NCBI GenBank assembly: GCA_005893275.1
Contig: VBOW01000013.1
Location: 69,387-133,386, forward strand
DNA length: 64,000 bases
Direction of reading: 5' to 3'
Origin: Candidatus Eiseniibacteriota bacterium
GTDB lineage: Bacteria > Eisenbacteria > RBG-16-71-46 > SZUA-252
The notes below the pieces were generated by a model. The model saw only the letters and a program-made list of their open reading frames with translations. It did no database searches and had not been told where the DNA came from. This document shows, in pieces, positions 1 to 64,000 of the stretch (position 1 is the first letter of the stretch; each line of letters starts with the position of its first letter). The translations under genes were made by a program, and so were the position numbers.

Positions 1-294
1 TATCTCCCCGCATCCCACAACGTCCTTCTGAAAATCGGATTCGAGCTCGGGCTTGTCGGACTGTTGGCCTTTCTCCTATTTTGTATCTCCTGGATCCGAA
101 TTGCGATACACCGATATCAGGCCGCTGCGAGTAGATCGGAGAAGGCGCTCATCGGTCTGGCCGGTTGCCTATTCATCGTATTCATCATACAGGGCGCGTC
201 AGGCAGCGGAATCGACAGTTTCCCCGCGAATGCGATCACGTTCTTCATCATGGGACTTGTAGCAGGAACGAAGGGGCGATGTACCGAAATCTGA
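1..294 (+). CDS. O-antigen ligase/polymerase (Wzy/WaaL-like) family membrane protein, C-terminal fragment (5' end outside window)
   Basis: Frame 1 is open from base 1: YLPASHNVLLKIGFELGLVGLLAFLLFCISWIRIAIHRY... The H-N..L...E.G..G motif followed by hydrophobic helices resembles O-antigen-ligase-family C-termini. It heads a glycan gene string. Confidence 0.45.
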   Translation, partial: YLPASHNVLLKIGFELGLVGLLAFLLFCISWIRIAIHRYQAAASRSEKALIGLAGCLFIVFIIQGASGSGIDSFPANAITFFIMGLVAGTKGRCTEI

Positions 295-1535
295 TACTCA
301 TTCCATTTCATGACTGGCGGAAGTGCACGCGCGAAGGATTTCGCACCCGCGATGCACATTTGATCGAGGCGTTTACACGGGGCCGTGCCTTTGAGAACGT
401 TCTGGTCGTAAGTCGACCCATTACACGCATTGAGCTCGCCAGGCATCGGGAGGCGCGAGATCCCGGATGGAACGTAATCCTTCGGGGACCGAAGTGGCAC
501 GTCTTCCGCGATCCCCGGGGTTGCTACGTCTTCGAGTATTTCGACCCCGGGCTCGTCGGACAGGTCTTGAACGGCAGGTCCTGGTTCTACAAGGCCTATG
601 GCTCGACGGAGATGACATTGGGCCTCTTTGAGGCTCTTGGAAGGCTGGGGATGGACCGAGCGATCGCCGTCACTATGAACGTCCGAAGCGCCAGGCTCGC
701 CATGCAATTGGCCGCGCGGGGAATTCCGGTCGTGTTTGACGCATGGGACAATTGGCTTCGTCTCCCCCTTGCACGGAATGAGCGTGGCCATGTCAGGAGG
801 AGTTATGCCGATTTCGCTAAGATTGCACCGCTCTGGTTCACCAACTCGGAGAACAACCGCATAGAGTTCGAACGGCAGTTTGCCGTTGGTCGGTGCACTG
901 TGGTTCCGAATGGAGTCGATCCCCATCGATTCCGGGGTTCCTTGAGGGAACCGAAAGAGTTCGAGGCGATTCCAAGGCCACGTGCGTTCTTCGGAGGCAA
1001 GATCACACATTTGTTCGACGTCGATCTTTTCAACGACGTGGCGCGTCGGCTCGAGCAGATTCAGTTTGTCGTGGCTGGCCAAATTATTGATAGAGCGGTG
1101 TGGGGGAAGATCAAGCGGGCTCAAAACGTTCATTATCTTGGCGATATTCATTATGAAGAGTATCCAGCGTATGTCATGTCCAGCGATATTTGCATGTTGC
1201 CGTACGTACGAGACGAAAAGTCCCATGGCGGCAACAGCATCAAGCTCTATGAGTATGCAGCTGCGGGGCGGCCCACGGTCTCAACCGCGGGTAACGGAGC
1301 GAACGAGATGCTGGGATTTCTATCAGTCGCGAATTCTGCGGAAGAGTTTGCGGAGGCGATTCTGAGGTGCATCGAGCGTGGAGAACGCGTGCCGGAGCTA
1401 GCGGAGTCGGAGTTTTCGTGGGACGAACGGGCACGAACCATGACCGAACACATGGCGACGTTCCGTGCGGAGGCTGCTGCCTGCGGGGCGCTGAGCCCAC
1501 CGGAAGGAGAGCCTGGGACCGGCTGGCACGTATGA
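279..1535 (+). CDS. Glycosyltransferase (GT1/GT4-like)
   Basis: Start chosen at ATG 279 (MYRNLILIPFHDW..., GAAGGGG upstream) rather than the ORF-track start at 165. C-terminal NSIKLYEYAAAGRPTVST resembles the GT-B E-x7-E region. GC is clearly lower than the window average. Confidence 0.6.
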   Translation: MYRNLILIPFHDWRKCTREGFRTRDAHLIEAFTRGRAFENVLVVSRPITRIELARHREARDPGWNVILRGPKWHVFRDPRGCYVFEYFDPGLVGQVLNGRSWFYKAYGSTEMTLGLFEALGRLGMDRAIAVTMNVRSARLAMQLAARGIPVVFDAWDNWLRLPLARNERGHVRRSYADFAKIAPLWFTNSENNRIEFERQFAVGRCTVVPNGVDPHRFRGSLREPKEFEAIPRPRAFFGGKITHLFDVDLFNDVARRLEQIQFVVAGQIIDRAVWGKIKRAQNVHYLGDIHYEEYPAYVMSSDICMLPYVRDEKSHGGNSIKLYEYAAAGRPTVSTAGNGANEMLGFLSVANSAEEFAEAILRCIERGERVPELAESEFSWDERARTMTEHMATFRAEAAACGALSPPEGEPGTGWHV

Positions 1536-2749
1536 AGATTGCGCTTATCGGCACGAAGGGGATGAACTGGGGGCCTCACGTTTTCGGAGGGTTTGAGACC
1601 GCGGTGACGGAGCTCGCCCCACGCCTTGCGGCGGCAGGCTGTGATGTAACGGTCTATTGCAGGCGTCACCTGTACGGGCGAGGAGTTCTCACCGAGAAGG
1701 TGAACGGTGTCCGGCTCCGTTATGTCGGGGGGATCGAGTCGAAGAACTTCGGGACCATGACGAACGGCGTGCTGAGCGTGGCCGACGCGTTGCGATCCGC
1801 AACGGACGCGATCGTTCTCTTCAACACCGGCCTGGGCTGTCTGGTCCCGTGGATTCGGGCCGCGGGGTGCCGGGCTCTCATGCACCTGGACGGCCTCGAA
1901 TGGCAGCGAGGCAAGTGGGGGTGGGCCGCGCGTAGAATGTTCGAGCTTGGTGCCCACGTCAGCGCGGGCTCTGCGGATGAGCTGATTGCTGACTCACGGG
2001 AGATCCAACGCGTCTACGGGAATCGGTACGGGCGGACCGGTGTGTTCATACCGTACGGGGCACGCCTCGTCCAGGACATCAGCGACTCGCTGCTACAGCC
2101 ATATGGGATCGAGGCTGGGTCGTACTATCTGCTGGTCACCAGATTCGTTCCTGAGAATAATCCCCTGTTCGTCATCGAGGAGTTCCTTCGTGCGGGTACG
2201 AGAAGATCGCTGGTCATCCTCGGCGGCAACTTTTACAGATCCGCGTATGAAGGGCAAATCCGAGGAGTAAAGGATCCCCGCGTCTGCTTCGCTGGGTTCA
2301 TTGCAGACCCTGAGCTTCTCTACGCCTTCTATCGCTATTCCTACGTCTACATCCATGGCCACTCGGTGGGCGGTACGAATCCCACCATGCTGGAGGCCCT
2401 GGCGAACTCCTGTTGCATCTTGGCCCTGGACACGCCGTTCAGTCGAGAGATGCTCGGTGGGGATCGGTACGGACTCTTCTGGCAGAAGAAGGATGGGGAC
2501 TTGGCCGAGAGGATATCCCGAATCGATGCGGAGCCTGCGCTGGCGGACCGCTATCGGCTCGCCGCTGTGCAACGGATTCATGGTGAATACAACTGGGACC
2601 GCGTGGCGTCTCAGTACCTCGACCTTGTCGCTGCCCTCGTGCGCGGGAAGTCTTTGCCTAAGGGGCATCCCGTGACGAATGGAAGGATCGGGGCGGGCTG
2701 CCAAGAGGAGCCGGAGATCAGCGCGGGAGCCGAGGCGATCGGCGAATGA
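1532..2749 (+). CDS. Glycosyltransferase family 1/4 with DUF1972-like N-terminus
   Basis: ATG 1532 overlaps the upstream stop (ATGA). MKIALIGTKGMNWGPHVFGGFETAVTELAPRL is a typical DUF1972-GT N-terminus. C-terminal HGHSVGGTNPTMLEALA matches the GT-B donor-binding region. Confidence 0.7.
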   Translation: MKIALIGTKGMNWGPHVFGGFETAVTELAPRLAAAGCDVTVYCRRHLYGRGVLTEKVNGVRLRYVGGIESKNFGTMTNGVLSVADALRSATDAIVLFNTGLGCLVPWIRAAGCRALMHLDGLEWQRGKWGWAARRMFELGAHVSAGSADELIADSREIQRVYGNRYGRTGVFIPYGARLVQDISDSLLQPYGIEAGSYYLLVTRFVPENNPLFVIEEFLRAGTRRSLVILGGNFYRSAYEGQIRGVKDPRVCFAGFIADPELLYAFYRYSYVYIHGHSVGGTNPTMLEALANSCCILALDTPFSREMLGGDRYGLFWQKKDGDLAERISRIDAEPALADRYRLAAVQRIHGEYNWDRVASQYLDLVAALVRGKSLPKGHPVTNGRIGAGCQEEPEISAGAEAIGE

Positions 2750-3417
2750 ACGTGTCTGGTAGAACTTCGAGCGTCTCAGCCTACGACGCGCCGTACTACC
2801 TCAAGCGTGAGGCAAGCCCAACGCTGCTCGCCGAGATCGCAGCGGTCGCGGATTTGCTGGACCCGGAGCCGGGTGACCAAATACTCGAAGTGGGATGCGG
2901 GGGTGGCGCCCTTCTCTCCCGCCTCATTGCTCACGGATCCTGCCATGTAGTGGGTGTGGACTGGCTCCGCACCTCCGTCAATTTGGCACGCCGACGGAAC
3001 TCTCGAGCAAGGTTGCTTCAGGGCGACGCATGCGCTCTTCCGTTTCCTGACGGACGGTTTGATAAGGTAGTCGCGCAACATCTGATCGAGCACTTCGACG
3101 ATACGAAACGCGTGCTCACGGAGTGGCACCGCGTCCTCAAGCCCAAAGGGGTGCTGGTGATCGTTACGCCAAATATCGACTACCCGCATCCAGAATGGTT
3201 CGAGGATCCGACGCATCGCCACATTTTCTCCGAAGCCGATCTGCGTGACCACTTGAACGGGGCTGGCTTCTCGGTGGACGAGACCAGGATTATCAACCCA
3301 TATGTCGGCAGCCTCTCCTTTCAATTCGCTGCGGCTCGTTACCTCCAGTTCCTCCGGCGGCTTCCTTGGTTCGGTCACCGGGGAATGAGTCTCGTAGCCT
3401 CGGCTTCACGCATATGA
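2746..3417 (+). CDS. Class I SAM-dependent methyltransferase
   Basis: Motif I ILEVGCGGGALL, acidic loop VGVD, post-I LLQGDACALPFPDGRFDKVV (Methyltransf_11-like). ATGA overlap with the upstream gene. Confidence 0.75.
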   Translation: MNVSGRTSSVSAYDAPYYLKREASPTLLAEIAAVADLLDPEPGDQILEVGCGGGALLSRLIAHGSCHVVGVDWLRTSVNLARRRNSRARLLQGDACALPFPDGRFDKVVAQHLIEHFDDTKRVLTEWHRVLKPKGVLVIVTPNIDYPHPEWFEDPTHRHIFSEADLRDHLNGAGFSVDETRIINPYVGSLSFQFAAARYLQFLRRLPWFGHRGMSLVASASRI

Positions 3418-4196
3418 GAAGCCCGCGTACGGGACGCCTCTCGAATGATTCCGCGAATTGGGATGCCCGGTGGCAGCGGGACAGACTCACCCGGGGCCTC
3501 CAGCGGAGATCCCTGTGGGATGTCCTGGATGAAGTCAAGTTCGGCTACCTGCGGCCGATCATTCCGCGATCAGGAGGTTCGGCGTTGGAAGTGGGCTGCG
3601 GCTCAGCGCGGTTGCTCGGAATGCTCGCTCGATTAGGGTGGAAGACCACCGGTATTGATTTTGCCCGGTCAGCCCTCGATCTGGCGCAAGACCGGTTCCG
3701 AGCCGAGGCGCTCGATTCGGCCTGGGTTCGCTCTGATTGCCGCAGGCTTCCGTTTGCCGATGGATCCTACGATCTCGTGACCAGCACAGGCTTGCTGGAG
3801 CACTTCGGGGACCCTACGCCTGTGGTGTCCGAGATGCTTCGTGTTCTTCGCTCCGGCGGCGTTTTCTATTCGGACATCGTTCCGCGAAAATTCTCCCTGC
3901 TTCGCGCCCTCGACAGGGGCGGAAATGGGCCAGGAAACAACGAGATTTATGAGCGCCGATTCAGCCGAAGGAGCATTGAAACGTTCGTATCCAGTTTCAC
4001 GGTGCTTCGGGAGGTTCGAGTTTTCCCAGCCGGTGTATTTCCGCCGCGGCAACTCTTTTCGAAGCGGATCGCGTTTTTGCACCAAAACGAATATGGAATC
4101 AACAGAGCATTCGCGAAGGTAGGTGCCCGGCTGGATGGGTCCTGGGTGGCCGACTGGTTGGGCTTCTATTACTTCGTCTCTGCGCGGAAGGTGTGA
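3414..4196 (+). CDS. Class I SAM-dependent methyltransferase (second copy, divergent)
   Basis: ATG 3414 overlaps stop 3415-3417 (ATGA). Motif I ALEVGCGSARLLGMLARLGWKTTGIDF, then CRRLPFADGSYDLV. Confidence 0.7.
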   Translation: MRSPRTGRLSNDSANWDARWQRDRLTRGLQRRSLWDVLDEVKFGYLRPIIPRSGGSALEVGCGSARLLGMLARLGWKTTGIDFARSALDLAQDRFRAEALDSAWVRSDCRRLPFADGSYDLVTSTGLLEHFGDPTPVVSEMLRVLRSGGVFYSDIVPRKFSLLRALDRGGNGPGNNEIYERRFSRRSIETFVSSFTVLREVRVFPAGVFPPRQLFSKRIAFLHQNEYGINRAFAKVGARLDGSWVADWLGFYYFVSARKV

Positions 4197-4960
4197 GTCC
4201 TCGAAGCGTAGATCACAGGTCTAACAGGGAGGTTGGACAAGTGACTGGCCCCGACGCCGACCACAAGAGGCTCGCTGCAAGCAGGGTGGGGATTGCTTCC
4301 GGGCGAACCGGCTCCCGTTTCCTAGCGACGCCGGTTTACGTCGTCCGGCACGGTCAAACCGTCTCCAATCTTCATCGCCGGTACGCTGGAATGGGCGCGG
4401 AGCCCCTCACTCTGGGAGGGCGCCGCGAATCCACCCGCCTCGCCCAACAGCTTCGGGGCGTCGGGCTCGGGGCGATCTGGACGAGTAGGGTCGCCCGAGC
4501 CCGAGAGACAGCCGCGATCCTTTCGGACGCTCTGGAAATCCCATTGCGAGACGAGGGCCGCCTCGATGAGATGCTCCTCGGTCCCTGGGAGGGTATGACC
4601 GAGGACGAGATAGCGCTGCGGCACCCGCGCGAATTCCAACTCTGGAACACGCGTCCGGATCTTCTCCAACTCGCTGGACGCGAGACGCTCGCGGAGCTGG
4701 CTGCCCGCGTCGCACCACTCCTAGCCGATGCAGGTTCGCAGACAGAACCGGTTCTCCTCGTAACCCACGTCGGTGTGATCCGTGTCCTCGCGCTTGCCGT
4801 TCTCGGTATCGAGCTCGCCGCGTACAAACTCGTGGCTGTTGCAAATCTTTCCTGCATGAAGATCGACGGGGCGGCGGGCGAGGTCGTTCGAATTCCCGGT
4901 CACCAGCCGGTGCGCGGGGAACTGGGCCTAGCCTCGGATTCCGTGGGTGCCGAACTGTGA
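4193..4960 (+). CDS. Histidine phosphatase superfamily protein (phosphoglycerate-mutase-like)
   Basis: RHG motif VYVVRHGQTVSN, second catalytic His in LLVTHVGVIR. GTG 4193 overlaps the upstream TGA (GTGA); the true start could be a little downstream. Confidence 0.7.
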   Translation: MSPRSVDHRSNREVGQVTGPDADHKRLAASRVGIASGRTGSRFLATPVYVVRHGQTVSNLHRRYAGMGAEPLTLGGRRESTRLAQQLRGVGLGAIWTSRVARARETAAILSDALEIPLRDEGRLDEMLLGPWEGMTEDEIALRHPREFQLWNTRPDLLQLAGRETLAELAARVAPLLADAGSQTEPVLLVTHVGVIRVLALAVLGIELAAYKLVAVANLSCMKIDGAAGEVVRIPGHQPVRGELGLASDSVGAEL

Positions 4961-4988
4961 ACGCGCTTGGCCCTGCCGAGGCGCGCCC

Positions 4989-6059
4989 ATGCTGATTGCG
5001 CGCGCCCCGCTCCGAGTCTCGTTCGCCGGTGGCGGCACGGATCTGGAGGCGTATTACTCCCGCTTCGGGGGCGCGGTCGTAAGCGCCACAATTAATAAGT
5101 ACTTCTACGTATTTCTGAGCCGAACGATCGATGACATGGTACAAATCACTTCTTCCGAGTTTCGTACCTTCGAACGTGTGGACGCGGAGGAAGGGGACTC
5201 CGGCGAAGGAGACCTAGCGTATCTCAAATCCATCCTGAGTGAGTTCGGGATCGCGCGGGGACTTTGCGTCTTCACCGCCAGCGAGGTTCCCCCTGGAACG
5301 GGACTCGGCAGTTCCAGTACTGTGGCGGTCGCGCTCGTCAAAGCCTTGGCCACCCTTTGCCAAAGGCGTGCGAGCAAGCAGGAAATTGCCGAACTGGCTT
5401 CCTACATCGAAATCGTCAAGGAGGGGCGGCCGATCGGGCTCCAGGATCAATTCGCGGCCTCATTCGGAGGTCTCAACTGGATCGAGTTCCGGCCGGAGGG
5501 GACCTCGGTGTCCCCCATCCAGCTGTCGCTCGAGCTCCGCGATCAGTTGGAGCGCAGCCTGATGCTCTTCTACACGGGCGCGTCTCGAAACGCCGCAACC
5601 ATCCTGGATTCGCAGAAGCGTTCCTCCTCCGACCGCAGCTCATCCGTGACCAAAAGCCTTCACGGAATCAAGGGGGACGCGTTCGCGATGCGCGAGGCGC
5701 TCGAAACCGGCAGGATGCGTGAAATCGGCGAGATCCTCCACCGATCCTGGCAGCGTAAGAGGCTGCTGGCGACCGGTGTCAGCAACGACCGCCTCGATCG
5801 GCTCTATCAGACCGCGCTCGACGCGGGCGCGAGTGGGGGCAAGATCACAGGAGCGGGTGGAGGCGGCTTCCTGCTCCTCTACTGCGAACCCGAAAATCAG
5901 GGGCGCGTCACGAGTGCTCTCCGGGGTTTCGGGGTCGCGCGAATGGCGTTCCATCTCGATGACGGCGGCGCTCAGGTGCTGGTGAATTCGGTGCCGCACG
6001 TTCCGGGCCTCTCCTACCCTGAGGGAAAATGGATCGGGACTGGCGCCGCCTCCGTTTAG
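4989..6059 (+). CDS. GHMP-family sugar kinase, D-glycero-D-manno-heptose 7-phosphate kinase (HddA)-like
   Basis: MLIARAPLRVSFAGGGTDLEAYYSRFGGAVVSATINKYFYV is the typical HddA/GHMP N-terminus. GHMP motif II PPGTGLGSSSTVAVAL. C-terminal GGKITGAGGGGFLL. Confidence 0.7.
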   Translation: MLIARAPLRVSFAGGGTDLEAYYSRFGGAVVSATINKYFYVFLSRTIDDMVQITSSEFRTFERVDAEEGDSGEGDLAYLKSILSEFGIARGLCVFTASEVPPGTGLGSSSTVAVALVKALATLCQRRASKQEIAELASYIEIVKEGRPIGLQDQFAASFGGLNWIEFRPEGTSVSPIQLSLELRDQLERSLMLFYTGASRNAATILDSQKRSSSDRSSSVTKSLHGIKGDAFAMREALETGRMREIGEILHRSWQRKRLLATGVSNDRLDRLYQTALDAGASGGKITGAGGGGFLLLYCEPENQGRVTSALRGFGVARMAFHLDDGGAQVLVNSVPHVPGLSYPEGKWIGTGAASV

Positions 6060-7480
6060 GAATTATCGCGACCGATGCCGTCGCGATCGTGACCGCATAC
6101 ACCGCAGCGGCCGCGGTGAGATTCGGCGTGCCGGGGGTACTGCGAAACCCGGTGATCTGGGAGTCGTGCATTCTTCTCGGCATCGGGGGCCTCATCGTGA
6201 CGCTCGCGCTCGCGTGGCAGCAGGGCACGTATCGCAGGAGTGCGCTGACGGACGGCCACCGCGTGTATCCGCTGCTCGTGACCGCCTCGACTTACGCAAC
6301 CGTCGCGATGACCGTGCTCAGCCATTTCGCAGGTAGCCAGCTGCCCGCTTCGCGGGGGTGGCTCGTCGGATCTTGGAGCGGAAGCATTCTCGCGCTGTTC
6401 CTTTCACGGTTGATCTGGCGAGGGGTCGCGCTTCAGTGGCGCAAGGGCGGAGCCCTCATCAGGCGGGTTCTCATTGCTGGGGCAAACCAGCAGGGAATCG
6501 CGGTCGCACAACAGCTTCACGCTCCACTACGCCACGGAACAGTGGTCGTCGGATTCCTGGATGACTACCAGCGTCCCGGGACGGAAGTGCTACCGGGACT
6601 CGCGGTCGTCGGTCACCCCGGTTCGGCGCGGATCAAGGCCCGCGAGCTCAGAGCGGACGAGGTCGTGATCATCATGGGCGGCCTCGCCTGGGAAAGCCAA
6701 CGCCAGCTCGCGGAACTGGTCACCCGTCCCGACTCACCGCTCGAGGGGAAGATTTCCGCGACCTTCTACGACCTCCTTACCACTTCGGCAGAGCTGAGCC
6801 ATGTGGCGTACGTCCCTATGCTCAGCCTGAACCGCAACCGACTCTCGGGATTCAATGCGGCAACGAAGCGATCCCTCGATCAATCGATTTCGGGAGTGAT
6901 GCTCCTCCTCCTTGCCCCTCTCTTCGGGTATTGGAGGGTGAAGGCGTGGATTTGCCGCTCTCCAATGTTCGAATTTCAACCCGTCCTTGGTACGTGCGGG
7001 CGGCCGTTCCGTCTCGCCGGGCTGAATGTACGGCTCACGTGCTCGCCGGTCCTGGCGAGGCTCCCGGCTCTCTGGAACGTGTTCTGCCAGGATTTGAGTC
7101 TCGTCGGGCCTCGGCCCATCCGGATGGAAGAGCTGCCGGCGCACGAGCGATGGCGCGCGAATCTCTTCGCCGTGCGCTCAGGGCTCACGGGTCTCTGGCG
7201 GCTTCGGGACGCGGAGGATGCGGTTGAAGAGAGGGTCGCGCTGGATCTCTACTACGTCCGGAACTGCACGCTCATGCTCGATCTGCAAATCCTGGCTCAG
7301 ACAGGAAGAGAGTTGATTTGGCGCTGCATGGGAAGAAGAAGCCTGCTCGCGCGCTGGAACGCGAATGACGGGCCGAAGGCTGCCGTGCTCGAGGATGGAT
7401 CCCAAGCTCCAGAGGCTGCGAGCTGGGAAGATGTCTTCGAGGGCGACCCAGCCGAGGCAACGGGGGAGGGACTGCGCTGA
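6029..7480 (+). CDS. Large polyprenyl-phosphate glycosyl-1-phosphate transferase homolog (WbaP/WcaJ architecture) with degenerate catalytic domain
   Basis: N-terminal TM helices, Rossmann-like RVLIAGANQQGIAVAQQL, C-terminal sugar-transferase domain KRSLDQSISGVMLLLLAPL...DLSLVGPRP. The KFRTM block and the D-E of SLDELPQ are missing (see findings). Confidence 0.65.
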   Translation: MDRDWRRLRLGIIATDAVAIVTAYTAAAAVRFGVPGVLRNPVIWESCILLGIGGLIVTLALAWQQGTYRRSALTDGHRVYPLLVTASTYATVAMTVLSHFAGSQLPASRGWLVGSWSGSILALFLSRLIWRGVALQWRKGGALIRRVLIAGANQQGIAVAQQLHAPLRHGTVVVGFLDDYQRPGTEVLPGLAVVGHPGSARIKARELRADEVVIIMGGLAWESQRQLAELVTRPDSPLEGKISATFYDLLTTSAELSHVAYVPMLSLNRNRLSGFNAATKRSLDQSISGVMLLLLAPLFGYWRVKAWICRSPMFEFQPVLGTCGRPFRLAGLNVRLTCSPVLARLPALWNVFCQDLSLVGPRPIRMEELPAHERWRANLFAVRSGLTGLWRLRDAEDAVEERVALDLYYVRNCTLMLDLQILAQTGRELIWRCMGRRSLLARWNANDGPKAAVLEDGSQAPEAASWEDVFEGDPAEATGEGLR

Positions 7481-8082
7481 TGATGTACGACGAGGTGAAG
7501 GAGTGGCTGGCCGGTGCACGCAGAGCGATCGAGGCGGTGGATGTGGCAGCCGTGGCTCGGGCCGGTGAGGCTCTGGCCGACGTGCGGTTCCGCGGCGGGA
7601 CGATATTCGCAGCCGGGAACGGAGGGAGCGCAAGCACCGCGAATCATTTCGCGTGCGACCTCCAGAAAGCGACGAGGGTCGAGGGTCGGGGCACCCGCGC
7701 GATCTCTCTCAGCGACAACGCGGCCCTGCTCACCGCCTGGGGGAACGATCTCTCGTTTGACAGCGTGTTCGCCGAACAGCTGCGCCTGATGGCGGCGCGA
7801 GGCGACGCGCTCGTCCTGTTCTCCGTCAGTGGATCGTCGCCGAATCTCATCGAGGCGCTGTCGGTGGCGAGAGAAATGAATCTCATCACCGTGGCCCTCC
7901 TGGGACGGGACGGCGGACGCGCCGCGCTCATCGTGGATCACGCCGTGATCGTTGAGAGCGATGACTATGGCTGGGTCGAATCGGCCCACTTGGTTCTGGA
8001 GCATGTCCTCACCTGCTATGTCCGGCGCGCGATGAGAGAGCGTCTCGTGACAAACGGAGCGGTGGAGGAAGTCGTCCGTTGA
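7480..8082 (+). CDS. gmhA: D-sedoheptulose 7-phosphate isomerase (SIS domain)
   Basis: IFAAGNGGSASTANHFACDLQK, LVLFSVSGSSPNLIEAL, and about 200 aa length are typical of GmhA. The start overlaps the upstream stop by 1 nt (TGATG). Confidence 0.8.
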   Translation: MMYDEVKEWLAGARRAIEAVDVAAVARAGEALADVRFRGGTIFAAGNGGSASTANHFACDLQKATRVEGRGTRAISLSDNAALLTAWGNDLSFDSVFAEQLRLMAARGDALVLFSVSGSSPNLIEALSVAREMNLITVALLGRDGGRAALIVDHAVIVESDDYGWVESAHLVLEHVLTCYVRRAMRERLVTNGAVEEVVR

Positions 8083-8792
8083 CGGCGTCGTCTCCGGCGC
8101 GCAGTGCGCCGGTCGCCGCGTCTCCGTCGCGCGAGCGCTCGGACGACCCCTTCGCGCTGCCACCACGCTACATGGCCGCCGGCATCCGCGCCCAACTCCT
8201 CCTGAAGCGGTGCCTCGACGTTACAGGAGCGACACTGGGGCTTGCTCTTCTGAGCCCGGTGTTCGCTACGATCGCCGTTGTGGTCCGACTCAGTTCGGGG
8301 AATCCGATCCTCTACCGGTGGAAGGTCGTGGGAGTCCGGGGCCGCCCCTTCACCGGGTACAAGTTCCGCACCATGATTCCCGAAGCCGATGCGCACCGGG
8401 CAGGTTTGGAGTCGAGGAACGAGATGACATCGCCGGTGTTCAAGATCCGTCATGATCCGCGCGTGACCAGTGTCGGACGGTGGCTGCGCCGTTTCAGCCT
8501 CGACGAGCTGCCCCAGCTCTGGAGCGTTCTCAAGGGAGATATGAGCCTCGTGGGTCCGCGCCCCCCGTTGCAGGAAGAGTGGAGCCGATTCGAAGCGTGG
8601 CAACGTCGCAAGCTGTCCGTCAAACCCGGGATCACCTGCCTGTGGCAGATTTCCGGCCGATCGGACATCCGGGATTTCACCGAATGGGTCCGTCTCGACA
8701 TCGACTACATCGAACGCTGGACGCTCTGGCTCGATCTGAAGATCCTGCTCGCGACGATCGGGGCGATCGTCCGCTCGAGAGGAGCCTATTAG
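8079..8792 (+). CDS. Small monotopic phosphoglycosyl transferase (bacterial sugar transferase, PglC/WbaP-C-like), intact motifs
   Basis: [79 protein letters not shown] 8079 overlaps the gmhA stop; ATG 8172 is an alternative start. Confidence 0.85.
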
Positions 8793-9923
8793 ATGTCGAG
8801 GGCGCTGGTCACCGGCGGCGCTGGATTCATCGGTTCCCATGTGGTCGACGCGCTGCTCGCGCGCGGCATCGAGGTCCGGATCCTCGATCTCCTGACGCCT
8901 CCGGTCCACAACGGCCGTGTCCCCGAGTACGTTCCCGCCGATGCGGAATTCATCCGCGCCGACGTTCGCGATCCGGAATGCATGCGGAGAGCGCTCCGAG
9001 GAGTGCAGTACGTGTTTCACATGGCGGCGTATCAGGACTACCTCCCCGATTTCAGCACGTTCTTCACGACGAACGCGGCCTCCACGGCTCTCCTCTACGA
9101 GCTGATCGTTTCCGAGTCTCGAAACGTGGACTTGGTCGTGGTCGCTTCCTCCCAGGCGGTCTACGGCGAGGGTCGGCACCGATGCGCTGGCGATGGGGAC
9201 GTCTATCCCGGTCCGCGCTCTGAAGAGCAGCTAACACATGGCGAATGGGATCACGCGTGTCCGCGGTGCAGACGTCCGCTGGAGGTCGCATGGACGGACG
9301 AAACAGTGATGAACCCGCATAATCCGTACGGTCTATCCAAGCGGGATCAGGACGAAATCGCCGTGAAGCTCGGTGCGCGCTACAAGATCCCCAGCGTCGC
9401 ATTCCGGTACTCGATCGTTCAAGGACCGCGGCAATCCTTCCGGAACGCGTACTCAGGGGCCCTGCGCAATTTCACCGCGCAGCTCGGCTCCGGGATTCAG
9501 CCGGTAATTTACGAGGACGGGAATCAGCTGCGGGACTACGTCGGCATCCGCGACGTCGTTCGCGCGACGCTCCTCCCCCTGGAGAGGGCAGGAATGCACG
9601 GCGGCTCCTTCAATGTCGGGGGAGATCGCTCGATTTCGGTGCTCGACCTGGCGAAGCTGGTCGGGCATGCCGCCGGCATGGACTGCGAACCGCGAATCAC
9701 TGGCCTCTATCGAGTGGGGGACACGAGGCACATCCGCTCCGACATTTCCCGGCTCAAGAGCCACGGGTGGGCGCCTGCCGAGAGCCTCGCGGATGTAGTG
9801 CGGGGATATGTCGCCTGGGCCACCGCGCATCCGGAGTTTCACAACGCCGCCGCCGCGGCCCAGGAAAGGATGAGGAGCTTGGGGGTCCTGAGGGAGGCGA
9901 CGACTCCCCTCAGCTCGAAGTGA
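8793..9923 (+). CDS. NAD-dependent epimerase/dehydratase (extended SDR) with Cys/His-rich insertion
   Basis: GxxGxxG ALVTGGAGFIGSH, catalytic SS...YGLSK. About 40 aa are inserted (RHRCAGDG...HACPRCRR) between the Ser and the YxxxK. Confidence 0.8.
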   Translation: MSRALVTGGAGFIGSHVVDALLARGIEVRILDLLTPPVHNGRVPEYVPADAEFIRADVRDPECMRRALRGVQYVFHMAAYQDYLPDFSTFFTTNAASTALLYELIVSESRNVDLVVVASSQAVYGEGRHRCAGDGDVYPGPRSEEQLTHGEWDHACPRCRRPLEVAWTDETVMNPHNPYGLSKRDQDEIAVKLGARYKIPSVAFRYSIVQGPRQSFRNAYSGALRNFTAQLGSGIQPVIYEDGNQLRDYVGIRDVVRATLLPLERAGMHGGSFNVGGDRSISVLDLAKLVGHAAGMDCEPRITGLYRVGDTRHIRSDISRLKSHGWAPAESLADVVRGYVAWATAHPEFHNAAAAAQERMRSLGVLREATTPLSSK

Positions 9924-9932
9924 ACCTGAACG

Positions 9933-11543
9933 CTACCACCGGGCCTGTACGTCGATCGAGCCGGTGACGTGTTGGCGGTCGGCTCCTGGAGCATGCTCGG
10001 CGTTGCTTATGTCCGAGTATCCGACACGCCCCTCCAGGGACAGGCCGGCCGATGGCCGAAATGCTATCCCCGCGCTGGCGCTCCACGTGCGCTCGACGAC
10101 GCCCGAAAGAGGCACGTTGTCGACCTTTCCCAAAGCGGGATCCCAAGGCTGCCCGATCGACCCCTCCCCCTTTCGAACGCGCGCTGCGTGAATCGTCGCA
10201 GTCCAGGGCACACTCCAATCCAACCGAGCTTCCGTCCACGCCTGCTCGGCATCCGGCCCGAGCACATACCCGAGTGGGCGTCCCGCGAACTCGAAGTCGT
10301 GGCCGTGCCAGACCGTGTACACGAAGTCGTAGATCCGCGTGTACTCCGCCCGGACGGACGCGATCCGGTGGCCATTCAGAGCCCGCGCCGCGTGGAGACC
10401 GGTTTGCCATCCGATCTGCTTGGGCTTGAACGTCGACGCTATCGAGTAATCGTCGAGTAGGAACTCACCGTACCAGCGGAAACCGCGCGTCACGCTCCAG
10501 CTGAAGTCAACCGACGCCATGACGTTGTTCTTCTTGAATTTGTTCGTCGTATCCGTGGCTGCCGTGAACGCGTCCACGCGCTTTTCGATGAAGGTGTATG
10601 GGAAGGCGGGGATGAGATAATAGAAAAGTTGATCGGTGCCGTCGAAGCGCGCCTCCTCGGCCACTCCGAGCTCCAAGCCTTCACCGAGTCGGATACTCAT
10701 ACGGGACGCGGCATAGTAGAGCTGCTCGACAGGGTCCAGACTCGAGACGAACCAGGAGATTTCCAGGCCGCGCAAGATGCCGATGTCGAACCCGAGCCGG
10801 TCGAGCGCCGGCGCGGCATCCGAAACGCCCAGCGTCCCGGTGGCGCCTGGTCCCCATCGGACCCAGGAGTGGGCGAGCGTCGCACGTATGCGATGCGGCG
10901 CGTCGGCGCCTTCCAGCGCGAGGTAGGCGCGGTCGAGCCAGGCGTTGAAATCCACTCCCTCGGCGATCGCGAACTTGGTTCCGAAGTTGGGTGTGCCGTG
11001 GCCTCCTTGCGAGGCGGTACCGGCATACATATCGCCGAAGATCAACAAGCGGGTGGCCGCGCGCGCGCTCGCCTGAGCTCCGAGTCGATAGTCGCGATTC
11101 ACGGTGGGCCGGCGGGACGGGTCCTCCTGGTAGAGCGCCACCGCGTAGGGTGATACCTCGAGCCGACGATCCTCATCGTTCAACGTCCACCCTGGGGGCC
11201 TGGCCCCTGGGGCATTCGGAGATACTTCGCGCTCGATGCGCAAGAAAGAAGGGTCTCCTTCGGCGCCGCCCTTGCGCAGCCGTAAATCGCTCAGGTACTC
11301 GAGCGCTTCCCCGCGAGTCCACGGCCGCCGGCTGACGAAAAACCCTGGCGCTCCGAAGCGGAGCGCCAAGGACTCGAGGTCGGAGTAGATCGGGCTTTCG
11401 ACGGGGATTTCCTCAAGCGGGTCGTATACGGCGAGTGCGGGCCGTGGGATGGAGCAAAGCGCCCAAACGGAGCACGCCAGCGCGGCGATGGGGACGAGCA
11501 CTCGCTCCCGGTGCCACCGCGCCTTCCCTGAAGGTGGCCGCAT
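9933..11543 (-). CDS. Capsule-assembly Wzi-like outer-membrane protein (paralog 1)
   Basis: Signal peptide, then an N-terminal helical segment (PIYSDLESLALRFGAPG...RGEALEYL), then a long beta-rich region. Clearly paralogous in layout to 20519..22084. The family call is by eye. Confidence 0.5.
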   Translation of the reverse strand: MRPPSGKARWHRERVLVPIAALACSVWALCSIPRPALAVYDPLEEIPVESPIYSDLESLALRFGAPGFFVSRRPWTRGEALEYLSDLRLRKGGAEGDPSFLRIEREVSPNAPGARPPGWTLNDEDRRLEVSPYAVALYQEDPSRRPTVNRDYRLGAQASARAATRLLIFGDMYAGTASQGGHGTPNFGTKFAIAEGVDFNAWLDRAYLALEGADAPHRIRATLAHSWVRWGPGATGTLGVSDAAPALDRLGFDIGILRGLEISWFVSSLDPVEQLYYAASRMSIRLGEGLELGVAEEARFDGTDQLFYYLIPAFPYTFIEKRVDAFTAATDTTNKFKKNNVMASVDFSWSVTRGFRWYGEFLLDDYSIASTFKPKQIGWQTGLHAARALNGHRIASVRAEYTRIYDFVYTVWHGHDFEFAGRPLGYVLGPDAEQAWTEARLDWSVPWTATIHAARVRKGEGSIGQPWDPALGKVDNVPLSGVVERTWSASAGIAFRPSAGLSLEGRVGYSDISNAEHAPGADRQHVTGSIDVQARW

Positions 11544-11619
11544 TGTGGGCGAGAATAGGGCGGGACTCCGGCCGCGTCCACAATTGCCTCGCGCGACGCG
11601 CCGCCCCGGTCCTCCGCCC

Positions 11620-12438
11620 CTAGTTCATCACCGCCTGCATGCGATCGCGAAGGTCGACCAGCCTGGGCCGCTCCGCATCGAGCATGTCGCCCGTCTTGGG
11701 CGTTTGGCCGCCGTGCGCGACCTCGCAGCGGGACCCCGGCCTCACCCGGGTCATCGCGCCCCGATGGGGACCGACATGGGCGGTTCCTTCGAGCACACAG
11801 ACGCACGTGCCCGCAGGCTGGGCGATCACGGCAAGGGTGGTGCTCGTCACGCGGACCGTGGCGTCGGGTGTCGTGATCGCGAGGCGCGCGCCGTGGAAGC
11901 GCCTCCCGGTGGTGACGCGCAGCAGTCCGCCTGCCACATTGGCCCGGGCGCCTCGACCGAACCAGCGTCCGGGGGGCGGCGGGAGGACCATCTCGGTTCC
12001 GGGGGAGAGCTGCATCGCGAGGACCCCGGAGCTGACCAGATCCAGCTCCTTGGTGCTCTCGAGTCGAATTCGGGAGCCCGGCCTGATCCGACGCGTCAGC
12101 TCGGCCGTCTCGCGAACCGGGATCGAGAGGCCGTTCACGACGACGTTACCGGAGCCTCCGCTCGGGAGCGCGGTCCAGCGCGGCGGCTGGTTGAGCGCCG
12201 CGACGAGGAACGCGACCGCCGCGGCGGCCGAAAGTCCGGAGGCCCAACCAAGGATGGGACGCCGCCGGTGAGGCGAGATCGCCACGCCACGGGGGCGGTC
12301 GCCTACGCTGCCGGAGACGAAATCCCTCTTGAGGCGCTCGCGAAAGGAAGGCTCCGCGCGCGGAGGGGTCAGGCCGCGGATTCTTCCCAAGACCTCGGGC
12401 TCTCCGTCCCCTGAGTTTTCAGCTTCGCGATCGATCAC
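11620..12438 (-). CDS. FecR-domain anti-sigma factor (single TM)
   Basis: 4-nt overlap with the upstream ECF sigma gene. Central TM ILGWASGLSAAAAVAFLVAAL; C-terminal FecR-like beta region. Confidence 0.6.
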   Translation of the reverse strand: MIDREAENSGDGEPEVLGRIRGLTPPRAEPSFRERLKRDFVSGSVGDRPRGVAISPHRRRPILGWASGLSAAAAVAFLVAALNQPPRWTALPSGGSGNVVVNGLSIPVRETAELTRRIRPGSRIRLESTKELDLVSSGVLAMQLSPGTEMVLPPPPGRWFGRGARANVAGGLLRVTTGRRFHGARLAITTPDATVRVTSTTLAVIAQPAGTCVCVLEGTAHVGPHRGAMTRVRPGSRCEVAHGGQTPKTGDMLDAERPRLVDLRDRMQAVMN

Positions 12439-13031
12439 TTGATCGTGCTCTCCAGCAGCTTTCCCAGCTCCGCCAAGGCGCGGGAGTAGCGCTTGCGCGC
12501 GGCAACCGGGGTCGTACCTGTCACCGATGCGATCTCCTCGTAGCTGAACCCTTGATACTCGCGCAATACCACGGCGGCCCGGAGCGATTCCGGTAATCTG
12601 CCGATCGCATCCTGCACGAGCTTCTCGCGCTCCGCGGCGATCAGCTCGCCTTCGGGGTCCTCCCGATTCGAGGGAATGGCTCCGTCCCCGTGGTCCGGAT
12701 CATCGATCGATATCGATTGCCGCGAGAGCCGGTACGCGCCCGATCTCCACAGGTCGCGGCATACGTTGTAAGCGATCGTCGTGACCCACGCCCCGGGATC
12801 GCGATCCGGATCCAGGGTATGAGCCGCTCGGTGGAGCTTGAGAAAGACCTCCTGGGTCGCGTCCTCTGCCCAGTGCCTGTCGCCGAGCAATCGGTACACA
12901 AGGCCGTAGACGTGATCGAAATGCTGCTCGAAGAACGCGGCAAGCGCTTGCGGCTCACGCCGTCGGACCGCCTCTAATACCACTACGGACGGGGCCGCCG
13001 TCTGTGTCCGATCGCGAATGCTGCTTGTCAC
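12435..13031 (-). CDS. RNA polymerase ECF-type sigma-70 factor
   Basis: Region 2 HVYGLVYRLLGDRHWAEDATQEVFLKLHRA. Region 4 REYQGFSYEEIASVTGTTPVAARKRYSRALAEL. GTG start with GGAG upstream. Confidence 0.85.
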   Translation of the reverse strand: MTSSIRDRTQTAAPSVVVLEAVRRREPQALAAFFEQHFDHVYGLVYRLLGDRHWAEDATQEVFLKLHRAAHTLDPDRDPGAWVTTIAYNVCRDLWRSGAYRLSRQSISIDDPDHGDGAIPSNREDPEGELIAAEREKLVQDAIGRLPESLRAAVVLREYQGFSYEEIASVTGTTPVAARKRYSRALAELGKLLESTIK

Positions 13032-13051
13032 GCGCGCTCCATGGGCGCGTA

Positions 13052-13057
13052 ATTATA
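13052..13057 (-). promoter_or_regulatory. Consensus -10 hexamer (TATAAT) upstream of the ECF sigma gene
   Basis: Exact TATAAT on the minus strand, 21-26 nt upstream of the GTG start, in an otherwise GC-rich divergent intergenic region. No convincing -35. Confidence 0.25.
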
Positions 13058-13144
13058 CGTGGGAGCCGGTGCCCGAGGGGTCAGGGCTGATCGTAGGCGA
13101 AGCATGCCTGTCGGCCGGCTCGCCATCTCACGGAGGGTTCCGCC

Positions 13145-13720
13145 ATGGTCGCACTCGCCATCAGCTGGCTCAAGGACGCGGACCAAGCACTGCAAGCCGC
13201 GAAGACTCAATCGAAACCGGCCCTCCTCGATTTCAGCGCCGCGCCCCTCTGAGGTGGTTGCGCTCGGCTGGAAGCCGAGGTCTATCCGAACGAGCGGGTC
13301 GTAAACCTGATCAGCTCCGAATTCATCCCCGCCAAGATTCACATCAAAGAGCAACCCCAGGTCTTCAAGCGCTTCGGAGCCCTGTGGACCCCAACCCAGC
13401 TCATCATGAGCCCGGATGGGGTCGAAAGCCATAGGATCGAGGGTTTCCTGCCCGCGGAGGACTTACTCGCCCAGCTCGAGCTGGGGCTCGGGAAAGTATG
13501 GTTCAAGCAGGAGAAGTACGCCGTGGCGGAGAAGCACTTCCGGGCGGCCGCCCAAGAGTATCCTTCAACCGAAGCCGCCCCGGAAGCTGTCTATTGGGCC
13601 GGGGTCTCAGCCTATAAAGCATCGAACGATCCCAAGAAACTGAAGGAGACGCATCAGCTCTTGCAAAGCAGGTATCCCTCGAGCCAGTGGACCCGCAAGG
13701 CGATGGTCTGGGCGGGTTAG
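13145..13720 (+). CDS. Thioredoxin-fold (Thioredoxin_7-like) protein with in-frame TGA at the first Cys of CxxC; candidate selenoprotein (Sec at 13250-13252)
   Basis: ATG 13145 with GGAGGG 7 nt upstream. The frame is continuous with track ORF 13406..13720 apart from one TGA. Translation ...KPALLDFSAAPL-U-GGCARLEAEVYPNERVV...FGALWTPTQLIMSPDGVE... matches the Trx-fold layout. A hairpin follows the TGA. Confidence 0.6.
13263..13279 (+). promoter_or_regulatory. Candidate bacterial SECIS hairpin
   Basis: Perfect 6-bp stem CTCGGC / GCCGAG with apical loop TGGAA. It starts 10 nt after TGA 13250-13252. Confidence 0.4.
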
Positions 13721-14688
13721 GCCCGCTCCGCGCCGGAACCTAGCTCCAGCACCTCACGCCATTCGCTTTTCCTGACGCGCGCGGCCCGCGAGATCTTCCG
13801 GATCGCGATCCGCGCGCCCAGGCTGAGCTCCCCGTCGCGCGAGGGAATCGTCCGCGCATAGCGTCGCATGTGGCGGAGCAGGACCGCGGCGTCCTGTCGC
13901 GCGCCCAGCATATTCTGGAGCCTTCCCAAGTGCTTCGCGCGGCGCCGGGCGCCCGGACCCTCCAGCTCCACGAAGTATTCCACGGCATAGCGGGCACCCT
14001 TGATCGCGATCCGCAGCGCATGGACGTTTTCCGCCGTGGTCTTCCGCTTCGCCTCATCGCAGGCTTCGAGCATTCGCCGATCCCACACCGCCACGACCCT
14101 GGGCCCCGCGATGTAGGCGGGCGCCCTCGCGGCCCGCGTGTCCGGGGTCACCCGCCGCAACTCGATCCACGGTTGCGCGTGTCTTCGGAATCTCGAGAAC
14201 CTCGGTGAGTCGAGCCTCTCGAGCAGGGTCACACGTTTGCGCGCGCGCTTGATCTCGAGCAGACTCGTGAAAACGAAGAGCGCCGCCCGCTCCGGCTCCG
14301 GGGCATCTGCCGCCATCCGTCTCACCCGATCCAGCTCGACATCGCAATCGCGAACGCTTCCGAGCGCCCGTCCGATCCATCGAAGCTCCTGGCGCCATTC
14401 CTGTCGAGTTTCTCGGGGAATTGCCGCGGCGAAGACCCGGAGCGCCGTCCTGAGCCGCCGCGTCGCGACGCGCATGTCGTGGACGTGCTCGGGATTGACT
14501 CCGAGCCGCGCCCCGGCCTCATGCCAGAACAGGCGTGCGAGCTGCCGGCCGATGCTCTTCAACGCCACGTCGGCCAAACGGTCGCCCTGGTAAAGAGAGA
14601 ACGCGCTCTCATCGAGCCGGGGAGCGCGCTCAAGCGCCCCGCCGGGCTCCAGGCGGAGACGGGCGCGCTCGATCGCGGCGGGCCTCAC
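13717..14688 (-). CDS. CHAD domain protein (polyphosphate-granule associated family)
   Basis: HDMRVATRRLRTALRVF and the repeated helical CHAD pattern (HALRIAIKGARYAVEYF). GTG 14688 overlaps the sixA stop (GTGA); ATG 14730 is an alternative start. Confidence 0.75.
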   Translation of the reverse strand: MRPAAIERARLRLEPGGALERAPRLDESAFSLYQGDRLADVALKSIGRQLARLFWHEAGARLGVNPEHVHDMRVATRRLRTALRVFAAAIPRETRQEWRQELRWIGRALGSVRDCDVELDRVRRMAADAPEPERAALFVFTSLLEIKRARKRVTLLERLDSPRFSRFRRHAQPWIELRRVTPDTRAARAPAYIAGPRVVAVWDRRMLEACDEAKRKTTAENVHALRIAIKGARYAVEYFVELEGPGARRRAKHLGRLQNMLGARQDAAVLLRHMRRYARTIPSRDGELSLGARIAIRKISRAARVRKSEWREVLELGSGAERA

Positions 14689-15191
14689 GTGGCGGCGATT
14701 TCGCGGAGCGCTCCGGGCTGGATCAGCCATTCCAACGTTCCGCGGCCCGGCCCCGGAGAGTCGGGGAAGCTCACGAGCGCGGCCCCGCCTTTCTTGTAGA
14801 CCAGCCCTGCCTGGCATTTCTCGCCGACCAGGAGATAGGAGGTGAATCCGCTCAAATGCGGCTCGTGCCCGACGAGCGCCGCGCACTCCGCGCGGAGCCC
14901 CTGGACGTAGGCGAGAAGGCGGCCGAAATCACCGCCCGGCACCAAATCCTCGCAGAGATCAATCTTCGTCCTGGGGGCGACGGCGTCGCGCAGGATCTCG
15001 GCGGTCTGCCGGGCACGGATGAGGGGGCTCGACACGATGCGAACGGGCTTCGGCGCGAATTCCTTGAGCCCGCGCGCCGCCAGGCGGAATTTGTGCATTC
15101 CCTCGGGGGTGAGCGGACGGTCCTCGTCGCGCTTGAAGGCGGGATCGCCGTGCTCGACGGCGATGGCATGGCGTACGATGAGCAGTTCCAT
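14685..15191 (-). CDS. sixA: Phosphohistidine phosphatase SixA
   Basis: MELLIVRHAIAVEHG...RPLTPEGMHKFRLAARGL...IVSSPLIRARQTAEIL...LVGHEPHL, about 168 aa. Confidence 0.8.
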   Translation of the reverse strand: MELLIVRHAIAVEHGDPAFKRDEDRPLTPEGMHKFRLAARGLKEFAPKPVRIVSSPLIRARQTAEILRDAVAPRTKIDLCEDLVPGGDFGRLLAYVQGLRAECAALVGHEPHLSGFTSYLLVGEKCQAGLVYKKGGAALVSFPDSPGPGRGTLEWLIQPGALREIAAT

Positions 15192-15241
15192 TGCGACCTC
15201 CAGTTCTACGGAAACTCTAGCATATGACGTAAGATAGGAGC

Positions 15242-16819
15242 ATGCCGACTTCCAAGACCCGGGCCTTCCCGATCCGCTGCGCCGGCATGGATGTCGGAAG
15301 CAACGCGCTGCGCCTCGCCATCGCCGAATTCAAGAGCCCGACCCGGTACAAGATCCTCGAAAGAAGGCGGGTACCGGTGCGGCTGGGGGAATCCGTGTTC
15401 CAAACGGGGCGGATCGCGCCGGAAACCCTCGAGGCGGCCCTCGGAGCGTTCCGGGACTTTCGGCGCCGCATGGAGGACAACGGCGTCGTGCTCCACCGCG
15501 CGGTCGCGACCAGCGCGACCCGCGAAGCGAAGAACCGCGCGGCGTTCCTGGAGCGCGTGCACAGCCAGACGGGGATCGATCTGGACTTGATCCCGGGAAC
15601 GGAGGAGGCGCGCCTGGTCGCGCTCGGTGTCCGCGCCAAGCTATCCCTCGCGCGAGGGACCTCGCTCATACTGGACGTGGGTGGCGGGTCGAGCGAGCTG
15701 GCCCTCGTGGAGCGCGGCCAGATCCTCCTCGTGGAATCGCACGACCTGGGTTCGGTGCGATTGCTGGAACGGGTGGGGAATGCCCAGGGCGCTCGCTTCC
15801 TTCGCTTCTTGCGCGAGACGATCCACGCATCCCGATTTCCCCTTCTGGACTCGCTGCGCGGGAGCGCCGTGTCCAAGCTCATCGGAACCGGGGGAAATAT
15901 CGAGGCGCTCGCCTCCCTGAGCGCGAACGGTCCGGGCCGGGCCGGGGGTCGGGGCGCTTCCCGCGATTCGGGCGAGCGAAGGCCTGTGCCGCTTTCCCTC
16001 GGGCGCCTGAGAGCGCTCCTCGCCGCCCTGGCGGAGCTCAACGCCGAGGAGCGGGCTCGGAAATTCGATCTTCGGCCCGACCGCGCCGACGTGATCGTGC
16101 CGGCGGGCGCCATCTTCGAGTTCGTCGCGACCCGCACGAGGGCTCGAGAGGTCATCGTGCCGTTCACGGGGTTGGTCGACGGGGTCCTTCTCGATTTGGC
16201 CCGGGAAGCCGGAGCGTCGGGAAAAAAGGAGCTCGAGACCTCGCAGACCCTGAACGCCGCGCAGGCCGTCATGCGCAAGTACGGGTCCGATGCCAGGCAT
16301 CCCCGCCATGTGGCCGGCCTGGCGGTGTCGCTCTTCGATCAGCTCAAACCAAACCACGAGCTGGGCAGGCGCGACCGCCTCCTGCTCGAGATCGCGGGGC
16401 TTCTCCACGAAATCGGCAACTTCATCTCGGCGTCGGGGCACCACCGGCACGCGTACTATATCATCTCCGAAACGCCGATCCTGGGCCTGAGCGACGAGGA
16501 GCTTCACATCGTGGCGTGTGTCGCGCGGTACCACCGCAAGGCGCCTCCGGACATGAGCCACCCATGCTTCGCGGAGCTTTCGGAGCGTGCCCGCGAGCGG
16601 GTTCGCGCGTTGGCCGCGATCCTGCGATTGGCGGACGCGTTGGACCACGACCATCGTCAGCGAATCGTGGCCATCACCGCGACCAAGCACGGCTCGGAGC
16701 TGATGCTCCAGGCGCGCACGCGAGGGGACGTGACACTCGATGAATGGTCGGTCGGTCAGAAGGGGGACCTTTTCAAGGAGGAGTTCGGCCTGGAGCCCGT
16801 GCTGATGACGCATGGTTGA
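15242..16819 (+). CDS. ppx: Ppx/GppA-family exopolyphosphatase with C-terminal HD-like domain (copy 1)
   Basis: GMDVGSNALRLAIAE, ATSATREAKN, DVGGGSSEL. C-terminal LLHEIGNFISASGHHRHAYYII...ARYHRK. Confidence 0.85.
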   Translation: MPTSKTRAFPIRCAGMDVGSNALRLAIAEFKSPTRYKILERRRVPVRLGESVFQTGRIAPETLEAALGAFRDFRRRMEDNGVVLHRAVATSATREAKNRAAFLERVHSQTGIDLDLIPGTEEARLVALGVRAKLSLARGTSLILDVGGGSSELALVERGQILLVESHDLGSVRLLERVGNAQGARFLRFLRETIHASRFPLLDSLRGSAVSKLIGTGGNIEALASLSANGPGRAGGRGASRDSGERRPVPLSLGRLRALLAALAELNAEERARKFDLRPDRADVIVPAGAIFEFVATRTRAREVIVPFTGLVDGVLLDLAREAGASGKKELETSQTLNAAQAVMRKYGSDARHPRHVAGLAVSLFDQLKPNHELGRRDRLLLEIAGLLHEIGNFISASGHHRHAYYIISETPILGLSDEELHIVACVARYHRKAPPDMSHPCFAELSERARERVRALAAILRLADALDHDHRQRIVAITATKHGSELMLQARTRGDVTLDEWSVGQKGDLFKEEFGLEPVLMTHG

Positions 16820-18383
16820 CCTCGCGCCGGCCCCGCCGGCCGCACCCGGTGTCACCAACGCGCCTCCCATCCTCTCCGTGATCGACGTGGGAGCGAGCGG
16901 CGTGCGGATGCTGCTCGCCGAGCTCAAGGCGGACGGATCCGCGCGCATCCTCGAGGACGTGCAGAAGCCGCTCGCGCTCGGCCGCGAGACGTTTCGCACC
17001 GGGACCCTGTCGGCGGCGAGCATCCAGAAGGCGGTCAACATCCTCCGCCAATATCGCGCCATGATGGACGGCTACGGCGTGACCCACACACGCGCGGTGG
17101 CGACGAGCGCCGTGCGCGCGGCCCTGAACCGCGACACGTTTGTCGACCGGGTATTTCTCGCGACGGGAATCGAGGTCGAGGTCATCGAGGGCTCTCAGGA
17201 GACCCTGCTCACGTTCGCGGCGGTGCAGCAGGCGCTCGGGGCGCAGCCCGACTTCGCCCGGGAGCATTCGTTGATGTTCGAGCTCGGCGCGGGCGCGACC
17301 GAATGGGCCCTCATGCGCGACGGGGAGGTGGCCGGTTCCCTCACGTACGATCTCGGCACGCTCAAGATGCGGGAGCTCCTCCGCGCGGAAAGTGGCGACC
17401 GGCGGGCCATGACGCGTCTCATCCAGCACAACGTTCGCGAGATGATGCACGCGGTGAAGCGGACCCTTCCCTTCGAGAAGGTGGCGAACCTGATCGCCAT
17501 CGGCCCCGAGGCGCGCTTCGCGGCGCGCGCCCTCGGAGGGGAGGGGGAGCTTGCCGCGGTCTCGGCGAAGGATCTAAGAACCCTGGCGGACCGGATCCTC
17601 ACGATGACCCCTGCCGAGGTCGCGGCATCCTTCTCCATCACCAGTCTCGAGGCCGAATCGCTGGCGCCGGCCTTCCTCGCCTACGCCGAGCTGATCCGCC
17701 TGAATCCCGTCGACCGGCTCCTCGTGGCGCGCGCGAGCATCCGCGACGGGCTCCTGCTACAGATGGGAAAGTCGATCCAGAGCGGCTCGGCCGTGTTTTT
17801 TCCCGAGCAGACGATCACGGCGGCCCTGAACCTCGCGCGCAAGTACCACGCGGACGAGCGCCACGGGCTCCACACGGCCGCGCTCGCGCGTGCCATATTC
17901 GACGCGACGCACGCGCAGCACGGGATGGGGGAAGGGGAGAGGCTGCTGCTCCAAGTCGCCTCGATCGTGCATGACATCGGAACCTACGTGGCCGCCCGCG
18001 GGCACCATCGCCACGCGTACTATCTCCTCATCAATTCCGAAGTGTTCGGTCTATCCAGGATGGACCTTGAGATCGTGGCCAACGTTGCCCGGTACCACCG
18101 CAAGGGCGGTCCGCAGTCCGATCATCCGGCGTATGCGGCGCTCCCGAGGGGGGCCCGACTCACCGTGAATCGGCTCTCGGCCATCCTCCGAGTCGCCGAC
18201 GCTCTGGACAAGGGACATGCGCAGCGGATCCAGAATCCGAAGATCTCGATCGAAGACGCCGAGCTTCGGATCGACGTCGAGGGGGCCGAAGACGTGGCGC
18301 TCGAGCGGTTGACCCTCGATCAGAAGGGGGCCCTTTTCGAGGAAGTATTCGGGCTGAAACCGGTGTTGCGGGAGACCGCGTGA
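16812..18383 (+). CDS. Ppx/GppA-family exopolyphosphatase with C-terminal HD-like domain (copy 2)
   Basis: 8-nt overlap with copy 1. IDVGASGVRMLLAE, ATSAVRAALN. C-terminal IVHDIGTYVAARGHHRHAYYLL...ARYHRK. Confidence 0.85.
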   Translation: MVDLAPAPPAAPGVTNAPPILSVIDVGASGVRMLLAELKADGSARILEDVQKPLALGRETFRTGTLSAASIQKAVNILRQYRAMMDGYGVTHTRAVATSAVRAALNRDTFVDRVFLATGIEVEVIEGSQETLLTFAAVQQALGAQPDFAREHSLMFELGAGATEWALMRDGEVAGSLTYDLGTLKMRELLRAESGDRRAMTRLIQHNVREMMHAVKRTLPFEKVANLIAIGPEARFAARALGGEGELAAVSAKDLRTLADRILTMTPAEVAASFSITSLEAESLAPAFLAYAELIRLNPVDRLLVARASIRDGLLLQMGKSIQSGSAVFFPEQTITAALNLARKYHADERHGLHTAALARAIFDATHAQHGMGEGERLLLQVASIVHDIGTYVAARGHHRHAYYLLINSEVFGLSRMDLEIVANVARYHRKGGPQSDHPAYAALPRGARLTVNRLSAILRVADALDKGHAQRIQNPKISIEDAELRIDVEGAEDVALERLTLDQKGALFEEVFGLKPVLRETA

Positions 18384-20488
18384 CCGACGGCGCCGCCCCG
18401 TCCGAGCCGCGCACCTTGAGCCGCGCCCTGACCTGGCTCGGCTTCAACGGGCGGGTGCTCGAGGAGGCGCAGGATCCGACGTTGCCCGTTCTGGAACGCG
18501 CTCGATTCCTCGGCATCTTCTTCTCGAACCTGGACGAGTTCTTCATGATCCGCGTCGCGGGGCTCCGCGAGGCGATGGCGGCCGGCGTGGACCGCGAGGG
18601 GCCGGGGGAAGAGGCCACAGCGGCGATCCTGGCGCAGATCGGGCAGCGCTGCCAGGACCTGGTGCGGCTCGCCTACGGGACCTATGAGCGCGAGATCGGG
18701 CCCACGCTCCGCGAGAGCGGGGTCCATTTCCTGAGCGCCGAGGAATTCACGCCGAAGGAGCGCGGGTTTCTGGACCGCCTCTTCGCGCGTGAGATCATGC
18801 CGATCTTGACGCCGGCGGCGGTCGAGCCCGGGCTGCCCTTTCCGCACGTCACCAATTTCTCGCTCTGCTTCGCGATCCAGCTTGCACGCGAAGGCTCCTC
18901 GGAGCGTTTCGCGCTGGTCCAGCTTCCCAGGCAGTACACGCGATGGATCCAGGTTGGAAGCCGTGGCGGCTTCCACTTCGCTTTCCTCGAGGACGTCGTT
19001 CGCCACCATCTGGCCGAGTTGTTCCCGGGCCACGAAATCCGGGAGGCGGCTCTGTTTCGCGTGACGCGCGACGCCGACTTCGCGACCGACGACCAGGAGG
19101 CCGAGGATCTCCTCGACGCGGTGAAGCATGTCTTGAAGCAGCGCCGGGGCGGCGATCCGGTGCGCCTCGAACTGGAGGCCTCGGCGAGCGGGGAGATCGC
19201 CGAACGGCTGGCGGCGTTCTTCCGGCTCGAGCCGGAGAGCGTCTATCGACTCCCCGGGCCGCTCGACCTCAAGTTCCTCATCGAATTCACTCGAGTCACG
19301 TCGCTCCCCGCGCCGCGGGCGGCGCCCTGGCCGCCGCAGCCCTCGCCCGACATCCCGTCCGGCGACGCGATCTGGGAGGCGATCGCCGAGCGCGACTTCC
19401 TTCTGTTTCATCCCTACGAGAGCTTCGAGCCCGTGCTTCGGCTCCTCCGGCTCGCGTCGGAGGAGCCGTCCGTGCTCGCGATCAAGCAGGTGCTCTACCG
19501 CACCGCATCCAACTCGGAGGTCGTGCGCGCGCTCGAGCGAGCCGCCGAAAACGGAAAGCAGGTGACCGCCCTCCTCGAGCTTCAGGCGCGGTTCGACGAG
19601 GAGCGGAACGCGAATTGGGCGCAGCGGCTCGAGGACGCTGGAGTGCAGGTGCTCTACGGCCTCGCGGGGCTCAAGACCCACGCGAAGGCGCTCCTGATCG
19701 TGCGGCGCGGTCCCGGAGGAATCGAGCGGTACGCCCACCTGGGCACGGGGAACTACAACGAGCGGACGGTCCTCGAGTACTCCGATTTGAGTCTTCTCAC
19801 CGCCAACGAGGATATCTGCTCCGATCTGACCGCGTTCTTCAACGTCGTCACGGGCTATTCGGAACCGCTTCCCTGGAGGAGGATCGCGATGGCGCCCCTC
19901 GGGCTGCGCTCCCGAATCCTGAGCTTGATCCGGCGCGAGATCGAGAAATCGACGCCGGAAGATCCGGGCCAGATCCGGGCGAAAATGAACGCGCTCGTGG
20001 ATGAGCCAATCGTCGACGCGCTTTACGAAGCCTCGAACGCCGGGGTGAGAATCCTCCTCAACGTGCGCGGCTCCTGTCTCCTGCGCCCGGGCGTGAAAGG
20101 AATGAGCGAGCACATCCGCGTCGTTTCGATCGTGGACCGGTTTCTCGAGCACAGCCGCATCTTCGAGTTCCGGAACGGGGGCGACGTGGAGACGTTCCTC
20201 GGGAGCGCGGACTGGATGCCGCGCAACCTGGACCGCCGCGTGGAGCTCGTGTTCCCCGTCATCGACCCGGAGCTGCGCGCGCGCCTGGCGCGCATCCTCG
20301 ACGTGCTCTTCGCGGACAACGTGAAGGCGCGGGAGCTCCGTGCGGACGGATCCCTGGCGAAGCGGTTGAGCCGCCGCCGGCCCGTTCGCGCGCAGGAGGT
20401 GTTCTGGGAGGAGGCGCGGGCGCGCGCGGAGGGGCGCGGCGAGGCGGACCGCGGCGCCTTCGTTCCGCTTCGAAGCGTGCCGGACTAG
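18380..20488 (+). CDS. ppk: Polyphosphate kinase 1
   Basis: About 700 aa. NGRVLEEAQDPTLPVLERARFLGIFFSNLDEFFMIRV, KTHAKALLIVRR, HLGTGNYN, RFLEHSRIF. GTGA overlap with ppx copy 2. Confidence 0.95.
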   Translation: MTDGAAPSEPRTLSRALTWLGFNGRVLEEAQDPTLPVLERARFLGIFFSNLDEFFMIRVAGLREAMAAGVDREGPGEEATAAILAQIGQRCQDLVRLAYGTYEREIGPTLRESGVHFLSAEEFTPKERGFLDRLFAREIMPILTPAAVEPGLPFPHVTNFSLCFAIQLAREGSSERFALVQLPRQYTRWIQVGSRGGFHFAFLEDVVRHHLAELFPGHEIREAALFRVTRDADFATDDQEAEDLLDAVKHVLKQRRGGDPVRLELEASASGEIAERLAAFFRLEPESVYRLPGPLDLKFLIEFTRVTSLPAPRAAPWPPQPSPDIPSGDAIWEAIAERDFLLFHPYESFEPVLRLLRLASEEPSVLAIKQVLYRTASNSEVVRALERAAENGKQVTALLELQARFDEERNANWAQRLEDAGVQVLYGLAGLKTHAKALLIVRRGPGGIERYAHLGTGNYNERTVLEYSDLSLLTANEDICSDLTAFFNVVTGYSEPLPWRRIAMAPLGLRSRILSLIRREIEKSTPEDPGQIRAKMNALVDEPIVDALYEASNAGVRILLNVRGSCLLRPGVKGMSEHIRVVSIVDRFLEHSRIFEFRNGGDVETFLGSADWMPRNLDRRVELVFPVIDPELRARLARILDVLFADNVKARELRADGSLAKRLSRRRPVRAQEVFWEEARARAEGRGEADRGAFVPLRSVPD

Positions 20489-20518
20489 CGGCGCCGAAAT
20501 GCGCCTTCCGTGCCGCGG

Positions 20519-22084
20519 TCAATACCTCACGTCTGCCGCGAATCGCGCGAGCCAGGCCTCGCGGTCGTGCCCTCCCAGATTTCCTTCGTTTCGAATGCGG
20601 CGAAATCCGACGCCGACGCTCAGGTCCACGTTGTCGCGCGGCATCCACCTCGCGTCCCCCCACACCTCGCGACGCTCCTCCACGATTCCGGAGAGCCCCA
20701 CCGTCGAGACCGCTCCCTGGGAGGGATACCAGGGCACGCCGAGCCTTCCCTCCCCGTGATTGGTGAAATCGCCGCTCCAGCGGAGCTGCCACTCCCGCGA
20801 GAGGTCGAACGCCGACTCGAGGAATACGTTCTCCGCGTCGGGCCCCAAGGCGAAGCCGAGCGGGCGGCCCCGGTAGATGAAGTCCTGACCGTAGTCCACG
20901 CTGTAGGTGAAGTTTCGAACGCGCGTGTATTCGCCGAGAAAATGCACGTAGTGGGCGCCGTACGGGCGCTCGCTTCGAAACCCGAGCTGGTACGCGATCC
21001 GGTTCGGCATGTTGGCGCTCTCGGTGGCGTAATCGTCCACGAGCAGCTCGCCGTAGAGCGTCAGTCCGCGCCAGACGCGGAACGAGGCGTCGGCCGAGGC
21101 CATCGCGTTCGCCCGCTCGAGCGCGCGCAGCGAGTCCCTGGAGGCGTCGCGAATCCGGATCCGCTCGACGATCGTGTAGGGAAGGAGCCCCGAGGCGTAG
21201 AGAAGGTCGATTCCGCTCGCCGCGTAGCGCGCGGCCTCCGCGAGCCCGACCGTGATCCGCGGCGCGACATCGAGCTCGAGCCGATGCGCCGCGAGGAAGC
21301 GGTGGTCGGCGGCCGAGACCACGCCGGTCATCGCGGTGCCCGTCACGCTGACCCTGCCGCGGACGGCGCCCTGCATCAAGAAAAAGGTCATCGGCCCCGC
21401 CGCGTCGGAGAGAAGAAGGGTGCCCCGCCGGCCCGGACCCCAGCGGACCGCGTCGTACCCCAGGGCGGCCGTGAGGCGGTTCACGCGCCCGGTCAGCTCG
21501 CCGCGCAAGACCGAGGCCTCGAGGTCCGTATGGAGCGCGATGGCGTCGATGAACTCTCTCTGGCCCCGGATCCGGGTCACGCCCAGCTCCTCGTACGCTC
21601 CGAACCCCGGCCAAAGCTGAAGGCTCATCCGTGCGGCTATGGAGGATTCGTCCCGGAGCCGGAAGTGCCCGGCCGCGCGCTTCTCGTCGAAATCGCCGCG
21701 CGCGTGCCCCGCGAGCGCGACGCGAAAGCGCTGGTCACGCATGCCCAGGTCGAGAAGCGGTCCGGTTTCCCTCTCCCCCGGTTCGGAACCCGTCTCGGCG
21801 ATCTCGCGCGCCAACTCGCGCGTAAGCCGCCGGAAATGCAAATCCGATTCCAGCGCCGGGAAGGCTTGCCGGGCTTCCAGGAGCGCCCGCGCGATATCCA
21901 CGCGCGCCAGAGGCCTCGTGTGGATCGGGTAGGATGGAACGAGACCTCGCGCGACGAGGGCTTCGAGGTCTTCATAGAGGGCGTGCGTGGTGGGAAGGAA
22001 CTCCGCAGGCTCCGCGAATGCGGCGGAGAATCCCGCGCCGAGCGCGAGCGCGCCCAGGAGGAGCCCGGCCAAGGCGAAGCGCAT
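20519..22084 (-). CDS. Capsule-assembly Wzi-like outer-membrane protein (paralog 2)
   Basis: Signal peptide MRFALAGLLLGALALGAGFSAAFA, then ALYEDLEALVARGLVP...RVDIARALLEA and a beta-rich body. Same organisation as 9933..11543. The opposite-strand ORF 20510..22216 is judged a shadow ORF. Confidence 0.5.
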   Translation of the reverse strand: MRFALAGLLLGALALGAGFSAAFAEPAEFLPTTHALYEDLEALVARGLVPSYPIHTRPLARVDIARALLEARQAFPALESDLHFRRLTRELAREIAETGSEPGERETGPLLDLGMRDQRFRVALAGHARGDFDEKRAAGHFRLRDESSIAARMSLQLWPGFGAYEELGVTRIRGQREFIDAIALHTDLEASVLRGELTGRVNRLTAALGYDAVRWGPGRRGTLLLSDAAGPMTFFLMQGAVRGRVSVTGTAMTGVVSAADHRFLAAHRLELDVAPRITVGLAEAARYAASGIDLLYASGLLPYTIVERIRIRDASRDSLRALERANAMASADASFRVWRGLTLYGELLVDDYATESANMPNRIAYQLGFRSERPYGAHYVHFLGEYTRVRNFTYSVDYGQDFIYRGRPLGFALGPDAENVFLESAFDLSREWQLRWSGDFTNHGEGRLGVPWYPSQGAVSTVGLSGIVEERREVWGDARWMPRDNVDLSVGVGFRRIRNEGNLGGHDREAWLARFAADVRY

Positions 22085-22312
22085 GGCCGGGCATCCTATC
22101 GGCGCCCGGTCCACGGGTCAAACCCAAGGAAGCCCGCGGCCGTGTGGACGGATGACCACAGGGATGTAAACCGGGCGCCGCGGGCGTCCCTGTCCGGTAC
22201 GGTGATAGGGGTCTAACTCATGAAATCACAGCGCGATGATTCATGGCACGGGGGCTGCATTCGGCCGGGCATGGCCCCAAGTCCGGACCCCACATCGTTC
22301 AGGAGGAGGAAC

Positions 22313-23086
22313 ATGCGTATCGTCGCAGCCATGGTGGCGCTCGCCTTCACGGTGGGCAGCGCGTCGGCTTCCCAGCTCGACTTCCAGCCGGGTGCGCTCG
22401 GCACGGGTGGCTCGCAATTCAAGCACACCGGGCCGCAGTCGACTCTTCTCACAAACGGACCGATTCGTCACCGGCGTCCCTATCGCGGGCATGACTATGG
22501 CTACGGCTACCGCGGGCCCGAGTATTTCGCGACCTTGGGCGCGGGGAGATTCGACCCATCCGACCAGCCGGGGACCGGGCTTTACGTGAACGGAAGCGTC
22601 GGGTCCGTTTTTGCCGACCAGTTGGACCTCGGAATTCAGCTCTCCTGGTATCACCGCTCCACCGGCGGCGAAGAGTTCGTCCGACAAGGAGATCTACCGG
22701 ACGGCACTCACGTCACGACGGTTGTCAGGACGCGATCCATCGACACGAATCTCGTCCCGCTCATGGGAACCCTTCGCGTGCGCATTCCCGTGACCCCCCA
22801 GTTCGAGCCCTACGTGGGCGGAGGTCTGGGCTGGGAGTGGCTCACGATCGAAGGAACGGACGAGAACGGTGTCGACTTTCGAAACGATTACGACGGCTTC
22901 GGAGCGCAGGTGTTCACCGGTGCCAATCTGAACCTCGCGCGGCAGACCTCGCTCTACGGGGAGGCGGTCTGGAACGCGAGCACGCCCAAAGCGGAGTTCT
23001 TCGATCCCTCGATCGGCCAGACCGTTCGTGAGGAAGCGGATTTTGACGGGATCGCATTTCACGGCGGACTCCGGTTCATGTTCTAG
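22313..23086 (+). CDS. Outer-membrane beta-barrel protein (OmpW/porin-like)
   Basis: ATG 22313 preceded by AGGAGGAGG. Signal peptide MRIVAAMVALAFTVGSASA. Alternating beta pattern. C-terminal GGLRFMF. Confidence 0.6.
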   Translation: MRIVAAMVALAFTVGSASASQLDFQPGALGTGGSQFKHTGPQSTLLTNGPIRHRRPYRGHDYGYGYRGPEYFATLGAGRFDPSDQPGTGLYVNGSVGSVFADQLDLGIQLSWYHRSTGGEEFVRQGDLPDGTHVTTVVRTRSIDTNLVPLMGTLRVRIPVTPQFEPYVGGGLGWEWLTIEGTDENGVDFRNDYDGFGAQVFTGANLNLARQTSLYGEAVWNASTPKAEFFDPSIGQTVREEADFDGIAFHGGLRFMF

Positions 23087-23191
23087 TTGTCGCGGGCTCG
23101 CCTCTGGGCTACTTTGCTCGCGGGGAGTCGGCGTCCAAGGTACGGCCGGGGCGACCCGCGCCACGCTCGAATCACTGAGGGGGTTTCCGCG

Positions 23192-23746
23192 ATGAAGCGA
23201 AACGGATCGTTTCTGGTGGCGCTCGTGGTCGGATTGGGCCTTTCGTCGTCCGCCGCGTTCGCGGCAGCGGCGCCGGCGCCCGAAGGCCACGGGCTCGGGT
23301 TTCAGGGGCTCGGAGCCCGCTTAGGATTTGTGGATCCCGAAGGCGCGAGCAGCACCGTCGCCCTCGGCGTGCACATCGACGCGGGCGAGTTCGTGAGAAA
23401 CGTCCACGTCATCCCGATGGTCGAGTACTGGAAGGTCGGTGTCGGCGGCTCGGATATCAGCGATTTCACCCTCGCGACCGACATCAACGTCGACTTCCCG
23501 GTGGAAGGAGGCAGGCTGATTCCGTACGCGGGCGGCGGCCTCGGGCTTCACATCATCAAATTCGACGTGCCTCCCGGATTCCTAGGCGACACCTCGGACA
23601 CGAAGCTCGGCCTGAATGTCCAGGGAGGCATCAAGAACCAGGTGATGCCGAACCTCGGGATCTTCGGCGAGGTCGGATATTCCTTCGTGTCCGACGTCAA
23701 CCAGCTCAAGGTCATGGGCGGGTTCACGTACAACTTCATCTACTAG
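23192..23746 (+). CDS. Small outer-membrane beta-barrel protein
   Basis: Signal peptide MKRNGSFLVALVVGLGLSSSAAFA. 8-strand-sized body. C-terminal GGFTYNFIY (aromatic terminus). Confidence 0.6.
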   Translation: MKRNGSFLVALVVGLGLSSSAAFAAAAPAPEGHGLGFQGLGARLGFVDPEGASSTVALGVHIDAGEFVRNVHVIPMVEYWKVGVGGSDISDFTLATDINVDFPVEGGRLIPYAGGGLGLHIIKFDVPPGFLGDTSDTKLGLNVQGGIKNQVMPNLGIFGEVGYSFVSDVNQLKVMGGFTYNFIY

Positions 23747-23766
23747 CAAAAGGACGGTGAATCCAT

Positions 23767-24600
23767 ATGAAGCCTATTCGGATTCTAGGATGCTCGCTCC
23801 TGGCGGTCCTCTTGGCGTTCGCGGTCTCGGCTTGCCAGAAGAAGGCGCAAACGGACATGTCCCAGGCGAACGATTCGACGCAGATCGGCCAGGGATACGG
23901 CACGGAAACGCCTCCGGAGCAGACCGCGCCACCCGAGCCGGGCAAGCAAGGAGCGGCCCCGCCGAAGGGCACGAAGGCGGCGCACCCGAGCGGCTCCTCG
24001 TCGAGCGGCACCAAGGGCTCGTCGAGCACCCCGAGCAACCCGTCCACGTATGCGAGCGAGCGGACCACCGAGATCCCGGCCGGAACGACCTTCGATATCG
24101 AGATGATCACCCCGGTCGACACCCGGACGTCCAACACCGGGGACCGCGTCGAAGGGAAGCTGGCGTCACCGATCACGATTGAGGGCGTCGTTGTAGCGGA
24201 AGCGGGTGCGCGGGTCAGCGGCACGATTTCGGACTTGAAGCGCGCGTCCCGCAGCAAGAGCAAGGACGAGCGCGCGTCGATCATCCTCGAATTCACCTCG
24301 ATCGAAACGGTGGACGGCCCGAAGGCGCTCCACGCGACCGTGGCGAACGCCGAAGGGAAGCTGGTGGCAAAATCCACCAGCTCGCGCGACAAGCTGATCA
24401 TCGGCGGAAGCACGGTCGCCGGCGCGGTCTTCGGCAAGGTCGCGGGCGGGAGCACCAAGAGCACGATCATCGGCGCCGTCGGCGGCGCCGTTGTCGGCAC
24501 CGGCGCCGTTCTGGCATCCAAGGGCCACGAGCTCGAGATTCCGGAGGGCGCGAAGGTGTCGCTCCGGGTCGATAAGCCGATCGTGATCGTCCAGAGATAG
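23767..24600 (+). CDS. Lipoprotein with low-complexity linker and C-terminal glycine-zipper segment
   Basis: Lipobox LAFAVSAC. Pro/Ser/Gly-rich linker. GGSTVAGAVFGKVAGGSTKSTIIGAVGGAVVGTGAV. Confidence 0.55.
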   Translation: MKPIRILGCSLLAVLLAFAVSACQKKAQTDMSQANDSTQIGQGYGTETPPEQTAPPEPGKQGAAPPKGTKAAHPSGSSSSGTKGSSSTPSNPSTYASERTTEIPAGTTFDIEMITPVDTRTSNTGDRVEGKLASPITIEGVVVAEAGARVSGTISDLKRASRSKSKDERASIILEFTSIETVDGPKALHATVANAEGKLVAKSTSSRDKLIIGGSTVAGAVFGKVAGGSTKSTIIGAVGGAVVGTGAVLASKGHELEIPEGAKVSLRVDKPIVIVQR

Positions 24601-24618
24601 GAACAGGCCGAGCGAGCA

Positions 24619-25146
24619 GTGTCGCTCACGAGCGGTAGCACGCTGGTCGACATCGCCTTTCGCACGGCTTTTGTCTACCTGGCGCTTCTCCTGGGGCTCC
24701 GCCTCACCGGGAAGCGCCAGGTCGGACAGATGACCCCCTTCGATTTCCTCCTTCTCCTTCTCCTCGCGAACGCGGTCCAGAACGCGATGACCGGGCCCGA
24801 CACGTCCCTTGCCGGCGGGCTCATGGCCGCGGGCACCCTGTTCGGCGTCAACCTGGTCGTGGCCTGGTTCGTGCAGCGGAGTGGCAAGGCCCAGCGGCTC
24901 ATCGAGGGAAGTCCGACGATTCTCATCCGGCATGGGCGGATCCTGAGCCAGAATCTCGCGCGGGAAGGGGTCACGCGCGATGATCTGCTCCGCTCCTTGC
25001 GGGAACACGGGGTCGACACCGTGGAGGAGGTGCGCTCCGCAATTCTCGAAGTGGACGGTTCGGTCAGCGTTCTCAAGGAAGACGAGTTCCCGAGGATACA
25101 AAGGCCCCACCATCGAATCCGAGGCATACCGCGGCGCACGGCTTGA
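24619..25146 (+). CDS. DUF421 (YetF-like) membrane protein
   Basis: FRTAFVYLALLLGLRLTGKRQVGQMTPFDFLLLLLLANAVQNAM is the characteristic DUF421 N-terminus. GTG start. Confidence 0.7.
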   Translation: MSLTSGSTLVDIAFRTAFVYLALLLGLRLTGKRQVGQMTPFDFLLLLLLANAVQNAMTGPDTSLAGGLMAAGTLFGVNLVVAWFVQRSGKAQRLIEGSPTILIRHGRILSQNLAREGVTRDDLLRSLREHGVDTVEEVRSAILEVDGSVSVLKEDEFPRIQRPHHRIRGIPRRTA

Positions 25147-25214
25147 CACCCCCGCCCCTCGGACCGATACTCGCCCCGCCAATCTGACCTGTTTCCCATT
25201 GCAAGGAGCCGTGG

Positions 25215-26279
25215 ATGGACGCCAGCCACACCTTACTGAAAGAGCTCACCGAGGCCTTCGGTCCTCCCGGACATGAGACCGAGATCGCGGGAATCATGCG
25301 GAGGCACCTGCGCGGCTTGGGGGAGGTGTCCCAGGACCGGCTCGGCAGCGTTATCTGCAGGCAGCGGGGAAAATCGGAAGAGCCGCGCATCATGATGGCC
25401 GGCCACATGGACGAGGTCGGCTTCATGGTCAAGGGCGTCACCAAGGAAGGGTTCGTCAAATTCCTCCCGATGGGAGGTTGGTGGGGCCACGTTCTCCTCG
25501 CGCACAAGGTTCGCATCCGAACCTCCAAAGGGGACGTGCTCGGCGTGGTCGGCTCGAAACCCCCGCACGAGCTTCAAGAGGATGAGCGAAGGAAGGTCAT
25601 GGAGCTGAAGGACATGTTCATCGATGTCGGCGCCACATCCTACTTCGACGTGAAGAAACGCCTCGGAATCCGGCCCGGCGATCCGATCATTCCCGACGCG
25701 CCCTTCTCGGTGATGTCGAACGACCGGCTCTATCTCGCGAAGGCGCTCGACAACCGCGTGGGGTGCGCGCTGGTCGTGGATGCGCTCCGGCGGCTCGCGA
25801 AGGCGCCGCACCCCAACACCGTCTACGGCGTCGCCACCACGATGGAGGAGGTGGGGCTGCGCGGCGCGCAAACGAGCGTCGCGGCGGTCAAGCCCAACGT
25901 CGCGATCGCGCTGGACGTCGGGATCGCGCACGATACACCGGGCTCTCTCGGGGACGGCGACGAGAAGCTGGGTGGCGGCGTGGGCATCTTGGTCTACGAC
26001 GCCTCGATGATTCCCAACGTGAAGCTCCGCAATCTCGCGATCGAGATCTGCGAGAAGCAAAAGATCCCCTTCCACTTGGGCACCGTGGAACGCGGCGGCA
26101 CGGACGCCGGGCGATTCCATATGTACGATACGGGCGTTCCCTCGCTCGTCATCTTCATCCCGACCCGTTACATCCACAGCCATTCCACGATCATGGATCG
26201 CAAAGACTACGACGCCGCGGTGCGGCTTCTGGTCGAGCTGTCGAAGCGCCTGGATCGAAAGACCGTCGAAAGTCTTTAG
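25215..26279 (+). CDS. M42 family metallopeptidase (glutamyl aminopeptidase/FrvX-like)
   Basis: LLKELTEAFGPPGHE, MMAGHMDEVGFMV, ALDNRVGCA, TMEEVGLRGA, TDAG.. and HS.. motifs. About 354 aa. Confidence 0.85.
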   Translation: MDASHTLLKELTEAFGPPGHETEIAGIMRRHLRGLGEVSQDRLGSVICRQRGKSEEPRIMMAGHMDEVGFMVKGVTKEGFVKFLPMGGWWGHVLLAHKVRIRTSKGDVLGVVGSKPPHELQEDERRKVMELKDMFIDVGATSYFDVKKRLGIRPGDPIIPDAPFSVMSNDRLYLAKALDNRVGCALVVDALRRLAKAPHPNTVYGVATTMEEVGLRGAQTSVAAVKPNVAIALDVGIAHDTPGSLGDGDEKLGGGVGILVYDASMIPNVKLRNLAIEICEKQKIPFHLGTVERGGTDAGRFHMYDTGVPSLVIFIPTRYIHSHSTIMDRKDYDAAVRLLVELSKRLDRKTVESL

Positions 26280-26333
26280 CGAACCCGTTGCGGTGCTCGA
26301 GAAGTCGCGGCGCACTCAAGCTACGGAGGACGC

Positions 26334-27005
26334 ATGAATCAGACCGCACGGAGATTTCTCGCGGAGACGATCGGCACGTTCGGCCTCATCTTCTTCGGCG
26401 CGGGCGCCATCATGCAGCATCAGGCGACGCAGTCGGTCGGAACGACGGGGATCGCGGTGGCGCACGGGCTCGCGATCCTGATCGGGGTCTATGCGTTCGG
26501 GCATATCTCCGGAGCCCATTTCAATCCAGCCATCTCGTTCGGAATGTGGGTGACCCGACGGATGGGCCTGGGCAAGATGTTCGTATACTGGGCCGCCCAG
26601 CTTCTCGGTGCTTCGCTCGCTGCCGGAATTCTCAGCTACCTCTACCAGGGGGGGCCGGTCGACGTTCATCTCGGCACCCCGACGGTCGATCCAACGATAG
26701 GATCCAAGACAGGATTCCTGGTCGAGGCGATCCTGACCTTCTTCCTCGTCATCTCGGTGTTCGGTACCGCGGTGGACCCGCGGGCGCCCGGCGGCTTCGC
26801 GGGGCTCGCCATCGGTCTCACGATCACGGCCGATATTCTGATGGGAGGCGGTCTGACCGGGGCCGCCATGAACCCCGCCCGCGCCTTTGGGCCCGCACTT
26901 GCCTCGCATTATTGGCAGGATCAGTGGGTATACTGGGTAGGACCCCTGGCCGGCGGTGGGGTCGCAGCCATTCTCTACGACCGGTTTTTCCTGGCGCGAG
27001 CTTGA
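26334..27005 (+). CDS. aqpZ: Aquaporin (MIP family channel)
   Basis: Two NPA boxes (HFNPAISFG, AMNPARAFGP). Six hydrophobic segments. 223 aa. Confidence 0.9.
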   Translation: MNQTARRFLAETIGTFGLIFFGAGAIMQHQATQSVGTTGIAVAHGLAILIGVYAFGHISGAHFNPAISFGMWVTRRMGLGKMFVYWAAQLLGASLAAGILSYLYQGGPVDVHLGTPTVDPTIGSKTGFLVEAILTFFLVISVFGTAVDPRAPGGFAGLAIGLTITADILMGGGLTGAAMNPARAFGPALASHYWQDQWVYWVGPLAGGGVAAILYDRFFLARA

Positions 27006-27030
27006 CCGTACCCCGCGCGCGGGGGGAGTG

Positions 27031-30015
27031 ATGGACCCGCGGCAGCTGAAAATCGAGCGCGATCTGGCACCGCTCCTCGAAGGCGAGGTGCGGACCGACC
27101 CCATCGCGCTCGCTCTGTTTTCCACGGCCGCGTGCATTTTCAGGCGAAAGCCGCTCGCCGTGGTCTCGCCCAAGTCCGAGGCCGACGTCGCGAAGACGGT
27201 CGCGCTCGCCGCGGCCTCAGGAATCCCCGTGACCCCCCGCGGCGGGGGATCCAGCCTCGCCGGGCAGGCCCTGGGTCCGGGGATCATCCTCGATTTTCCC
27301 GCGCACATGAACCGGATCTTGGCGCTGGACCGGGAGCGGCGCCTCGTGCGTGTCGAGCCTGGCGCGCTCCACGGCCGCGTGCAGAAGGCGGCCCGCCGGG
27401 AGGGGTTGAGGCTCGGTCCGGATCCTTCCAGCGGGGACTTCTGCACGATCGGCGGAAACGTCGGGACGAACGCCTCGGGCGCGCACACCCTTCGTCACGG
27501 CGCGACGAAGGACCATGTTCTGGGTCTCACCGTCGTCCTCCATGACGGGACCGTCGTGGAGCTGGGCTCGCACGCGGGCGGCGGGGAAGCGGGATCGAGC
27601 TGGCATGCGGGAAGCGGAGTGGCGCGCGACGGCGGACCTATGTGGCGCGTGCTATCGGCGCAGGTGGAATCCATCCTGCGCTCCGGCGCGCCCGCGTTCC
27701 TGCCGGAGCGACCCCGGTCGAACAAGAACTCCTGCGGCTATGACCTCTGGGGCGCGTGGGCTCCGGGCGATGCGGTCAGCTCGATCGAGCCGCGATTTGA
27801 TCCGATGCGTTTGATCGTGGGCTCCGAGGGCACGCTCGGGGTCGTCACCGAAGTCACGATGCGGCTCGTCGAGAAGCCCGCATCGACCGCGGTGGCGCTC
27901 CTCTACTTCGCGTCCTGGGAGGATGCGACCGAAGCCGTGCTGGAGGCCCGGCGTCTCGGCGCTTCCGCCATCGAGGCGATGGATCACACGTTTCTCGCGT
28001 TCGTCCGCTCGGACCGCGAGGACCTGCGTCCTTTGATACCCGAGCGCTTCGATTCCTCCATTCTGGTCGAGTTCGAGGGGGCGTCCGCCGAGGAGGCCCG
28101 GGGCGGCATCGCCGCCATGGAGGAGTGGGCCGCCGCGCGGCGCGGGAAGGTCCTCGACTTCCGCGCGGCGCGAAATGCCGCGGAGCAGGCGACGCTCTGG
28201 AACGTGCGAAAGGCGGCCCTCCCTTTGATCTATCGTGCCTCGCCCGTCGAAAAGCCGATGAATTTCATCGACGATACCGCGGTGCCCGCCGAGCGTCTTG
28301 GCGACTACGTGAACGGGCTCCGCGCGATGTTCGCGAAGCACCGGACGCGCTTCGCGATCTTCGGGCACGCGGGGAACGGCAACGTTCACGTGATGCCGCT
28401 GATGGACCCGCATGACGCGACCTTCCAGAGCCGGATGGCCGCCATGGCCGAGGACGCCTTCGAGCTGACCTGGCGCCTGGGCGGGACCATCACCGGCGAG
28501 CATGGAGACGGCATCCTGCGCGCGCCCTATCTCGCGCGCCAGTATCCGAACGCCTATCCCGTCATGGCGCGCGTGAAGGACGCGATGGATCCAGCGGGAA
28601 TCCTGAATCCCGGGAACGTGATCTCGGACGCGCGGACGTTCCCGGAAGAGTATTCCCGTTACACGAACACGTATGTCGCCACGGGGACGGTGTTCGATGA
28701 GCCCGACTTCCGCGACATGATCGAGATGTGCCACGGGTGCGGGACCTGCCGAGACTATTGTCCCGTCGGCTCCACGACCTCCCTCGAGCCGCATACCGCG
28801 CGGGCCAAGGCGGTCTTGCTGATGGAGATGATCCGAGGCGAGCTGTCGGTGGGCGCGCTCACGGAAAAGCCGCTCAAGGAGGTCATGGACTCCTGCTTCA
28901 ACTGCAAGCTCTGCCTCAGCGAATGCCCGAGCCAGGTGGACATCCCGGGGCTCGCGATCGCCGCGCGGAAGGAATTCGTGGAGAAGCATGGAATGCCGAT
29001 CCGGAATTGGGTGCTGGGACACGCGGACCAAGTCGCGAGGATCGCCGGCATCGCTCCCGCCGTGGTGAATCTCGCGGTGGGCAACCCGGTCGAGCGCGCC
29101 GCGCGCGAAAAGGTAGGAAAGGTTGCGGGCCGGCTCGATCTGCCCCGTTTCCGGCGGCCGTTCGGCACCGGGGACGCGGGGTCGAAGCGTGCGCTCGCGC
29201 TGCCCCTGACGCAGGCGGCTTCCCACGGGCCGCGCGGCGCCGGGGCGCATGCCCACGCCCGCCTCGGGCCGCTGCCGCACCGCGACGTACCGATCACCAA
29301 GCGCGTCGCCTACTTCGCGGGCTGCTTCGCGCGCTTCCACGACCCCCAGGGGGAAGCCGAGGCCACCGTAAAGGTCCTCGAGGCAAACGGAATCGAAGTG
29401 GTCGTGCCGGAGCAGCGCTGCTGCGGCATCGCCTTGATCACGATGGGCGCCGAGCGTTCCATCGTCGCCGACGTGCGCCGGAATCTGGAGGTATTGCTGC
29501 CTCTGGTTGACCGCGGGTTCACGGTGGTCGCGAGCGCGCCCTCGTGCGGACTCGCGCTCATCGAGGACTATCCGCGCATCCTTGGTTCCGAGGAGGCGCG
29601 ACACCTCGCCGCGCACACGATCGACATCCATCAATACCTCTGGCGGCTTCACGAGCGCGGGGAGCTCAGGACCGATTTCAAGCCGGTCCCGATCTCGGTC
29701 GTGTACCACAATGCCTGCCATTCCGTGGCGCAGGGAATCGCCGAGGAGCCGATCCGCCTCCTGAAGCTCGTGCCCGGCGTGGAGGTGAGGCCGATCGACG
29801 ATTCTTGCTGCGGGATCGCGGGTACCTATGGCATGAAGTCCGAGAATTACGATCGCGCGATGGAAATCGGTACGCCGCTATTCAAGGAGCTCGATCGCAC
29901 GAAGGCGGAGGCGATCCTCACCGGGTGCGGGACGTGCAACATCCAGATCGCGCACGGCGCGAAGCGGGAGGTCGTACATACGATGGCGATCTTGCGCCGG
30001 GCGTACGGGGTCTGA
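27031..30015 (+). CDS. FAD-linked oxidase fused to 4Fe-4S and CCG (cysteine-rich) domains (GlcD-GlcF-like fusion)
   Basis: FAD-binding PCMH region VTPRGGGSSLAGQA, GTITGEHGDG. Ferredoxin motifs CHGCGTCRDYCP and CFNCKLCLSECP. Two CCG motifs (CCGIA.., CCGIAGTYG). ATG 27031 with G-rich RBS. Confidence 0.85.
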   Translation: MDPRQLKIERDLAPLLEGEVRTDPIALALFSTAACIFRRKPLAVVSPKSEADVAKTVALAAASGIPVTPRGGGSSLAGQALGPGIILDFPAHMNRILALDRERRLVRVEPGALHGRVQKAARREGLRLGPDPSSGDFCTIGGNVGTNASGAHTLRHGATKDHVLGLTVVLHDGTVVELGSHAGGGEAGSSWHAGSGVARDGGPMWRVLSAQVESILRSGAPAFLPERPRSNKNSCGYDLWGAWAPGDAVSSIEPRFDPMRLIVGSEGTLGVVTEVTMRLVEKPASTAVALLYFASWEDATEAVLEARRLGASAIEAMDHTFLAFVRSDREDLRPLIPERFDSSILVEFEGASAEEARGGIAAMEEWAAARRGKVLDFRAARNAAEQATLWNVRKAALPLIYRASPVEKPMNFIDDTAVPAERLGDYVNGLRAMFAKHRTRFAIFGHAGNGNVHVMPLMDPHDATFQSRMAAMAEDAFELTWRLGGTITGEHGDGILRAPYLARQYPNAYPVMARVKDAMDPAGILNPGNVISDARTFPEEYSRYTNTYVATGTVFDEPDFRDMIEMCHGCGTCRDYCPVGSTTSLEPHTARAKAVLLMEMIRGELSVGALTEKPLKEVMDSCFNCKLCLSECPSQVDIPGLAIAARKEFVEKHGMPIRNWVLGHADQVARIAGIAPAVVNLAVGNPVERAAREKVGKVAGRLDLPRFRRPFGTGDAGSKRALALPLTQAASHGPRGAGAHAHARLGPLPHRDVPITKRVAYFAGCFARFHDPQGEAEATVKVLEANGIEVVVPEQRCCGIALITMGAERSIVADVRRNLEVLLPLVDRGFTVVASAPSCGLALIEDYPRILGSEEARHLAAHTIDIHQYLWRLHERGELRTDFKPVPISVVYHNACHSVAQGIAEEPIRLLKLVPGVEVRPIDDSCCGIAGTYGMKSENYDRAMEIGTPLFKELDRTKAEAILTGCGTCNIQIAHGAKREVVHTMAILRRAYGV

Positions 30016-30048
30016 TGGCGTCCAGGCGCCGAGGATGCGAGGCCTGAC

Positions 30049-30537
30049 CTGTTCGGACTAGACCTCCACCCCGCCGTCGTCCACTTCCCGATCGCGCTGG
30101 CCGTGACCGGCGCCGTGGCCGAGCTGGTCTATCTGCTCATTCGAAGGCCATGGGTCAAGTGGTTTGGGCCGACCCTGCTCACCCTGGCCCTCGCCGGGTC
30201 CGGCGTCGCCTACTTCAGCGGCCAGGCGGTCCATGACAAGGCGGTGGATCAAGGGGTTCCCCAGGCCGCAGTGGAAAAGCACCAAACCTCCTGCGTGTGG
30301 GCGCTCGGCGCCCTGGGCCTCGCCACCATCCTTTCGTGGGCGGTCCGTCCGCGCGGGACGGGAATCTGGCTGTCTGCGCTGGTCGCGATCGCCGCGGCGG
30401 CGCTTACCTTGTATGCGGGTTACCTCGGAGGTGAGCTTGTGTACGTTCACGGCGCGGGGCGGGTGAAGGCGGGTGCTGTGAACCCGAGCGCCGGCCACAG
30501 CCATACGCATGCGGTGTCGAAAGGAGCGCGCCGATGA
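30049..30537 (+). CDS. DUF2231 membrane protein (start uncertain: CTG 30049 or GTG 30103)
   Basis: The family's conserved N-terminal LHPAVVHFPIAL is encoded at 30064-30099, upstream of the first ATG/GTG/TTG in frame (30103). CTG 30049 has GAGG 6 nt upstream. Confidence 0.55.
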   Translation: MFGLDLHPAVVHFPIALAVTGAVAELVYLLIRRPWVKWFGPTLLTLALAGSGVAYFSGQAVHDKAVDQGVPQAAVEKHQTSCVWALGALGLATILSWAVRPRGTGIWLSALVAIAAAALTLYAGYLGGELVYVHGAGRVKAGAVNPSAGHSHTHAVSKGARR

Positions 30538-30704
30538 ATCGCAATCGTTTCCGACTTTGGATCGTGATCGGAATCGCAATCGGGACTGCGGTTGGCGCTG
30601 CGACGCATAAGATCGCGTCTGGTGTCTCTCTCGGCGCGGCGCTCGGGATCATCCTTGCGTTTGCGATGTCGCGCGCTTCAAAGCCGGGTAGCTCGAAAGA
30701 GTGA
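30534..30704 (+). CDS. Small (56 aa) two-helix membrane protein, below the ORF-track cutoff
   Basis: MNRNRFRLWIVIGIAIGTAVGAATHKIASGVSLGAALGIILAFAMSRASKPGSSKE. ATGA overlap with the DUF2231 stop and GTGA overlap with the GNAT start. Confidence 0.4.
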   Translation: MNRNRFRLWIVIGIAIGTAVGAATHKIASGVSLGAALGIILAFAMSRASKPGSSKE

Positions 30705-31087
30705 TCCGGTTCGAAAGGCGCCGGAATCTCGACGTGCCAAGGCTCGGCGCCCTCTTTGCGGCAGCTTGGGGCTCGCCCAAACCGGGCTATGAGCGAGTGC
30801 TCGCCCACAGCTTCACGTGGGTGACCGCCTCGAGCGGCGATGACCTAGTCGGATTCGTGAACGTGGCCTGGGACGGCGACGTGCATTTCTTCTTGCTCGA
30901 TACCACGGTGCATCCGGACTGGCGGCGGAGGGGCATCGGGCGTCGCTTGGTTCAGGAAGCGATCGAAGCCTGCCGGGGTCACGGCGAATGGCTCCACGTC
31001 GATTCGGACGAGGAGTTGATGGCCGGGTTCTACCAGCGTTGCGGCTTCGAAGCGACCCCAGCCGGGTTGGTGGACCTCACAAAGTAG
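30701..31087 (+). CDS. GNAT family N-acetyltransferase
   Basis: VHPDWRRRGIGRRLVQEAIEACR (R/Q-x-x-G-x-G/A acetyl-CoA motif), FYQRCGFE. 128 aa. Confidence 0.75.
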   Translation: MIRFERRRNLDVPRLGALFAAAWGSPKPGYERVLAHSFTWVTASSGDDLVGFVNVAWDGDVHFFLLDTTVHPDWRRRGIGRRLVQEAIEACRGHGEWLHVDSDEELMAGFYQRCGFEATPAGLVDLTK

Positions 31088-31106
31088 CGGCCCGAGGGCG
31101 ACCCGC

Positions 31107-31135
31107 TTGCGCCGAGGCCCCAGCATTGCTATACT
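31107..31135 (+). promoter_or_regulatory. Putative sigma-70-type promoter for efp (TTGCGC-N17-TATACT)
   Basis: -35-like TTGCGC 31107-31112, 17-nt spacer, -10-like TATACT 31130-31135, 44 nt upstream of the efp GTG start. Sequence match only. Confidence 0.3.
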
Positions 31136-31179
31136 CAGCGGCTGCCAATCCATTTTGCAATCGATGAGGGAGATTTTTC

Positions 31180-31737
31180 GTGATTCCAGCGACTCAGATC
31201 AAGGTCGGCATGGTCGTTCTCCATGACGGGAAGCCCTGCCGCGTAACGAACGTGCTCCACGTGACGCCAGGGAACTGGCGCGGGATGGTGCACGCCAAGA
31301 TGGTCAATCTCGTAACCGGAAGCCAGGTGGAGTACCGGTTCCGCTCCGAGGACAAGGTGGAGCGGGCCGATCTGGACCACCATCCGCTCCAGTACCTCTA
31401 CCGGTCGGGAGACGACTTCACCTTCATGAACACCGAGAACTACGAGATGGTGAACGTGCCGCGCGACCACCTGGGGGACGCGGTCAACTACCTCGTGGAC
31501 GGGATGACGGTGGAGATGAGCTACTTCGAAGGAAAGCCCGTCGGGGTGGATGTGCCAATGTTCGTGGAGCTCGAGATCGTGGAGACCGACCCCGTGCTCA
31601 AGGGCGCGACCATCTCTTCGTCCCCGAAGATCGCCAAGATGAACACGGGGCTCGTCACCAAGGTGCCGCAGCACATGGGCATCGGGGACCGCGTGAAGAT
31701 CGACACTCGCGACGGGAGCTTCGTCGAGCGGGTGTAG
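31180..31737 (+). CDS. efp: Elongation factor P (non-canonical loop tip PGNWRG)
   Basis: 185 aa. IKVGMVVLHDGKPCRV, YLYRSGDDFTFMNTENYEM, VETDPVLKGAT, KVPQHMGIGDRVKIDTRDGSFVERV. GTG start with GAGGGAG upstream. Confidence 0.9.
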   Translation: MIPATQIKVGMVVLHDGKPCRVTNVLHVTPGNWRGMVHAKMVNLVTGSQVEYRFRSEDKVERADLDHHPLQYLYRSGDDFTFMNTENYEMVNVPRDHLGDAVNYLVDGMTVEMSYFEGKPVGVDVPMFVELEIVETDPVLKGATISSSPKIAKMNTGLVTKVPQHMGIGDRVKIDTRDGSFVERV

Positions 31738-31801
31738 CTTTCCGGCTCGCTGGCGTAGATTGAGGTCGCCCTAGCCGGAGCGTAGAAGCGCGGGAGTGTA
31801 A

Positions 31802-32707
31802 GTGCACCGCCTCTCGTATTACGCTGTCTTCGCCGCAATCCTTTGCGCCGCACCCGCCGGCACTGCTGCTGCCGACCCCGATTCAACAGTTTCCGTCGTC
31901 CACACGCCCAGTCCCACCGAGCAATTCACGCTCTACCTCGAGCGCGACGGAACGCGCAATGCCGTCTATGTCGAACCCCGGGCGGACGGAATGGTCGCGA
32001 TCACCTGGATGGACAGCACGCTCGGGTATGTCCCACTGTATCGCATCCGACGTATCGAGGACGCGCAAGGTGCTGATCGCACGTCCGAGGTGATCGGGCG
32101 TGGGCACCGCCTAGGCGCGCCAGTCCTGAGACCAGCTCACGGCCCCGAGGGTTGGAAGCGATATCGATTCCGCGCAGGGCCGCCGAGTGAGTGTGGTTCC
32201 TACCTCATCACGGATTTCGCCCTGATGTGGCGTACGGCGCCCCTTGCCGGGTACCCACGTCGCGATGACGAGATGCTCGGCACCTTTGATTGTGGCTACG
32301 CTCGAAACGTCGGGCGCTCCAACTCGATCGGCGGTTCGGTCTTCCTCGGAGGCAGCGCTAGCCGGACCCATGCGGGGTTGAGGCTTCGCCTCTGCAGTTG
32401 GCTTGCGCCCAACGTGAGTTTCGACATAGCACCGGGAATCGTCCTCCTTGCTGATGAGGGGGGGTCGTCCCGTTTCGTCGCCCCCGGCTTCTCCGGTCAG
32501 GCTGGGCTCACATTTAGCGGCAGGTTCGGCTTCGTTGCTCAAGTCATCTCGGTCAAGTGGCGGGAGTATAGATTTGAGAACACGGACACCGACTTGCATG
32601 TGGGGTTCAGGTTGGGCGCTGAGCCGGGAATTGCCATGGGCGCCGCATTCACGGTCGCTAAGGCGATCCAAGGAACTGGGCACACATTCAGGCCTACTAC
32701 CCCTTGA
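31802..32707 (+). CDS. Hypothetical secreted protein (possible beta-rich envelope protein)
   Basis: GTG start. Signal-peptide-like YYAVFAAILCAAPAGTAAA. No recognisable motifs. GC slightly lower than neighbours. Confidence 0.4.
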   Translation: MHRLSYYAVFAAILCAAPAGTAAADPDSTVSVVHTPSPTEQFTLYLERDGTRNAVYVEPRADGMVAITWMDSTLGYVPLYRIRRIEDAQGADRTSEVIGRGHRLGAPVLRPAHGPEGWKRYRFRAGPPSECGSYLITDFALMWRTAPLAGYPRRDDEMLGTFDCGYARNVGRSNSIGGSVFLGGSASRTHAGLRLRLCSWLAPNVSFDIAPGIVLLADEGGSSRFVAPGFSGQAGLTFSGRFGFVAQVISVKWREYRFENTDTDLHVGFRLGAEPGIAMGAAFTVAKAIQGTGHTFRPTTP

Positions 32708-33629
32708 CCCTCCCCAAATACCTCGCGATCTCCCATGCCGCCGCGGCGCCCTGGCCGGCGGCGTTCGCGATCGAGGGCCAGAGCGGGGAGCAGACGTCCC
32801 CTGCTGCGAACACGCCGGGGAGGGTCGTCCCGCCTCCGGCCCGCGCGCGCACGTAGCCCGCGCGATCGAGGCTCACTTGACCTCGCAGGAGCTCCGTCCT
32901 CGGCTCCCAGCCGATCCGCACGAACACCGCGTCCGCCTTCACGACTCGCGTCGTTCTCGAACCCCTCGTGCGGAAGTGCACCTCCTCGACGTGATCCTCG
33001 CCGGCGATCCGCCGCACCTCCGCGCTCGGGACGATCCGGATTCGCCGATCCTCACGGGCGCGCGCCAAGAAATCGGTTCGCGCGCGAAATCGCGTGGAGC
33101 GATGAAGAAGGGTGACGTCGCAGCCGATCTCCGCGCAAAGAAGCGCGTCTTCGACGGCCGCGGTACCCCCTCCGATCACGACGACCGGCTTTCTCGCGTA
33201 GCGCACGCGATCCCGGTTGGCGGAGTGGCTCACCCCGCGTCCCAAGAGCTCGCGCTCCCCGGGAATCCCCAGCCACCGGCGCCTCAATCCGGTCGCGACC
33301 AGGAGCGCCCGCGCGCCGAAGCGCTCACCGCCGCGCTCGGCCCAGCGCCTGCGTGCGGAAATCCTGGTCACCGGGGAGCCGGCGAGAATATTCAGATTCG
33401 CGCGCCGCGCATCCTCGAGCACGAGTGAGGCGAAGCGTTGGCCGTCGCAGCCCATGGCCAGCGGATAATCCTGAATCGGGGCGTAGATCTCGTGGAGCTG
33501 GCCGCCGGGGCTCGGCGCTTCCTCGAGGATCAGGGCCCGGAGACTGAATCCGCGGAGCCAGAGCGCGGCGGTAAGCCCCGCCATGCCGCCGCCCAGGATC
33601 AACGCGTCGAGCTGTTCGCTTCGGGGCAT
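32697..33629 (-). CDS. Thioredoxin-reductase-like NAD(P)/FAD-dependent oxidoreductase lacking the redox CxxC
   Basis: FAD GxGxxG DALILGGGMAGLTAA, NAD(P) site VVVIGGGTAAVEDA, C-terminal FAAGDV. The TrxR motif GVSYCATCD is replaced by GVSHSANRD. Confidence 0.8.
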   Translation of the reverse strand: MPRSEQLDALILGGGMAGLTAALWLRGFSLRALILEEAPSPGGQLHEIYAPIQDYPLAMGCDGQRFASLVLEDARRANLNILAGSPVTRISARRRWAERGGERFGARALLVATGLRRRWLGIPGERELLGRGVSHSANRDRVRYARKPVVVIGGGTAAVEDALLCAEIGCDVTLLHRSTRFRARTDFLARAREDRRIRIVPSAEVRRIAGEDHVEEVHFRTRGSRTTRVVKADAVFVRIGWEPRTELLRGQVSLDRAGYVRARAGGGTTLPGVFAAGDVCSPLWPSIANAAGQGAAAAWEIARYLGRVKG

Positions 33630-34369
33630 AGGTCACCCGCGACCTCCCAGAATGTCTTGAGCTCGATCGGCGGGAGACCGTATCGGTTCGAAAGAATGTC
33701 GAGGCTCTGCCTGCGGCCGGCGGCGTGGTCGGAATTGTGAAGCTGGCTCATGCCGCCTTTGTGGATTCGGATCGTGACCGATGCGCCGGGAACGCGCTGG
33801 ATGCGCCCCTGTCCGAGGGCGACGCGCAGGAGCCAGTCCCAGTCTTCGGAGTAGGGGATCTCGGTGTCGAAGAGCCCGAATCGATCGAAGGCGCTCCGCC
33901 GCGCCAGGATCGCGCTCGGCGGGATGAAGCTGTCGCGCATGAAGACTTCCAGCTCGAAATCTTGCGCGAGGGTGCGCCGTCCCCCGCTCTCCTCGTTCAA
34001 GACCCAGGCATCGGTATAGGCCACGTCCACACCGGGATCGCGGTCCAGCGCCGCCGAAAGCCGCGCGACATGTCCCGGCTCCCACAGATCGTCGTCGTCC
34101 AGGAATGCGATCGAGTCCGCGCGGGAGGCACGGATGCCGCGGTCCCGCGATGCGGCCAGCCCCTCCGGCGGATCGTCGTGATCCAGGACCCGTGCCGGGA
34201 ATTCCAGCCGGTCCAAGAGACCGATCACTTCCGCGCTGAGCGGCGCGCCGCCGTCCCGCACGAGCACCAGTTCCAGCTCGGGGTGCGTCTGCCGCGCGAC
34301 GCGCTCGAGCGCTTCGCGGAGTCGGGCGGGCCGATCTCGGGTAGGAAGGACGATGGAAACGGAAGGCAC
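33599..34369 (-). CDS. Glycosyltransferase family 2
   Basis: VSIVLPTRDRPARLREALERVARQTHPELELVLVRDGG, and a DxD region IAFLDDDDLWEP. GTG 34369 lies 1 nt after the folE stop; the ORF-track N-terminal extension is rejected. Confidence 0.75.
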   Translation of the reverse strand: MPSVSIVLPTRDRPARLREALERVARQTHPELELVLVRDGGAPLSAEVIGLLDRLEFPARVLDHDDPPEGLAASRDRGIRASRADSIAFLDDDDLWEPGHVARLSAALDRDPGVDVAYTDAWVLNEESGGRRTLAQDFELEVFMRDSFIPPSAILARRSAFDRFGLFDTEIPYSEDWDWLLRVALGQGRIQRVPGASVTIRIHKGGMSQLHNSDHAAGRRQSLDILSNRYGLPPIELKTFWEVAGDLCPEANSSTR

Positions 34370-34370
34370 G

Positions 34371-35069
34371 CTACCGGTGGCCCTGGGGTGACGGCTTTGA
34401 GGCGCCGGGCGCTCCGCGTCTCGCTTCCGTGATGAGGAGGGCGCGTTGCTCCACCCCGCGCATCTCGAGACACAGGTGTCGCGCGCGGATGACCACCTCC
34501 ACGGACGCGGGCTCGAGATCGCGCTCGATCGCGTCGGCCACAGCCTGTGTGAGGCTCTCTTGGAGACGCGGAACGCAGGCGAGCTCGCGCACGAGACGCG
34601 CGATCGCGCCAATGCCACAGACGCGATCGCCGGGCATGTACGTCACCGACGCCGTTCCGAAATACGGCACGAGATGGTGCGGGCACATGCCATAGACCGG
34701 AATCCGCTCGAGCCGGACCGTTTCGCCGGGGTGGCCGCGGTATCGAGACGGACGGATGGGTCCCGGCTCTCGGCGAAGCGCGGCGGTGCGCTCCGCGAGG
34801 AAATCGGCCGTCAGCTGCGCGGTCACGGTGTACTCCGGATCGCGACGGGGGTCGATGCCGAGCGAGCGGAGGAAGGTTGTGAGGGCGGCGACCGACTGCG
34901 CGTCCGTGCCGGGGCCGCTTCGGGCGTCGGCGGCGATCTCTCGATGCGCCCGGATTTCCTCCTCCAGGAGCGCCGCGTCATCCGAAGGCGGCTCGGACGG
35001 TCTGCCCCCGCGGCGCTCCGCGCGCCCTTGGTGGGGTCGTCCGCCGCGACCGCGACGTCTCGGGCTCAT
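34371..35069 (-). CDS. folE: GTP cyclohydrolase I (FolE type) with Arg/Gly-rich N-terminal extension
   Basis: Zn/catalytic motifs YGMCPHHLVPYFG, PRLQESLTQAVADAI, ARHLCLEMRGVEQ. ATG 35069 overlaps the HD gene stop (ATGA). Confidence 0.85.
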   Translation of the reverse strand: MSPRRRGRGGRPHQGRAERRGGRPSEPPSDDAALLEEEIRAHREIAADARSGPGTDAQSVAALTTFLRSLGIDPRRDPEYTVTAQLTADFLAERTAALRREPGPIRPSRYRGHPGETVRLERIPVYGMCPHHLVPYFGTASVTYMPGDRVCGIGAIARLVRELACVPRLQESLTQAVADAIERDLEPASVEVVIRARHLCLEMRGVEQRALLITEARRGAPGASKPSPQGHR

Positions 35070-35653
35070 AGCCCGAGCGCCCCGGCTTCGGCCTGGAGCG
35101 CCGACAGAACGAACGTGATGTGTTCTTCCAATGGAACGCCGAGCTCCAGCGCGCCCTGCTCGATCTCCTCGCGATTCACGGATCGCGCGAAGCTCCGCGT
35201 GCGCATCTTCTTCATCACCGAGTCGGGAGACACCTCCCCGAGCTTCTTGTTCGGCTGGACGAGCGCGGTCGCGGTGATGAGCCCGCACAGCTCGTCCACG
35301 GCGAAGAGGGCCTTCGCCATCGGCGTCACCCGGGGCGTTCCTGTGTAGCTCGCATGACCCAGGATCGCCTCGATCATGGACTCGGGGTAGCCCCGCTCGC
35401 GAAGAACGCCGCATCCGAACCGCGGATGATCCTCGGGGGTCGGATGCTTCTCGTAATCGAAATCGTGGAGGAGCCCCGTCGCGCCCCAAAGCTCCGGATC
35501 CTCACCGAATCGCTTCGCGTAAGCCCGCATCACGGATTCGACCGCAAGAGCGTGCTTTCGCAGACCCGGTCCCTCGGTGTGCTTGTGGAGGAGGGCCAGG
35601 ATCTCGTCGCGGGGCGGGAGCCCGTTTCTTGTTTGGGTCTCGTGTCGGCTCAT
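35066..35653 (-). CDS. HD-domain metal-dependent phosphohydrolase
   Basis: LRKHALAVESVMRAYAKRFG...GLLHDFDYEK (H...HD motif), GHASYTG. 196 aa. Confidence 0.75.
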   Translation of the reverse strand: MSRHETQTRNGLPPRDEILALLHKHTEGPGLRKHALAVESVMRAYAKRFGEDPELWGATGLLHDFDYEKHPTPEDHPRFGCGVLRERGYPESMIEAILGHASYTGTPRVTPMAKALFAVDELCGLITATALVQPNKKLGEVSPDSVMKKMRTRSFARSVNREEIEQGALELGVPLEEHITFVLSALQAEAGALGL

Positions 35654-35730
35654 TGTGTAGCGCGGAACGCGCGCAGGAATGGTATGCTTTTCGCCTGCGT
35701 TCGACAACCGCTCCCTCTCGTGAAACCAGA

Positions 35731-37299
35731 ATGGAGGTGCCCGTGCGCCGCGTCCGGCTCGTTCTCTTTGCGTTGCTCCTGCTCGTCCCTGGCTCCGCGC
35801 CCGCCGATGAGGGCCACCATCACGAAGCGGTGCCACCCGAGAAGCTCGGAGCCGTGCACTTCTGGATCAGCGCGAGGCCGTCCGTTCAGCGCGATTTCAA
35901 TCGCGCGGTGGCCCTCCTGCATTCCTTCGAGTACGAGCAAGCCGAGAAGGCATTCAGGAGCATCGTGCAGGCGGAGCCGCGCCTCGGGATGGGATATTGG
36001 GGCATCGCCATGTCCAACTACCACCCCATCTGGGGACCAAGCACGGGCGTGGAGCTGGAGCGGGGCCGCGTCGCCGCGGCGAAGGCCGCGAGGCTGGGGG
36101 CGAGGACCGACCGGGAGCGGAGCTATATCGCCGCGATTGGCGCGTACTACAGGGGCGTGAAGCCCGATTTTCCCGCGCGCAAGGCGGCGTTTGAGAAAGC
36201 GATGGAGCGCCTCCACGGGCGCTATCCGGACGACCTGGAGGGCACGGTCTTTTACGCCCTCGCGATCCTGGGCACGGCCCCGACGACCGACAAGACCTAT
36301 GCCAAACAGAGGAAAGCGGCAGATCTCCTGAACTCGGTCTTATCGAAGGCGCCCGATCACCCCGGCATCGCCCACTACCTGATCCATAGCCTGGACTATC
36401 CGGAGCTTGCCAATCTCGCGCTGCCGGCCGCGCGGGCCTACTCCAAGATCGCGCCCTCGGCGCCGCACGCACAGCACATGCCGTCTCACATCTTCACACG
36501 GCTCGGGTTCTGGGAAGAGTCGATCCAATCGAACCTCGCGTCGGCGCAAGCTTCGCGGGAGCTGATGGCAAAGACGAATCCTGGATCGACGTACTTCGAG
36601 GAACTCCACGCGATGGACTACCTCGAGTACGCGTACCTCCAGCTCGGGCAGGAGGACAAGGCCAAGGGCGTCGTTGACGCGATGGCCGCCGTCTCCAAGG
36701 TGAATCAGCCGACCCTTTCCGCGGCGTACGCCTTCGCCGCCTCTCCGGCGCGCTACGCGCTCGAGCGTCGCCAATGGGCCGAGGCGAAACAGTTGACCGT
36801 GAGTCCGGAGTGGTTCCCGTGGAATCAGTTCCCAGGGGCGGAGGCGGTTACTCACTTCGCGCGCGGCATCGGCGCGGCCCGCTCCGGAGATGTGGAGATC
36901 GCCCGGGTGGAGTTGGAGAAGCTGGACGCCCTCCACGAAAAACTCGTCGGCGCGAAGGAGGGTTACAACTGGGCCGATCAGGTAGAGGTACAGAGGCTCG
37001 CGGTCAAAGGATGGGTCGCGCGCGCGGAGAAGCTGGACGACGAGGCTGTGCGCGACCTGCGCTCGGCGGCCGACCTCGAGGACTCGATCGACAAGCACCC
37101 CGTGACCCCGGGCGCGATCCTCCCCGCGCGCGAGCAGCTTGCCGACCTGCTCATGGACCTGAACCGGGATGCGGACGCGGTGGCGGAGTACGAAGCCGTC
37201 CTGAAGAGCGCGCCCGGCCGGAAAAACAGCGTCCACGGGCTGGAGATCGCGAAGCGGGGAACCTCCTCCGCTACAGATCCTTCTTCATTATCACGGTAG
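35731..37299 (+). CDS. Secreted TPR-like helical-repeat protein of unknown function
   Basis: Signal peptide VRLVLFALLLLVPGSAPA, His-rich DEGHHHE, all-helical repeats, conserved-looking HAQHMPSHIF block. Confidence 0.55.
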   Translation: MEVPVRRVRLVLFALLLLVPGSAPADEGHHHEAVPPEKLGAVHFWISARPSVQRDFNRAVALLHSFEYEQAEKAFRSIVQAEPRLGMGYWGIAMSNYHPIWGPSTGVELERGRVAAAKAARLGARTDRERSYIAAIGAYYRGVKPDFPARKAAFEKAMERLHGRYPDDLEGTVFYALAILGTAPTTDKTYAKQRKAADLLNSVLSKAPDHPGIAHYLIHSLDYPELANLALPAARAYSKIAPSAPHAQHMPSHIFTRLGFWEESIQSNLASAQASRELMAKTNPGSTYFEELHAMDYLEYAYLQLGQEDKAKGVVDAMAAVSKVNQPTLSAAYAFAASPARYALERRQWAEAKQLTVSPEWFPWNQFPGAEAVTHFARGIGAARSGDVEIARVELEKLDALHEKLVGAKEGYNWADQVEVQRLAVKGWVARAEKLDDEAVRDLRSAADLEDSIDKHPVTPGAILPAREQLADLLMDLNRDADAVAEYEAVLKSAPGRKNSVHGLEIAKRGTSSATDPSSLSR

Positions 37300-37810
37300 C
37301 GGTCAGCTGGGTCAGGGTCTCGGTGCCCTGGATCGGAAAGCCCGTACCGTTGAAGATGATCCGCAGTCCGACCTTCGCGCGGTCGTGGGTCAGGACCTCG
37401 GCCAGTGCGGGGGATGCGTCGATGTGGGTGCTCACGTTCGTGATCTGTCCCGCGAGAAGCTGGAAGGGGATATCCGCGATCGGCGTGGTCGTGAAGGGAT
37501 CGGCCGAATCGGCGGCCGCGAAGTAGATCAGCACCTCGCCGGTGGCGGCGCCGCTCGTGTTGTCGAAGGTGGCCGCGACGTCGAGGCTCGCGGACATGAC
37601 GCGGGTCACGTCGCTCACGCCCTGGAGCAGGTTCAGGCTGTCGGAGAAGACCTCGACCGTGTCGCTGGGGGTCGGAGGGATGGGTCCGTAGTTGACGGTG
37701 CGGCTGCCCGGATCCATGAAGCTCAGGATGTCGACCGTGAGAATCAGGTTCCTGTTTCCGCACCCCACGAGGAGCGGCAGCAGGAGCGCGATGGGGATCA
37801 GTCGGCGCAC
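37271..37810 (-). CDS. Lipoprotein of unknown function
   Basis: Lipobox LLPLLVGC. Beta-rich 160-aa body. 10-nt gap after the upstream beta-barrel gene. Confidence 0.55.
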   Translation of the reverse strand: MRRLIPIALLLPLLVGCGNRNLILTVDILSFMDPGSRTVNYGPIPPTPSDTVEVFSDSLNLLQGVSDVTRVMSASLDVAATFDNTSGAATGEVLIYFAAADSADPFTTTPIADIPFQLLAGQITNVSTHIDASPALAEVLTHDRAKVGLRIIFNGTGFPIQGTETLTQLTATVIMKKDL

Positions 37811-37820
37811 GGTAGGCCCC

Positions 37821-39179
37821 CTAGTACAAAGAGAGCGAGGCGGAAAGCTCGGCTCCGCGCTCGCGTTCGATGTTGCGGCTGTTGGTGGCGATGGCGAGAT
37901 CGATCCCGATCTTCCCGAGACGGTAGCCCGCGCCTCCGGCGAACTGCGCCATCTTGTTCTGATCTCGCGAGAGGCCGCTCCGTAGCGCGAGCATCCCGAA
38001 CCAGAACTCCGCCCCCGCGTGCATCGAGGTGCGGAAGTCCCCGTTCACGATATCCGCCGCGATCGTCGTCCGCCCGACGCGCTTGGCGACGTTCACGGTC
38101 GTCGTGACCGGGATGCGGCTCACGAGCCGTTCGCCGCTCGCAACCTCGGTGGTCGTGAATTCGTTCGTCGCGTCGTCGTAGGAGTGGCGGCGCACCGTGG
38201 TGTTCCACCGGATCTGGCTGCCGAAGTCGTTCAGCCCGACCCCCAATTCGAAGCTCCGCCAGTAGAGCACGGCGCCCACGTCGGAGCCGATCCCGCTCCC
38301 CATGCCGCCGTCCCCGCCCGCGACCGCGTGGCGCGTCCGGGTATCCATGTCGATCGTTACGGGATTGCTGCGGGCAAAGAGGGTGTCACCCGTCGTGGCT
38401 CCGGCGATCGAGTGCGCGTCGCCGTAGGCGAGGCCGAGCAGGTATTTCGGCGCGGCGCCCAGGTAGAGGGAGGTCGAACCGTTCCGCCGTGGATCGGGAT
38501 TCTGGCTCTCCTCCTGCGAGTCACGGTGCAGCGCCCGGAGGGCGTAGCCGGCCTGGAAGGAGATCGCGGCCTGCGCGCGTCCTTCGTCCGTCAGCCCGTA
38601 GCGGGTGTTCCCCGTGAACGGGACCGCGTCCCGCAGCGCGTCGCGGAGCTCGTCGCTCAGGGTGAGCTCGTTCTTCACGTGGATGAGAGGCGACACGTTC
38701 AGAAAGATCTTCCCGAAGCTCTTTCCGAAGCCGCCGATGTGGAAGACGCCGCCCTGCTTCATCGAGTTCGCCGGGATCACGCGCTTCACGTCGGCCAGAT
38801 CGATTTGCAGAGAGTCCTGCGCGACGAAGATGGAAATGTCGCCCGAGACCTCGTCCGGCTGCCAGAGCTTGATCGTGAGCGGTGGGTTCAGGAATACGTT
38901 CGCGACCTCGTAGAGGTTGAACGTGGAGTCCTTCGAGTCGAACGTGGGGTGATCGGCCAGGTACTGGATGAGGCCCAGGGGCAGGGGAATCGAGCCGGAG
39001 CCGCCCGCGCCTTTCGGCACCGCGCGGAAGGCAATGTTCGAGCCGCTGTAGTCTCCCACGTCGCTCGTCACCACGCCGCCCATCCCGAGCCGGCGGGCGT
39101 CGAGCATCTGCCCACGGGCCACGCCGCACGGAAGACTCAACCCAAGCATCAAGAGTACGAAGCAACCCATTCGAAACAT
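37821..39179 (-). CDS. Outer-membrane beta-barrel protein (FadL/PorV-like N-terminal motif)
   Basis: ATG 39179 (MFRMGCFVLLMLGLSLPCGVARG) with GAGGG upstream. DARRLGMGGVVTSD motif near the N-terminus. C-terminal ...LSASLSLY aromatic terminus. Confidence 0.5.
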   Translation of the reverse strand: MFRMGCFVLLMLGLSLPCGVARGQMLDARRLGMGGVVTSDVGDYSGSNIAFRAVPKGAGGSGSIPLPLGLIQYLADHPTFDSKDSTFNLYEVANVFLNPPLTIKLWQPDEVSGDISIFVAQDSLQIDLADVKRVIPANSMKQGGVFHIGGFGKSFGKIFLNVSPLIHVKNELTLSDELRDALRDAVPFTGNTRYGLTDEGRAQAAISFQAGYALRALHRDSQEESQNPDPRRNGSTSLYLGAAPKYLLGLAYGDAHSIAGATTGDTLFARSNPVTIDMDTRTRHAVAGGDGGMGSGIGSDVGAVLYWRSFELGVGLNDFGSQIRWNTTVRRHSYDDATNEFTTTEVASGERLVSRIPVTTTVNVAKRVGRTTIAADIVNGDFRTSMHAGAEFWFGMLALRSGLSRDQNKMAQFAGGAGYRLGKIGIDLAIATNSRNIERERGAELSASLSLY

Positions 39180-39392
39180 GGAACTTATCCCTCGGCCCCA
39201 CCCGACGGCTGAACCCACTTTGCCAGCCATGTATCTGAGGAGTCATCGGCATCGACGGGCGCGTCTTGAGGGGGACGTCGTTTGACCCCCCGGCCCGGCG
39301 TGTGATAGCCTTCAGTCGCTTGAAATCGCGGCAGTTAGGCATTTCATCGCGACCTCAGTAATCCATCCGCGGACGAGGCTCACCCAACCACG

Positions 39393-42029
39393 ATGAGTGA
39401 AATCGAGCTGTCGAAGGTCTACGACCACACCGAGGCCGAGCGCCGGTGGTACGACCATTGGCTGGACCGCGGCTACTTCCGCCCGCGCGACGGCGAGGGA
39501 CCTTCTTTCGTCACGCTGATCCCCCCGCCGAATGTGACGGGCAGCCTCACCATCGGCCACGCGTTCAATCACACGCTCCAGGACGTGCTCGCTCGCTGGC
39601 AGCGCATGACCGGCGTGCCGACTCTCTGGCTTCCCGGCACCGACCACGCCGGGATCGCGACCCAAAACGTCGTCGAGCGGGAGCTCGCCGAGGAGGGGAA
39701 GACGCGCCACGATCTGGGACGCGAGGCTTTCTTGGACGTGGTGTGGAAGTGGAAAGAGCACTACCACGAGCGCATCACGGCTCAAATGCGACGAATCGGC
39801 GACTCGGTGGACTGGTCGCGCGAGCGCTTCACGATGGACCAAGGGCTCTCGCGGGCGGTGCGCGAGGTCTTCGTGTGCCTCTACAAGAAGGGGCTGATCT
39901 ACCGCGGCAACCGAATCATCAATTGGTGCCCTCGCTGCCTGACGGCGCTTTCCGACGAGGAAGTGGATCACCGGGAGACGGAGGGGAAGCTCTATCACCT
40001 GATGTATCCGATCAAGGGGACCCAGAAGCACATCGTGGTCGCGACCACACGCCCGGAAACGATGCTGGGAGACGTGGCGGTCGCGGTCCATCCCAAGGAC
40101 AAGCGCTACGCCCCGCTCCGGGGCAAGACCGCGATCCTGCCTTTCTTGCGCCGCGAGATCCCGATCATCTTCGACGAGTCGGTCGATCCCAAGTTCGGCA
40201 CCGGCGCCGTGAAGGTGACCCCGGCGCACGATCCGAACGACTTCGAGCTGGGCCAGCGGCACGGGCTGACCCCGATCGTCGTGATGGATCCGTCCGCCAC
40301 GATGAACGAAAACGCCGGAGACTTCCGCGGCTTGAGCCGCGAGGAGGCGCGCGCCCGGATCGTCGAGGCGCTGGAAGACCGGGGCCTGCTGGCGCGGGTG
40401 GAGCCCCACCGCTATGCGATCGGGCATTGCCAGCGCTGCGACTCCGTCGTGGAGCCGTATCTATCGCTGCAGTGGTTCGTGTCCATGAAGCCGCTCGCGA
40501 AGCCCGCGCTCGAAGCGATCGACAAGGGCGACCTCACGATCCTTCCGCGCCGCTGGGAGAAGGTCTACGTGCGGTGGCTCGAAGGGATCCGCGACTGGTG
40601 CATCTCGCGCCAGCTCTGGTGGGGGCACCGGATCCCGGTGTGGACCTGCGCGGGCTGCTCGGAGGCGATCGTCGAAGTGGACGCGCCGTCCCGCTGCCCC
40701 AAGTGCGGCGGCTCCGAATTGAAGCAGGACGAAGACGTGCTGGACACATGGTTCTCCTCCTGGCTCTGGCCCTTTTCGACGCTCGGCTGGCCCGAAGAGA
40801 CCGAGGACCTGAAGCGCTTCTACCCATCGAGCGTTCTCATCACCGGGCCGGACATCATCTTCTTCTGGGTGGCCCGGATGGTCATGGCGGGATACGAGTT
40901 CATGGGGCGCGCTCCCTTCCCGGTGGTTTATCTGCACGGGATCGTCCGCGACGCGCAGGGCCGAAAGATGTCGAAGTCGCTCGGGAATTCGGCCGATCCG
41001 ATCGAGATCGCCGAGAAGTACGGCGCCGACTCGCTCCGGCTCACGCTGCTGCTTCTCTCGCCTCAAGGCTCCGACATCCATTTCTCCGAGGAGCGGGTGG
41101 ACTTAGGACGGCATTTCGCGAACAAGCTCTGGAACGCGTTCCGGCTCGTCGCCCCGTACCTCAAGGGCTATACGCCCGACGAGCAAGCGGCGCGTCCGTT
41201 CCTGACGGACGCGGATCATTGGATCCTGAGCGTGCTCGGAACGACCGTTCGTCAGGTGACCAGAAATCTCAGGACCTACCGCATCGGTGACGCCGCCAAG
41301 GACATCTACGATTTCACCTGGCGCGAGCTGTGCGACTGGTATCTCGAGATGGCGAAGCCGCGCCTCTACGCGGGAGCCGATGCGCCGGGCGCCCAGGCGG
41401 TGCGCTTCACGGCCCAGCGCGTGTTCGGGACGGTGCTGAGGCTTCTGCATCCCTTCATGCCGTTTCTCTCCGAGGAGCTCTGGCACGCCCTTCCGGGCAC
41501 GGAGGGGGATGTCTGCGTGGCGGAGTGGCCGGCACCGGCGCGCACCGCAAACAAGGAGGCCGAAGCGAAGATCGAGCTCCTGAAAGAGGTGGTGGGGGCG
41601 ATTCGGAATCTCCGTTCGGAGATGAACATCGCGCCAGCGCGGAAGACGCCGGTCCTGATCCGCGCCACCGGTCCGGAGTCGGACCTCATTCGCGACCAGG
41701 CGGACATGATCACCCTCCTGGGCAAGGCGGAGCGTCTGGAGGTGAGCGCCACGTTGAAGAAGCCCGCGGTGTCCGCATCCACCGTGGTACGGGGTCACGA
41801 GATCTTTCTGCCCCTCGAGGGGTTGATCGACGTGGAGACCGAGCGGAAGCGCCTCGAGAGGGAGCTGGGCAAGGTCATGCGGGACTTCGACCAATCAATG
41901 CGCAAGCTCCAGAACGAGGACTTCCTGGGCAAGGCGAAAAAGGACGTCGTGGAGCGCGAGCGCACGCGCCTTGAATCGCTGGGCGCGACGAAGGAGAAAC
42001 TGGAACGGAACCTCGAGGTGCTGCGGTGA
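39393..42029 (+). CDS. valS: Valine--tRNA ligase
   Basis: PPPNVTGSLTIGHA (HIGH), KMSKSLGN (KMSKS), C-terminal coiled coil. 878 aa. Confidence 0.97.
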   Translation: MSEIELSKVYDHTEAERRWYDHWLDRGYFRPRDGEGPSFVTLIPPPNVTGSLTIGHAFNHTLQDVLARWQRMTGVPTLWLPGTDHAGIATQNVVERELAEEGKTRHDLGREAFLDVVWKWKEHYHERITAQMRRIGDSVDWSRERFTMDQGLSRAVREVFVCLYKKGLIYRGNRIINWCPRCLTALSDEEVDHRETEGKLYHLMYPIKGTQKHIVVATTRPETMLGDVAVAVHPKDKRYAPLRGKTAILPFLRREIPIIFDESVDPKFGTGAVKVTPAHDPNDFELGQRHGLTPIVVMDPSATMNENAGDFRGLSREEARARIVEALEDRGLLARVEPHRYAIGHCQRCDSVVEPYLSLQWFVSMKPLAKPALEAIDKGDLTILPRRWEKVYVRWLEGIRDWCISRQLWWGHRIPVWTCAGCSEAIVEVDAPSRCPKCGGSELKQDEDVLDTWFSSWLWPFSTLGWPEETEDLKRFYPSSVLITGPDIIFFWVARMVMAGYEFMGRAPFPVVYLHGIVRDAQGRKMSKSLGNSADPIEIAEKYGADSLRLTLLLLSPQGSDIHFSEERVDLGRHFANKLWNAFRLVAPYLKGYTPDEQAARPFLTDADHWILSVLGTTVRQVTRNLRTYRIGDAAKDIYDFTWRELCDWYLEMAKPRLYAGADAPGAQAVRFTAQRVFGTVLRLLHPFMPFLSEELWHALPGTEGDVCVAEWPAPARTANKEAEAKIELLKEVVGAIRNLRSEMNIAPARKTPVLIRATGPESDLIRDQADMITLLGKAERLEVSATLKKPAVSASTVVRGHEIFLPLEGLIDVETERKRLERELGKVMRDFDQSMRKLQNEDFLGKAKKDVVERERTRLESLGATKEKLERNLEVLR

Positions 42030-43456
42030 GGTCCGCGATCCGTCCCTCGGGGCGGTTCCGAGCGGCGCTCGCGGTGTGGACCGCGTGCGCGTGGGCGTGC
42101 GGGTACGCGGGCCTTGCCTCCGGAGCGCCGCCGAAGCGGGAACCCCTGACGGCGCAGGCCGACCCCGTCGGCCGGGACGTGGCGGTCACCGTGTACAAGG
42201 ACAACGTCGGAGTCGTCAAGGATCGCCGGAAGGTTGCGGTGCCCGCCGGCGAATCGGATCTCAGGTTCGCCGAGGTTGCGTCGAGCATGGATCCGACCTC
42301 CGTGCACTTGCGCTCCCTGGGGAGGGCCGACGTTCAGATTCTCTGGCAGGACTACCGGTACGACCTGGCGAGCACCGACAAGCTGCTCGAGAAGTACGTC
42401 GATCAGCCCATCGAGATCGCGACCAAGGACGAGCAGGTGAAAGGCGGGACCCTCCTCGCGTACGACCCGATGTCGCTCGTGATTCAGACCGGGGGCGGCG
42501 CGATTGCGCTCGTGACCCGCGCGGAGGTGCGGCAAGTAGGGCTCCGCGAGCTTCCAACAGGCTTGATCACACGCCCGACTCTGCTCTGGCGGGTCCGCGC
42601 GCCGAACGGCGGAGAGCGCGAGCTCGAGGTGTCCTACCTGACGGGCGGCATGGACTGGCACGCGGAATACGTTGCGGTCCTGGAGGAGGACGGATCCAGC
42701 CTCGAGCTTTCGGGCTGGGCTTCGGTCGAAAACCGTTCGGGGGCGACGTACGACAACGCGAAGCTCAAGCTCATCGCCGGGACCATCCACCGGGCCTCCA
42801 TGCCGCGCCCGATTCCCTACCTGGAAGGGATTCGGGCCATGGCCAAACAGGAGGCGGAGGTGCAGGAACGCGGGTTTTTCGAATACCACCTCTACGAGCT
42901 GCCCCAGCGGGCGACGCTCGCGAACAACGAGGTGAAGCAGGTTGGATTGTTCCACGCCTCCGGCGTCCGCTCGATTCGGAAATTCACCTACGACGGCTCC
43001 TTGGACGGCAGCCAGGTCCAGGTCCGGATGGAATTTCAGAACGATGCGCCCTCCGGACTCGGCATGCCCCTCCCGGAGGGGGTTGTGCGGGTCTTCCAGC
43101 GTGATACGGACGGCTCGCTGGAGATGGTGGGGGAGGACCGCATCCAACATACGGCGAAGAACCAGACGGTCCGGGTTTCGGTGGGCTCCGCCTTCGACAT
43201 CGCGGCCGAGCGCAAGCAGACCGACTTTCGGCAGATCAGCTCGAAGGTGAGCGAGTCCTCCTATGAGATCACGCTCACCAGCCACAGGAAGGAAGCGGTG
43301 GAAGTTATCGTGACCGAGCACGGGGACGGTCACTGGGAAATCGTGAAATCCACCGCGCCGCATCAGAAGAAGGACTCGCGGACCTTCGAATTCAGGGCTC
43401 GATGCGAACCCGAGAAGCCGTTCACGGTCGCGTACACGATCCGGGCGCAGGCGTGA
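42026..43456 (+). CDS. DUF4139 domain protein (MuiA-like), secreted
   Basis: N-terminal signal-like [36 protein letters not shown]...[17 protein letters not shown] resembles the DUF4139 family. GTGA overlaps with both valS and uvrB. Confidence 0.65.
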
Positions 43457-45636
43457 GCGCGGAGCGATTGCACGCTTCGGGGGCCGGGCCCCCTTCGCGC
43501 GAGGGAGGGCGCTCCGCACGCGCGGACACGTTCCCCGGCCGGGATCTGACCCCCGCCGGGTTCAAGCTGGTCGCCCCCTATCGGCCGCTGGGGGATCAAC
43601 CCCGCGCGATCGAGGAGCTGACCGAGGGACTGAAGCGCGGCGACCGCTACCAGACGCTCCTGGGCGTCACCGGCTCGGGGAAAACCTTCACGATCGCCAA
43701 CGTGATTCAGGCGGCGGCCCGGCCCACGCTCGTGATCTCCCACAACAAGACCCTCGCCGCGCAGCTCTACGCGGAGTTCAAGAGCTTCTTCCCGGAGAAC
43801 GCGGTGGGCTACTTCGTCTCCTACTACGACTACTACCAGCCCGAGGCGTACGTCCCGCAGACGAATACCTACATCGAGAAGGACGCCTCCATCAACGACG
43901 ACATCGACCGTCTGCGTCTGGCCGCGACGAGCGCGCTCTTCGAGCGGCGGGACGTGATCGTGGTGGCGAGCGTTTCCTGCATCTACGGCTTGGGCTCGCC
44001 GGAAGATTTCCGTCGCGAGATGCTCCTCGTCCGGGTGGGGGATCGGATCACGCGCGATGCCATCCTGGCCCAGCTCGTCCACAACCAGTACACGCGGAAC
44101 GACTTGGACCTGAAGCGCGGGACCTTCCGCGCGCGGGGTGACGTGGTCGAGGTCCATCCTGCCTACGAAGAAACGGCGATCCGGATCGAGCTTTTCGGAG
44201 ACGACGTGGAGCGGATCGCGGTCTTCGATCCCCTCACCGGGAAGACGCTCAAGCCGATCACCACGGCGGCGATCTACCCCGCGAAGCACTTCGTTACCAC
44301 GCCGGTCCGGATCCAGGAGGGGACCCGGCTCATCCGGGAGGAGCTGACGGAGCGTCTGGAGGTGCTCCGCGCGGAGGGGAAGCTCCTCGAGGCGCAGAGG
44401 CTCAAGATGCGAACCGAATACGATCTCGAGATGCTGAACGAGATCGGCTACTGCGCCGGAATCGAGAACTACTCGCGCCCGCTTTCCGGACGGAAGCCCG
44501 GGGAGCGGCCGCAATGTCTCCTCGACTATTTCCCGGAGGATTTCCTCCTGATCGTCGACGAGTCCCACGTCACCATTCCCCAGATCGGGGGCATGTACGA
44601 AGGGGACCGCTCGCGAAAGCAGACGCTGGTCGACTACGGCTTCCGGCTCCCCTCCGCGCTCGACAATCGCCCCCTCCGGTTCGACGAGTTCGAGCGGCTC
44701 ACGGGGCAGACGATCTACGTGTCGGCGACGCCGAGCGACTACGAGCTCAAGAAATCGGGCGGCGTCATCGTGGAGCAGATCATCCGCCCGACGGGCCTCA
44801 TCGATCCCAGGATCTCGATCCGGCCGACGAAGGGTCAGATCGATGATCTTCTCGAAGAGATCAAGCGGCGCGTGGAACGTGGGGAGCGCGTGCTCGTGAC
44901 GACGCTCACGAAGAGGATGTCGGAGGACCTGACCGAGTACCTGTTCCAGGCGGGCGTGAACGTGCGCTACATCCATTCCGACATCGACGCCATCGAGCGC
45001 GTGGAGATCCTGCGCGCGCTGAGGCTTCAAAGGGTGGACGTGCTCGTGGGGATCAACCTGCTCCGGGAGGGCCTCGACCTCCCCGAAGTGTCGCTGGTCG
45101 CGATTCTGGACGCCGACAAGGAAGGATTCTTGAGATCGGAGACCTCGCTGATCCAGACCTCCGGGCGCGCGGCGCGCCACATCAACGGCGAGGTGATCCT
45201 CTACGCGGACCAGGTCACCGGTTCCATGCGGCGGGCGCTCGAGGAGATGAACCGCCGGCGCGAGGCGCAGGTCCGCTACAACGAGGCGCACGGGATCACG
45301 CCGCAGACCATCGTGAAGTCCCTCGACGAGGTGCTCCGGAGCACGACGGTGGCGGACGCGGGCACGCCGCTTGCCCCCGAGGATCTTCTTCCAAGCGACG
45401 CGCTTCGCCTGGATCGTGAATCACTGATCGAGCTGCTCGAGCGGGAGATGCTCGCTGCGGCGGCTCGCGAAGAATTCGAGGCGGCGGCGTCCCTGCGCGA
45501 CCGCCTCGACGAGCTCCGGCTTGAAGCCGGGAAGGAGCGTTCGCATGCGCCTCGAATCGATCGCCGCACCTCTGGTCCGGATCGCGTTGACCGAGGACAT
45601 CGGGGGCGGGGACGCAACGACCGAAGTCGTCATTGA
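43453..45636 (+). CDS. uvrB: Excinuclease ABC subunit B
   Basis: [26 protein letters not shown], helicase motifs, and a C-terminal UVR domain ([15 protein letters not shown]). The basic tail overlaps the nadC start. Confidence 0.95.
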
Positions 45637-46492
45637 CCCCAAGGCCCGCGTCCGCGCGCACATCGAAGCGCGCGGCAAGGGTGTCCTCGCGGGGAACACG
45701 GTCGCCGCGATCGCCTTCGCGGAGCTGGACCCCGAGGTCGAGATCGACTGGCTCGCTCCGGAGGGATCCGAGGTCAAGCCGGGCATCAAGATCGCCGAAA
45801 TCCGCGGACGGGCGCGCGCGATCCTGAGCGCGGAGCGCGTCGCGCTCAATTTCCTCCAGCGTCTCTCCGGCGTGGCGACGCTGACCCGCGCGTTCCTCCG
45901 CGCTGTGGAGGGGACCGACGTCCAGATCCTGGACACGCGAAAAACGACGCCGAGTCTACGCATGCTCGAGAAACACGCGACCCAGGTGGGCGGGGCCCTG
46001 AACCACCGCTTCGGCCTCTTCGATGGGATGCTGATCAAGGAGAACCACGCCCGTGTCGCCGGGGGGCTGACGCGCGCGGTGGAAAAGGCGCGGGCGCGCT
46101 CGCTCGGCCTTCCGGTCATGGCCGAGGCGCGCACCGTCGAAGACGCGGAGATCCTCGCGACCCTGGGAGTCGATCGCATCCTCCTCGACAACTTCACGCC
46201 GGGGCAGGTCGCGGTGGCGGTGAAGCGCATCCGGGCGCTGGCCAAAGGAGGAAAGCTCGAGCCCGCGCGGGGCACGGTCGGGAGCGCGCGGCGCGGCGGA
46301 TCCGCCAAGGGGGGCGGCGCGACGGCGGTAGCGGTGCCCGATGCGATGCCGGAAATCGAAGTATCCGGAGGCATCCGCCTCGAGAACGTGCGCGACTTCG
46401 CATTGCCGGGTGTCAAGTACATCTCCGTCGGGGCGCTCACCCACTCCGCCCCGGCGTTGGATCTCTCGCTTCTGGTCGCGGATGTCTCGTAG
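45545..46492 (+). CDS. nadC: Nicotinate-nucleotide diphosphorylase (carboxylating)
   Basis: [49 protein letters not shown]. Contains a Gly/Ala-rich insertion of about 35 aa. Confidence 0.9.
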
Positions 46493-46504
46493 ACCCCACG
46501 CGCC

Positions 46505-47287
46505 GTGAAGCCCGAACCAACCCGCGCGATGTCCGCCCAGCGGTTCCTCGGCGTCCCGGTGGAAGCGCACGCTCACCTCGAATCGACCAACGACGAGGTC
46601 TTTCGGCGCGCGCGGGAAGGAGCACCCGAGGGGCTCGTGGTCGTCGCGGAGCATCAGACCCAAGGAAGAGGACGTCTCGGCCGAAGCTGGTTCGACGCCG
46701 CGGGACGCTCGCTCCTGTTCTCGGTCCTGCTCAAGCCGGCCGTGCCGCTCCAGTCCTACCCGCTTCTGGCCCTGGTCCTGGCCTCGTCGGTCGCGGACGC
46801 GGGAGCCGAAGCGGCGGGCGAGACGCTCGCCGTGAAATGGCCGAACGACGTGGTGCATCGGGGAAGGAAGCTCTGCGGCGTGCTCGCGGAATCCCGCTCG
46901 CTCGCCCCGGGGAAGCCACCGGTCCTCGTCCTCGGGGCGGGCGTGAACGTGAACCAGCTCGAGGAGGATTTCCCGCCCGAGATCCGGGGTCGCGCCACCT
47001 CGCTGCGGATCGCGGCGGGCGGCCGCGCGTTCGCCATTCCGGAGTTTCTTGCGGCCGTCCTGGCGCGCTTCGAGCGTGACGTCGCGCTCGCGCGCCGGGA
47101 CGATCCCCGCCCGCTCTTCGAGCGCGTCCGCCCGCGCCTGCCCGCCCCCGGCGCCCAGGTGCGCGTCGCGCTCGGCGAGCGTACGGTGGAAGGGGAGGTC
47201 ACGGAAGTGACCGAGACCGGCGCGCTCCGCGTGCGCGACCGGGCGAGCGGCGTGGTGGAGACCCTGGCCGCCGGAGTCCTGGAATGA
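46505..47287 (+). CDS. birA: Biotin--[acetyl-CoA-carboxylase] ligase (class I, no HTH)
   Basis: [27 protein letters not shown]. 260 aa. GTG start. Confidence 0.85.
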
Positions 47288-47733
47288 AGTGCCCGTCGTG
47301 CGGTCATCTGGAAGACAAGGTGATCGATTCCCGTTCGGCCAAGGAAGGCCAGGCGATCCGCCGCCGCCGCGAGTGCCTGGCCTGCCAGCGCCGATTCACG
47401 ACCTACGAGACCGTGGAGACGACGCCCCTGCTCGTGATCAAGAAGGACGGAAGGCGCGAGCCGTTCAGCCGGGACAAGATCTTGAACGGCCTGCTCCGCG
47501 CGTGTGAGAAGCGGCCGATTCCCGCGGAGAAGATCCACGCGATCGTGGATACCCTCGAGGCGGAGCTGATGCAGAAGGGTTTGGACGAGGTCCATTCGAG
47601 CGAGATCGGCGAGCGGGTCATGGCGGCACTTCACCAGCTCGACGAGGTGGCCTACGTCCGGTTCGCCTCGGTGTATCGGCACTTCAAGGATCTGAATCAG
47701 TTCTTGGAAGAGCTTCGGTCGCTCCTCAAGTGA
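47284..47733 (+). CDS. nrdR: Transcriptional repressor NrdR
   Basis: MKCPSCGH...[17 protein letters not shown] zinc ribbon plus ATP-cone. ATGA overlap with birA. Confidence 0.95.
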
Positions 47734-48500
47734 TCCCGCCGCTTCTCGCCGTCGCGCAAGACCCCGAGCGTCCGATGTCCTTCCTCGAGCATCTGGAGGA
47801 GCTCCGCGCCGCCGTGTGGCGGAGCGCCACGATCGCCCTGGTGCTCATCGCAGGGGCATGGGTGTTCTCGGGTCGCCTCCTCGACGCGCTCATCTTGTGG
47901 CTTCTCCGCGGAGAGAGGGCCCTGGCTCTCTCCCCCACGGAAGCCTTTTCCGCCCGGGTCGAAGTGGCGCTCTGGACGGGCGGGGTCGTGGCGCTCCCTT
48001 ACGTGATGTTCGAGCTGTGGCGGTTCGTGGCGCCCGGATTGAAGAAGAACGAGCGTCGTTTCGCGATCCCCTGGATGGTGGCTTCGGCGGCGCTCCTCTA
48101 TCTCGGCGTGGCGTTCGCGCTCAAACTCCTGCTCCCCATGATCGTCCGGATGCTCCAGTCGTTCGCGACCGGCCAGATCGAGTCGCGCATGTCGCTCCTT
48201 TCGCTCCTTCACTTCTCGGTGAAGATGGCGGCGGGATGCGGGCTCCTGTTCCAGCTCCCCCTGGTGCTCTGTCTCCTCGCATGGTTCGGGATCGCCTCGC
48301 CGAAGGTGCTCGCGCGCCAGTGGCGGCACGCGGTGTTCTTTATCGCGCTCGCCGCGGCGGTGGTCACTCCCGGCGATGGACCGTCGATGCTGATCCTCTC
48401 GGCGCCCCTGATCCTCCTCTATTTCGTGAGCCTGGTATTCGCCTGGGCGATCTGGCGCGGCCGCTGGAAGGGGCGCCGGGAGCCGGGCGAGCTGGGCTAG
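47730..48500 (+). CDS. tatC: Twin-arginine translocase subunit TatC
   Basis: [17 protein letters not shown] and six TM segments. GTG 47730 overlaps the nrdR stop; ATG 47775 is an alternative start. Confidence 0.9.
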
Positions 48501-48511
48501 GAAGGCGACCC

Positions 48512-49363
48512 GTGCTCCTCGCGATCGATGTGGGCAATACGGAAGTGACCCTCGGGCTCTTCGACGGCCGCCACCTCACGCGCTCGTTTCGCCTGAGCAG
48601 CGAGACCCGGCGGACCGCGGACGAGCTCGAGCTCTATCTGACCCAGGTGTTTCCCGAGCTCGCCTCGCGGGGCGGTCACGCCGGGGTGCTCGCCTCGGTC
48701 GTCCCGACCGCGACGCGGTCCTACTTCGAGGCCTCCCGGAGGGTCTGCGGGCGGGACCCGCTCGAGGTCTCCTCGCTCATTCCGTCGGGGGTGGAGATCG
48801 ACTACCGCGATCCCCAGTCCGCGGGAGCCGACCGGATCGCGAACGCGGCCGCGGCGCTCAGGCTCTACGGCGCGCCCGTCATCGTCGTGGATTTCGGCAC
48901 GGCGACCACGTTCGACGTGATCGTGAAGGATCGCCGGTACATCGGCGGGGTCATCGCTCCCGGCGTCATCACGGGCGCGGAGCACCTGATCCGGCGTGCC
49001 GCGCGGCTATCGGCGTTCGAGCTGCGCGCTCCGGAGCACGTGGTGGGGCGAAGCACGGAGGAAAGCCTCCAGTCGGGCGTCTACTACGGCGCGGTCGGTC
49101 AAGTGGACGCCATCGTCCGTCGCATCGCCGCCGAAGAGCGGATCCGGCCGATGGTCGTGGCGACGGGCGGCCTCGCCTCGATGATCGCCGCCCACTCGGA
49201 GACGATCGAGAAAGTGGACCCCGACTTGACGCTCCACGGACTTCGGATCATCTACGAGCTGAACCGGCCGGACGCGCCGGCGACGGCCCGCGCCGCCCCG
49301 GCGAAATCCCAGCCACGCCGGGCACCGCATACCCGCGCCAAGTCCAAGAAACATCGGAAGTAA
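48512..49363 (+). CDS. coaX: Type III pantothenate kinase
   Basis: GTG start. [38 protein letters not shown]. Only the C-terminal part of track ORF 47816..49363 is real. Lys/Arg-rich C-terminal tail. Confidence 0.85.
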
Positions 49364-49429
49364 CAGGCGTTCTCGGAAGGGATCGATGGGGGTTGCGCTC
49401 GCAGGCGGCATCGGGTAGAGTCTCTTCGA

Positions 49430-51142
<1,713 letters not shown>

Positions 51143-51171
51143 CGAGCCGTACCATCGGTTGAGTCGGCCGC

Positions 51172-51197
51172 GGCCTCTGGGGCATGCCCCGGAGGCC
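51172..51197 (+). terminator. Possible intrinsic terminator hairpin after groEL
   Basis: GGCCTCTGGGG-CATG-CCCCGGAGGCC (11-bp stem with one G:U), followed by GTCGTTGTTGG, which is T-poor. Confidence 0.35.
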
Positions 51198-51483
51198 GTC
51201 GTTGTTGGCGGGGGCACGCCTGGGACTTTCCCCCGAACACCCGGTATAGAAGGAGGGCGCCCAGGCCGATAAGGTGTCGATCGGCGGGCTTCATTTCATT
51301 GCGGCGGTGCGGCACCGTGCGGAATGCAAGTCGGCGACGTGCGGCATGACCATGGGGCACGGCATCCTTAGGGGCGAGACCGGAATAATCCCCGGAGACC
51401 CAAGGAAATAGGCCGCCGGGCGCGGGAAATGCTTCCCGTGGCGTTGGGCGTCCGGCGAGCCGTATCCTCACCTGAACCCGAGC

Positions 51484-52431
51484 ATGGAATCCTGGAGACC
51501 GTTCGTGAGTTTTGAAGCGCTGACGCTCGACAAAGAAGAGCTGATCGTGAAACGCGGCGCGGCGATCGCGCCGTACACGACCTTCGGGATTGGAGGCCCC
51601 GCGGATGTCCTCGCGGAGGCATACACCGAGCGCGCGCTGCAGCAGGTCGTGCGCGAGGCGATCGCGAGTCGCATGCGATGGCTCCTGATCGGCGGCGGGA
51701 GCAACCTCCTGGTCGGGGACGCGGGGTTCCGCGGCCTGGTCATTGTGAACCGCATCGAGCACCTGCGGGTGAACGGAAACCGGGTCGTCGCGGGCGCCGG
51801 AGCCGATCTGGGAGAAGTGGTGGAAGCCGCCCGTGAGAGTTCTCTATCCGGAATTGAGTTCGCGATCGATATCCCCGGCACCGTGGGGGGTGCCATCCGC
51901 GGCAACGCGGGAGCGTTCGGCCGTTCGGTGGGGGACATCTCGGTCCGCATTCGTCTCCTGGAAGGCACGGATCTCGTCGACCGCGCTCCGGCGGAGCTGG
52001 GTTTCGCCTACCGGCACAGCCGCCTGAAGCAAAACGACCACATTGTCGTTGAAGCGGAGTTCGAGCTAACGCCGGGCGACCGCGCGGAAATGGACCGCGT
52101 AATGGGGCAGCACGCGGCCCAGCGCGCGCGCCGTAAGGAGAAGGGGCTTCATACCGCCGGCTGCTTCTTCAAGAACCCGATCCTGGCGGACGGCCAGAAG
52201 GTCGCTGCCGGGCAGCTCCTCGAGGCCGCGGGGGCGAAGGAGATCCGTGACGGCGGCGCCGGGGTCCACGCCTACCACGCGAACTACATCGTGAACATGG
52301 GGGGCGCCTCGGCCGACGAAGTCTTACGGGTCGCCCGCGAGATGAAGCGCCGCGTTCAGGAATCGGTTGGCATCACCCTGGAAGAAGAGGTGATGGTGGT
52401 GACGGACCCGCCGGCTCCAGGCCGCGTGTAG
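51484..52431 (+). CDS. murB: UDP-N-acetylenolpyruvoylglucosamine reductase
   Basis: APYTTFGIGGPADVL, LIGGGSNLLV, GTVGGAIRGNAGAFG, AGCFFKNP. Confidence 0.9.
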   Translation: MESWRPFVSFEALTLDKEELIVKRGAAIAPYTTFGIGGPADVLAEAYTERALQQVVREAIASRMRWLLIGGGSNLLVGDAGFRGLVIVNRIEHLRVNGNRVVAGAGADLGEVVEAARESSLSGIEFAIDIPGTVGGAIRGNAGAFGRSVGDISVRIRLLEGTDLVDRAPAELGFAYRHSRLKQNDHIVVEAEFELTPGDRAEMDRVMGQHAAQRARRKEKGLHTAGCFFKNPILADGQKVAAGQLLEAAGAKEIRDGGAGVHAYHANYIVNMGGASADEVLRVAREMKRRVQESVGITLEEEVMVVTDPPAPGRV

Positions 52432-52496
52432 ACGCCCGCACCCAGCGGGCGTAGAGTCCCAGGTGCAGCCACTCTGGACTCGAAGCGAGGCTTCAC

Positions 52497-55400
52497 ATGG
52501 ATCCGCTCGTCGGCAGGACCCTCTCCCACTTCCGGGTCGAGGAACGGCTCGGGTCCGGCGGCATGGGGGTCGTCTACCGCGCTCGCGACACGACCCTCGG
52601 GCGGGACGTCGCAATCAAGATGCTGCCCGAGGAAGTCTCCAAAGACTCGGCACGCCTCGGTCGCCTTCGGCGTGAAGCGAAGCTTCTCGCAACGCTCAAT
52701 CACCCTGGCATCGCCGCAATTTACGGTTTCGCGCGACCGCGTCGCGTGAACCAGTTCCTTGTTCTCGAGCTCGTGGACGGCGAATCCTTGACCGACCGGC
52801 TGCGGCGCGGGCCGCTCGCGATCGAGGAGACGATCCGGGTCACCGGGGAGATCGCGAGCGCGCTGGAAGCGGCGCACGAGCGCGGCGTCATTCACTGCGA
52901 TATCAAGCCCGGCAATGTGATGCTGACGTCGCGAGGTGCTGTCAAGATCCTCGACTTCGGCTTGGCCCGCCACGCGCATCCCCCCGGGGATCCGGAGGAG
53001 ACGGCGTCGCTGGCGAGTCCAAGCACGGCCACCGGTGCGGTAGGCGCCGCGGGCACCCCGGGCTACATGAGCCCGGAGCAGATCCTGGCCCGGCCGCACG
53101 ACCTCCGCGTCGATGTTTTCGGGTTTGGATGCGTCCTCTACGAGTGCCTCACCGGGCAGCGCGCGTTCCCCGGCGTATCCATTTCGGAGAGGCTGGACGC
53201 GGCCGTTTCGCGCGAGCCCGATTGGCACACTCTGCCGGTCGGGACGCCGCGCCGGCTCCGCCGGCTCCTCGTAGCCTGCCTGGAGCGGGATCCGCAGCGG
53301 CGGCTCGCCGATATGGGCGCGGCGAGGAAGGAAATCGAAGAGCTGGCACGTTCTCTCCGCGAGACTTCCGAATCACGCCCCGCGGCGGGCGGCTCGCCTG
53401 CGAACAATATCCCGGAGCAGTTGACGAGCTTCGTGGGCCGGGAGGCCGAGGTCGGCGTGTGCTTGGAGATGCTCCGGCGCTGCCGCCTCCTGACGCTGAC
53501 CGGAAGCGGGGGCTGTGGGAAGACGCGCCTCGCGCTGAAGCTCGCAGAGACGCTCCGGAGTGTCTTCCCAGACGGTACCTGGTTGGTGGATCTTGCCCCG
53601 CTGGTCGATCCCTCGCGCGTTCCGGTCATCGTGGCCTCGACGCTCGGGATCTTTGAGGAGGTCGAGATGCCGCTCCTTGGCACCGTCTCGCGGCAACTCG
53701 CCGACAAGCGTCTGCTCCTCATCCTCGACAATTGCGAGCACGTGCTTGGCTCCTGCGCCAAGCTGGCCCGCGAGCTTCTCGAGAATTGCCGCGACATCGT
53801 CGTACTGGCCACGAGCCGGGAACCCATGCATCTTCCGGGGGAGCAGGCCTACCCGGTTCCGACCATGGCCGTGCCCGATCCCGAGCTGGGTCTCCGCGAG
53901 ATCGAATCCGTCGAGTCCGTCCGGCTCTTCACGGAACGCGCGCGCGCGCTGGTTCCGCAATTCCACCTTTCTGCGAGGACGGCGCCCGCCGTGGCCGAAA
54001 TCTGCCGCCGCCTGGACGGCATCCCGCTCGCGATCGAGCTCGCCGCCGCGCGGATCAAGCTCCTCACGCCGGAGGAAATCCGAAGTATGTTGGGAGACCG
54101 TTTCCGCCTTCTGGTCGGAGGGAGCGGGTCCGGGCTCCCGAGACATCAAACCCTTGCGGCGACGATTGAGTGGAGCTACGCCCAGCTCGATGAAGGCGAG
54201 CGCAGGGTGTTCCGCTCGCTGGCCGTCTTCACACGCGGCTGGGGGCTCGAGGCGGCCACTGCGATTTGCGGGAAGGAGGGGACCGACCGTCTTCACCTCG
54301 TCGAGGTCATGACGCGCCTCGTCGACAAGTCGCTCGTATTGGCGGAGCAGTCGCAAACGAGCGAATCACGGTGCCGCTATCTCGAGACGGTTCGCCAGTA
54401 CGCCCTGGATAGACTGAAGGACGAGCGGGAGGAGAAGAGGGTACGAGAGCGGCATCTGGCGTACTTTCTCGATCTCGCAGAGCGCGCCGCCCCTGAGCTC
54501 ACCGGGTCGGCGCAGGCCGTGTGGCTATCCCGGCTCGAAGTCGATCATGAGAATCTGCTCGCGGCCCTCGACTGTAGCTTCGGCTCTGGCGGCCTAGATG
54601 AGACCGCCCTCCGGCTCGCGACCGGTCTCTGGCGATTTTGGTTGGCCCACGGCCACCTCACGCTCGGCCGGCGCCTCTTAGAGGAAGCCCTTCGGCGTCC
54701 AGGCGCCCTGGCCGCCTCGCAGACGCGCGCCGAAGCGCTTGTCGGCGCGGGGGCGCTTGCCTTCCACCAAAACGATTGGGACATCGGCCGGACCTTTTTC
54801 CAAGAGTCCCTGGAGATTTCGCGTGCCACCGGGCATCGCGAAGGGATCGGGCACGCCCTGGTTGGTCTGGCCAATCTATCCCTGGGACAGGGAGACTACC
54901 GGGCGGCCAGCCGGATCTACCGCGAGGCGATGGTGATCTTCGAGGAGACAGGCCAACGGCGCGGGGTCGGACTCGCCCTCAGTAACCTGGGTCGCGTCGC
55001 CGAGCTGCAAGGAGACTTCGATTCGGCGTTCCCGCTCTACGCGCAGGGGATCGAAGTCTTCCGCGAGATGGGAGACGTCGCTTCCATGGCGCTCCGTCTT
55101 TCGTCTCTGGGCGACCTCGCGCTGAAACTCGGGCGCAGCGATACCGCGCGAGATTACCTGGTCGAGAGCCTGAAGCTCATCCGGGATCTGGAGGAGCGCC
55201 GGGCCGGAGCCTACGCTCTCGCGCGGTCGGCGGCCCTCGCGACGCAGGAGAGGCGATTCCGTGATGCCGCGGTCCTCTACGGCGCGTCGGACGCGCTTCG
55301 AACGAGAATCGGTCCGAGCATGACCCCGAGAGAATCTTCCGAGCATGAATCGCGGGTTGCCCGGACGCGCGTGGAATTCGGCCATGACCGCTTCGCCGCC

Positions 55401-55520
55401 GCATGGGCGGAAGGGCAGACGCTTTCGTTCGCGGGAGCGATCACCTACGCTCTCGAATGCCTCGAAACGACCTGCTCCAGCCTGCCGGGTCCAGCGTCCC
55501 GATTCTCCGGGAGTCCTTGA
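52497..55520 (+). CDS. Ser/Thr protein kinase fused to STAND-type P-loop NTPase and TPR array
   Basis: Kinase: GSGGMGVVYRA, VAIKML, HCDIKPGNVML, DFGLA, GTPGYMSPE. NTPase: LTGSGGCGKTRLA (Walker A), LLLILDNCEH (Walker B). C-terminal TPR-like repeats. 1007 aa. Confidence 0.85.
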   Translation: MDPLVGRTLSHFRVEERLGSGGMGVVYRARDTTLGRDVAIKMLPEEVSKDSARLGRLRREAKLLATLNHPGIAAIYGFARPRRVNQFLVLELVDGESLTDRLRRGPLAIEETIRVTGEIASALEAAHERGVIHCDIKPGNVMLTSRGAVKILDFGLARHAHPPGDPEETASLASPSTATGAVGAAGTPGYMSPEQILARPHDLRVDVFGFGCVLYECLTGQRAFPGVSISERLDAAVSREPDWHTLPVGTPRRLRRLLVACLERDPQRRLADMGAARKEIEELARSLRETSESRPAAGGSPANNIPEQLTSFVGREAEVGVCLEMLRRCRLLTLTGSGGCGKTRLALKLAETLRSVFPDGTWLVDLAPLVDPSRVPVIVASTLGIFEEVEMPLLGTVSRQLADKRLLLILDNCEHVLGSCAKLARELLENCRDIVVLATSREPMHLPGEQAYPVPTMAVPDPELGLREIESVESVRLFTERARALVPQFHLSARTAPAVAEICRRLDGIPLAIELAAARIKLLTPEEIRSMLGDRFRLLVGGSGSGLPRHQTLAATIEWSYAQLDEGERRVFRSLAVFTRGWGLEAATAICGKEGTDRLHLVEVMTRLVDKSLVLAEQSQTSESRCRYLETVRQYALDRLKDEREEKRVRERHLAYFLDLAERAAPELTGSAQAVWLSRLEVDHENLLAALDCSFGSGGLDETALRLATGLWRFWLAHGHLTLGRRLLEEALRRPGALAASQTRAEALVGAGALAFHQNDWDIGRTFFQESLEISRATGHREGIGHALVGLANLSLGQGDYRAASRIYREAMVIFEETGQRRGVGLALSNLGRVAELQGDFDSAFPLYAQGIEVFREMGDVASMALRLSSLGDLALKLGRSDTARDYLVESLKLIRDLEERRAGAYALARSAALATQERRFRDAAVLYGASDALRTRIGPSMTPRESSEHESRVARTRVEFGHDRFAAAWAEGQTLSFAGAITYALECLETTCSSLPGPASRFSGSP

Positions 55521-55554
55521 CACCCCTTCCTCCCGCCCGATAACGTCGGGCGCT

Positions 55555-56760
55555 ATGGCCCCCTTTCAAAAGAGCGCGCGCCTCCAGGCCTTGCCGCGCT
55601 ATCTCTTCGCCGAGCTGGAACGGAAACGCCGTGAGGCCGAGTCCGCGGGGAGGGAGGTTTTCGATCTCTCGATCGGGGATCCCGACCTTCCGACGCCCGA
55701 TTTCATTCTCGACAGGTTGGCCCAGGGCGCCCGGGACCCCCGCCACCACCGGTATCCCACGAGCGGCGGTCTCCTCGAAGCGCGTACGGCCGTCGCGGAC
55801 TGGTTTGCGGAGCGGTTCGGCGTTGCGGTCGATCCCGCCCGGGAGATCGCGATCCTCATCGGCTCGAAGGAAGGGATCGGGCATTTTCCCCTCGCGATGC
55901 TCGATGCGGGAGATGAGGCACTCCTCCCCGACCCCGGGTATCCCGTGTACATCGCGGGAACGGTCTTCGCGGGCGCGAAGCCGGTTCGCTTTCCGATTCG
56001 CGAGGCGGCCGGGTTCGTCCCCGACCCACGCGACCTCGACAAGCACGTCACGCCGCGCACCCGCCTCGTCTTCGTGAACTACCCCAACAACCCGACGGGC
56101 GCCACCGCGGAGCGCGTCTTCTACGAGGATCTGGTCGCGTGGGCAGAGCGCCGCGACCTGATCGTCGTCAGCGACGCCGCCTACTCGGAGCTCTACTATG
56201 CCGAGCCGCCGCCGAGCATCCTCTCGGTGCCGGGCGCCCGCGACCGCGCGATCGAGTTCCACTCCTTCTCGAAGACGTTTAACATGACGGGGTGGCGGAT
56301 CGGCTTCGCCGTGGGAGCCCCGGCCCTGATCGACGCCCTGGTCCAGCTCAAGGCGAACGTGGACTCGGGCGCCCCCCAGGCCATTCAGCTGGCGGCGGCG
56401 TCGGGGCTGGCATCGCTCGGCGTCCACGGCCCCGCGCTGCGCGCCGTCTACCGCGAGCGGCGCGATCTCGCGCTGGACGAGCTGCGGAGGCTCGGCTGCC
56501 CGATCCGGACGCCGGGCGGCGCTTTCTATCTCTGGGGGCGAGTTCCCGAAGGGGTGTCCTCGATGGAATTCGTCACGCGCGTGTTCGACAAGACAGGGGT
56601 CCTTCTCACACCCGGAACCGGATTCGGCTCCGAGGGAGAAGGGTACTTTCGCATCGCTCTTACCTCATCGGCGGATGCCCTCCGCCGCGCGCTCCAGAAG
56701 CTCGAATCGCTCGCGCCTTGGAAGGCGCCCCATGCCTCGGCGTCCCCAATCTCCCGCTAG
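55555..56760 (+). CDS. dapL: LL-diaminopimelate aminotransferase-like class I/II aminotransferase
   Basis: LPRYLFAELERKR, DLSIGDPDLPTP, NYPNNPTG, SFSKTFNMTGWRIG (PLP Lys). 401 aa. Confidence 0.75.
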   Translation: MAPFQKSARLQALPRYLFAELERKRREAESAGREVFDLSIGDPDLPTPDFILDRLAQGARDPRHHRYPTSGGLLEARTAVADWFAERFGVAVDPAREIAILIGSKEGIGHFPLAMLDAGDEALLPDPGYPVYIAGTVFAGAKPVRFPIREAAGFVPDPRDLDKHVTPRTRLVFVNYPNNPTGATAERVFYEDLVAWAERRDLIVVSDAAYSELYYAEPPPSILSVPGARDRAIEFHSFSKTFNMTGWRIGFAVGAPALIDALVQLKANVDSGAPQAIQLAAASGLASLGVHGPALRAVYRERRDLALDELRRLGCPIRTPGGAFYLWGRVPEGVSSMEFVTRVFDKTGVLLTPGTGFGSEGEGYFRIALTSSADALRRALQKLESLAPWKAPHASASPISR

Positions 56761-57151
56761 TCTCGCCGCCAAAGCCCCGGCTCGCGAGCTCCTCGACTGG
56801 CTCCGCCTCGCGCGGATTCAAGCCTACGGTCATCTCGGGGTGACCCAAAAGGAGCGCGACTTGGGTCAGAGAATCGAAGCGGACGTGGAGCTGGCCTACG
56901 CGCCGATGCCGACGCGCCGCCCGGACGTGCTCGACGACGCGATCGATTATGAGGAGGTGCACCGGCTCGTCCGCTCCCAGATCGAGATGTCGCGGTGCCG
57001 CCTCCTCGAGACGCTCGCCGAAGAGCTGGCGTTGGCCTTGATCCAGGAGTTCGATTCGCCTCGCGTGCGGGTGCGCGTGCGCAAGCTTCACGTCCCGGTC
57101 GATGATTTCACGACGATCCCGGAAGTCGTCGTCGAAAGGGCGCGCGCATGA
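56732..57151 (+). CDS. folB: Dihydroneopterin aldolase
   Basis: ARIQAYGHLGVTQKERDLGQRIEADVEL, DYEEV, LLETLAEELA. The start is uncertain and overlaps the dapL 3' end. Confidence 0.75.
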   Translation: MPRRPQSPASLAAKAPARELLDWLRLARIQAYGHLGVTQKERDLGQRIEADVELAYAPMPTRRPDVLDDAIDYEEVHRLVRSQIEMSRCRLLETLAEELALALIQEFDSPRVRVRVRKLHVPVDDFTTIPEVVVERARA

Positions 57152-57645
57152 GCAAGGTGTTCGTGGGCGTCGGGTCCAACCTCGGGGATCGCGAGTTTCT
57201 CATCCGCAAGGCGGTCGAAGCGATGCGCGACCTGCCACGCACGCTCGTCGTCCGGGTATCCTCGCTCTACGATACCGACCCGGTGGGGGAGGTCGATCAA
57301 CCGGCGTTCCTGAACGCGTCGGTATGGCTCGAGACCACGCTCGAGCCGAGAGAGCTGCTCTGGCAGCTCCTCCTCATCGAGAAGCGGATGGGCCGGGTAC
57401 GGTCGCAGCGGTGGGGACCGCGTCCGATCGATCTCGATCTCCTCTTCTACGGAGAGGAGACCGTGGACGAGCCCGATCTGAAAATCCCGCATCCTGAGGC
57501 GCACCGGAGGGCGTTTGTGCTTCTGCCCCTTCTGGAGCTGGACCCGGATTTCGTGCACCCGATCACGGGGGAATCGATTCGCAAGATGATCAAGAAGCTC
57601 CCTCCGAACCCTCCGGTCCGCAAGGGCGGGCGGTTCTGGTACTGA
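57148..57645 (+). CDS. folK: 6-hydroxymethyl-7,8-dihydropterin pyrophosphokinase
   Basis: VFVGVGSNLGDRE, SSLYDTDPVG, RWGPRPIDLDLL, IPHPEAHRRAFVLLPL. ATGA overlap with folB. Confidence 0.9.
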   Translation: MSKVFVGVGSNLGDREFLIRKAVEAMRDLPRTLVVRVSSLYDTDPVGEVDQPAFLNASVWLETTLEPRELLWQLLLIEKRMGRVRSQRWGPRPIDLDLLFYGEETVDEPDLKIPHPEAHRRAFVLLPLLELDPDFVHPITGESIRKMIKKLPPNPPVRKGGRFWY

Positions 57646-57660
57646 TCCGGGTCAGGGCGA

Positions 57661-58311
57661 GTGCCGGGACGGTACATTGCGGTCGAGGGCGTCATCGGAG
57701 TCGGAAAAACAAGCCTGGCGAAACTTCTGTCCGAGCGTCTCCACGCCAAGTTGATCCTCGAGGAGCCGGAGGGAAACCCGTTCCTCGAGGATTTCTACAA
57801 AGATCCCCGGCGGTACGCCTTCCAGACCCAGATGTTCTTTCTCGTGAATCGGTACCAGGAGTTGAAGCAGAGAACGCAGCCCGATCTCTTTCACGAAGGA
57901 ATCGTGAGCGACTATATGTTTCAGAAGGACCGGATTTTCGCGAATATCAACCTGAGCGATCGGGAGCTTCATATCTACAACCAGATCGCGCCGCTTTTGG
58001 AGCGGGATCTCGCGCCGCCGGACCTCGTCGTCTACCTGCAGGCGGGTTCCGATGTCCTCCTGGAGCGCATCCACCAGCGGGGTCGCGGGTATGAGCGGCT
58101 GATGGAACCCAAGTACATCGGGACCCTCGTCGAGGCGTACAATTACTTCTTCTTCCATTTTCGCGAGGCGCCGCTCCTCGTCGTGAACACGAATGAGATG
58201 AATTTCGTGCATCGGAGGCAGGATTTGGAGGACCTGATCGCCCGCATCGAGACCCACCGGGACGGGATTGCTTACGTGAGCCCAAGCTCGAGCGCGGAGG
58301 AGAGATCGTGA
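57661..58311 (+). CDS. Deoxynucleoside kinase
   Basis: YIAVEGVIGVGKTSLAKLL (P-loop), FQTQMFFLVNRY, ERIHQRGRGYE. Confidence 0.8.
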   Translation: MPGRYIAVEGVIGVGKTSLAKLLSERLHAKLILEEPEGNPFLEDFYKDPRRYAFQTQMFFLVNRYQELKQRTQPDLFHEGIVSDYMFQKDRIFANINLSDRELHIYNQIAPLLERDLAPPDLVVYLQAGSDVLLERIHQRGRGYERLMEPKYIGTLVEAYNYFFFHFREAPLLVVNTNEMNFVHRRQDLEDLIARIETHRDGIAYVSPSSSAEERS

Positions 58312-59168
58312 CGACCGATCCTCGGATCACACGCCCGAAGGTCACCGTTCGCACGATCCGTGACATGAAGACGCAGCGTGTGCGGATCGTTTCCGTGACG
58401 GCGTACGATTACCCCAGCGCGCGGCTCGCCGACGAGGCGGGCGTCGACCTGATCCTGGTCGGCGACTCGGTCGGGATGGTCGTCCTGGGATACGAATCGA
58501 CGATCCCGGTGACCTTGAGCGAGATGGCACATCACCTGAAGGCGGTCCTGCGCGCCCAGCCGCGGGCCCTCGTGGTGGCGGATCTGCCGTTTCTCAGCTT
58601 CCAGACGGGCCCCGAGGACGCCGTGCGGAACAGTGGACGCTTGATGAAACGGGGCGCCGAAGCCGTAAAGCTCGAGGGAGGGAGGCGGATGTTGCCGCAG
58701 ATCCAGGCGATCCTTGCCGCCGACATCCCGGTGATGGGGCATCTCGGCCTCACCCCCCAGTCGGTGCATCAGTTCGGCGGGTACCGGGTGCAAGGACGGG
58801 ACCCCGCCGCGGCTGACACCCTCCGGAACGATGCGATCGCGCTCGAGCGCGCCGGGTGTTTCGCCGTCGTCCTGGAGGGCGTGCCCCTCGAGCTCGGCAG
58901 GGAGATCACCGGGAGCCTGCAGATCCCCACGATCGGCATCGGCGCCGGCGTCCACTGCGACGGTCAGGTGCTCGTGCTCCATGACCTGGTTGGGTTGAGC
59001 TTTGGGAAGCCCGCCCGATTCGTGCGGCGCTACGCCGAAGCGGGGGAAACGATCCGGAACGCGATCTCGGCCTTTCGCGAGGACGTGCGGGCAGGTCGGT
59101 ATCCCTCGGACGAGGAGAGCTACGCCGCGGCGCCGGAGAGACCCGAAACGAAGCCGTGCGGATCGTAA
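58308..59168 (+). CDS. panB: 3-methyl-2-oxobutanoate hydroxymethyltransferase
   Basis: VTAYDYPSA, LVGDSVGMVVLGYEST, VKLEGG, GHLGLTPQS, IGIGAG..CDGQVLV. Confidence 0.95.
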   Translation: MTTDPRITRPKVTVRTIRDMKTQRVRIVSVTAYDYPSARLADEAGVDLILVGDSVGMVVLGYESTIPVTLSEMAHHLKAVLRAQPRALVVADLPFLSFQTGPEDAVRNSGRLMKRGAEAVKLEGGRRMLPQIQAILAADIPVMGHLGLTPQSVHQFGGYRVQGRDPAAADTLRNDAIALERAGCFAVVLEGVPLELGREITGSLQIPTIGIGAGVHCDGQVLVLHDLVGLSFGKPARFVRRYAEAGETIRNAISAFREDVRAGRYPSDEESYAAAPERPETKPCGS

Positions 59169-60031
59169 CCCGCGGGGCCGACCTGCGCGCGCTCTCCCGT
59201 CGCGCGCGCCAGAGCGGTATGAGCGTGGGTTTCGTCCCGACCATGGGCTATCTTCATGAAGGTCATCTCGCCCTGATCCGGCGGGCCCGAAGCGAGCATC
59301 ACCGAATCGCGGTCTCCGTATTCGTGAACCCGCTCCAGTTCGGGCCGAAGGAGGACTTCGGCCGATATCCCCGAGACGAGGTCCGCGACGTTCGCCTGTG
59401 TCGCGACGCGGGCTGCGACTGGTTCTTTCTGCCTCGCGTTCGCGCGCTCTATCCCCCCGGCTTCTCGACCACCGTCGCCCCCGGGCCGCTCGCGGCGCTT
59501 TGGGAAGGGGTGGAACGGCCCGGGCACTTCCGCGGCGTCGCGACGATCGTGCTGAAGCTGCTGAATCTGGTGGAACCGGACATGCTCTATCTCGGGCAGA
59601 AGGACATCCAGCAGGCGCGCATCGTCCAGAGCATGGTGCGCGATCTCGACCTCTCGACCCGCGTCACCATTTGTCCCACCGTGCGCGAACGGGACGGGCT
59701 CGCGCTCTCCTCACGGAACGTCTATTTGGGCCCCGCGGAGCGCCTACGCGCGACGGGGATGATCCGGGCGATGCGTGAGGGTCGCGCCCTGGCGCGCTCC
59801 GGGACCCACGACGCGCGTCCGATTCTCACGCGCGTCCGTCGGACGCTGCGCCGCGAGGCGCGTCCCGACTCGGTCGATTACCTCGCTTTGGTGGATCCCG
59901 TGACGCTGGAACCCATTCCCAAGCTCGAGCGGGGCGGGGGATTCCTCATCGGGGCCATCCGGATCGGCAAGACCCGGCTCATCGACAACCTCTTCGTGAG
60001 GCCGCCCCTCCGTCGCGCGGGGGGCGCGTGA
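59156..60031 (+). CDS. panC: Pantoate--beta-alanine ligase
   Basis: GFVPTMGYLHEGHLALI, SVFVNPLQFGP, GHFRGVATIVLKL, LGQKDIQQ. Confidence 0.9.
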   Translation: MRIVTRGADLRALSRRARQSGMSVGFVPTMGYLHEGHLALIRRARSEHHRIAVSVFVNPLQFGPKEDFGRYPRDEVRDVRLCRDAGCDWFFLPRVRALYPPGFSTTVAPGPLAALWEGVERPGHFRGVATIVLKLLNLVEPDMLYLGQKDIQQARIVQSMVRDLDLSTRVTICPTVRERDGLALSSRNVYLGPAERLRATGMIRAMREGRALARSGTHDARPILTRVRRTLRREARPDSVDYLALVDPVTLEPIPKLERGGGFLIGAIRIGKTRLIDNLFVRPPLRRAGGA

Positions 60032-60780
60032 GCGCGCGCCCCCGCTTCGCGGCGGTGGTTCTCGCCGCGGGTCTCGGCAAGCGGATGAATTCGGATCTTC
60101 CCAAGGTGTTGCATCCCGCCCTGGGGCGGCCGCTTCTCCTCCACGTGCTCGAGCAGCTCGATCCCCTGGGTCCCCAGCTCACGGTCGTGGTCGTCGGACA
60201 TCGAGCCCCGCTCGTGCGCGAGGCCCTCGCAGGACGCCAGGTGCTCTTCGCGGAGCAGGTCCCGCAGCTTGGGACCGGCCACGCGGTCCAGATGGCGTGG
60301 CCCACTCTCGAATCGGGGCCGGACACGCTCCTCGTGCTTGCCGGCGATATGCCGCTGATCCGGACGGCGACGCTCCGGCGGCTCCTCGAGCGCCACCGGC
60401 GCGAGGGAAACGCGGTAACGTTTCTCTCGGGTGTGCTCCAGGATGCTTCCGGGTACGGGCGGGTCATTCGCGACGGCAGGGGAGACTTCGTGAAAATCGT
60501 CGAGGAGCGGGATGCCACGCCCGAGGAGCGCGCGGTCTCGGAAGTGAACTCGGGGATCTATTCCTTCTCCCGGGAGCCGCTCCGGGAAGCCCTCGGATTC
60601 CTCCGCGCCGACAACCGCCAACAGGAGTATTATCTGACCGACACGCTGTCCTTCATCAGGGACCGGGGGGGTAGGATCGGGGTGGAGCGGGCGTCCGATT
60701 CCCGAGAGCTCCTGGGGGTGAACGATCCCGGGCAGCTCGCGGTGGTCGAAGAGGCGTTGCGCGCGTGGAGCGCCTCCTAG
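60028..60780 (+). CDS. Sugar-1-phosphate nucleotidyltransferase equivalent to the GlmU N-terminal domain only (no LbH acetyltransferase domain)
   Basis: AVVLAAGLGKRMNSDLPKVLHP, QLGTGHAV, LAGDMPLI, VNSGIYSF, EYYLTD. Ends at 250 aa. Confidence 0.8.
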   Translation: MSARPRFAAVVLAAGLGKRMNSDLPKVLHPALGRPLLLHVLEQLDPLGPQLTVVVVGHRAPLVREALAGRQVLFAEQVPQLGTGHAVQMAWPTLESGPDTLLVLAGDMPLIRTATLRRLLERHRREGNAVTFLSGVLQDASGYGRVIRDGRGDFVKIVEERDATPEERAVSEVNSGIYSFSREPLREALGFLRADNRQQEYYLTDTLSFIRDRGGRIGVERASDSRELLGVNDPGQLAVVEEALRAWSAS

Positions 60781-60781
60781 C

Positions 60782-61309
60782 GTGGACGTGCTCTGGGCTG
60801 GGTGGCGAATGGCCTATATCAAGAAGTCGGGCGCGGAAGGCGCCTCCAAGCGGCCCTGCCTTTTTTGTGCGATGGCACGGCTCAGGCCCGGGAAGCGAAA
60901 TCTGATCCTAGCGAGGACGCCCCGGGTGCTCGCGATGCTGAATCGGTATCCCTATAACGTGGGGCACATCATGGTCGCGACGCGACGGCACGCGGCCTCT
61001 TTCTCCGACGTGACGGACGAGGAGGCGCTCGAGCTGACGGAATGGCTGGGGCGGGTGGAGGTCGCCCTGACGCGCGAGTACAAGCCGCACGGCTTCAACG
61101 TCGGGCTCAACCTCGGCCGCGTTGCGGGAGCCGGGGTTCTGGGACACCTTCACTGGCACGTCGTGCCCCGGTGGAACGGCGACACGAACTTCATGCCGAT
61201 GACGGCGCGCACCAAGGTGCTGCCCGAAGCGTTGGACCGGACGTACGAGCGCGTCTCGAAGGCGCTCGCCGCGATGGATCGGCGGCCTGGAAAGCGCTCG
61301 CGGCGCTGA
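60782..61309 (+). CDS. HIT family protein (Ap4A-phosphorylase-like branch)
   Basis: CLFC...LNRYPYNVGHIMV, and the histidine triad GHLHWHVVPRWNGDTNFM. GTG start 1 nt after the upstream stop. Confidence 0.8.
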   Translation: MDVLWAGWRMAYIKKSGAEGASKRPCLFCAMARLRPGKRNLILARTPRVLAMLNRYPYNVGHIMVATRRHAASFSDVTDEEALELTEWLGRVEVALTREYKPHGFNVGLNLGRVAGAGVLGHLHWHVVPRWNGDTNFMPMTARTKVLPEALDRTYERVSKALAAMDRRPGKRSRR

Positions 61310-61327
61310 CGCGATCGAGGGACCGCC

Positions 61328-61747
61328 GTGTCCAAGAAGTCGCGCAACGAGTCGCCGGTTCTCGATTGGGTGCTGGGGCTCTTGTTCCTCCTGATCGCGG
61401 CGCTCGCGATGTCGGCGGCGGTTCGGGTCGGACCCCAGGCCGTCGTGAAGCCGAAGCAGCCGATCCGGATCCAGCTCTGGAACGGGAGCGGCCGGGCAGG
61501 CCTCGCCGCCGAGCTGGCGTCCTATCTGAGAGACGGCGGGTTCGATGTCTTGGAGGTGGCAAACGCGGATCGCTCGGACTATCGGGCGACGCTGGTGGTC
61601 AACCGGGGCGATAACCCCGACCCGGCGAGAGTCGTGGCCGAGTACCTGGGCACGAGCCACGTGATCCAACAGGTAGGGTCCCAGGAAATGATCGACGTCA
61701 CGGTCATCGTTGGCCGCGACGCGCGGCGGTGGACCCAGCCGCACTAA
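61328..61747 (+). CDS. LytR_C (LytR/CpsA/Psr C-terminal) domain protein, membrane anchored
   Basis: N-terminal TM VLDWVLGLLFLLIAALAM, then IRIQLWNGSGRAGLAAELASYLRDGGFDVLEVANAD. Confidence 0.7.
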   Translation: MSKKSRNESPVLDWVLGLLFLLIAALAMSAAVRVGPQAVVKPKQPIRIQLWNGSGRAGLAAELASYLRDGGFDVLEVANADRSDYRATLVVNRGDNPDPARVVAEYLGTSHVIQQVGSQEMIDVTVIVGRDARRWTQPH

Positions 61748-61800
61748 CCAAGGCGGTGCCTGCCTGAGCGGGCGGGCCCGGAGAGGTGACGAGTAACCCT

Positions 61801-62016
61801 ATGTTCAATATCGGGCCGCAGGAAATGTTCATCCTCTTCCTGATCATCATCCTGCTCTTCGGAGCGAAGCGCATCCCGGAGATTGGCAGGTCGATTGGAA
61901 GGGGGATTCAGGAGTTCAAGAAGGGCATGCGTGACGTCGAGTCGGAGATCAATCAGCCCGACAAGCCGGAGCCGCCCAAGCCGCACGCGCTCGAGGAACC
62001 GAAGAAGCCGTCGTAG
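61801..62016 (+). CDS. tatA: Twin-arginine translocase TatA/E family protein
   Basis: MFNIGPQEMFILFLIIILLFGAKRIPEIGRSIGRGIQEFKKG. The track start at 61786 is an alternative. Confidence 0.85.
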   Translation: MFNIGPQEMFILFLIIILLFGAKRIPEIGRSIGRGIQEFKKGMRDVESEINQPDKPEPPKPHALEEPKKPS

Positions 62017-62019
62017 GGA

Positions 62020-62038
62020 GCGCCGGATGCCGAGGCGC
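62020..62038. terminator. Short hairpin between convergent tatA and GAF genes
   Basis: GCGCC-N9-GGCGC lies in the 23-nt gap between the two stop codons. Weak. Confidence 0.2.
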
Positions 62039-62039
62039 C

Positions 62040-62498
62040 CTACGGCTCCAACGCCGCGGTCTCCAGCCACAGCGGCCTGATCGCGGCCGCGCATTCCTCG
62101 AGGCGGCGGCGGTCCTCCTCGCCGAACGCATTGAGGAGCTCGCTTTCCACGTCGAGCAAACCGACCACCGGTCCGGTCGGCTGCCCCAGGGCGGGAACGA
62201 CGATCTCGGAGCGCGTCGTGCCGAGCGTCGTGAGGTATCGCGGATCCTCCGCTACATCCCCGACCGCCACGGTCGTCCGGCCTTGAACCGCGGCGCCGCA
62301 GAGACCCTGGCTCGCGGGGAACCGTGGATGAGCAGGCGCATCCGGCCCGCTCCAGGCGATGACGCGGATCTCCTCGGGAGACACATCGTAGATCCCGACC
62401 CAGCGGTAGGGGCCCATCTGACGGATCGCGGCGGCGATTCGTCTGGCCTTTCCCACCCGGTCTCCGGGAAACGAGAGGATCTCCTGGAGCCTCTTCAA
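62040..62498 (-). CDS. GAF domain protein (free methionine-(R)-sulfoxide reductase-like)
   Basis: 152 aa. YRWVGIYD, QGLCGAAV, VGDVAEDPRYL, SEIVVP, LDVES are typical of small stand-alone GAF/fRMsr proteins. Confidence 0.7.
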   Translation of the reverse strand: MKRLQEILSFPGDRVGKARRIAAAIRQMGPYRWVGIYDVSPEEIRVIAWSGPDAPAHPRFPASQGLCGAAVQGRTTVAVGDVAEDPRYLTTLGTTRSEIVVPALGQPTGPVVGLLDVESELLNAFGEEDRRRLEECAAAIRPLWLETAALEP

Positions 62499-62511
62499 GG
62501 TCGGATGTAGA

Positions 62512-64000
62512 TCAGGCCTCGAAATAGTTCTCCCGGAAGTCTTCGATCTTGGCGCTCTTGCGGACCGCCTGGAGCCACTCGTTGAACCGTATCTGCCGGC
62601 GATCGTTCAAGAGCTTGTTCCGGATGTCCGTGGCCTGCTTGCGGAACTCCTCCTCGGTGGGCCTCGCGTGTTCTTCGACGATGGCGACCAGGGCCGACCA
62701 GGTGCCGGTGAGCGGCTGGCTCCATGTTCCCGGGGGTGTGCCGAAGAGCCCCCCCACAATTTTTGGCTCGACGCCAAGATTCCCGAGACGACCATTCCGC
62801 GTGATGCCGGCGTCGGTGCCGACGAGGCCGCGGAACCTCTTCGCGGCTTCCGCCTCGCTCATGCCGCCCTGGATCGCGGCCCGCGCCTTCGTGGCCGCAT
62901 CGGTCGCCTGCGCCAGCTGGAGCGAATGGATGAGCTGTTCCCGCGCGAAGACCCGCGCCTGGGCGAGGGTTCTAAGCCCTTCCGGTTGCCGATCGATGAT
63001 CTGGTAGAGATACCACCCGTTCTCGGTCGGGATGGCGTGCGAGACCGATCCGACCTTCGCCGTGAAGGCCCACTTCTCGGTTTCCGGGAAACGCTTGAAT
63101 ATGTCGTTGTTGCTCCTGGTCTCCCGGAAGTAGGGCGTCTCCGAGGTCGTGACCCCGGCGCGCGTGGCGGCCTTGGCGAGCCCGCTCTTGCGCGCGTCGG
63201 TGAGAAGGGCCTGGACCGACTTCCGTATCTCGCGGATCGCCTCTGCGCCGGGTTCCACGCGAAAGGCGATCTCATGGTAATGGACCATCACCTGCTTCGA
63301 CTTCGGATCGATCCAACGCTTGTCGAGCCGGAAGAGATGGACCGACCGCTCCTCCTTCACGACGTCCGAGACCTGGCCGGGCTGGAGCGTCTTGAGCGCC
63401 GCCTGGAACTTCGGCCGCATGTCCGCGGCCGCGATGTCCATGGCGTCTCCGCCCCCCTGTGCCGAGCCGATCTCGGAGTAGGTCCGGGCGTATTTCGGGA
63501 AGGAATCGGGCTCCGCGACGATTTGCTCACGGATTCCGAGCATCCGCTCGCGGGCGACGGCAAAGTCCGGATCTCGGGGCCGACGCGGCACGAGCGCGAC
63601 CTGGAGCTTCACTTCGGGGGGACCGGTGAACTCCTCGGGATGCGATCGGTAGTAGGTCTCGATGTCCGCGCCGCCGATCCTCGACGTATCGACCGCGAAG
63701 CTGTCGGAGGGGAAATAGACGTAGCGGACCTTGAGGGTTTCGTTCACAAGCAGGAATTGGTCCCGCACGTCCGCCACCGAGACCTTGGCGGCCGAGACGA
63801 TCTGCTCCTGTAGCTTCTGTTGAGGGAGGGTTTCGGCCACATAGGCCTCGACTTGGCTCCAGGGTACCTGCGAGTTCGGGTTGTCCAACTCGGCGAGGTA
63901 CTTCTTGTAGTCGAATTGTCCGTTCGTTTGGAAGCCCGGAGCCTGCACCACGAACGGCGGCGGCGCGAAGCGGATCGAAATCTTGATCTCCTCCGGGCTC
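62512..64000 (-). CDS. Periplasmic chaperone / peptidyl-prolyl isomerase PpiD/SurA-like (5' end outside window)
   Basis: The frame stays open upstream of the track start to the window edge (...SPEEIKISIRFAPPPFVVQAPGF...). The long helical/parvulin-like layout is typical of PpiD-type proteins. The family call is by eye. Confidence 0.55.
   Translation of the reverse strand, partial: SPEEIKISIRFAPPPFVVQAPGFQTNGQFDYKKYLAELDNPNSQVPWSQVEAYVAETLPQQKLQEQIVSAAKVSVADVRDQFLLVNETLKVRYVYFPSDSFAVDTSRIGGADIETYYRSHPEEFTGPPEVKLQVALVPRRPRDPDFAVARERMLGIREQIVAEPDSFPKYARTYSEIGSAQGGGDAMDIAAADMRPKFQAALKTLQPGQVSDVVKEERSVHLFRLDKRWIDPKSKQVMVHYHEIAFRVEPGAEAIREIRKSVQALLTDARKSGLAKAATRAGVTTSETPYFRETRSNNDIFKRFPETEKWAFTAKVGSVSHAIPTENGWYLYQIIDRQPEGLRTLAQARVFAREQLIHSLQLAQATDAATKARAAIQGGMSEAEAAKRFRGLVGTDAGITRNGRLGNLGVEPKIVGGLFGTPPGTWSQPLTGTWSALVAIVEEHARPTEEEFRKQATDIRNKLLNDRRQIRFNEWLQAVRKSAKIEDFRENYFEA

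Follow-up and report, generated by a model that had tools for sequence, protein, structure and literature searches.

The gene at 13145-13720 and its surroundings

The window (the whole 64-kb stretch of DNA analyzed here, 65.7% GC) contains on its forward strand a reading frame that starts at ATG 13145 and continues to the TAG ending at 13720, with a lone in-frame stop between them, the TGA 13250-13252 at codon 36. The mechanical list of open reading frames gives only the 104-aa portion at 13406-13720; an earlier reading made from the letters alone (below, the sequence-only reading) had extended the frame upstream to the ATG and proposed that the gene encodes an unannotated thioredoxin (Trx)-fold selenoprotein. 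The positions that it gave for the GGAGGG, the ATG, the TGA, the resolving TGC codon, a downstream hairpin and the 104-aa ORF all match the sequence and its translation, and translation confirms that the extended frame from ATG 13145 to 13720 has this single stop. Additional frame disruptions, which that reading took as the mark of a pseudogene, occur neither in the window gene nor among the 83 relatives described below; the gene is intact. An AGGAGG equivalent of the window's GGAGGG lies 5′ of the start in two of the relatives' loci, L001 and L002. The features of the locus are collected in Table 1.

Table 1. Features of the locus, with positions in the window.
Feature	Position	Strand	Remarks
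Shine-Dalgarno-like GGAGGG	13132..13137	+	7 nt 5′ of the ATG; read directly
Complete selenoprotein CDS, predicted	13145..13720	+	191 codons including Sec36; ATG 13145-13147 to TAG 13718-13720
UGA at residue 36, predicted Sec and nucleophile of the redox motif U-G-G-C	13250..13252	+	TGA in 83/83 relatives; Cys alignment
Resolving Cys39, TGC	13259..13261	+	Cys in 83/83 relatives
Bacterial SECIS-type hairpin, predicted	13263..13279	+	Stem CUCGGC/GCCGAG, loop UGGAA; within codons Ala40-Glu45
Thioredoxin-fold domain, residues 1-112	13145..13480	+	DsbD-gamma/DsbH/Thioredoxin_7 type, no signal peptide; Pfam, AF2 model of P0001, Foldseek
W-T-P-T, Trx-fold cis-proline loop with Pro83	13385..13396	+	Aligns with thioredoxin I-P-T
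C-terminal TPR-like tail, five helices, residues 113-191	13481..13717	+	YbgF/CpoB/BamD-like; weak Pfam, PDB matches, model
ECF sigma factor, divergent	12435-13031	-	Pfam Sigma70_r2/r4_2
FecR-like anti-sigma	11620-12438	-	Pfam FecR

Pfam bears out the sequence-only reading's identification of a divergently transcribed sigma/anti-sigma pair next to the gene. The pair is syntenic in L002 and is present in about six of 84 loci, all from the Eisenbacteria lineage, and no neighboring gene is common to more than eight of the 84. A link to the ECF sigma factor is therefore rejected as a property of the family, and this context gives little basis for the hint at envelope or redox-stress regulation that had been drawn from it.

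Four other in-frame TGA codons, at 30013, 57643, 61307 and 45423 (the last on the minus strand), were considered as further selenocysteine (Sec) sites and were set aside: none has a redox motif around it, and those at 30013, 57643 and 61307 are ordinary gene ends, for each separates two neighboring Pfam-annotated genes that share its frame.

Conservation of the UGA codon and of the hairpin

A protein homolog search returned 574 homologs, most of which are 137-146 aa long, cover about 73% of the query and start directly past the TGA column, with a minority of about 190 aa. With the part of the protein that follows the TGA as query, an exhaustive search at E ≤ 1e-10 gave 454 clusters (50% identity). 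Of the 150 best, 61 fall in the range of 145-160 aa and 25 in that of 185-200 aa, and the full-length representatives (at least 175 aa) mostly have CxxC. A scan of species-representative genomes found a relative encoded in 225 of them, and in the best 80 of the 225 the tblastn matches are full-length and cross the TGA. The set used for DNA comparison consists of 83 loci (L001-L083), all from MAGs or metagenome contigs; together with the window they make up 84 Sec forms.

All 83 relatives have TGA at the identical codon, followed by x-x-Cys, a conservation that these sequences indicate to be clade-wide and that does not imply Sec use throughout the superfamily, the 80 scanned loci being the closest relatives of the window protein. 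The carriers belong to at least eight phyla and include Eisenbacteria, several Acidobacteriota classes, Gemmatimonadota, Bacteroidota/Ignavibacteria, Verrucomicrobiota (Verrucomicrobiia), Myxococcota (Myxococcales), Binatia and others. The 83 lineages are at 50-85% identity, and one of them, an AT-rich genome at 61% identity, has kept the TGA; so has a member of a subfamily at 38% identity, at the same column. The UGA is thus deeply conserved, and the codon alignment of the 83 sequences displays conserved amino acids together with synonymous drift on both sides of it.

The position of the UGA is that of the catalytic cysteine. In full-length homologs the TGA column is occupied by C (in APRCAGC), W, R or S, each one nucleotide away from TGA, and the "W" of ortholog P0001 is TGA in the DNA, an artefact of translation with code 4. 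The sequence-only reading had placed the TGA at the N-terminal redox Cys of a CxxC motif and had called for an alignment with Cys-containing homologs; when this alignment was made, the nucleophilic Cys fell on the TGA column, which aligns with the Cys-form APRCAGC, with the CxxC representatives and with the WCGPC of thioredoxin 1nw2. The resolving Cys, said in the same reading to be kept, is invariant in the 83 relatives, and its codon (TGT in 45, TGC in 38) indicates conservation at the protein level only.

The hairpin that follows begins 10 nt past the TGA and consists of CTCGGC (13263-13268), TGGAA (13269-13273) and GCCGAG (13274-13279), which form a perfect 6-bp, 17-nt stem-loop with a ΔG of -9.8 kcal/mol, a UGA-to-loop distance of 16 nt and a loop that fits N1-G-G-N-N2. 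The SECIS of Escherichia coli fdhF, to which the SelB protein binds, consists at its minimum of a 17-nt upper stem-loop that lies 11 nt from the UGA and has a G-U-containing loop. The window hairpin is like it in its length of 17 nt, its place inside the coding sequence 10 nt from the UGA and the G in its apical loop; it differs in loop sequence (UGGAA versus GGUC in fdhF) and in a preferred register that lacks the bulged U, and its binding by SelB is putative. The bacterial SECIS (bSECIS) model, as set out in Fig. 2 of the 2026 review PMC13188914, describes a loop of 3-9 nt, a stem of 4-16 bp, a G within the first two loop positions, a UGA-to-loop distance of 16-37 nt and a minimum free energy of ≤ -7.5 kcal/mol. 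The window hairpin agrees with each of these features as that figure gives them, having a UGGAA loop of 5 nt (or GGA if the U-A pair closes), a stem of 6-7 bp, G at loop position 2, an energy of -9.8 kcal/mol and a spacing of 16 nt, which is the model's lower limit.

By itself the hairpin is weak evidence. Of the 1422 TGA trinucleotides in the window, 59 (4.1%) precede a perfect hairpin that has 6 or more bp and obeys the same loop and spacing rules, and the folding z-score of the 61-nt region is -0.58, with no unusual stability for its composition. Rfam finds no match at the gathering threshold in the whole window, so none of its curated families for SECIS or tRNA-Sec applies. Since the stem is invariant among the 83 relatives, support from covariation is nil, and covariation statistics are uninformative either way. 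Two alternative structures were set aside: the bulged-A register that RNAalifold gives is less stable in the window sequence (-6.8 versus -10.3 kcal/mol), and a lower stem that would pair codons 30 and 31 (Ser, Ala) with codons 39 and 40 (Cys, Ala) receives no support from RNAalifold.

The case for recoding is decided instead by the comparative data, namely the TGA in 83 of 83 relatives and the absence of synonymous variation on the hairpin. Within the hairpin, Arg is CGG (one of six possible codons), Leu is CTG and Ala is GCC in all 83 sequences, Glu is GAG in 82 of 83, and another Ala is GCT in 70 and GCC in 13. For the three codons that are fixed (CGG, CTG, GCC) the synonymous entropy is 0, and for the Glu codon it is 0.09, while elsewhere in the gene it is near background, even at the invariant W-T-P-T and Y-W-x-G-V. 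The core 4 bp of the stem are unchanged in all 83 relatives, and the same 26 nucleotides recur in the AT-rich relative whose protein is 61% identical. The subfamily at 38% identity has a different hairpin, GGAUAC-CGUGAC-GUAUCC, whose loop lies 23 nt past the UGA and which also complies with the bSECIS model. Judged from this codon usage, the hairpin is under selection at the RNA level, and the sequence-only reading's proposal that CTCGGC-TGGAA-GCCGAG serves as a SECIS, exact as to sequence, thus gains support from both the published model and the comparative data.

Homologs without TGA at this position served as controls. Across the 84 Sec forms the energy of the hairpin ranges from -10.0 to -6.8 kcal/mol (median -9.8). 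The Cys forms are a separate clade, and in three of five Cys-form homologs the hairpin is missing and the same or similar residues are encoded through other codons: L084 and L085 encode R-L-E-A-E as CGA CTT/CTA GAG GCG GAA (-1.3 kcal/mol), and L088 likewise has no hairpin (-1.8 kcal/mol). L090 has kept the 5′ half of the hairpin alone (-5.6 kcal/mol), and L089, a CxxS form, has a hairpin of other sequence with the same UGGA loop (-9.4 kcal/mol); on their sequences these two look like remnants left by a change from Sec to Cys. The hairpin is intact in L086 (Arg, CGA) and L087 (Ser, TCA), which are therefore taken as recent point changes or sequencing errors. On this sampling the association between hairpin and TGA is strong, though not absolute.

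Thioredoxin domain, C-terminal tail and related families

The 191-aa product was searched against Pfam with U replaced by C, and four Trx families pass their gathering thresholds (Thioredoxin_2 at 2e-10, Thioredoxin_7 at 2.1e-8, Thioredox_DsbH and Thioredoxin), in agreement with the Thioredoxin_7-type fold assigned in the sequence-only reading. Residues W81, T82 and P83 are present in at least 90% of alignment A1, and they do not vary in alignment A3 or among the Sec forms of the 83 relatives. The AlphaFold (AF2) model of the ortholog P0001, which stands in for the window product, has a pLDDT of 95.2 and a pTM of 0.91 and displays the Trx fold followed by five helices (102-188), with the Sec position just ahead of helix 36-44. 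The nearest structures to the Trx domain in Foldseek are the DsbD-gamma-like 3f9u and 1uc7 and the DsbH 2ju5, and Trx itself is also among the matches. The beta-alpha-beta-alpha-beta-alpha-beta-beta-alpha fold, the U-x-x-C at the N-terminus of alpha-1 and the cis-Pro loop, as seen in this model, together mark the product as a Trx-fold oxidoreductase. It begins directly at the Trx domain, and from this we infer a cytoplasmic location.

The last 80 residues give weak Pfam TPR/YfiO signals and matches below cutoff to the NCBIfam models OM_YfiO and ybgF, and a PDB sequence search matched residues 13-112 to thioredoxins and residues 112-186 to YbgF/CpoB (2xev and 6g5s are among the PDB matches to the tail). 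The order of domains, Trx and then C-terminal TPR, is that of the CnoX/YbbN chaperedoxins, and the only Foldseek matches that extend across both domains are to YbbN/CnoX (3qou and 3qdn; about 200 columns, E 3e-6), with TM scores that are low both for the query (0.43-0.45) and for the target (about 0.30), and an rmsd of about 11 Å. The tail differs from that of CnoX in its length (about 80 residues here, about 170 in CnoX) and in its YbgF/CpoB-like character, and the PDB sequence search gave no match to YbbN at E values up to 1. Some CnoX proteins, for example that of Caulobacter, have a catalytic CxxC and reductase activity; the literature searched yielded no CnoX that contains Sec. One relative is named "thioredoxin-like negative regulator of GroEL" by JGI.

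Trx-fold proteins in which Sec replaces Cys to give UxxC are a long-established kind of selenoprotein, a precedent to which the sequence-only reading had appealed. No NCBIfam model reaches its cutoff with the window product, which is a member of none of the NCBIfam selenoprotein families. The nearest of these are VPGUxxT types 1 and 2 (NF041382 and NF041383; 36 and 29.7 bits against cutoffs of 275 and 350), Trx7/PDZ (NF041199; 18.5 against 300) and TsoB (NF045694; 38 against 805). These families share with the window product a Thioredoxin_7/DsbD-gamma-like Trx domain, matched locally over residues 5-111, but their motifs are VPGUxxT, CxxU and UxxxxU, as opposed to AP[ML]UxGC here, and they are 287-572 aa long with PDZ or rhodanese fusions, unlike this gene.

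The 2026 catalogue of selenoproteins has a generic class "Thiol:disulfide interchange protein" defined by PF13098 and UxxC (representative WP_011366075.1), and none of its entries has TPR, BamD or DUF255 features. The window product, in which PF13098 is the leading Pfam domain (41.4 bits; cutoff 27) and which has U-G-G-C, falls within the operational definition of that class. It is like the class in PF13098, in a UxxC with Sec in place of the attacking Cys, in a SECIS inside the coding sequence just past the UGA and in having Cys-form homologs. The class is described from anaerobic Deltaproteobacteria (Geobacter, Syntrophus), whereas the window family occurs in phyla rich in soil bacteria and aerobes, has a TPR-like tail and lacks a signal peptide. 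This range and architecture suggest a family other than that of WP_011366075.1. The gene appears to represent a new, apparently uncatalogued family within the known UxxC Trx-fold kind.

Readings of the UGA codon and their meaning

Taken together, the sequence comparisons make it very probable that 13145-13720 forms a single intact gene whose 191-residue product is a selenoprotein, with its UGA recoded by means of the hairpin as a SECIS and with a Trx-fold redox protein as its product. Three other readings were weighed against this one.

The hairpin could aid recoding of the UGA with a residue other than Sec, either Cys carried by SelB on a Sec-like tRNA(Cys) or a residue brought by a UCA-anticodon suppressor or allo-tRNA. 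The search for Sec machinery counts in favor of this and against Sec, since neither the window nor the relatives' flanks that were searched (83 loci, about 1 Mb) yielded a selA, selB, selD or tRNA-Sec gene. ARAGORN found no tRNA-Sec in the window or in 54 of the relatives' loci; tblastn of the window and the 83 loci with E. coli SelA, SelB and SelD as probes gave one generic GTPase match only; and Pfam found no selenium-related gene among about 45 further window ORFs. In the regions covered, the Sec-machinery genes are simply unlinked to the gene. The Acidobacteria(ota), a main carrier phylum, are documented Sec users, and the literature searched held nothing relevant on selenoproteins of Eisenbacteria or Gemmatimonadota. 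SelB-dependent recoding of UGA to Cys is mentioned in the literature, and PMC5389517 describes unusual suppressor-type tRNAs in Acidobacteria. Such recodings are rare exceptions, however, and for a Cys outcome a costly UGA and SECIS would be pointless when a single nucleotide change gives TGY; yet the codon has stayed TGA in every relative, and the forms that do encode Cys stand apart in a clade of their own without the element. We consider insertion of a non-Sec residue quite unlikely.

That the TGA is a true stop, which leaves either a pseudogene or two separate products, a peptide of 35 residues and a C-terminal part of about 100-140 residues translated on its own, is the picture that standard gene callers give, for they output exactly such fragments, and database names make of the fragment a BamD/TolA-binding-like protein in its own right. 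In public records the relatives are shortened and appear as "hypothetical", "BamD", "TolA-binding protein" or "thioredoxin fold domain-containing protein, partial", and on a syntenic Eisenbacteria contig a 35-aa ORF that ends at the same TGA is called separately; the sequence-only reading had foreseen that standard pipelines would truncate or misname such a gene. A nonsense mutation is nonetheless improbable at one and the same codon in 83 lineages of 50-85% identity whose frames are otherwise unbroken, and the 35 codons upstream are in frame and under selection at the protein level. Moreover, no conserved restart codon or ribosome-binding site past the TGA is present in the homolog alignment, where the starts chosen by gene callers differ, and a Trx fold deprived of beta-1 and the active-site turn would, to judge from the model, fail to fold. 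Translation ending at the TGA is thus very improbable.

Scarcely credible is an assembly or sequencing error (in truth TGC or TGT) or a genome-wide reassignment of TGA under code 4 or 25 (Trp or Gly), at which the W in some database proteins and the label Patescibacteria on one relative might hint, since the TGA recurs in independent assemblies from many projects, the sole W checked (P0001) is a code-4 pipeline translation, and TGA is the ordinary stop of half of the other confident window ORFs (15 of 30).

On the selenoprotein reading, we infer the involvement of SelB and Sec-tRNA and Sec as the inserted residue, as follows: at UGA 13250-13252 the ribosome would encounter the hairpin at 13263-13279, which as a SECIS would recruit SelB·GTP·Sec-tRNA(Sec), and Sec would be inserted at codon 36 in place of termination. 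The resulting active site, Sec36-Gly-Gly-Cys39, would lie at the start of alpha-1 and face the cis-Pro83 loop, and by cycling between the selenol/thiol and selenenylsulfide states it would reduce or exchange disulfides of client proteins, presumably in the cytoplasm and in the direction of reduction. The 80-residue TPR-like tail is probably a surface for binding clients or partners, as in the Trx+TPR chaperedoxins CnoX/YbbN.

A broader proposal, which we put forward tentatively and rate at somewhat less than an even chance, is that the gene belongs to an uncatalogued, phylum-spanning cytoplasmic family of "seleno-chaperedoxin-like" Trx(UxGC)+TPR proteins, present in at least 225 species-level genomes of mostly soil and sediment lineages (Acidobacteriota, Gemmatimonadota, Eisenbacteria and others), systematically hidden in public databases as fragments and with a SECIS whose every nucleotide has been frozen across phyla by the dual constraint of protein and RNA. 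If this is true, Sec use has been under-counted in under-studied, largely uncultured lineages, and the invariant 17-mer would lend itself directly to probing the SelB specificity of the carriers.

For annotation, the finding means that hundreds of genomes have the gene split or shortened and under the wrong name of an outer-membrane assembly factor; a Sec-aware HMM of the family would mend this and would add a selenoprotein to phyla whose use of selenium is poorly charted. The understanding of Sec decoding itself is unchanged, and the finding is not conceptually surprising. For evolution, the gene offers a clean natural case of simultaneous selection on protein and RNA, in which six codons appear frozen across phyla and the element is absent, half-decayed or replaced in Cys-form relatives. 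For biochemistry, the combination of a Sec-containing Trx domain and a TPR-like tail suggests a redox partner of high reactivity for specific clients.

Genes surrounding the selenoprotein gene

A polyphosphate-metabolism block (window 13717–20485) lies directly downstream of the selenoprotein gene and is convergent with it, and its gene order is identical to that on a related contig (L002). Two Wzi-like capsule-assembly paralogs flank the region made up of the sigma genes, the selenoprotein gene and the polyphosphate block, one on either side. Within positions 1–4300, every ORF failed the coding filter, based on GC3, by which the genes of the remaining window were selected.

Genes of the window discussed here (window coordinates)
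Feature	Position	Strand	Context
Sugar-transferase, SIS, GHMP-kinase and epimerase genes	4932–9920		upstream of Wzi-bracketed region
Wzi-like capsule-assembly paralog	9933–11543	minus	
CHAD protein	13717–14886	minus	polyphosphate block
SixA-like histidine phosphatase	14685–15191	minus	polyphosphate block
Ppx-GppA, first of tandem pair	15242–16819		polyphosphate block
Ppx-GppA, second of tandem pair	16812–18383		polyphosphate block
Ppk1	18071–20485		polyphosphate block
Wzi-like capsule-assembly paralog	20522–22117	minus	
Fusion of FAD-linked oxidase, 4Fe-4S dicluster and CCG domains (GlcD/GlpC-like), large	26941–30012	plus	
Pyridine-nucleotide-disulfide oxidoreductase, 311 aa	32700–33632	minus	thioredoxin-reductase size

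Other redox genes

The pyridine-nucleotide-disulfide oxidoreductase is a candidate recycling partner of the selenoprotein; it is 19 kb away and unlinked. GlpC-type Fe-S oxidoreductases are a recognised selenoprotein family in other organisms; the GlcD/GlpC-like fusion contains no internal TGA, and the TGA at 30013 is its ordinary stop, after which a DUF2231 gene follows in frame.

Variation at the Sec codon and its hairpin

Some database homologs (P0001, P0020, P0034, P0037 and P0288), all from short contigs, have Trp at the Sec position. For P0001 this residue is a TGA (1109–1111 of its locus, L001) that a pipeline translated under genetic code 4, and by extension from this case the Trp of the other four is probably the same reading. 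At two further loci the TGA is replaced by CGA (Arg; L086 10001–10594, from a 979-kb contig) or TCA (Ser; L087 1104–1718) and the SECIS hairpin is intact; these codons are either very recent Sec-loss mutations or sequencing errors.

One TGA-containing carrier, L020 (DASRAN010000088.1), is labelled “Patescibacteria group bacterium”, and because its sequence is closest to the Acidobacteriota/Polarisedimenticolia copies it is probably mis-binned. The distant subfamily member L091 (1022–1618; 38% identity) has its TGA in the same column as the selenoprotein’s Sec codon and a SECIS-like hairpin of different sequence (GGAUAC-CGUGAC-GUAUCC), and, unlike the window’s protein, it carries an additional C-terminal Cys-Thr-Ala-Cys motif.

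Two Cys/CxxS forms have a hairpin or half of one at the SECIS position: L089 (185–760) has one of other sequence (UCGCGC-UGGA-GCGCGA, −9.4 kcal/mol), and L090 (334–909) keeps the 5' half alone (CGG CTG GAA). Each may be a relic of Sec-to-Cys conversion.
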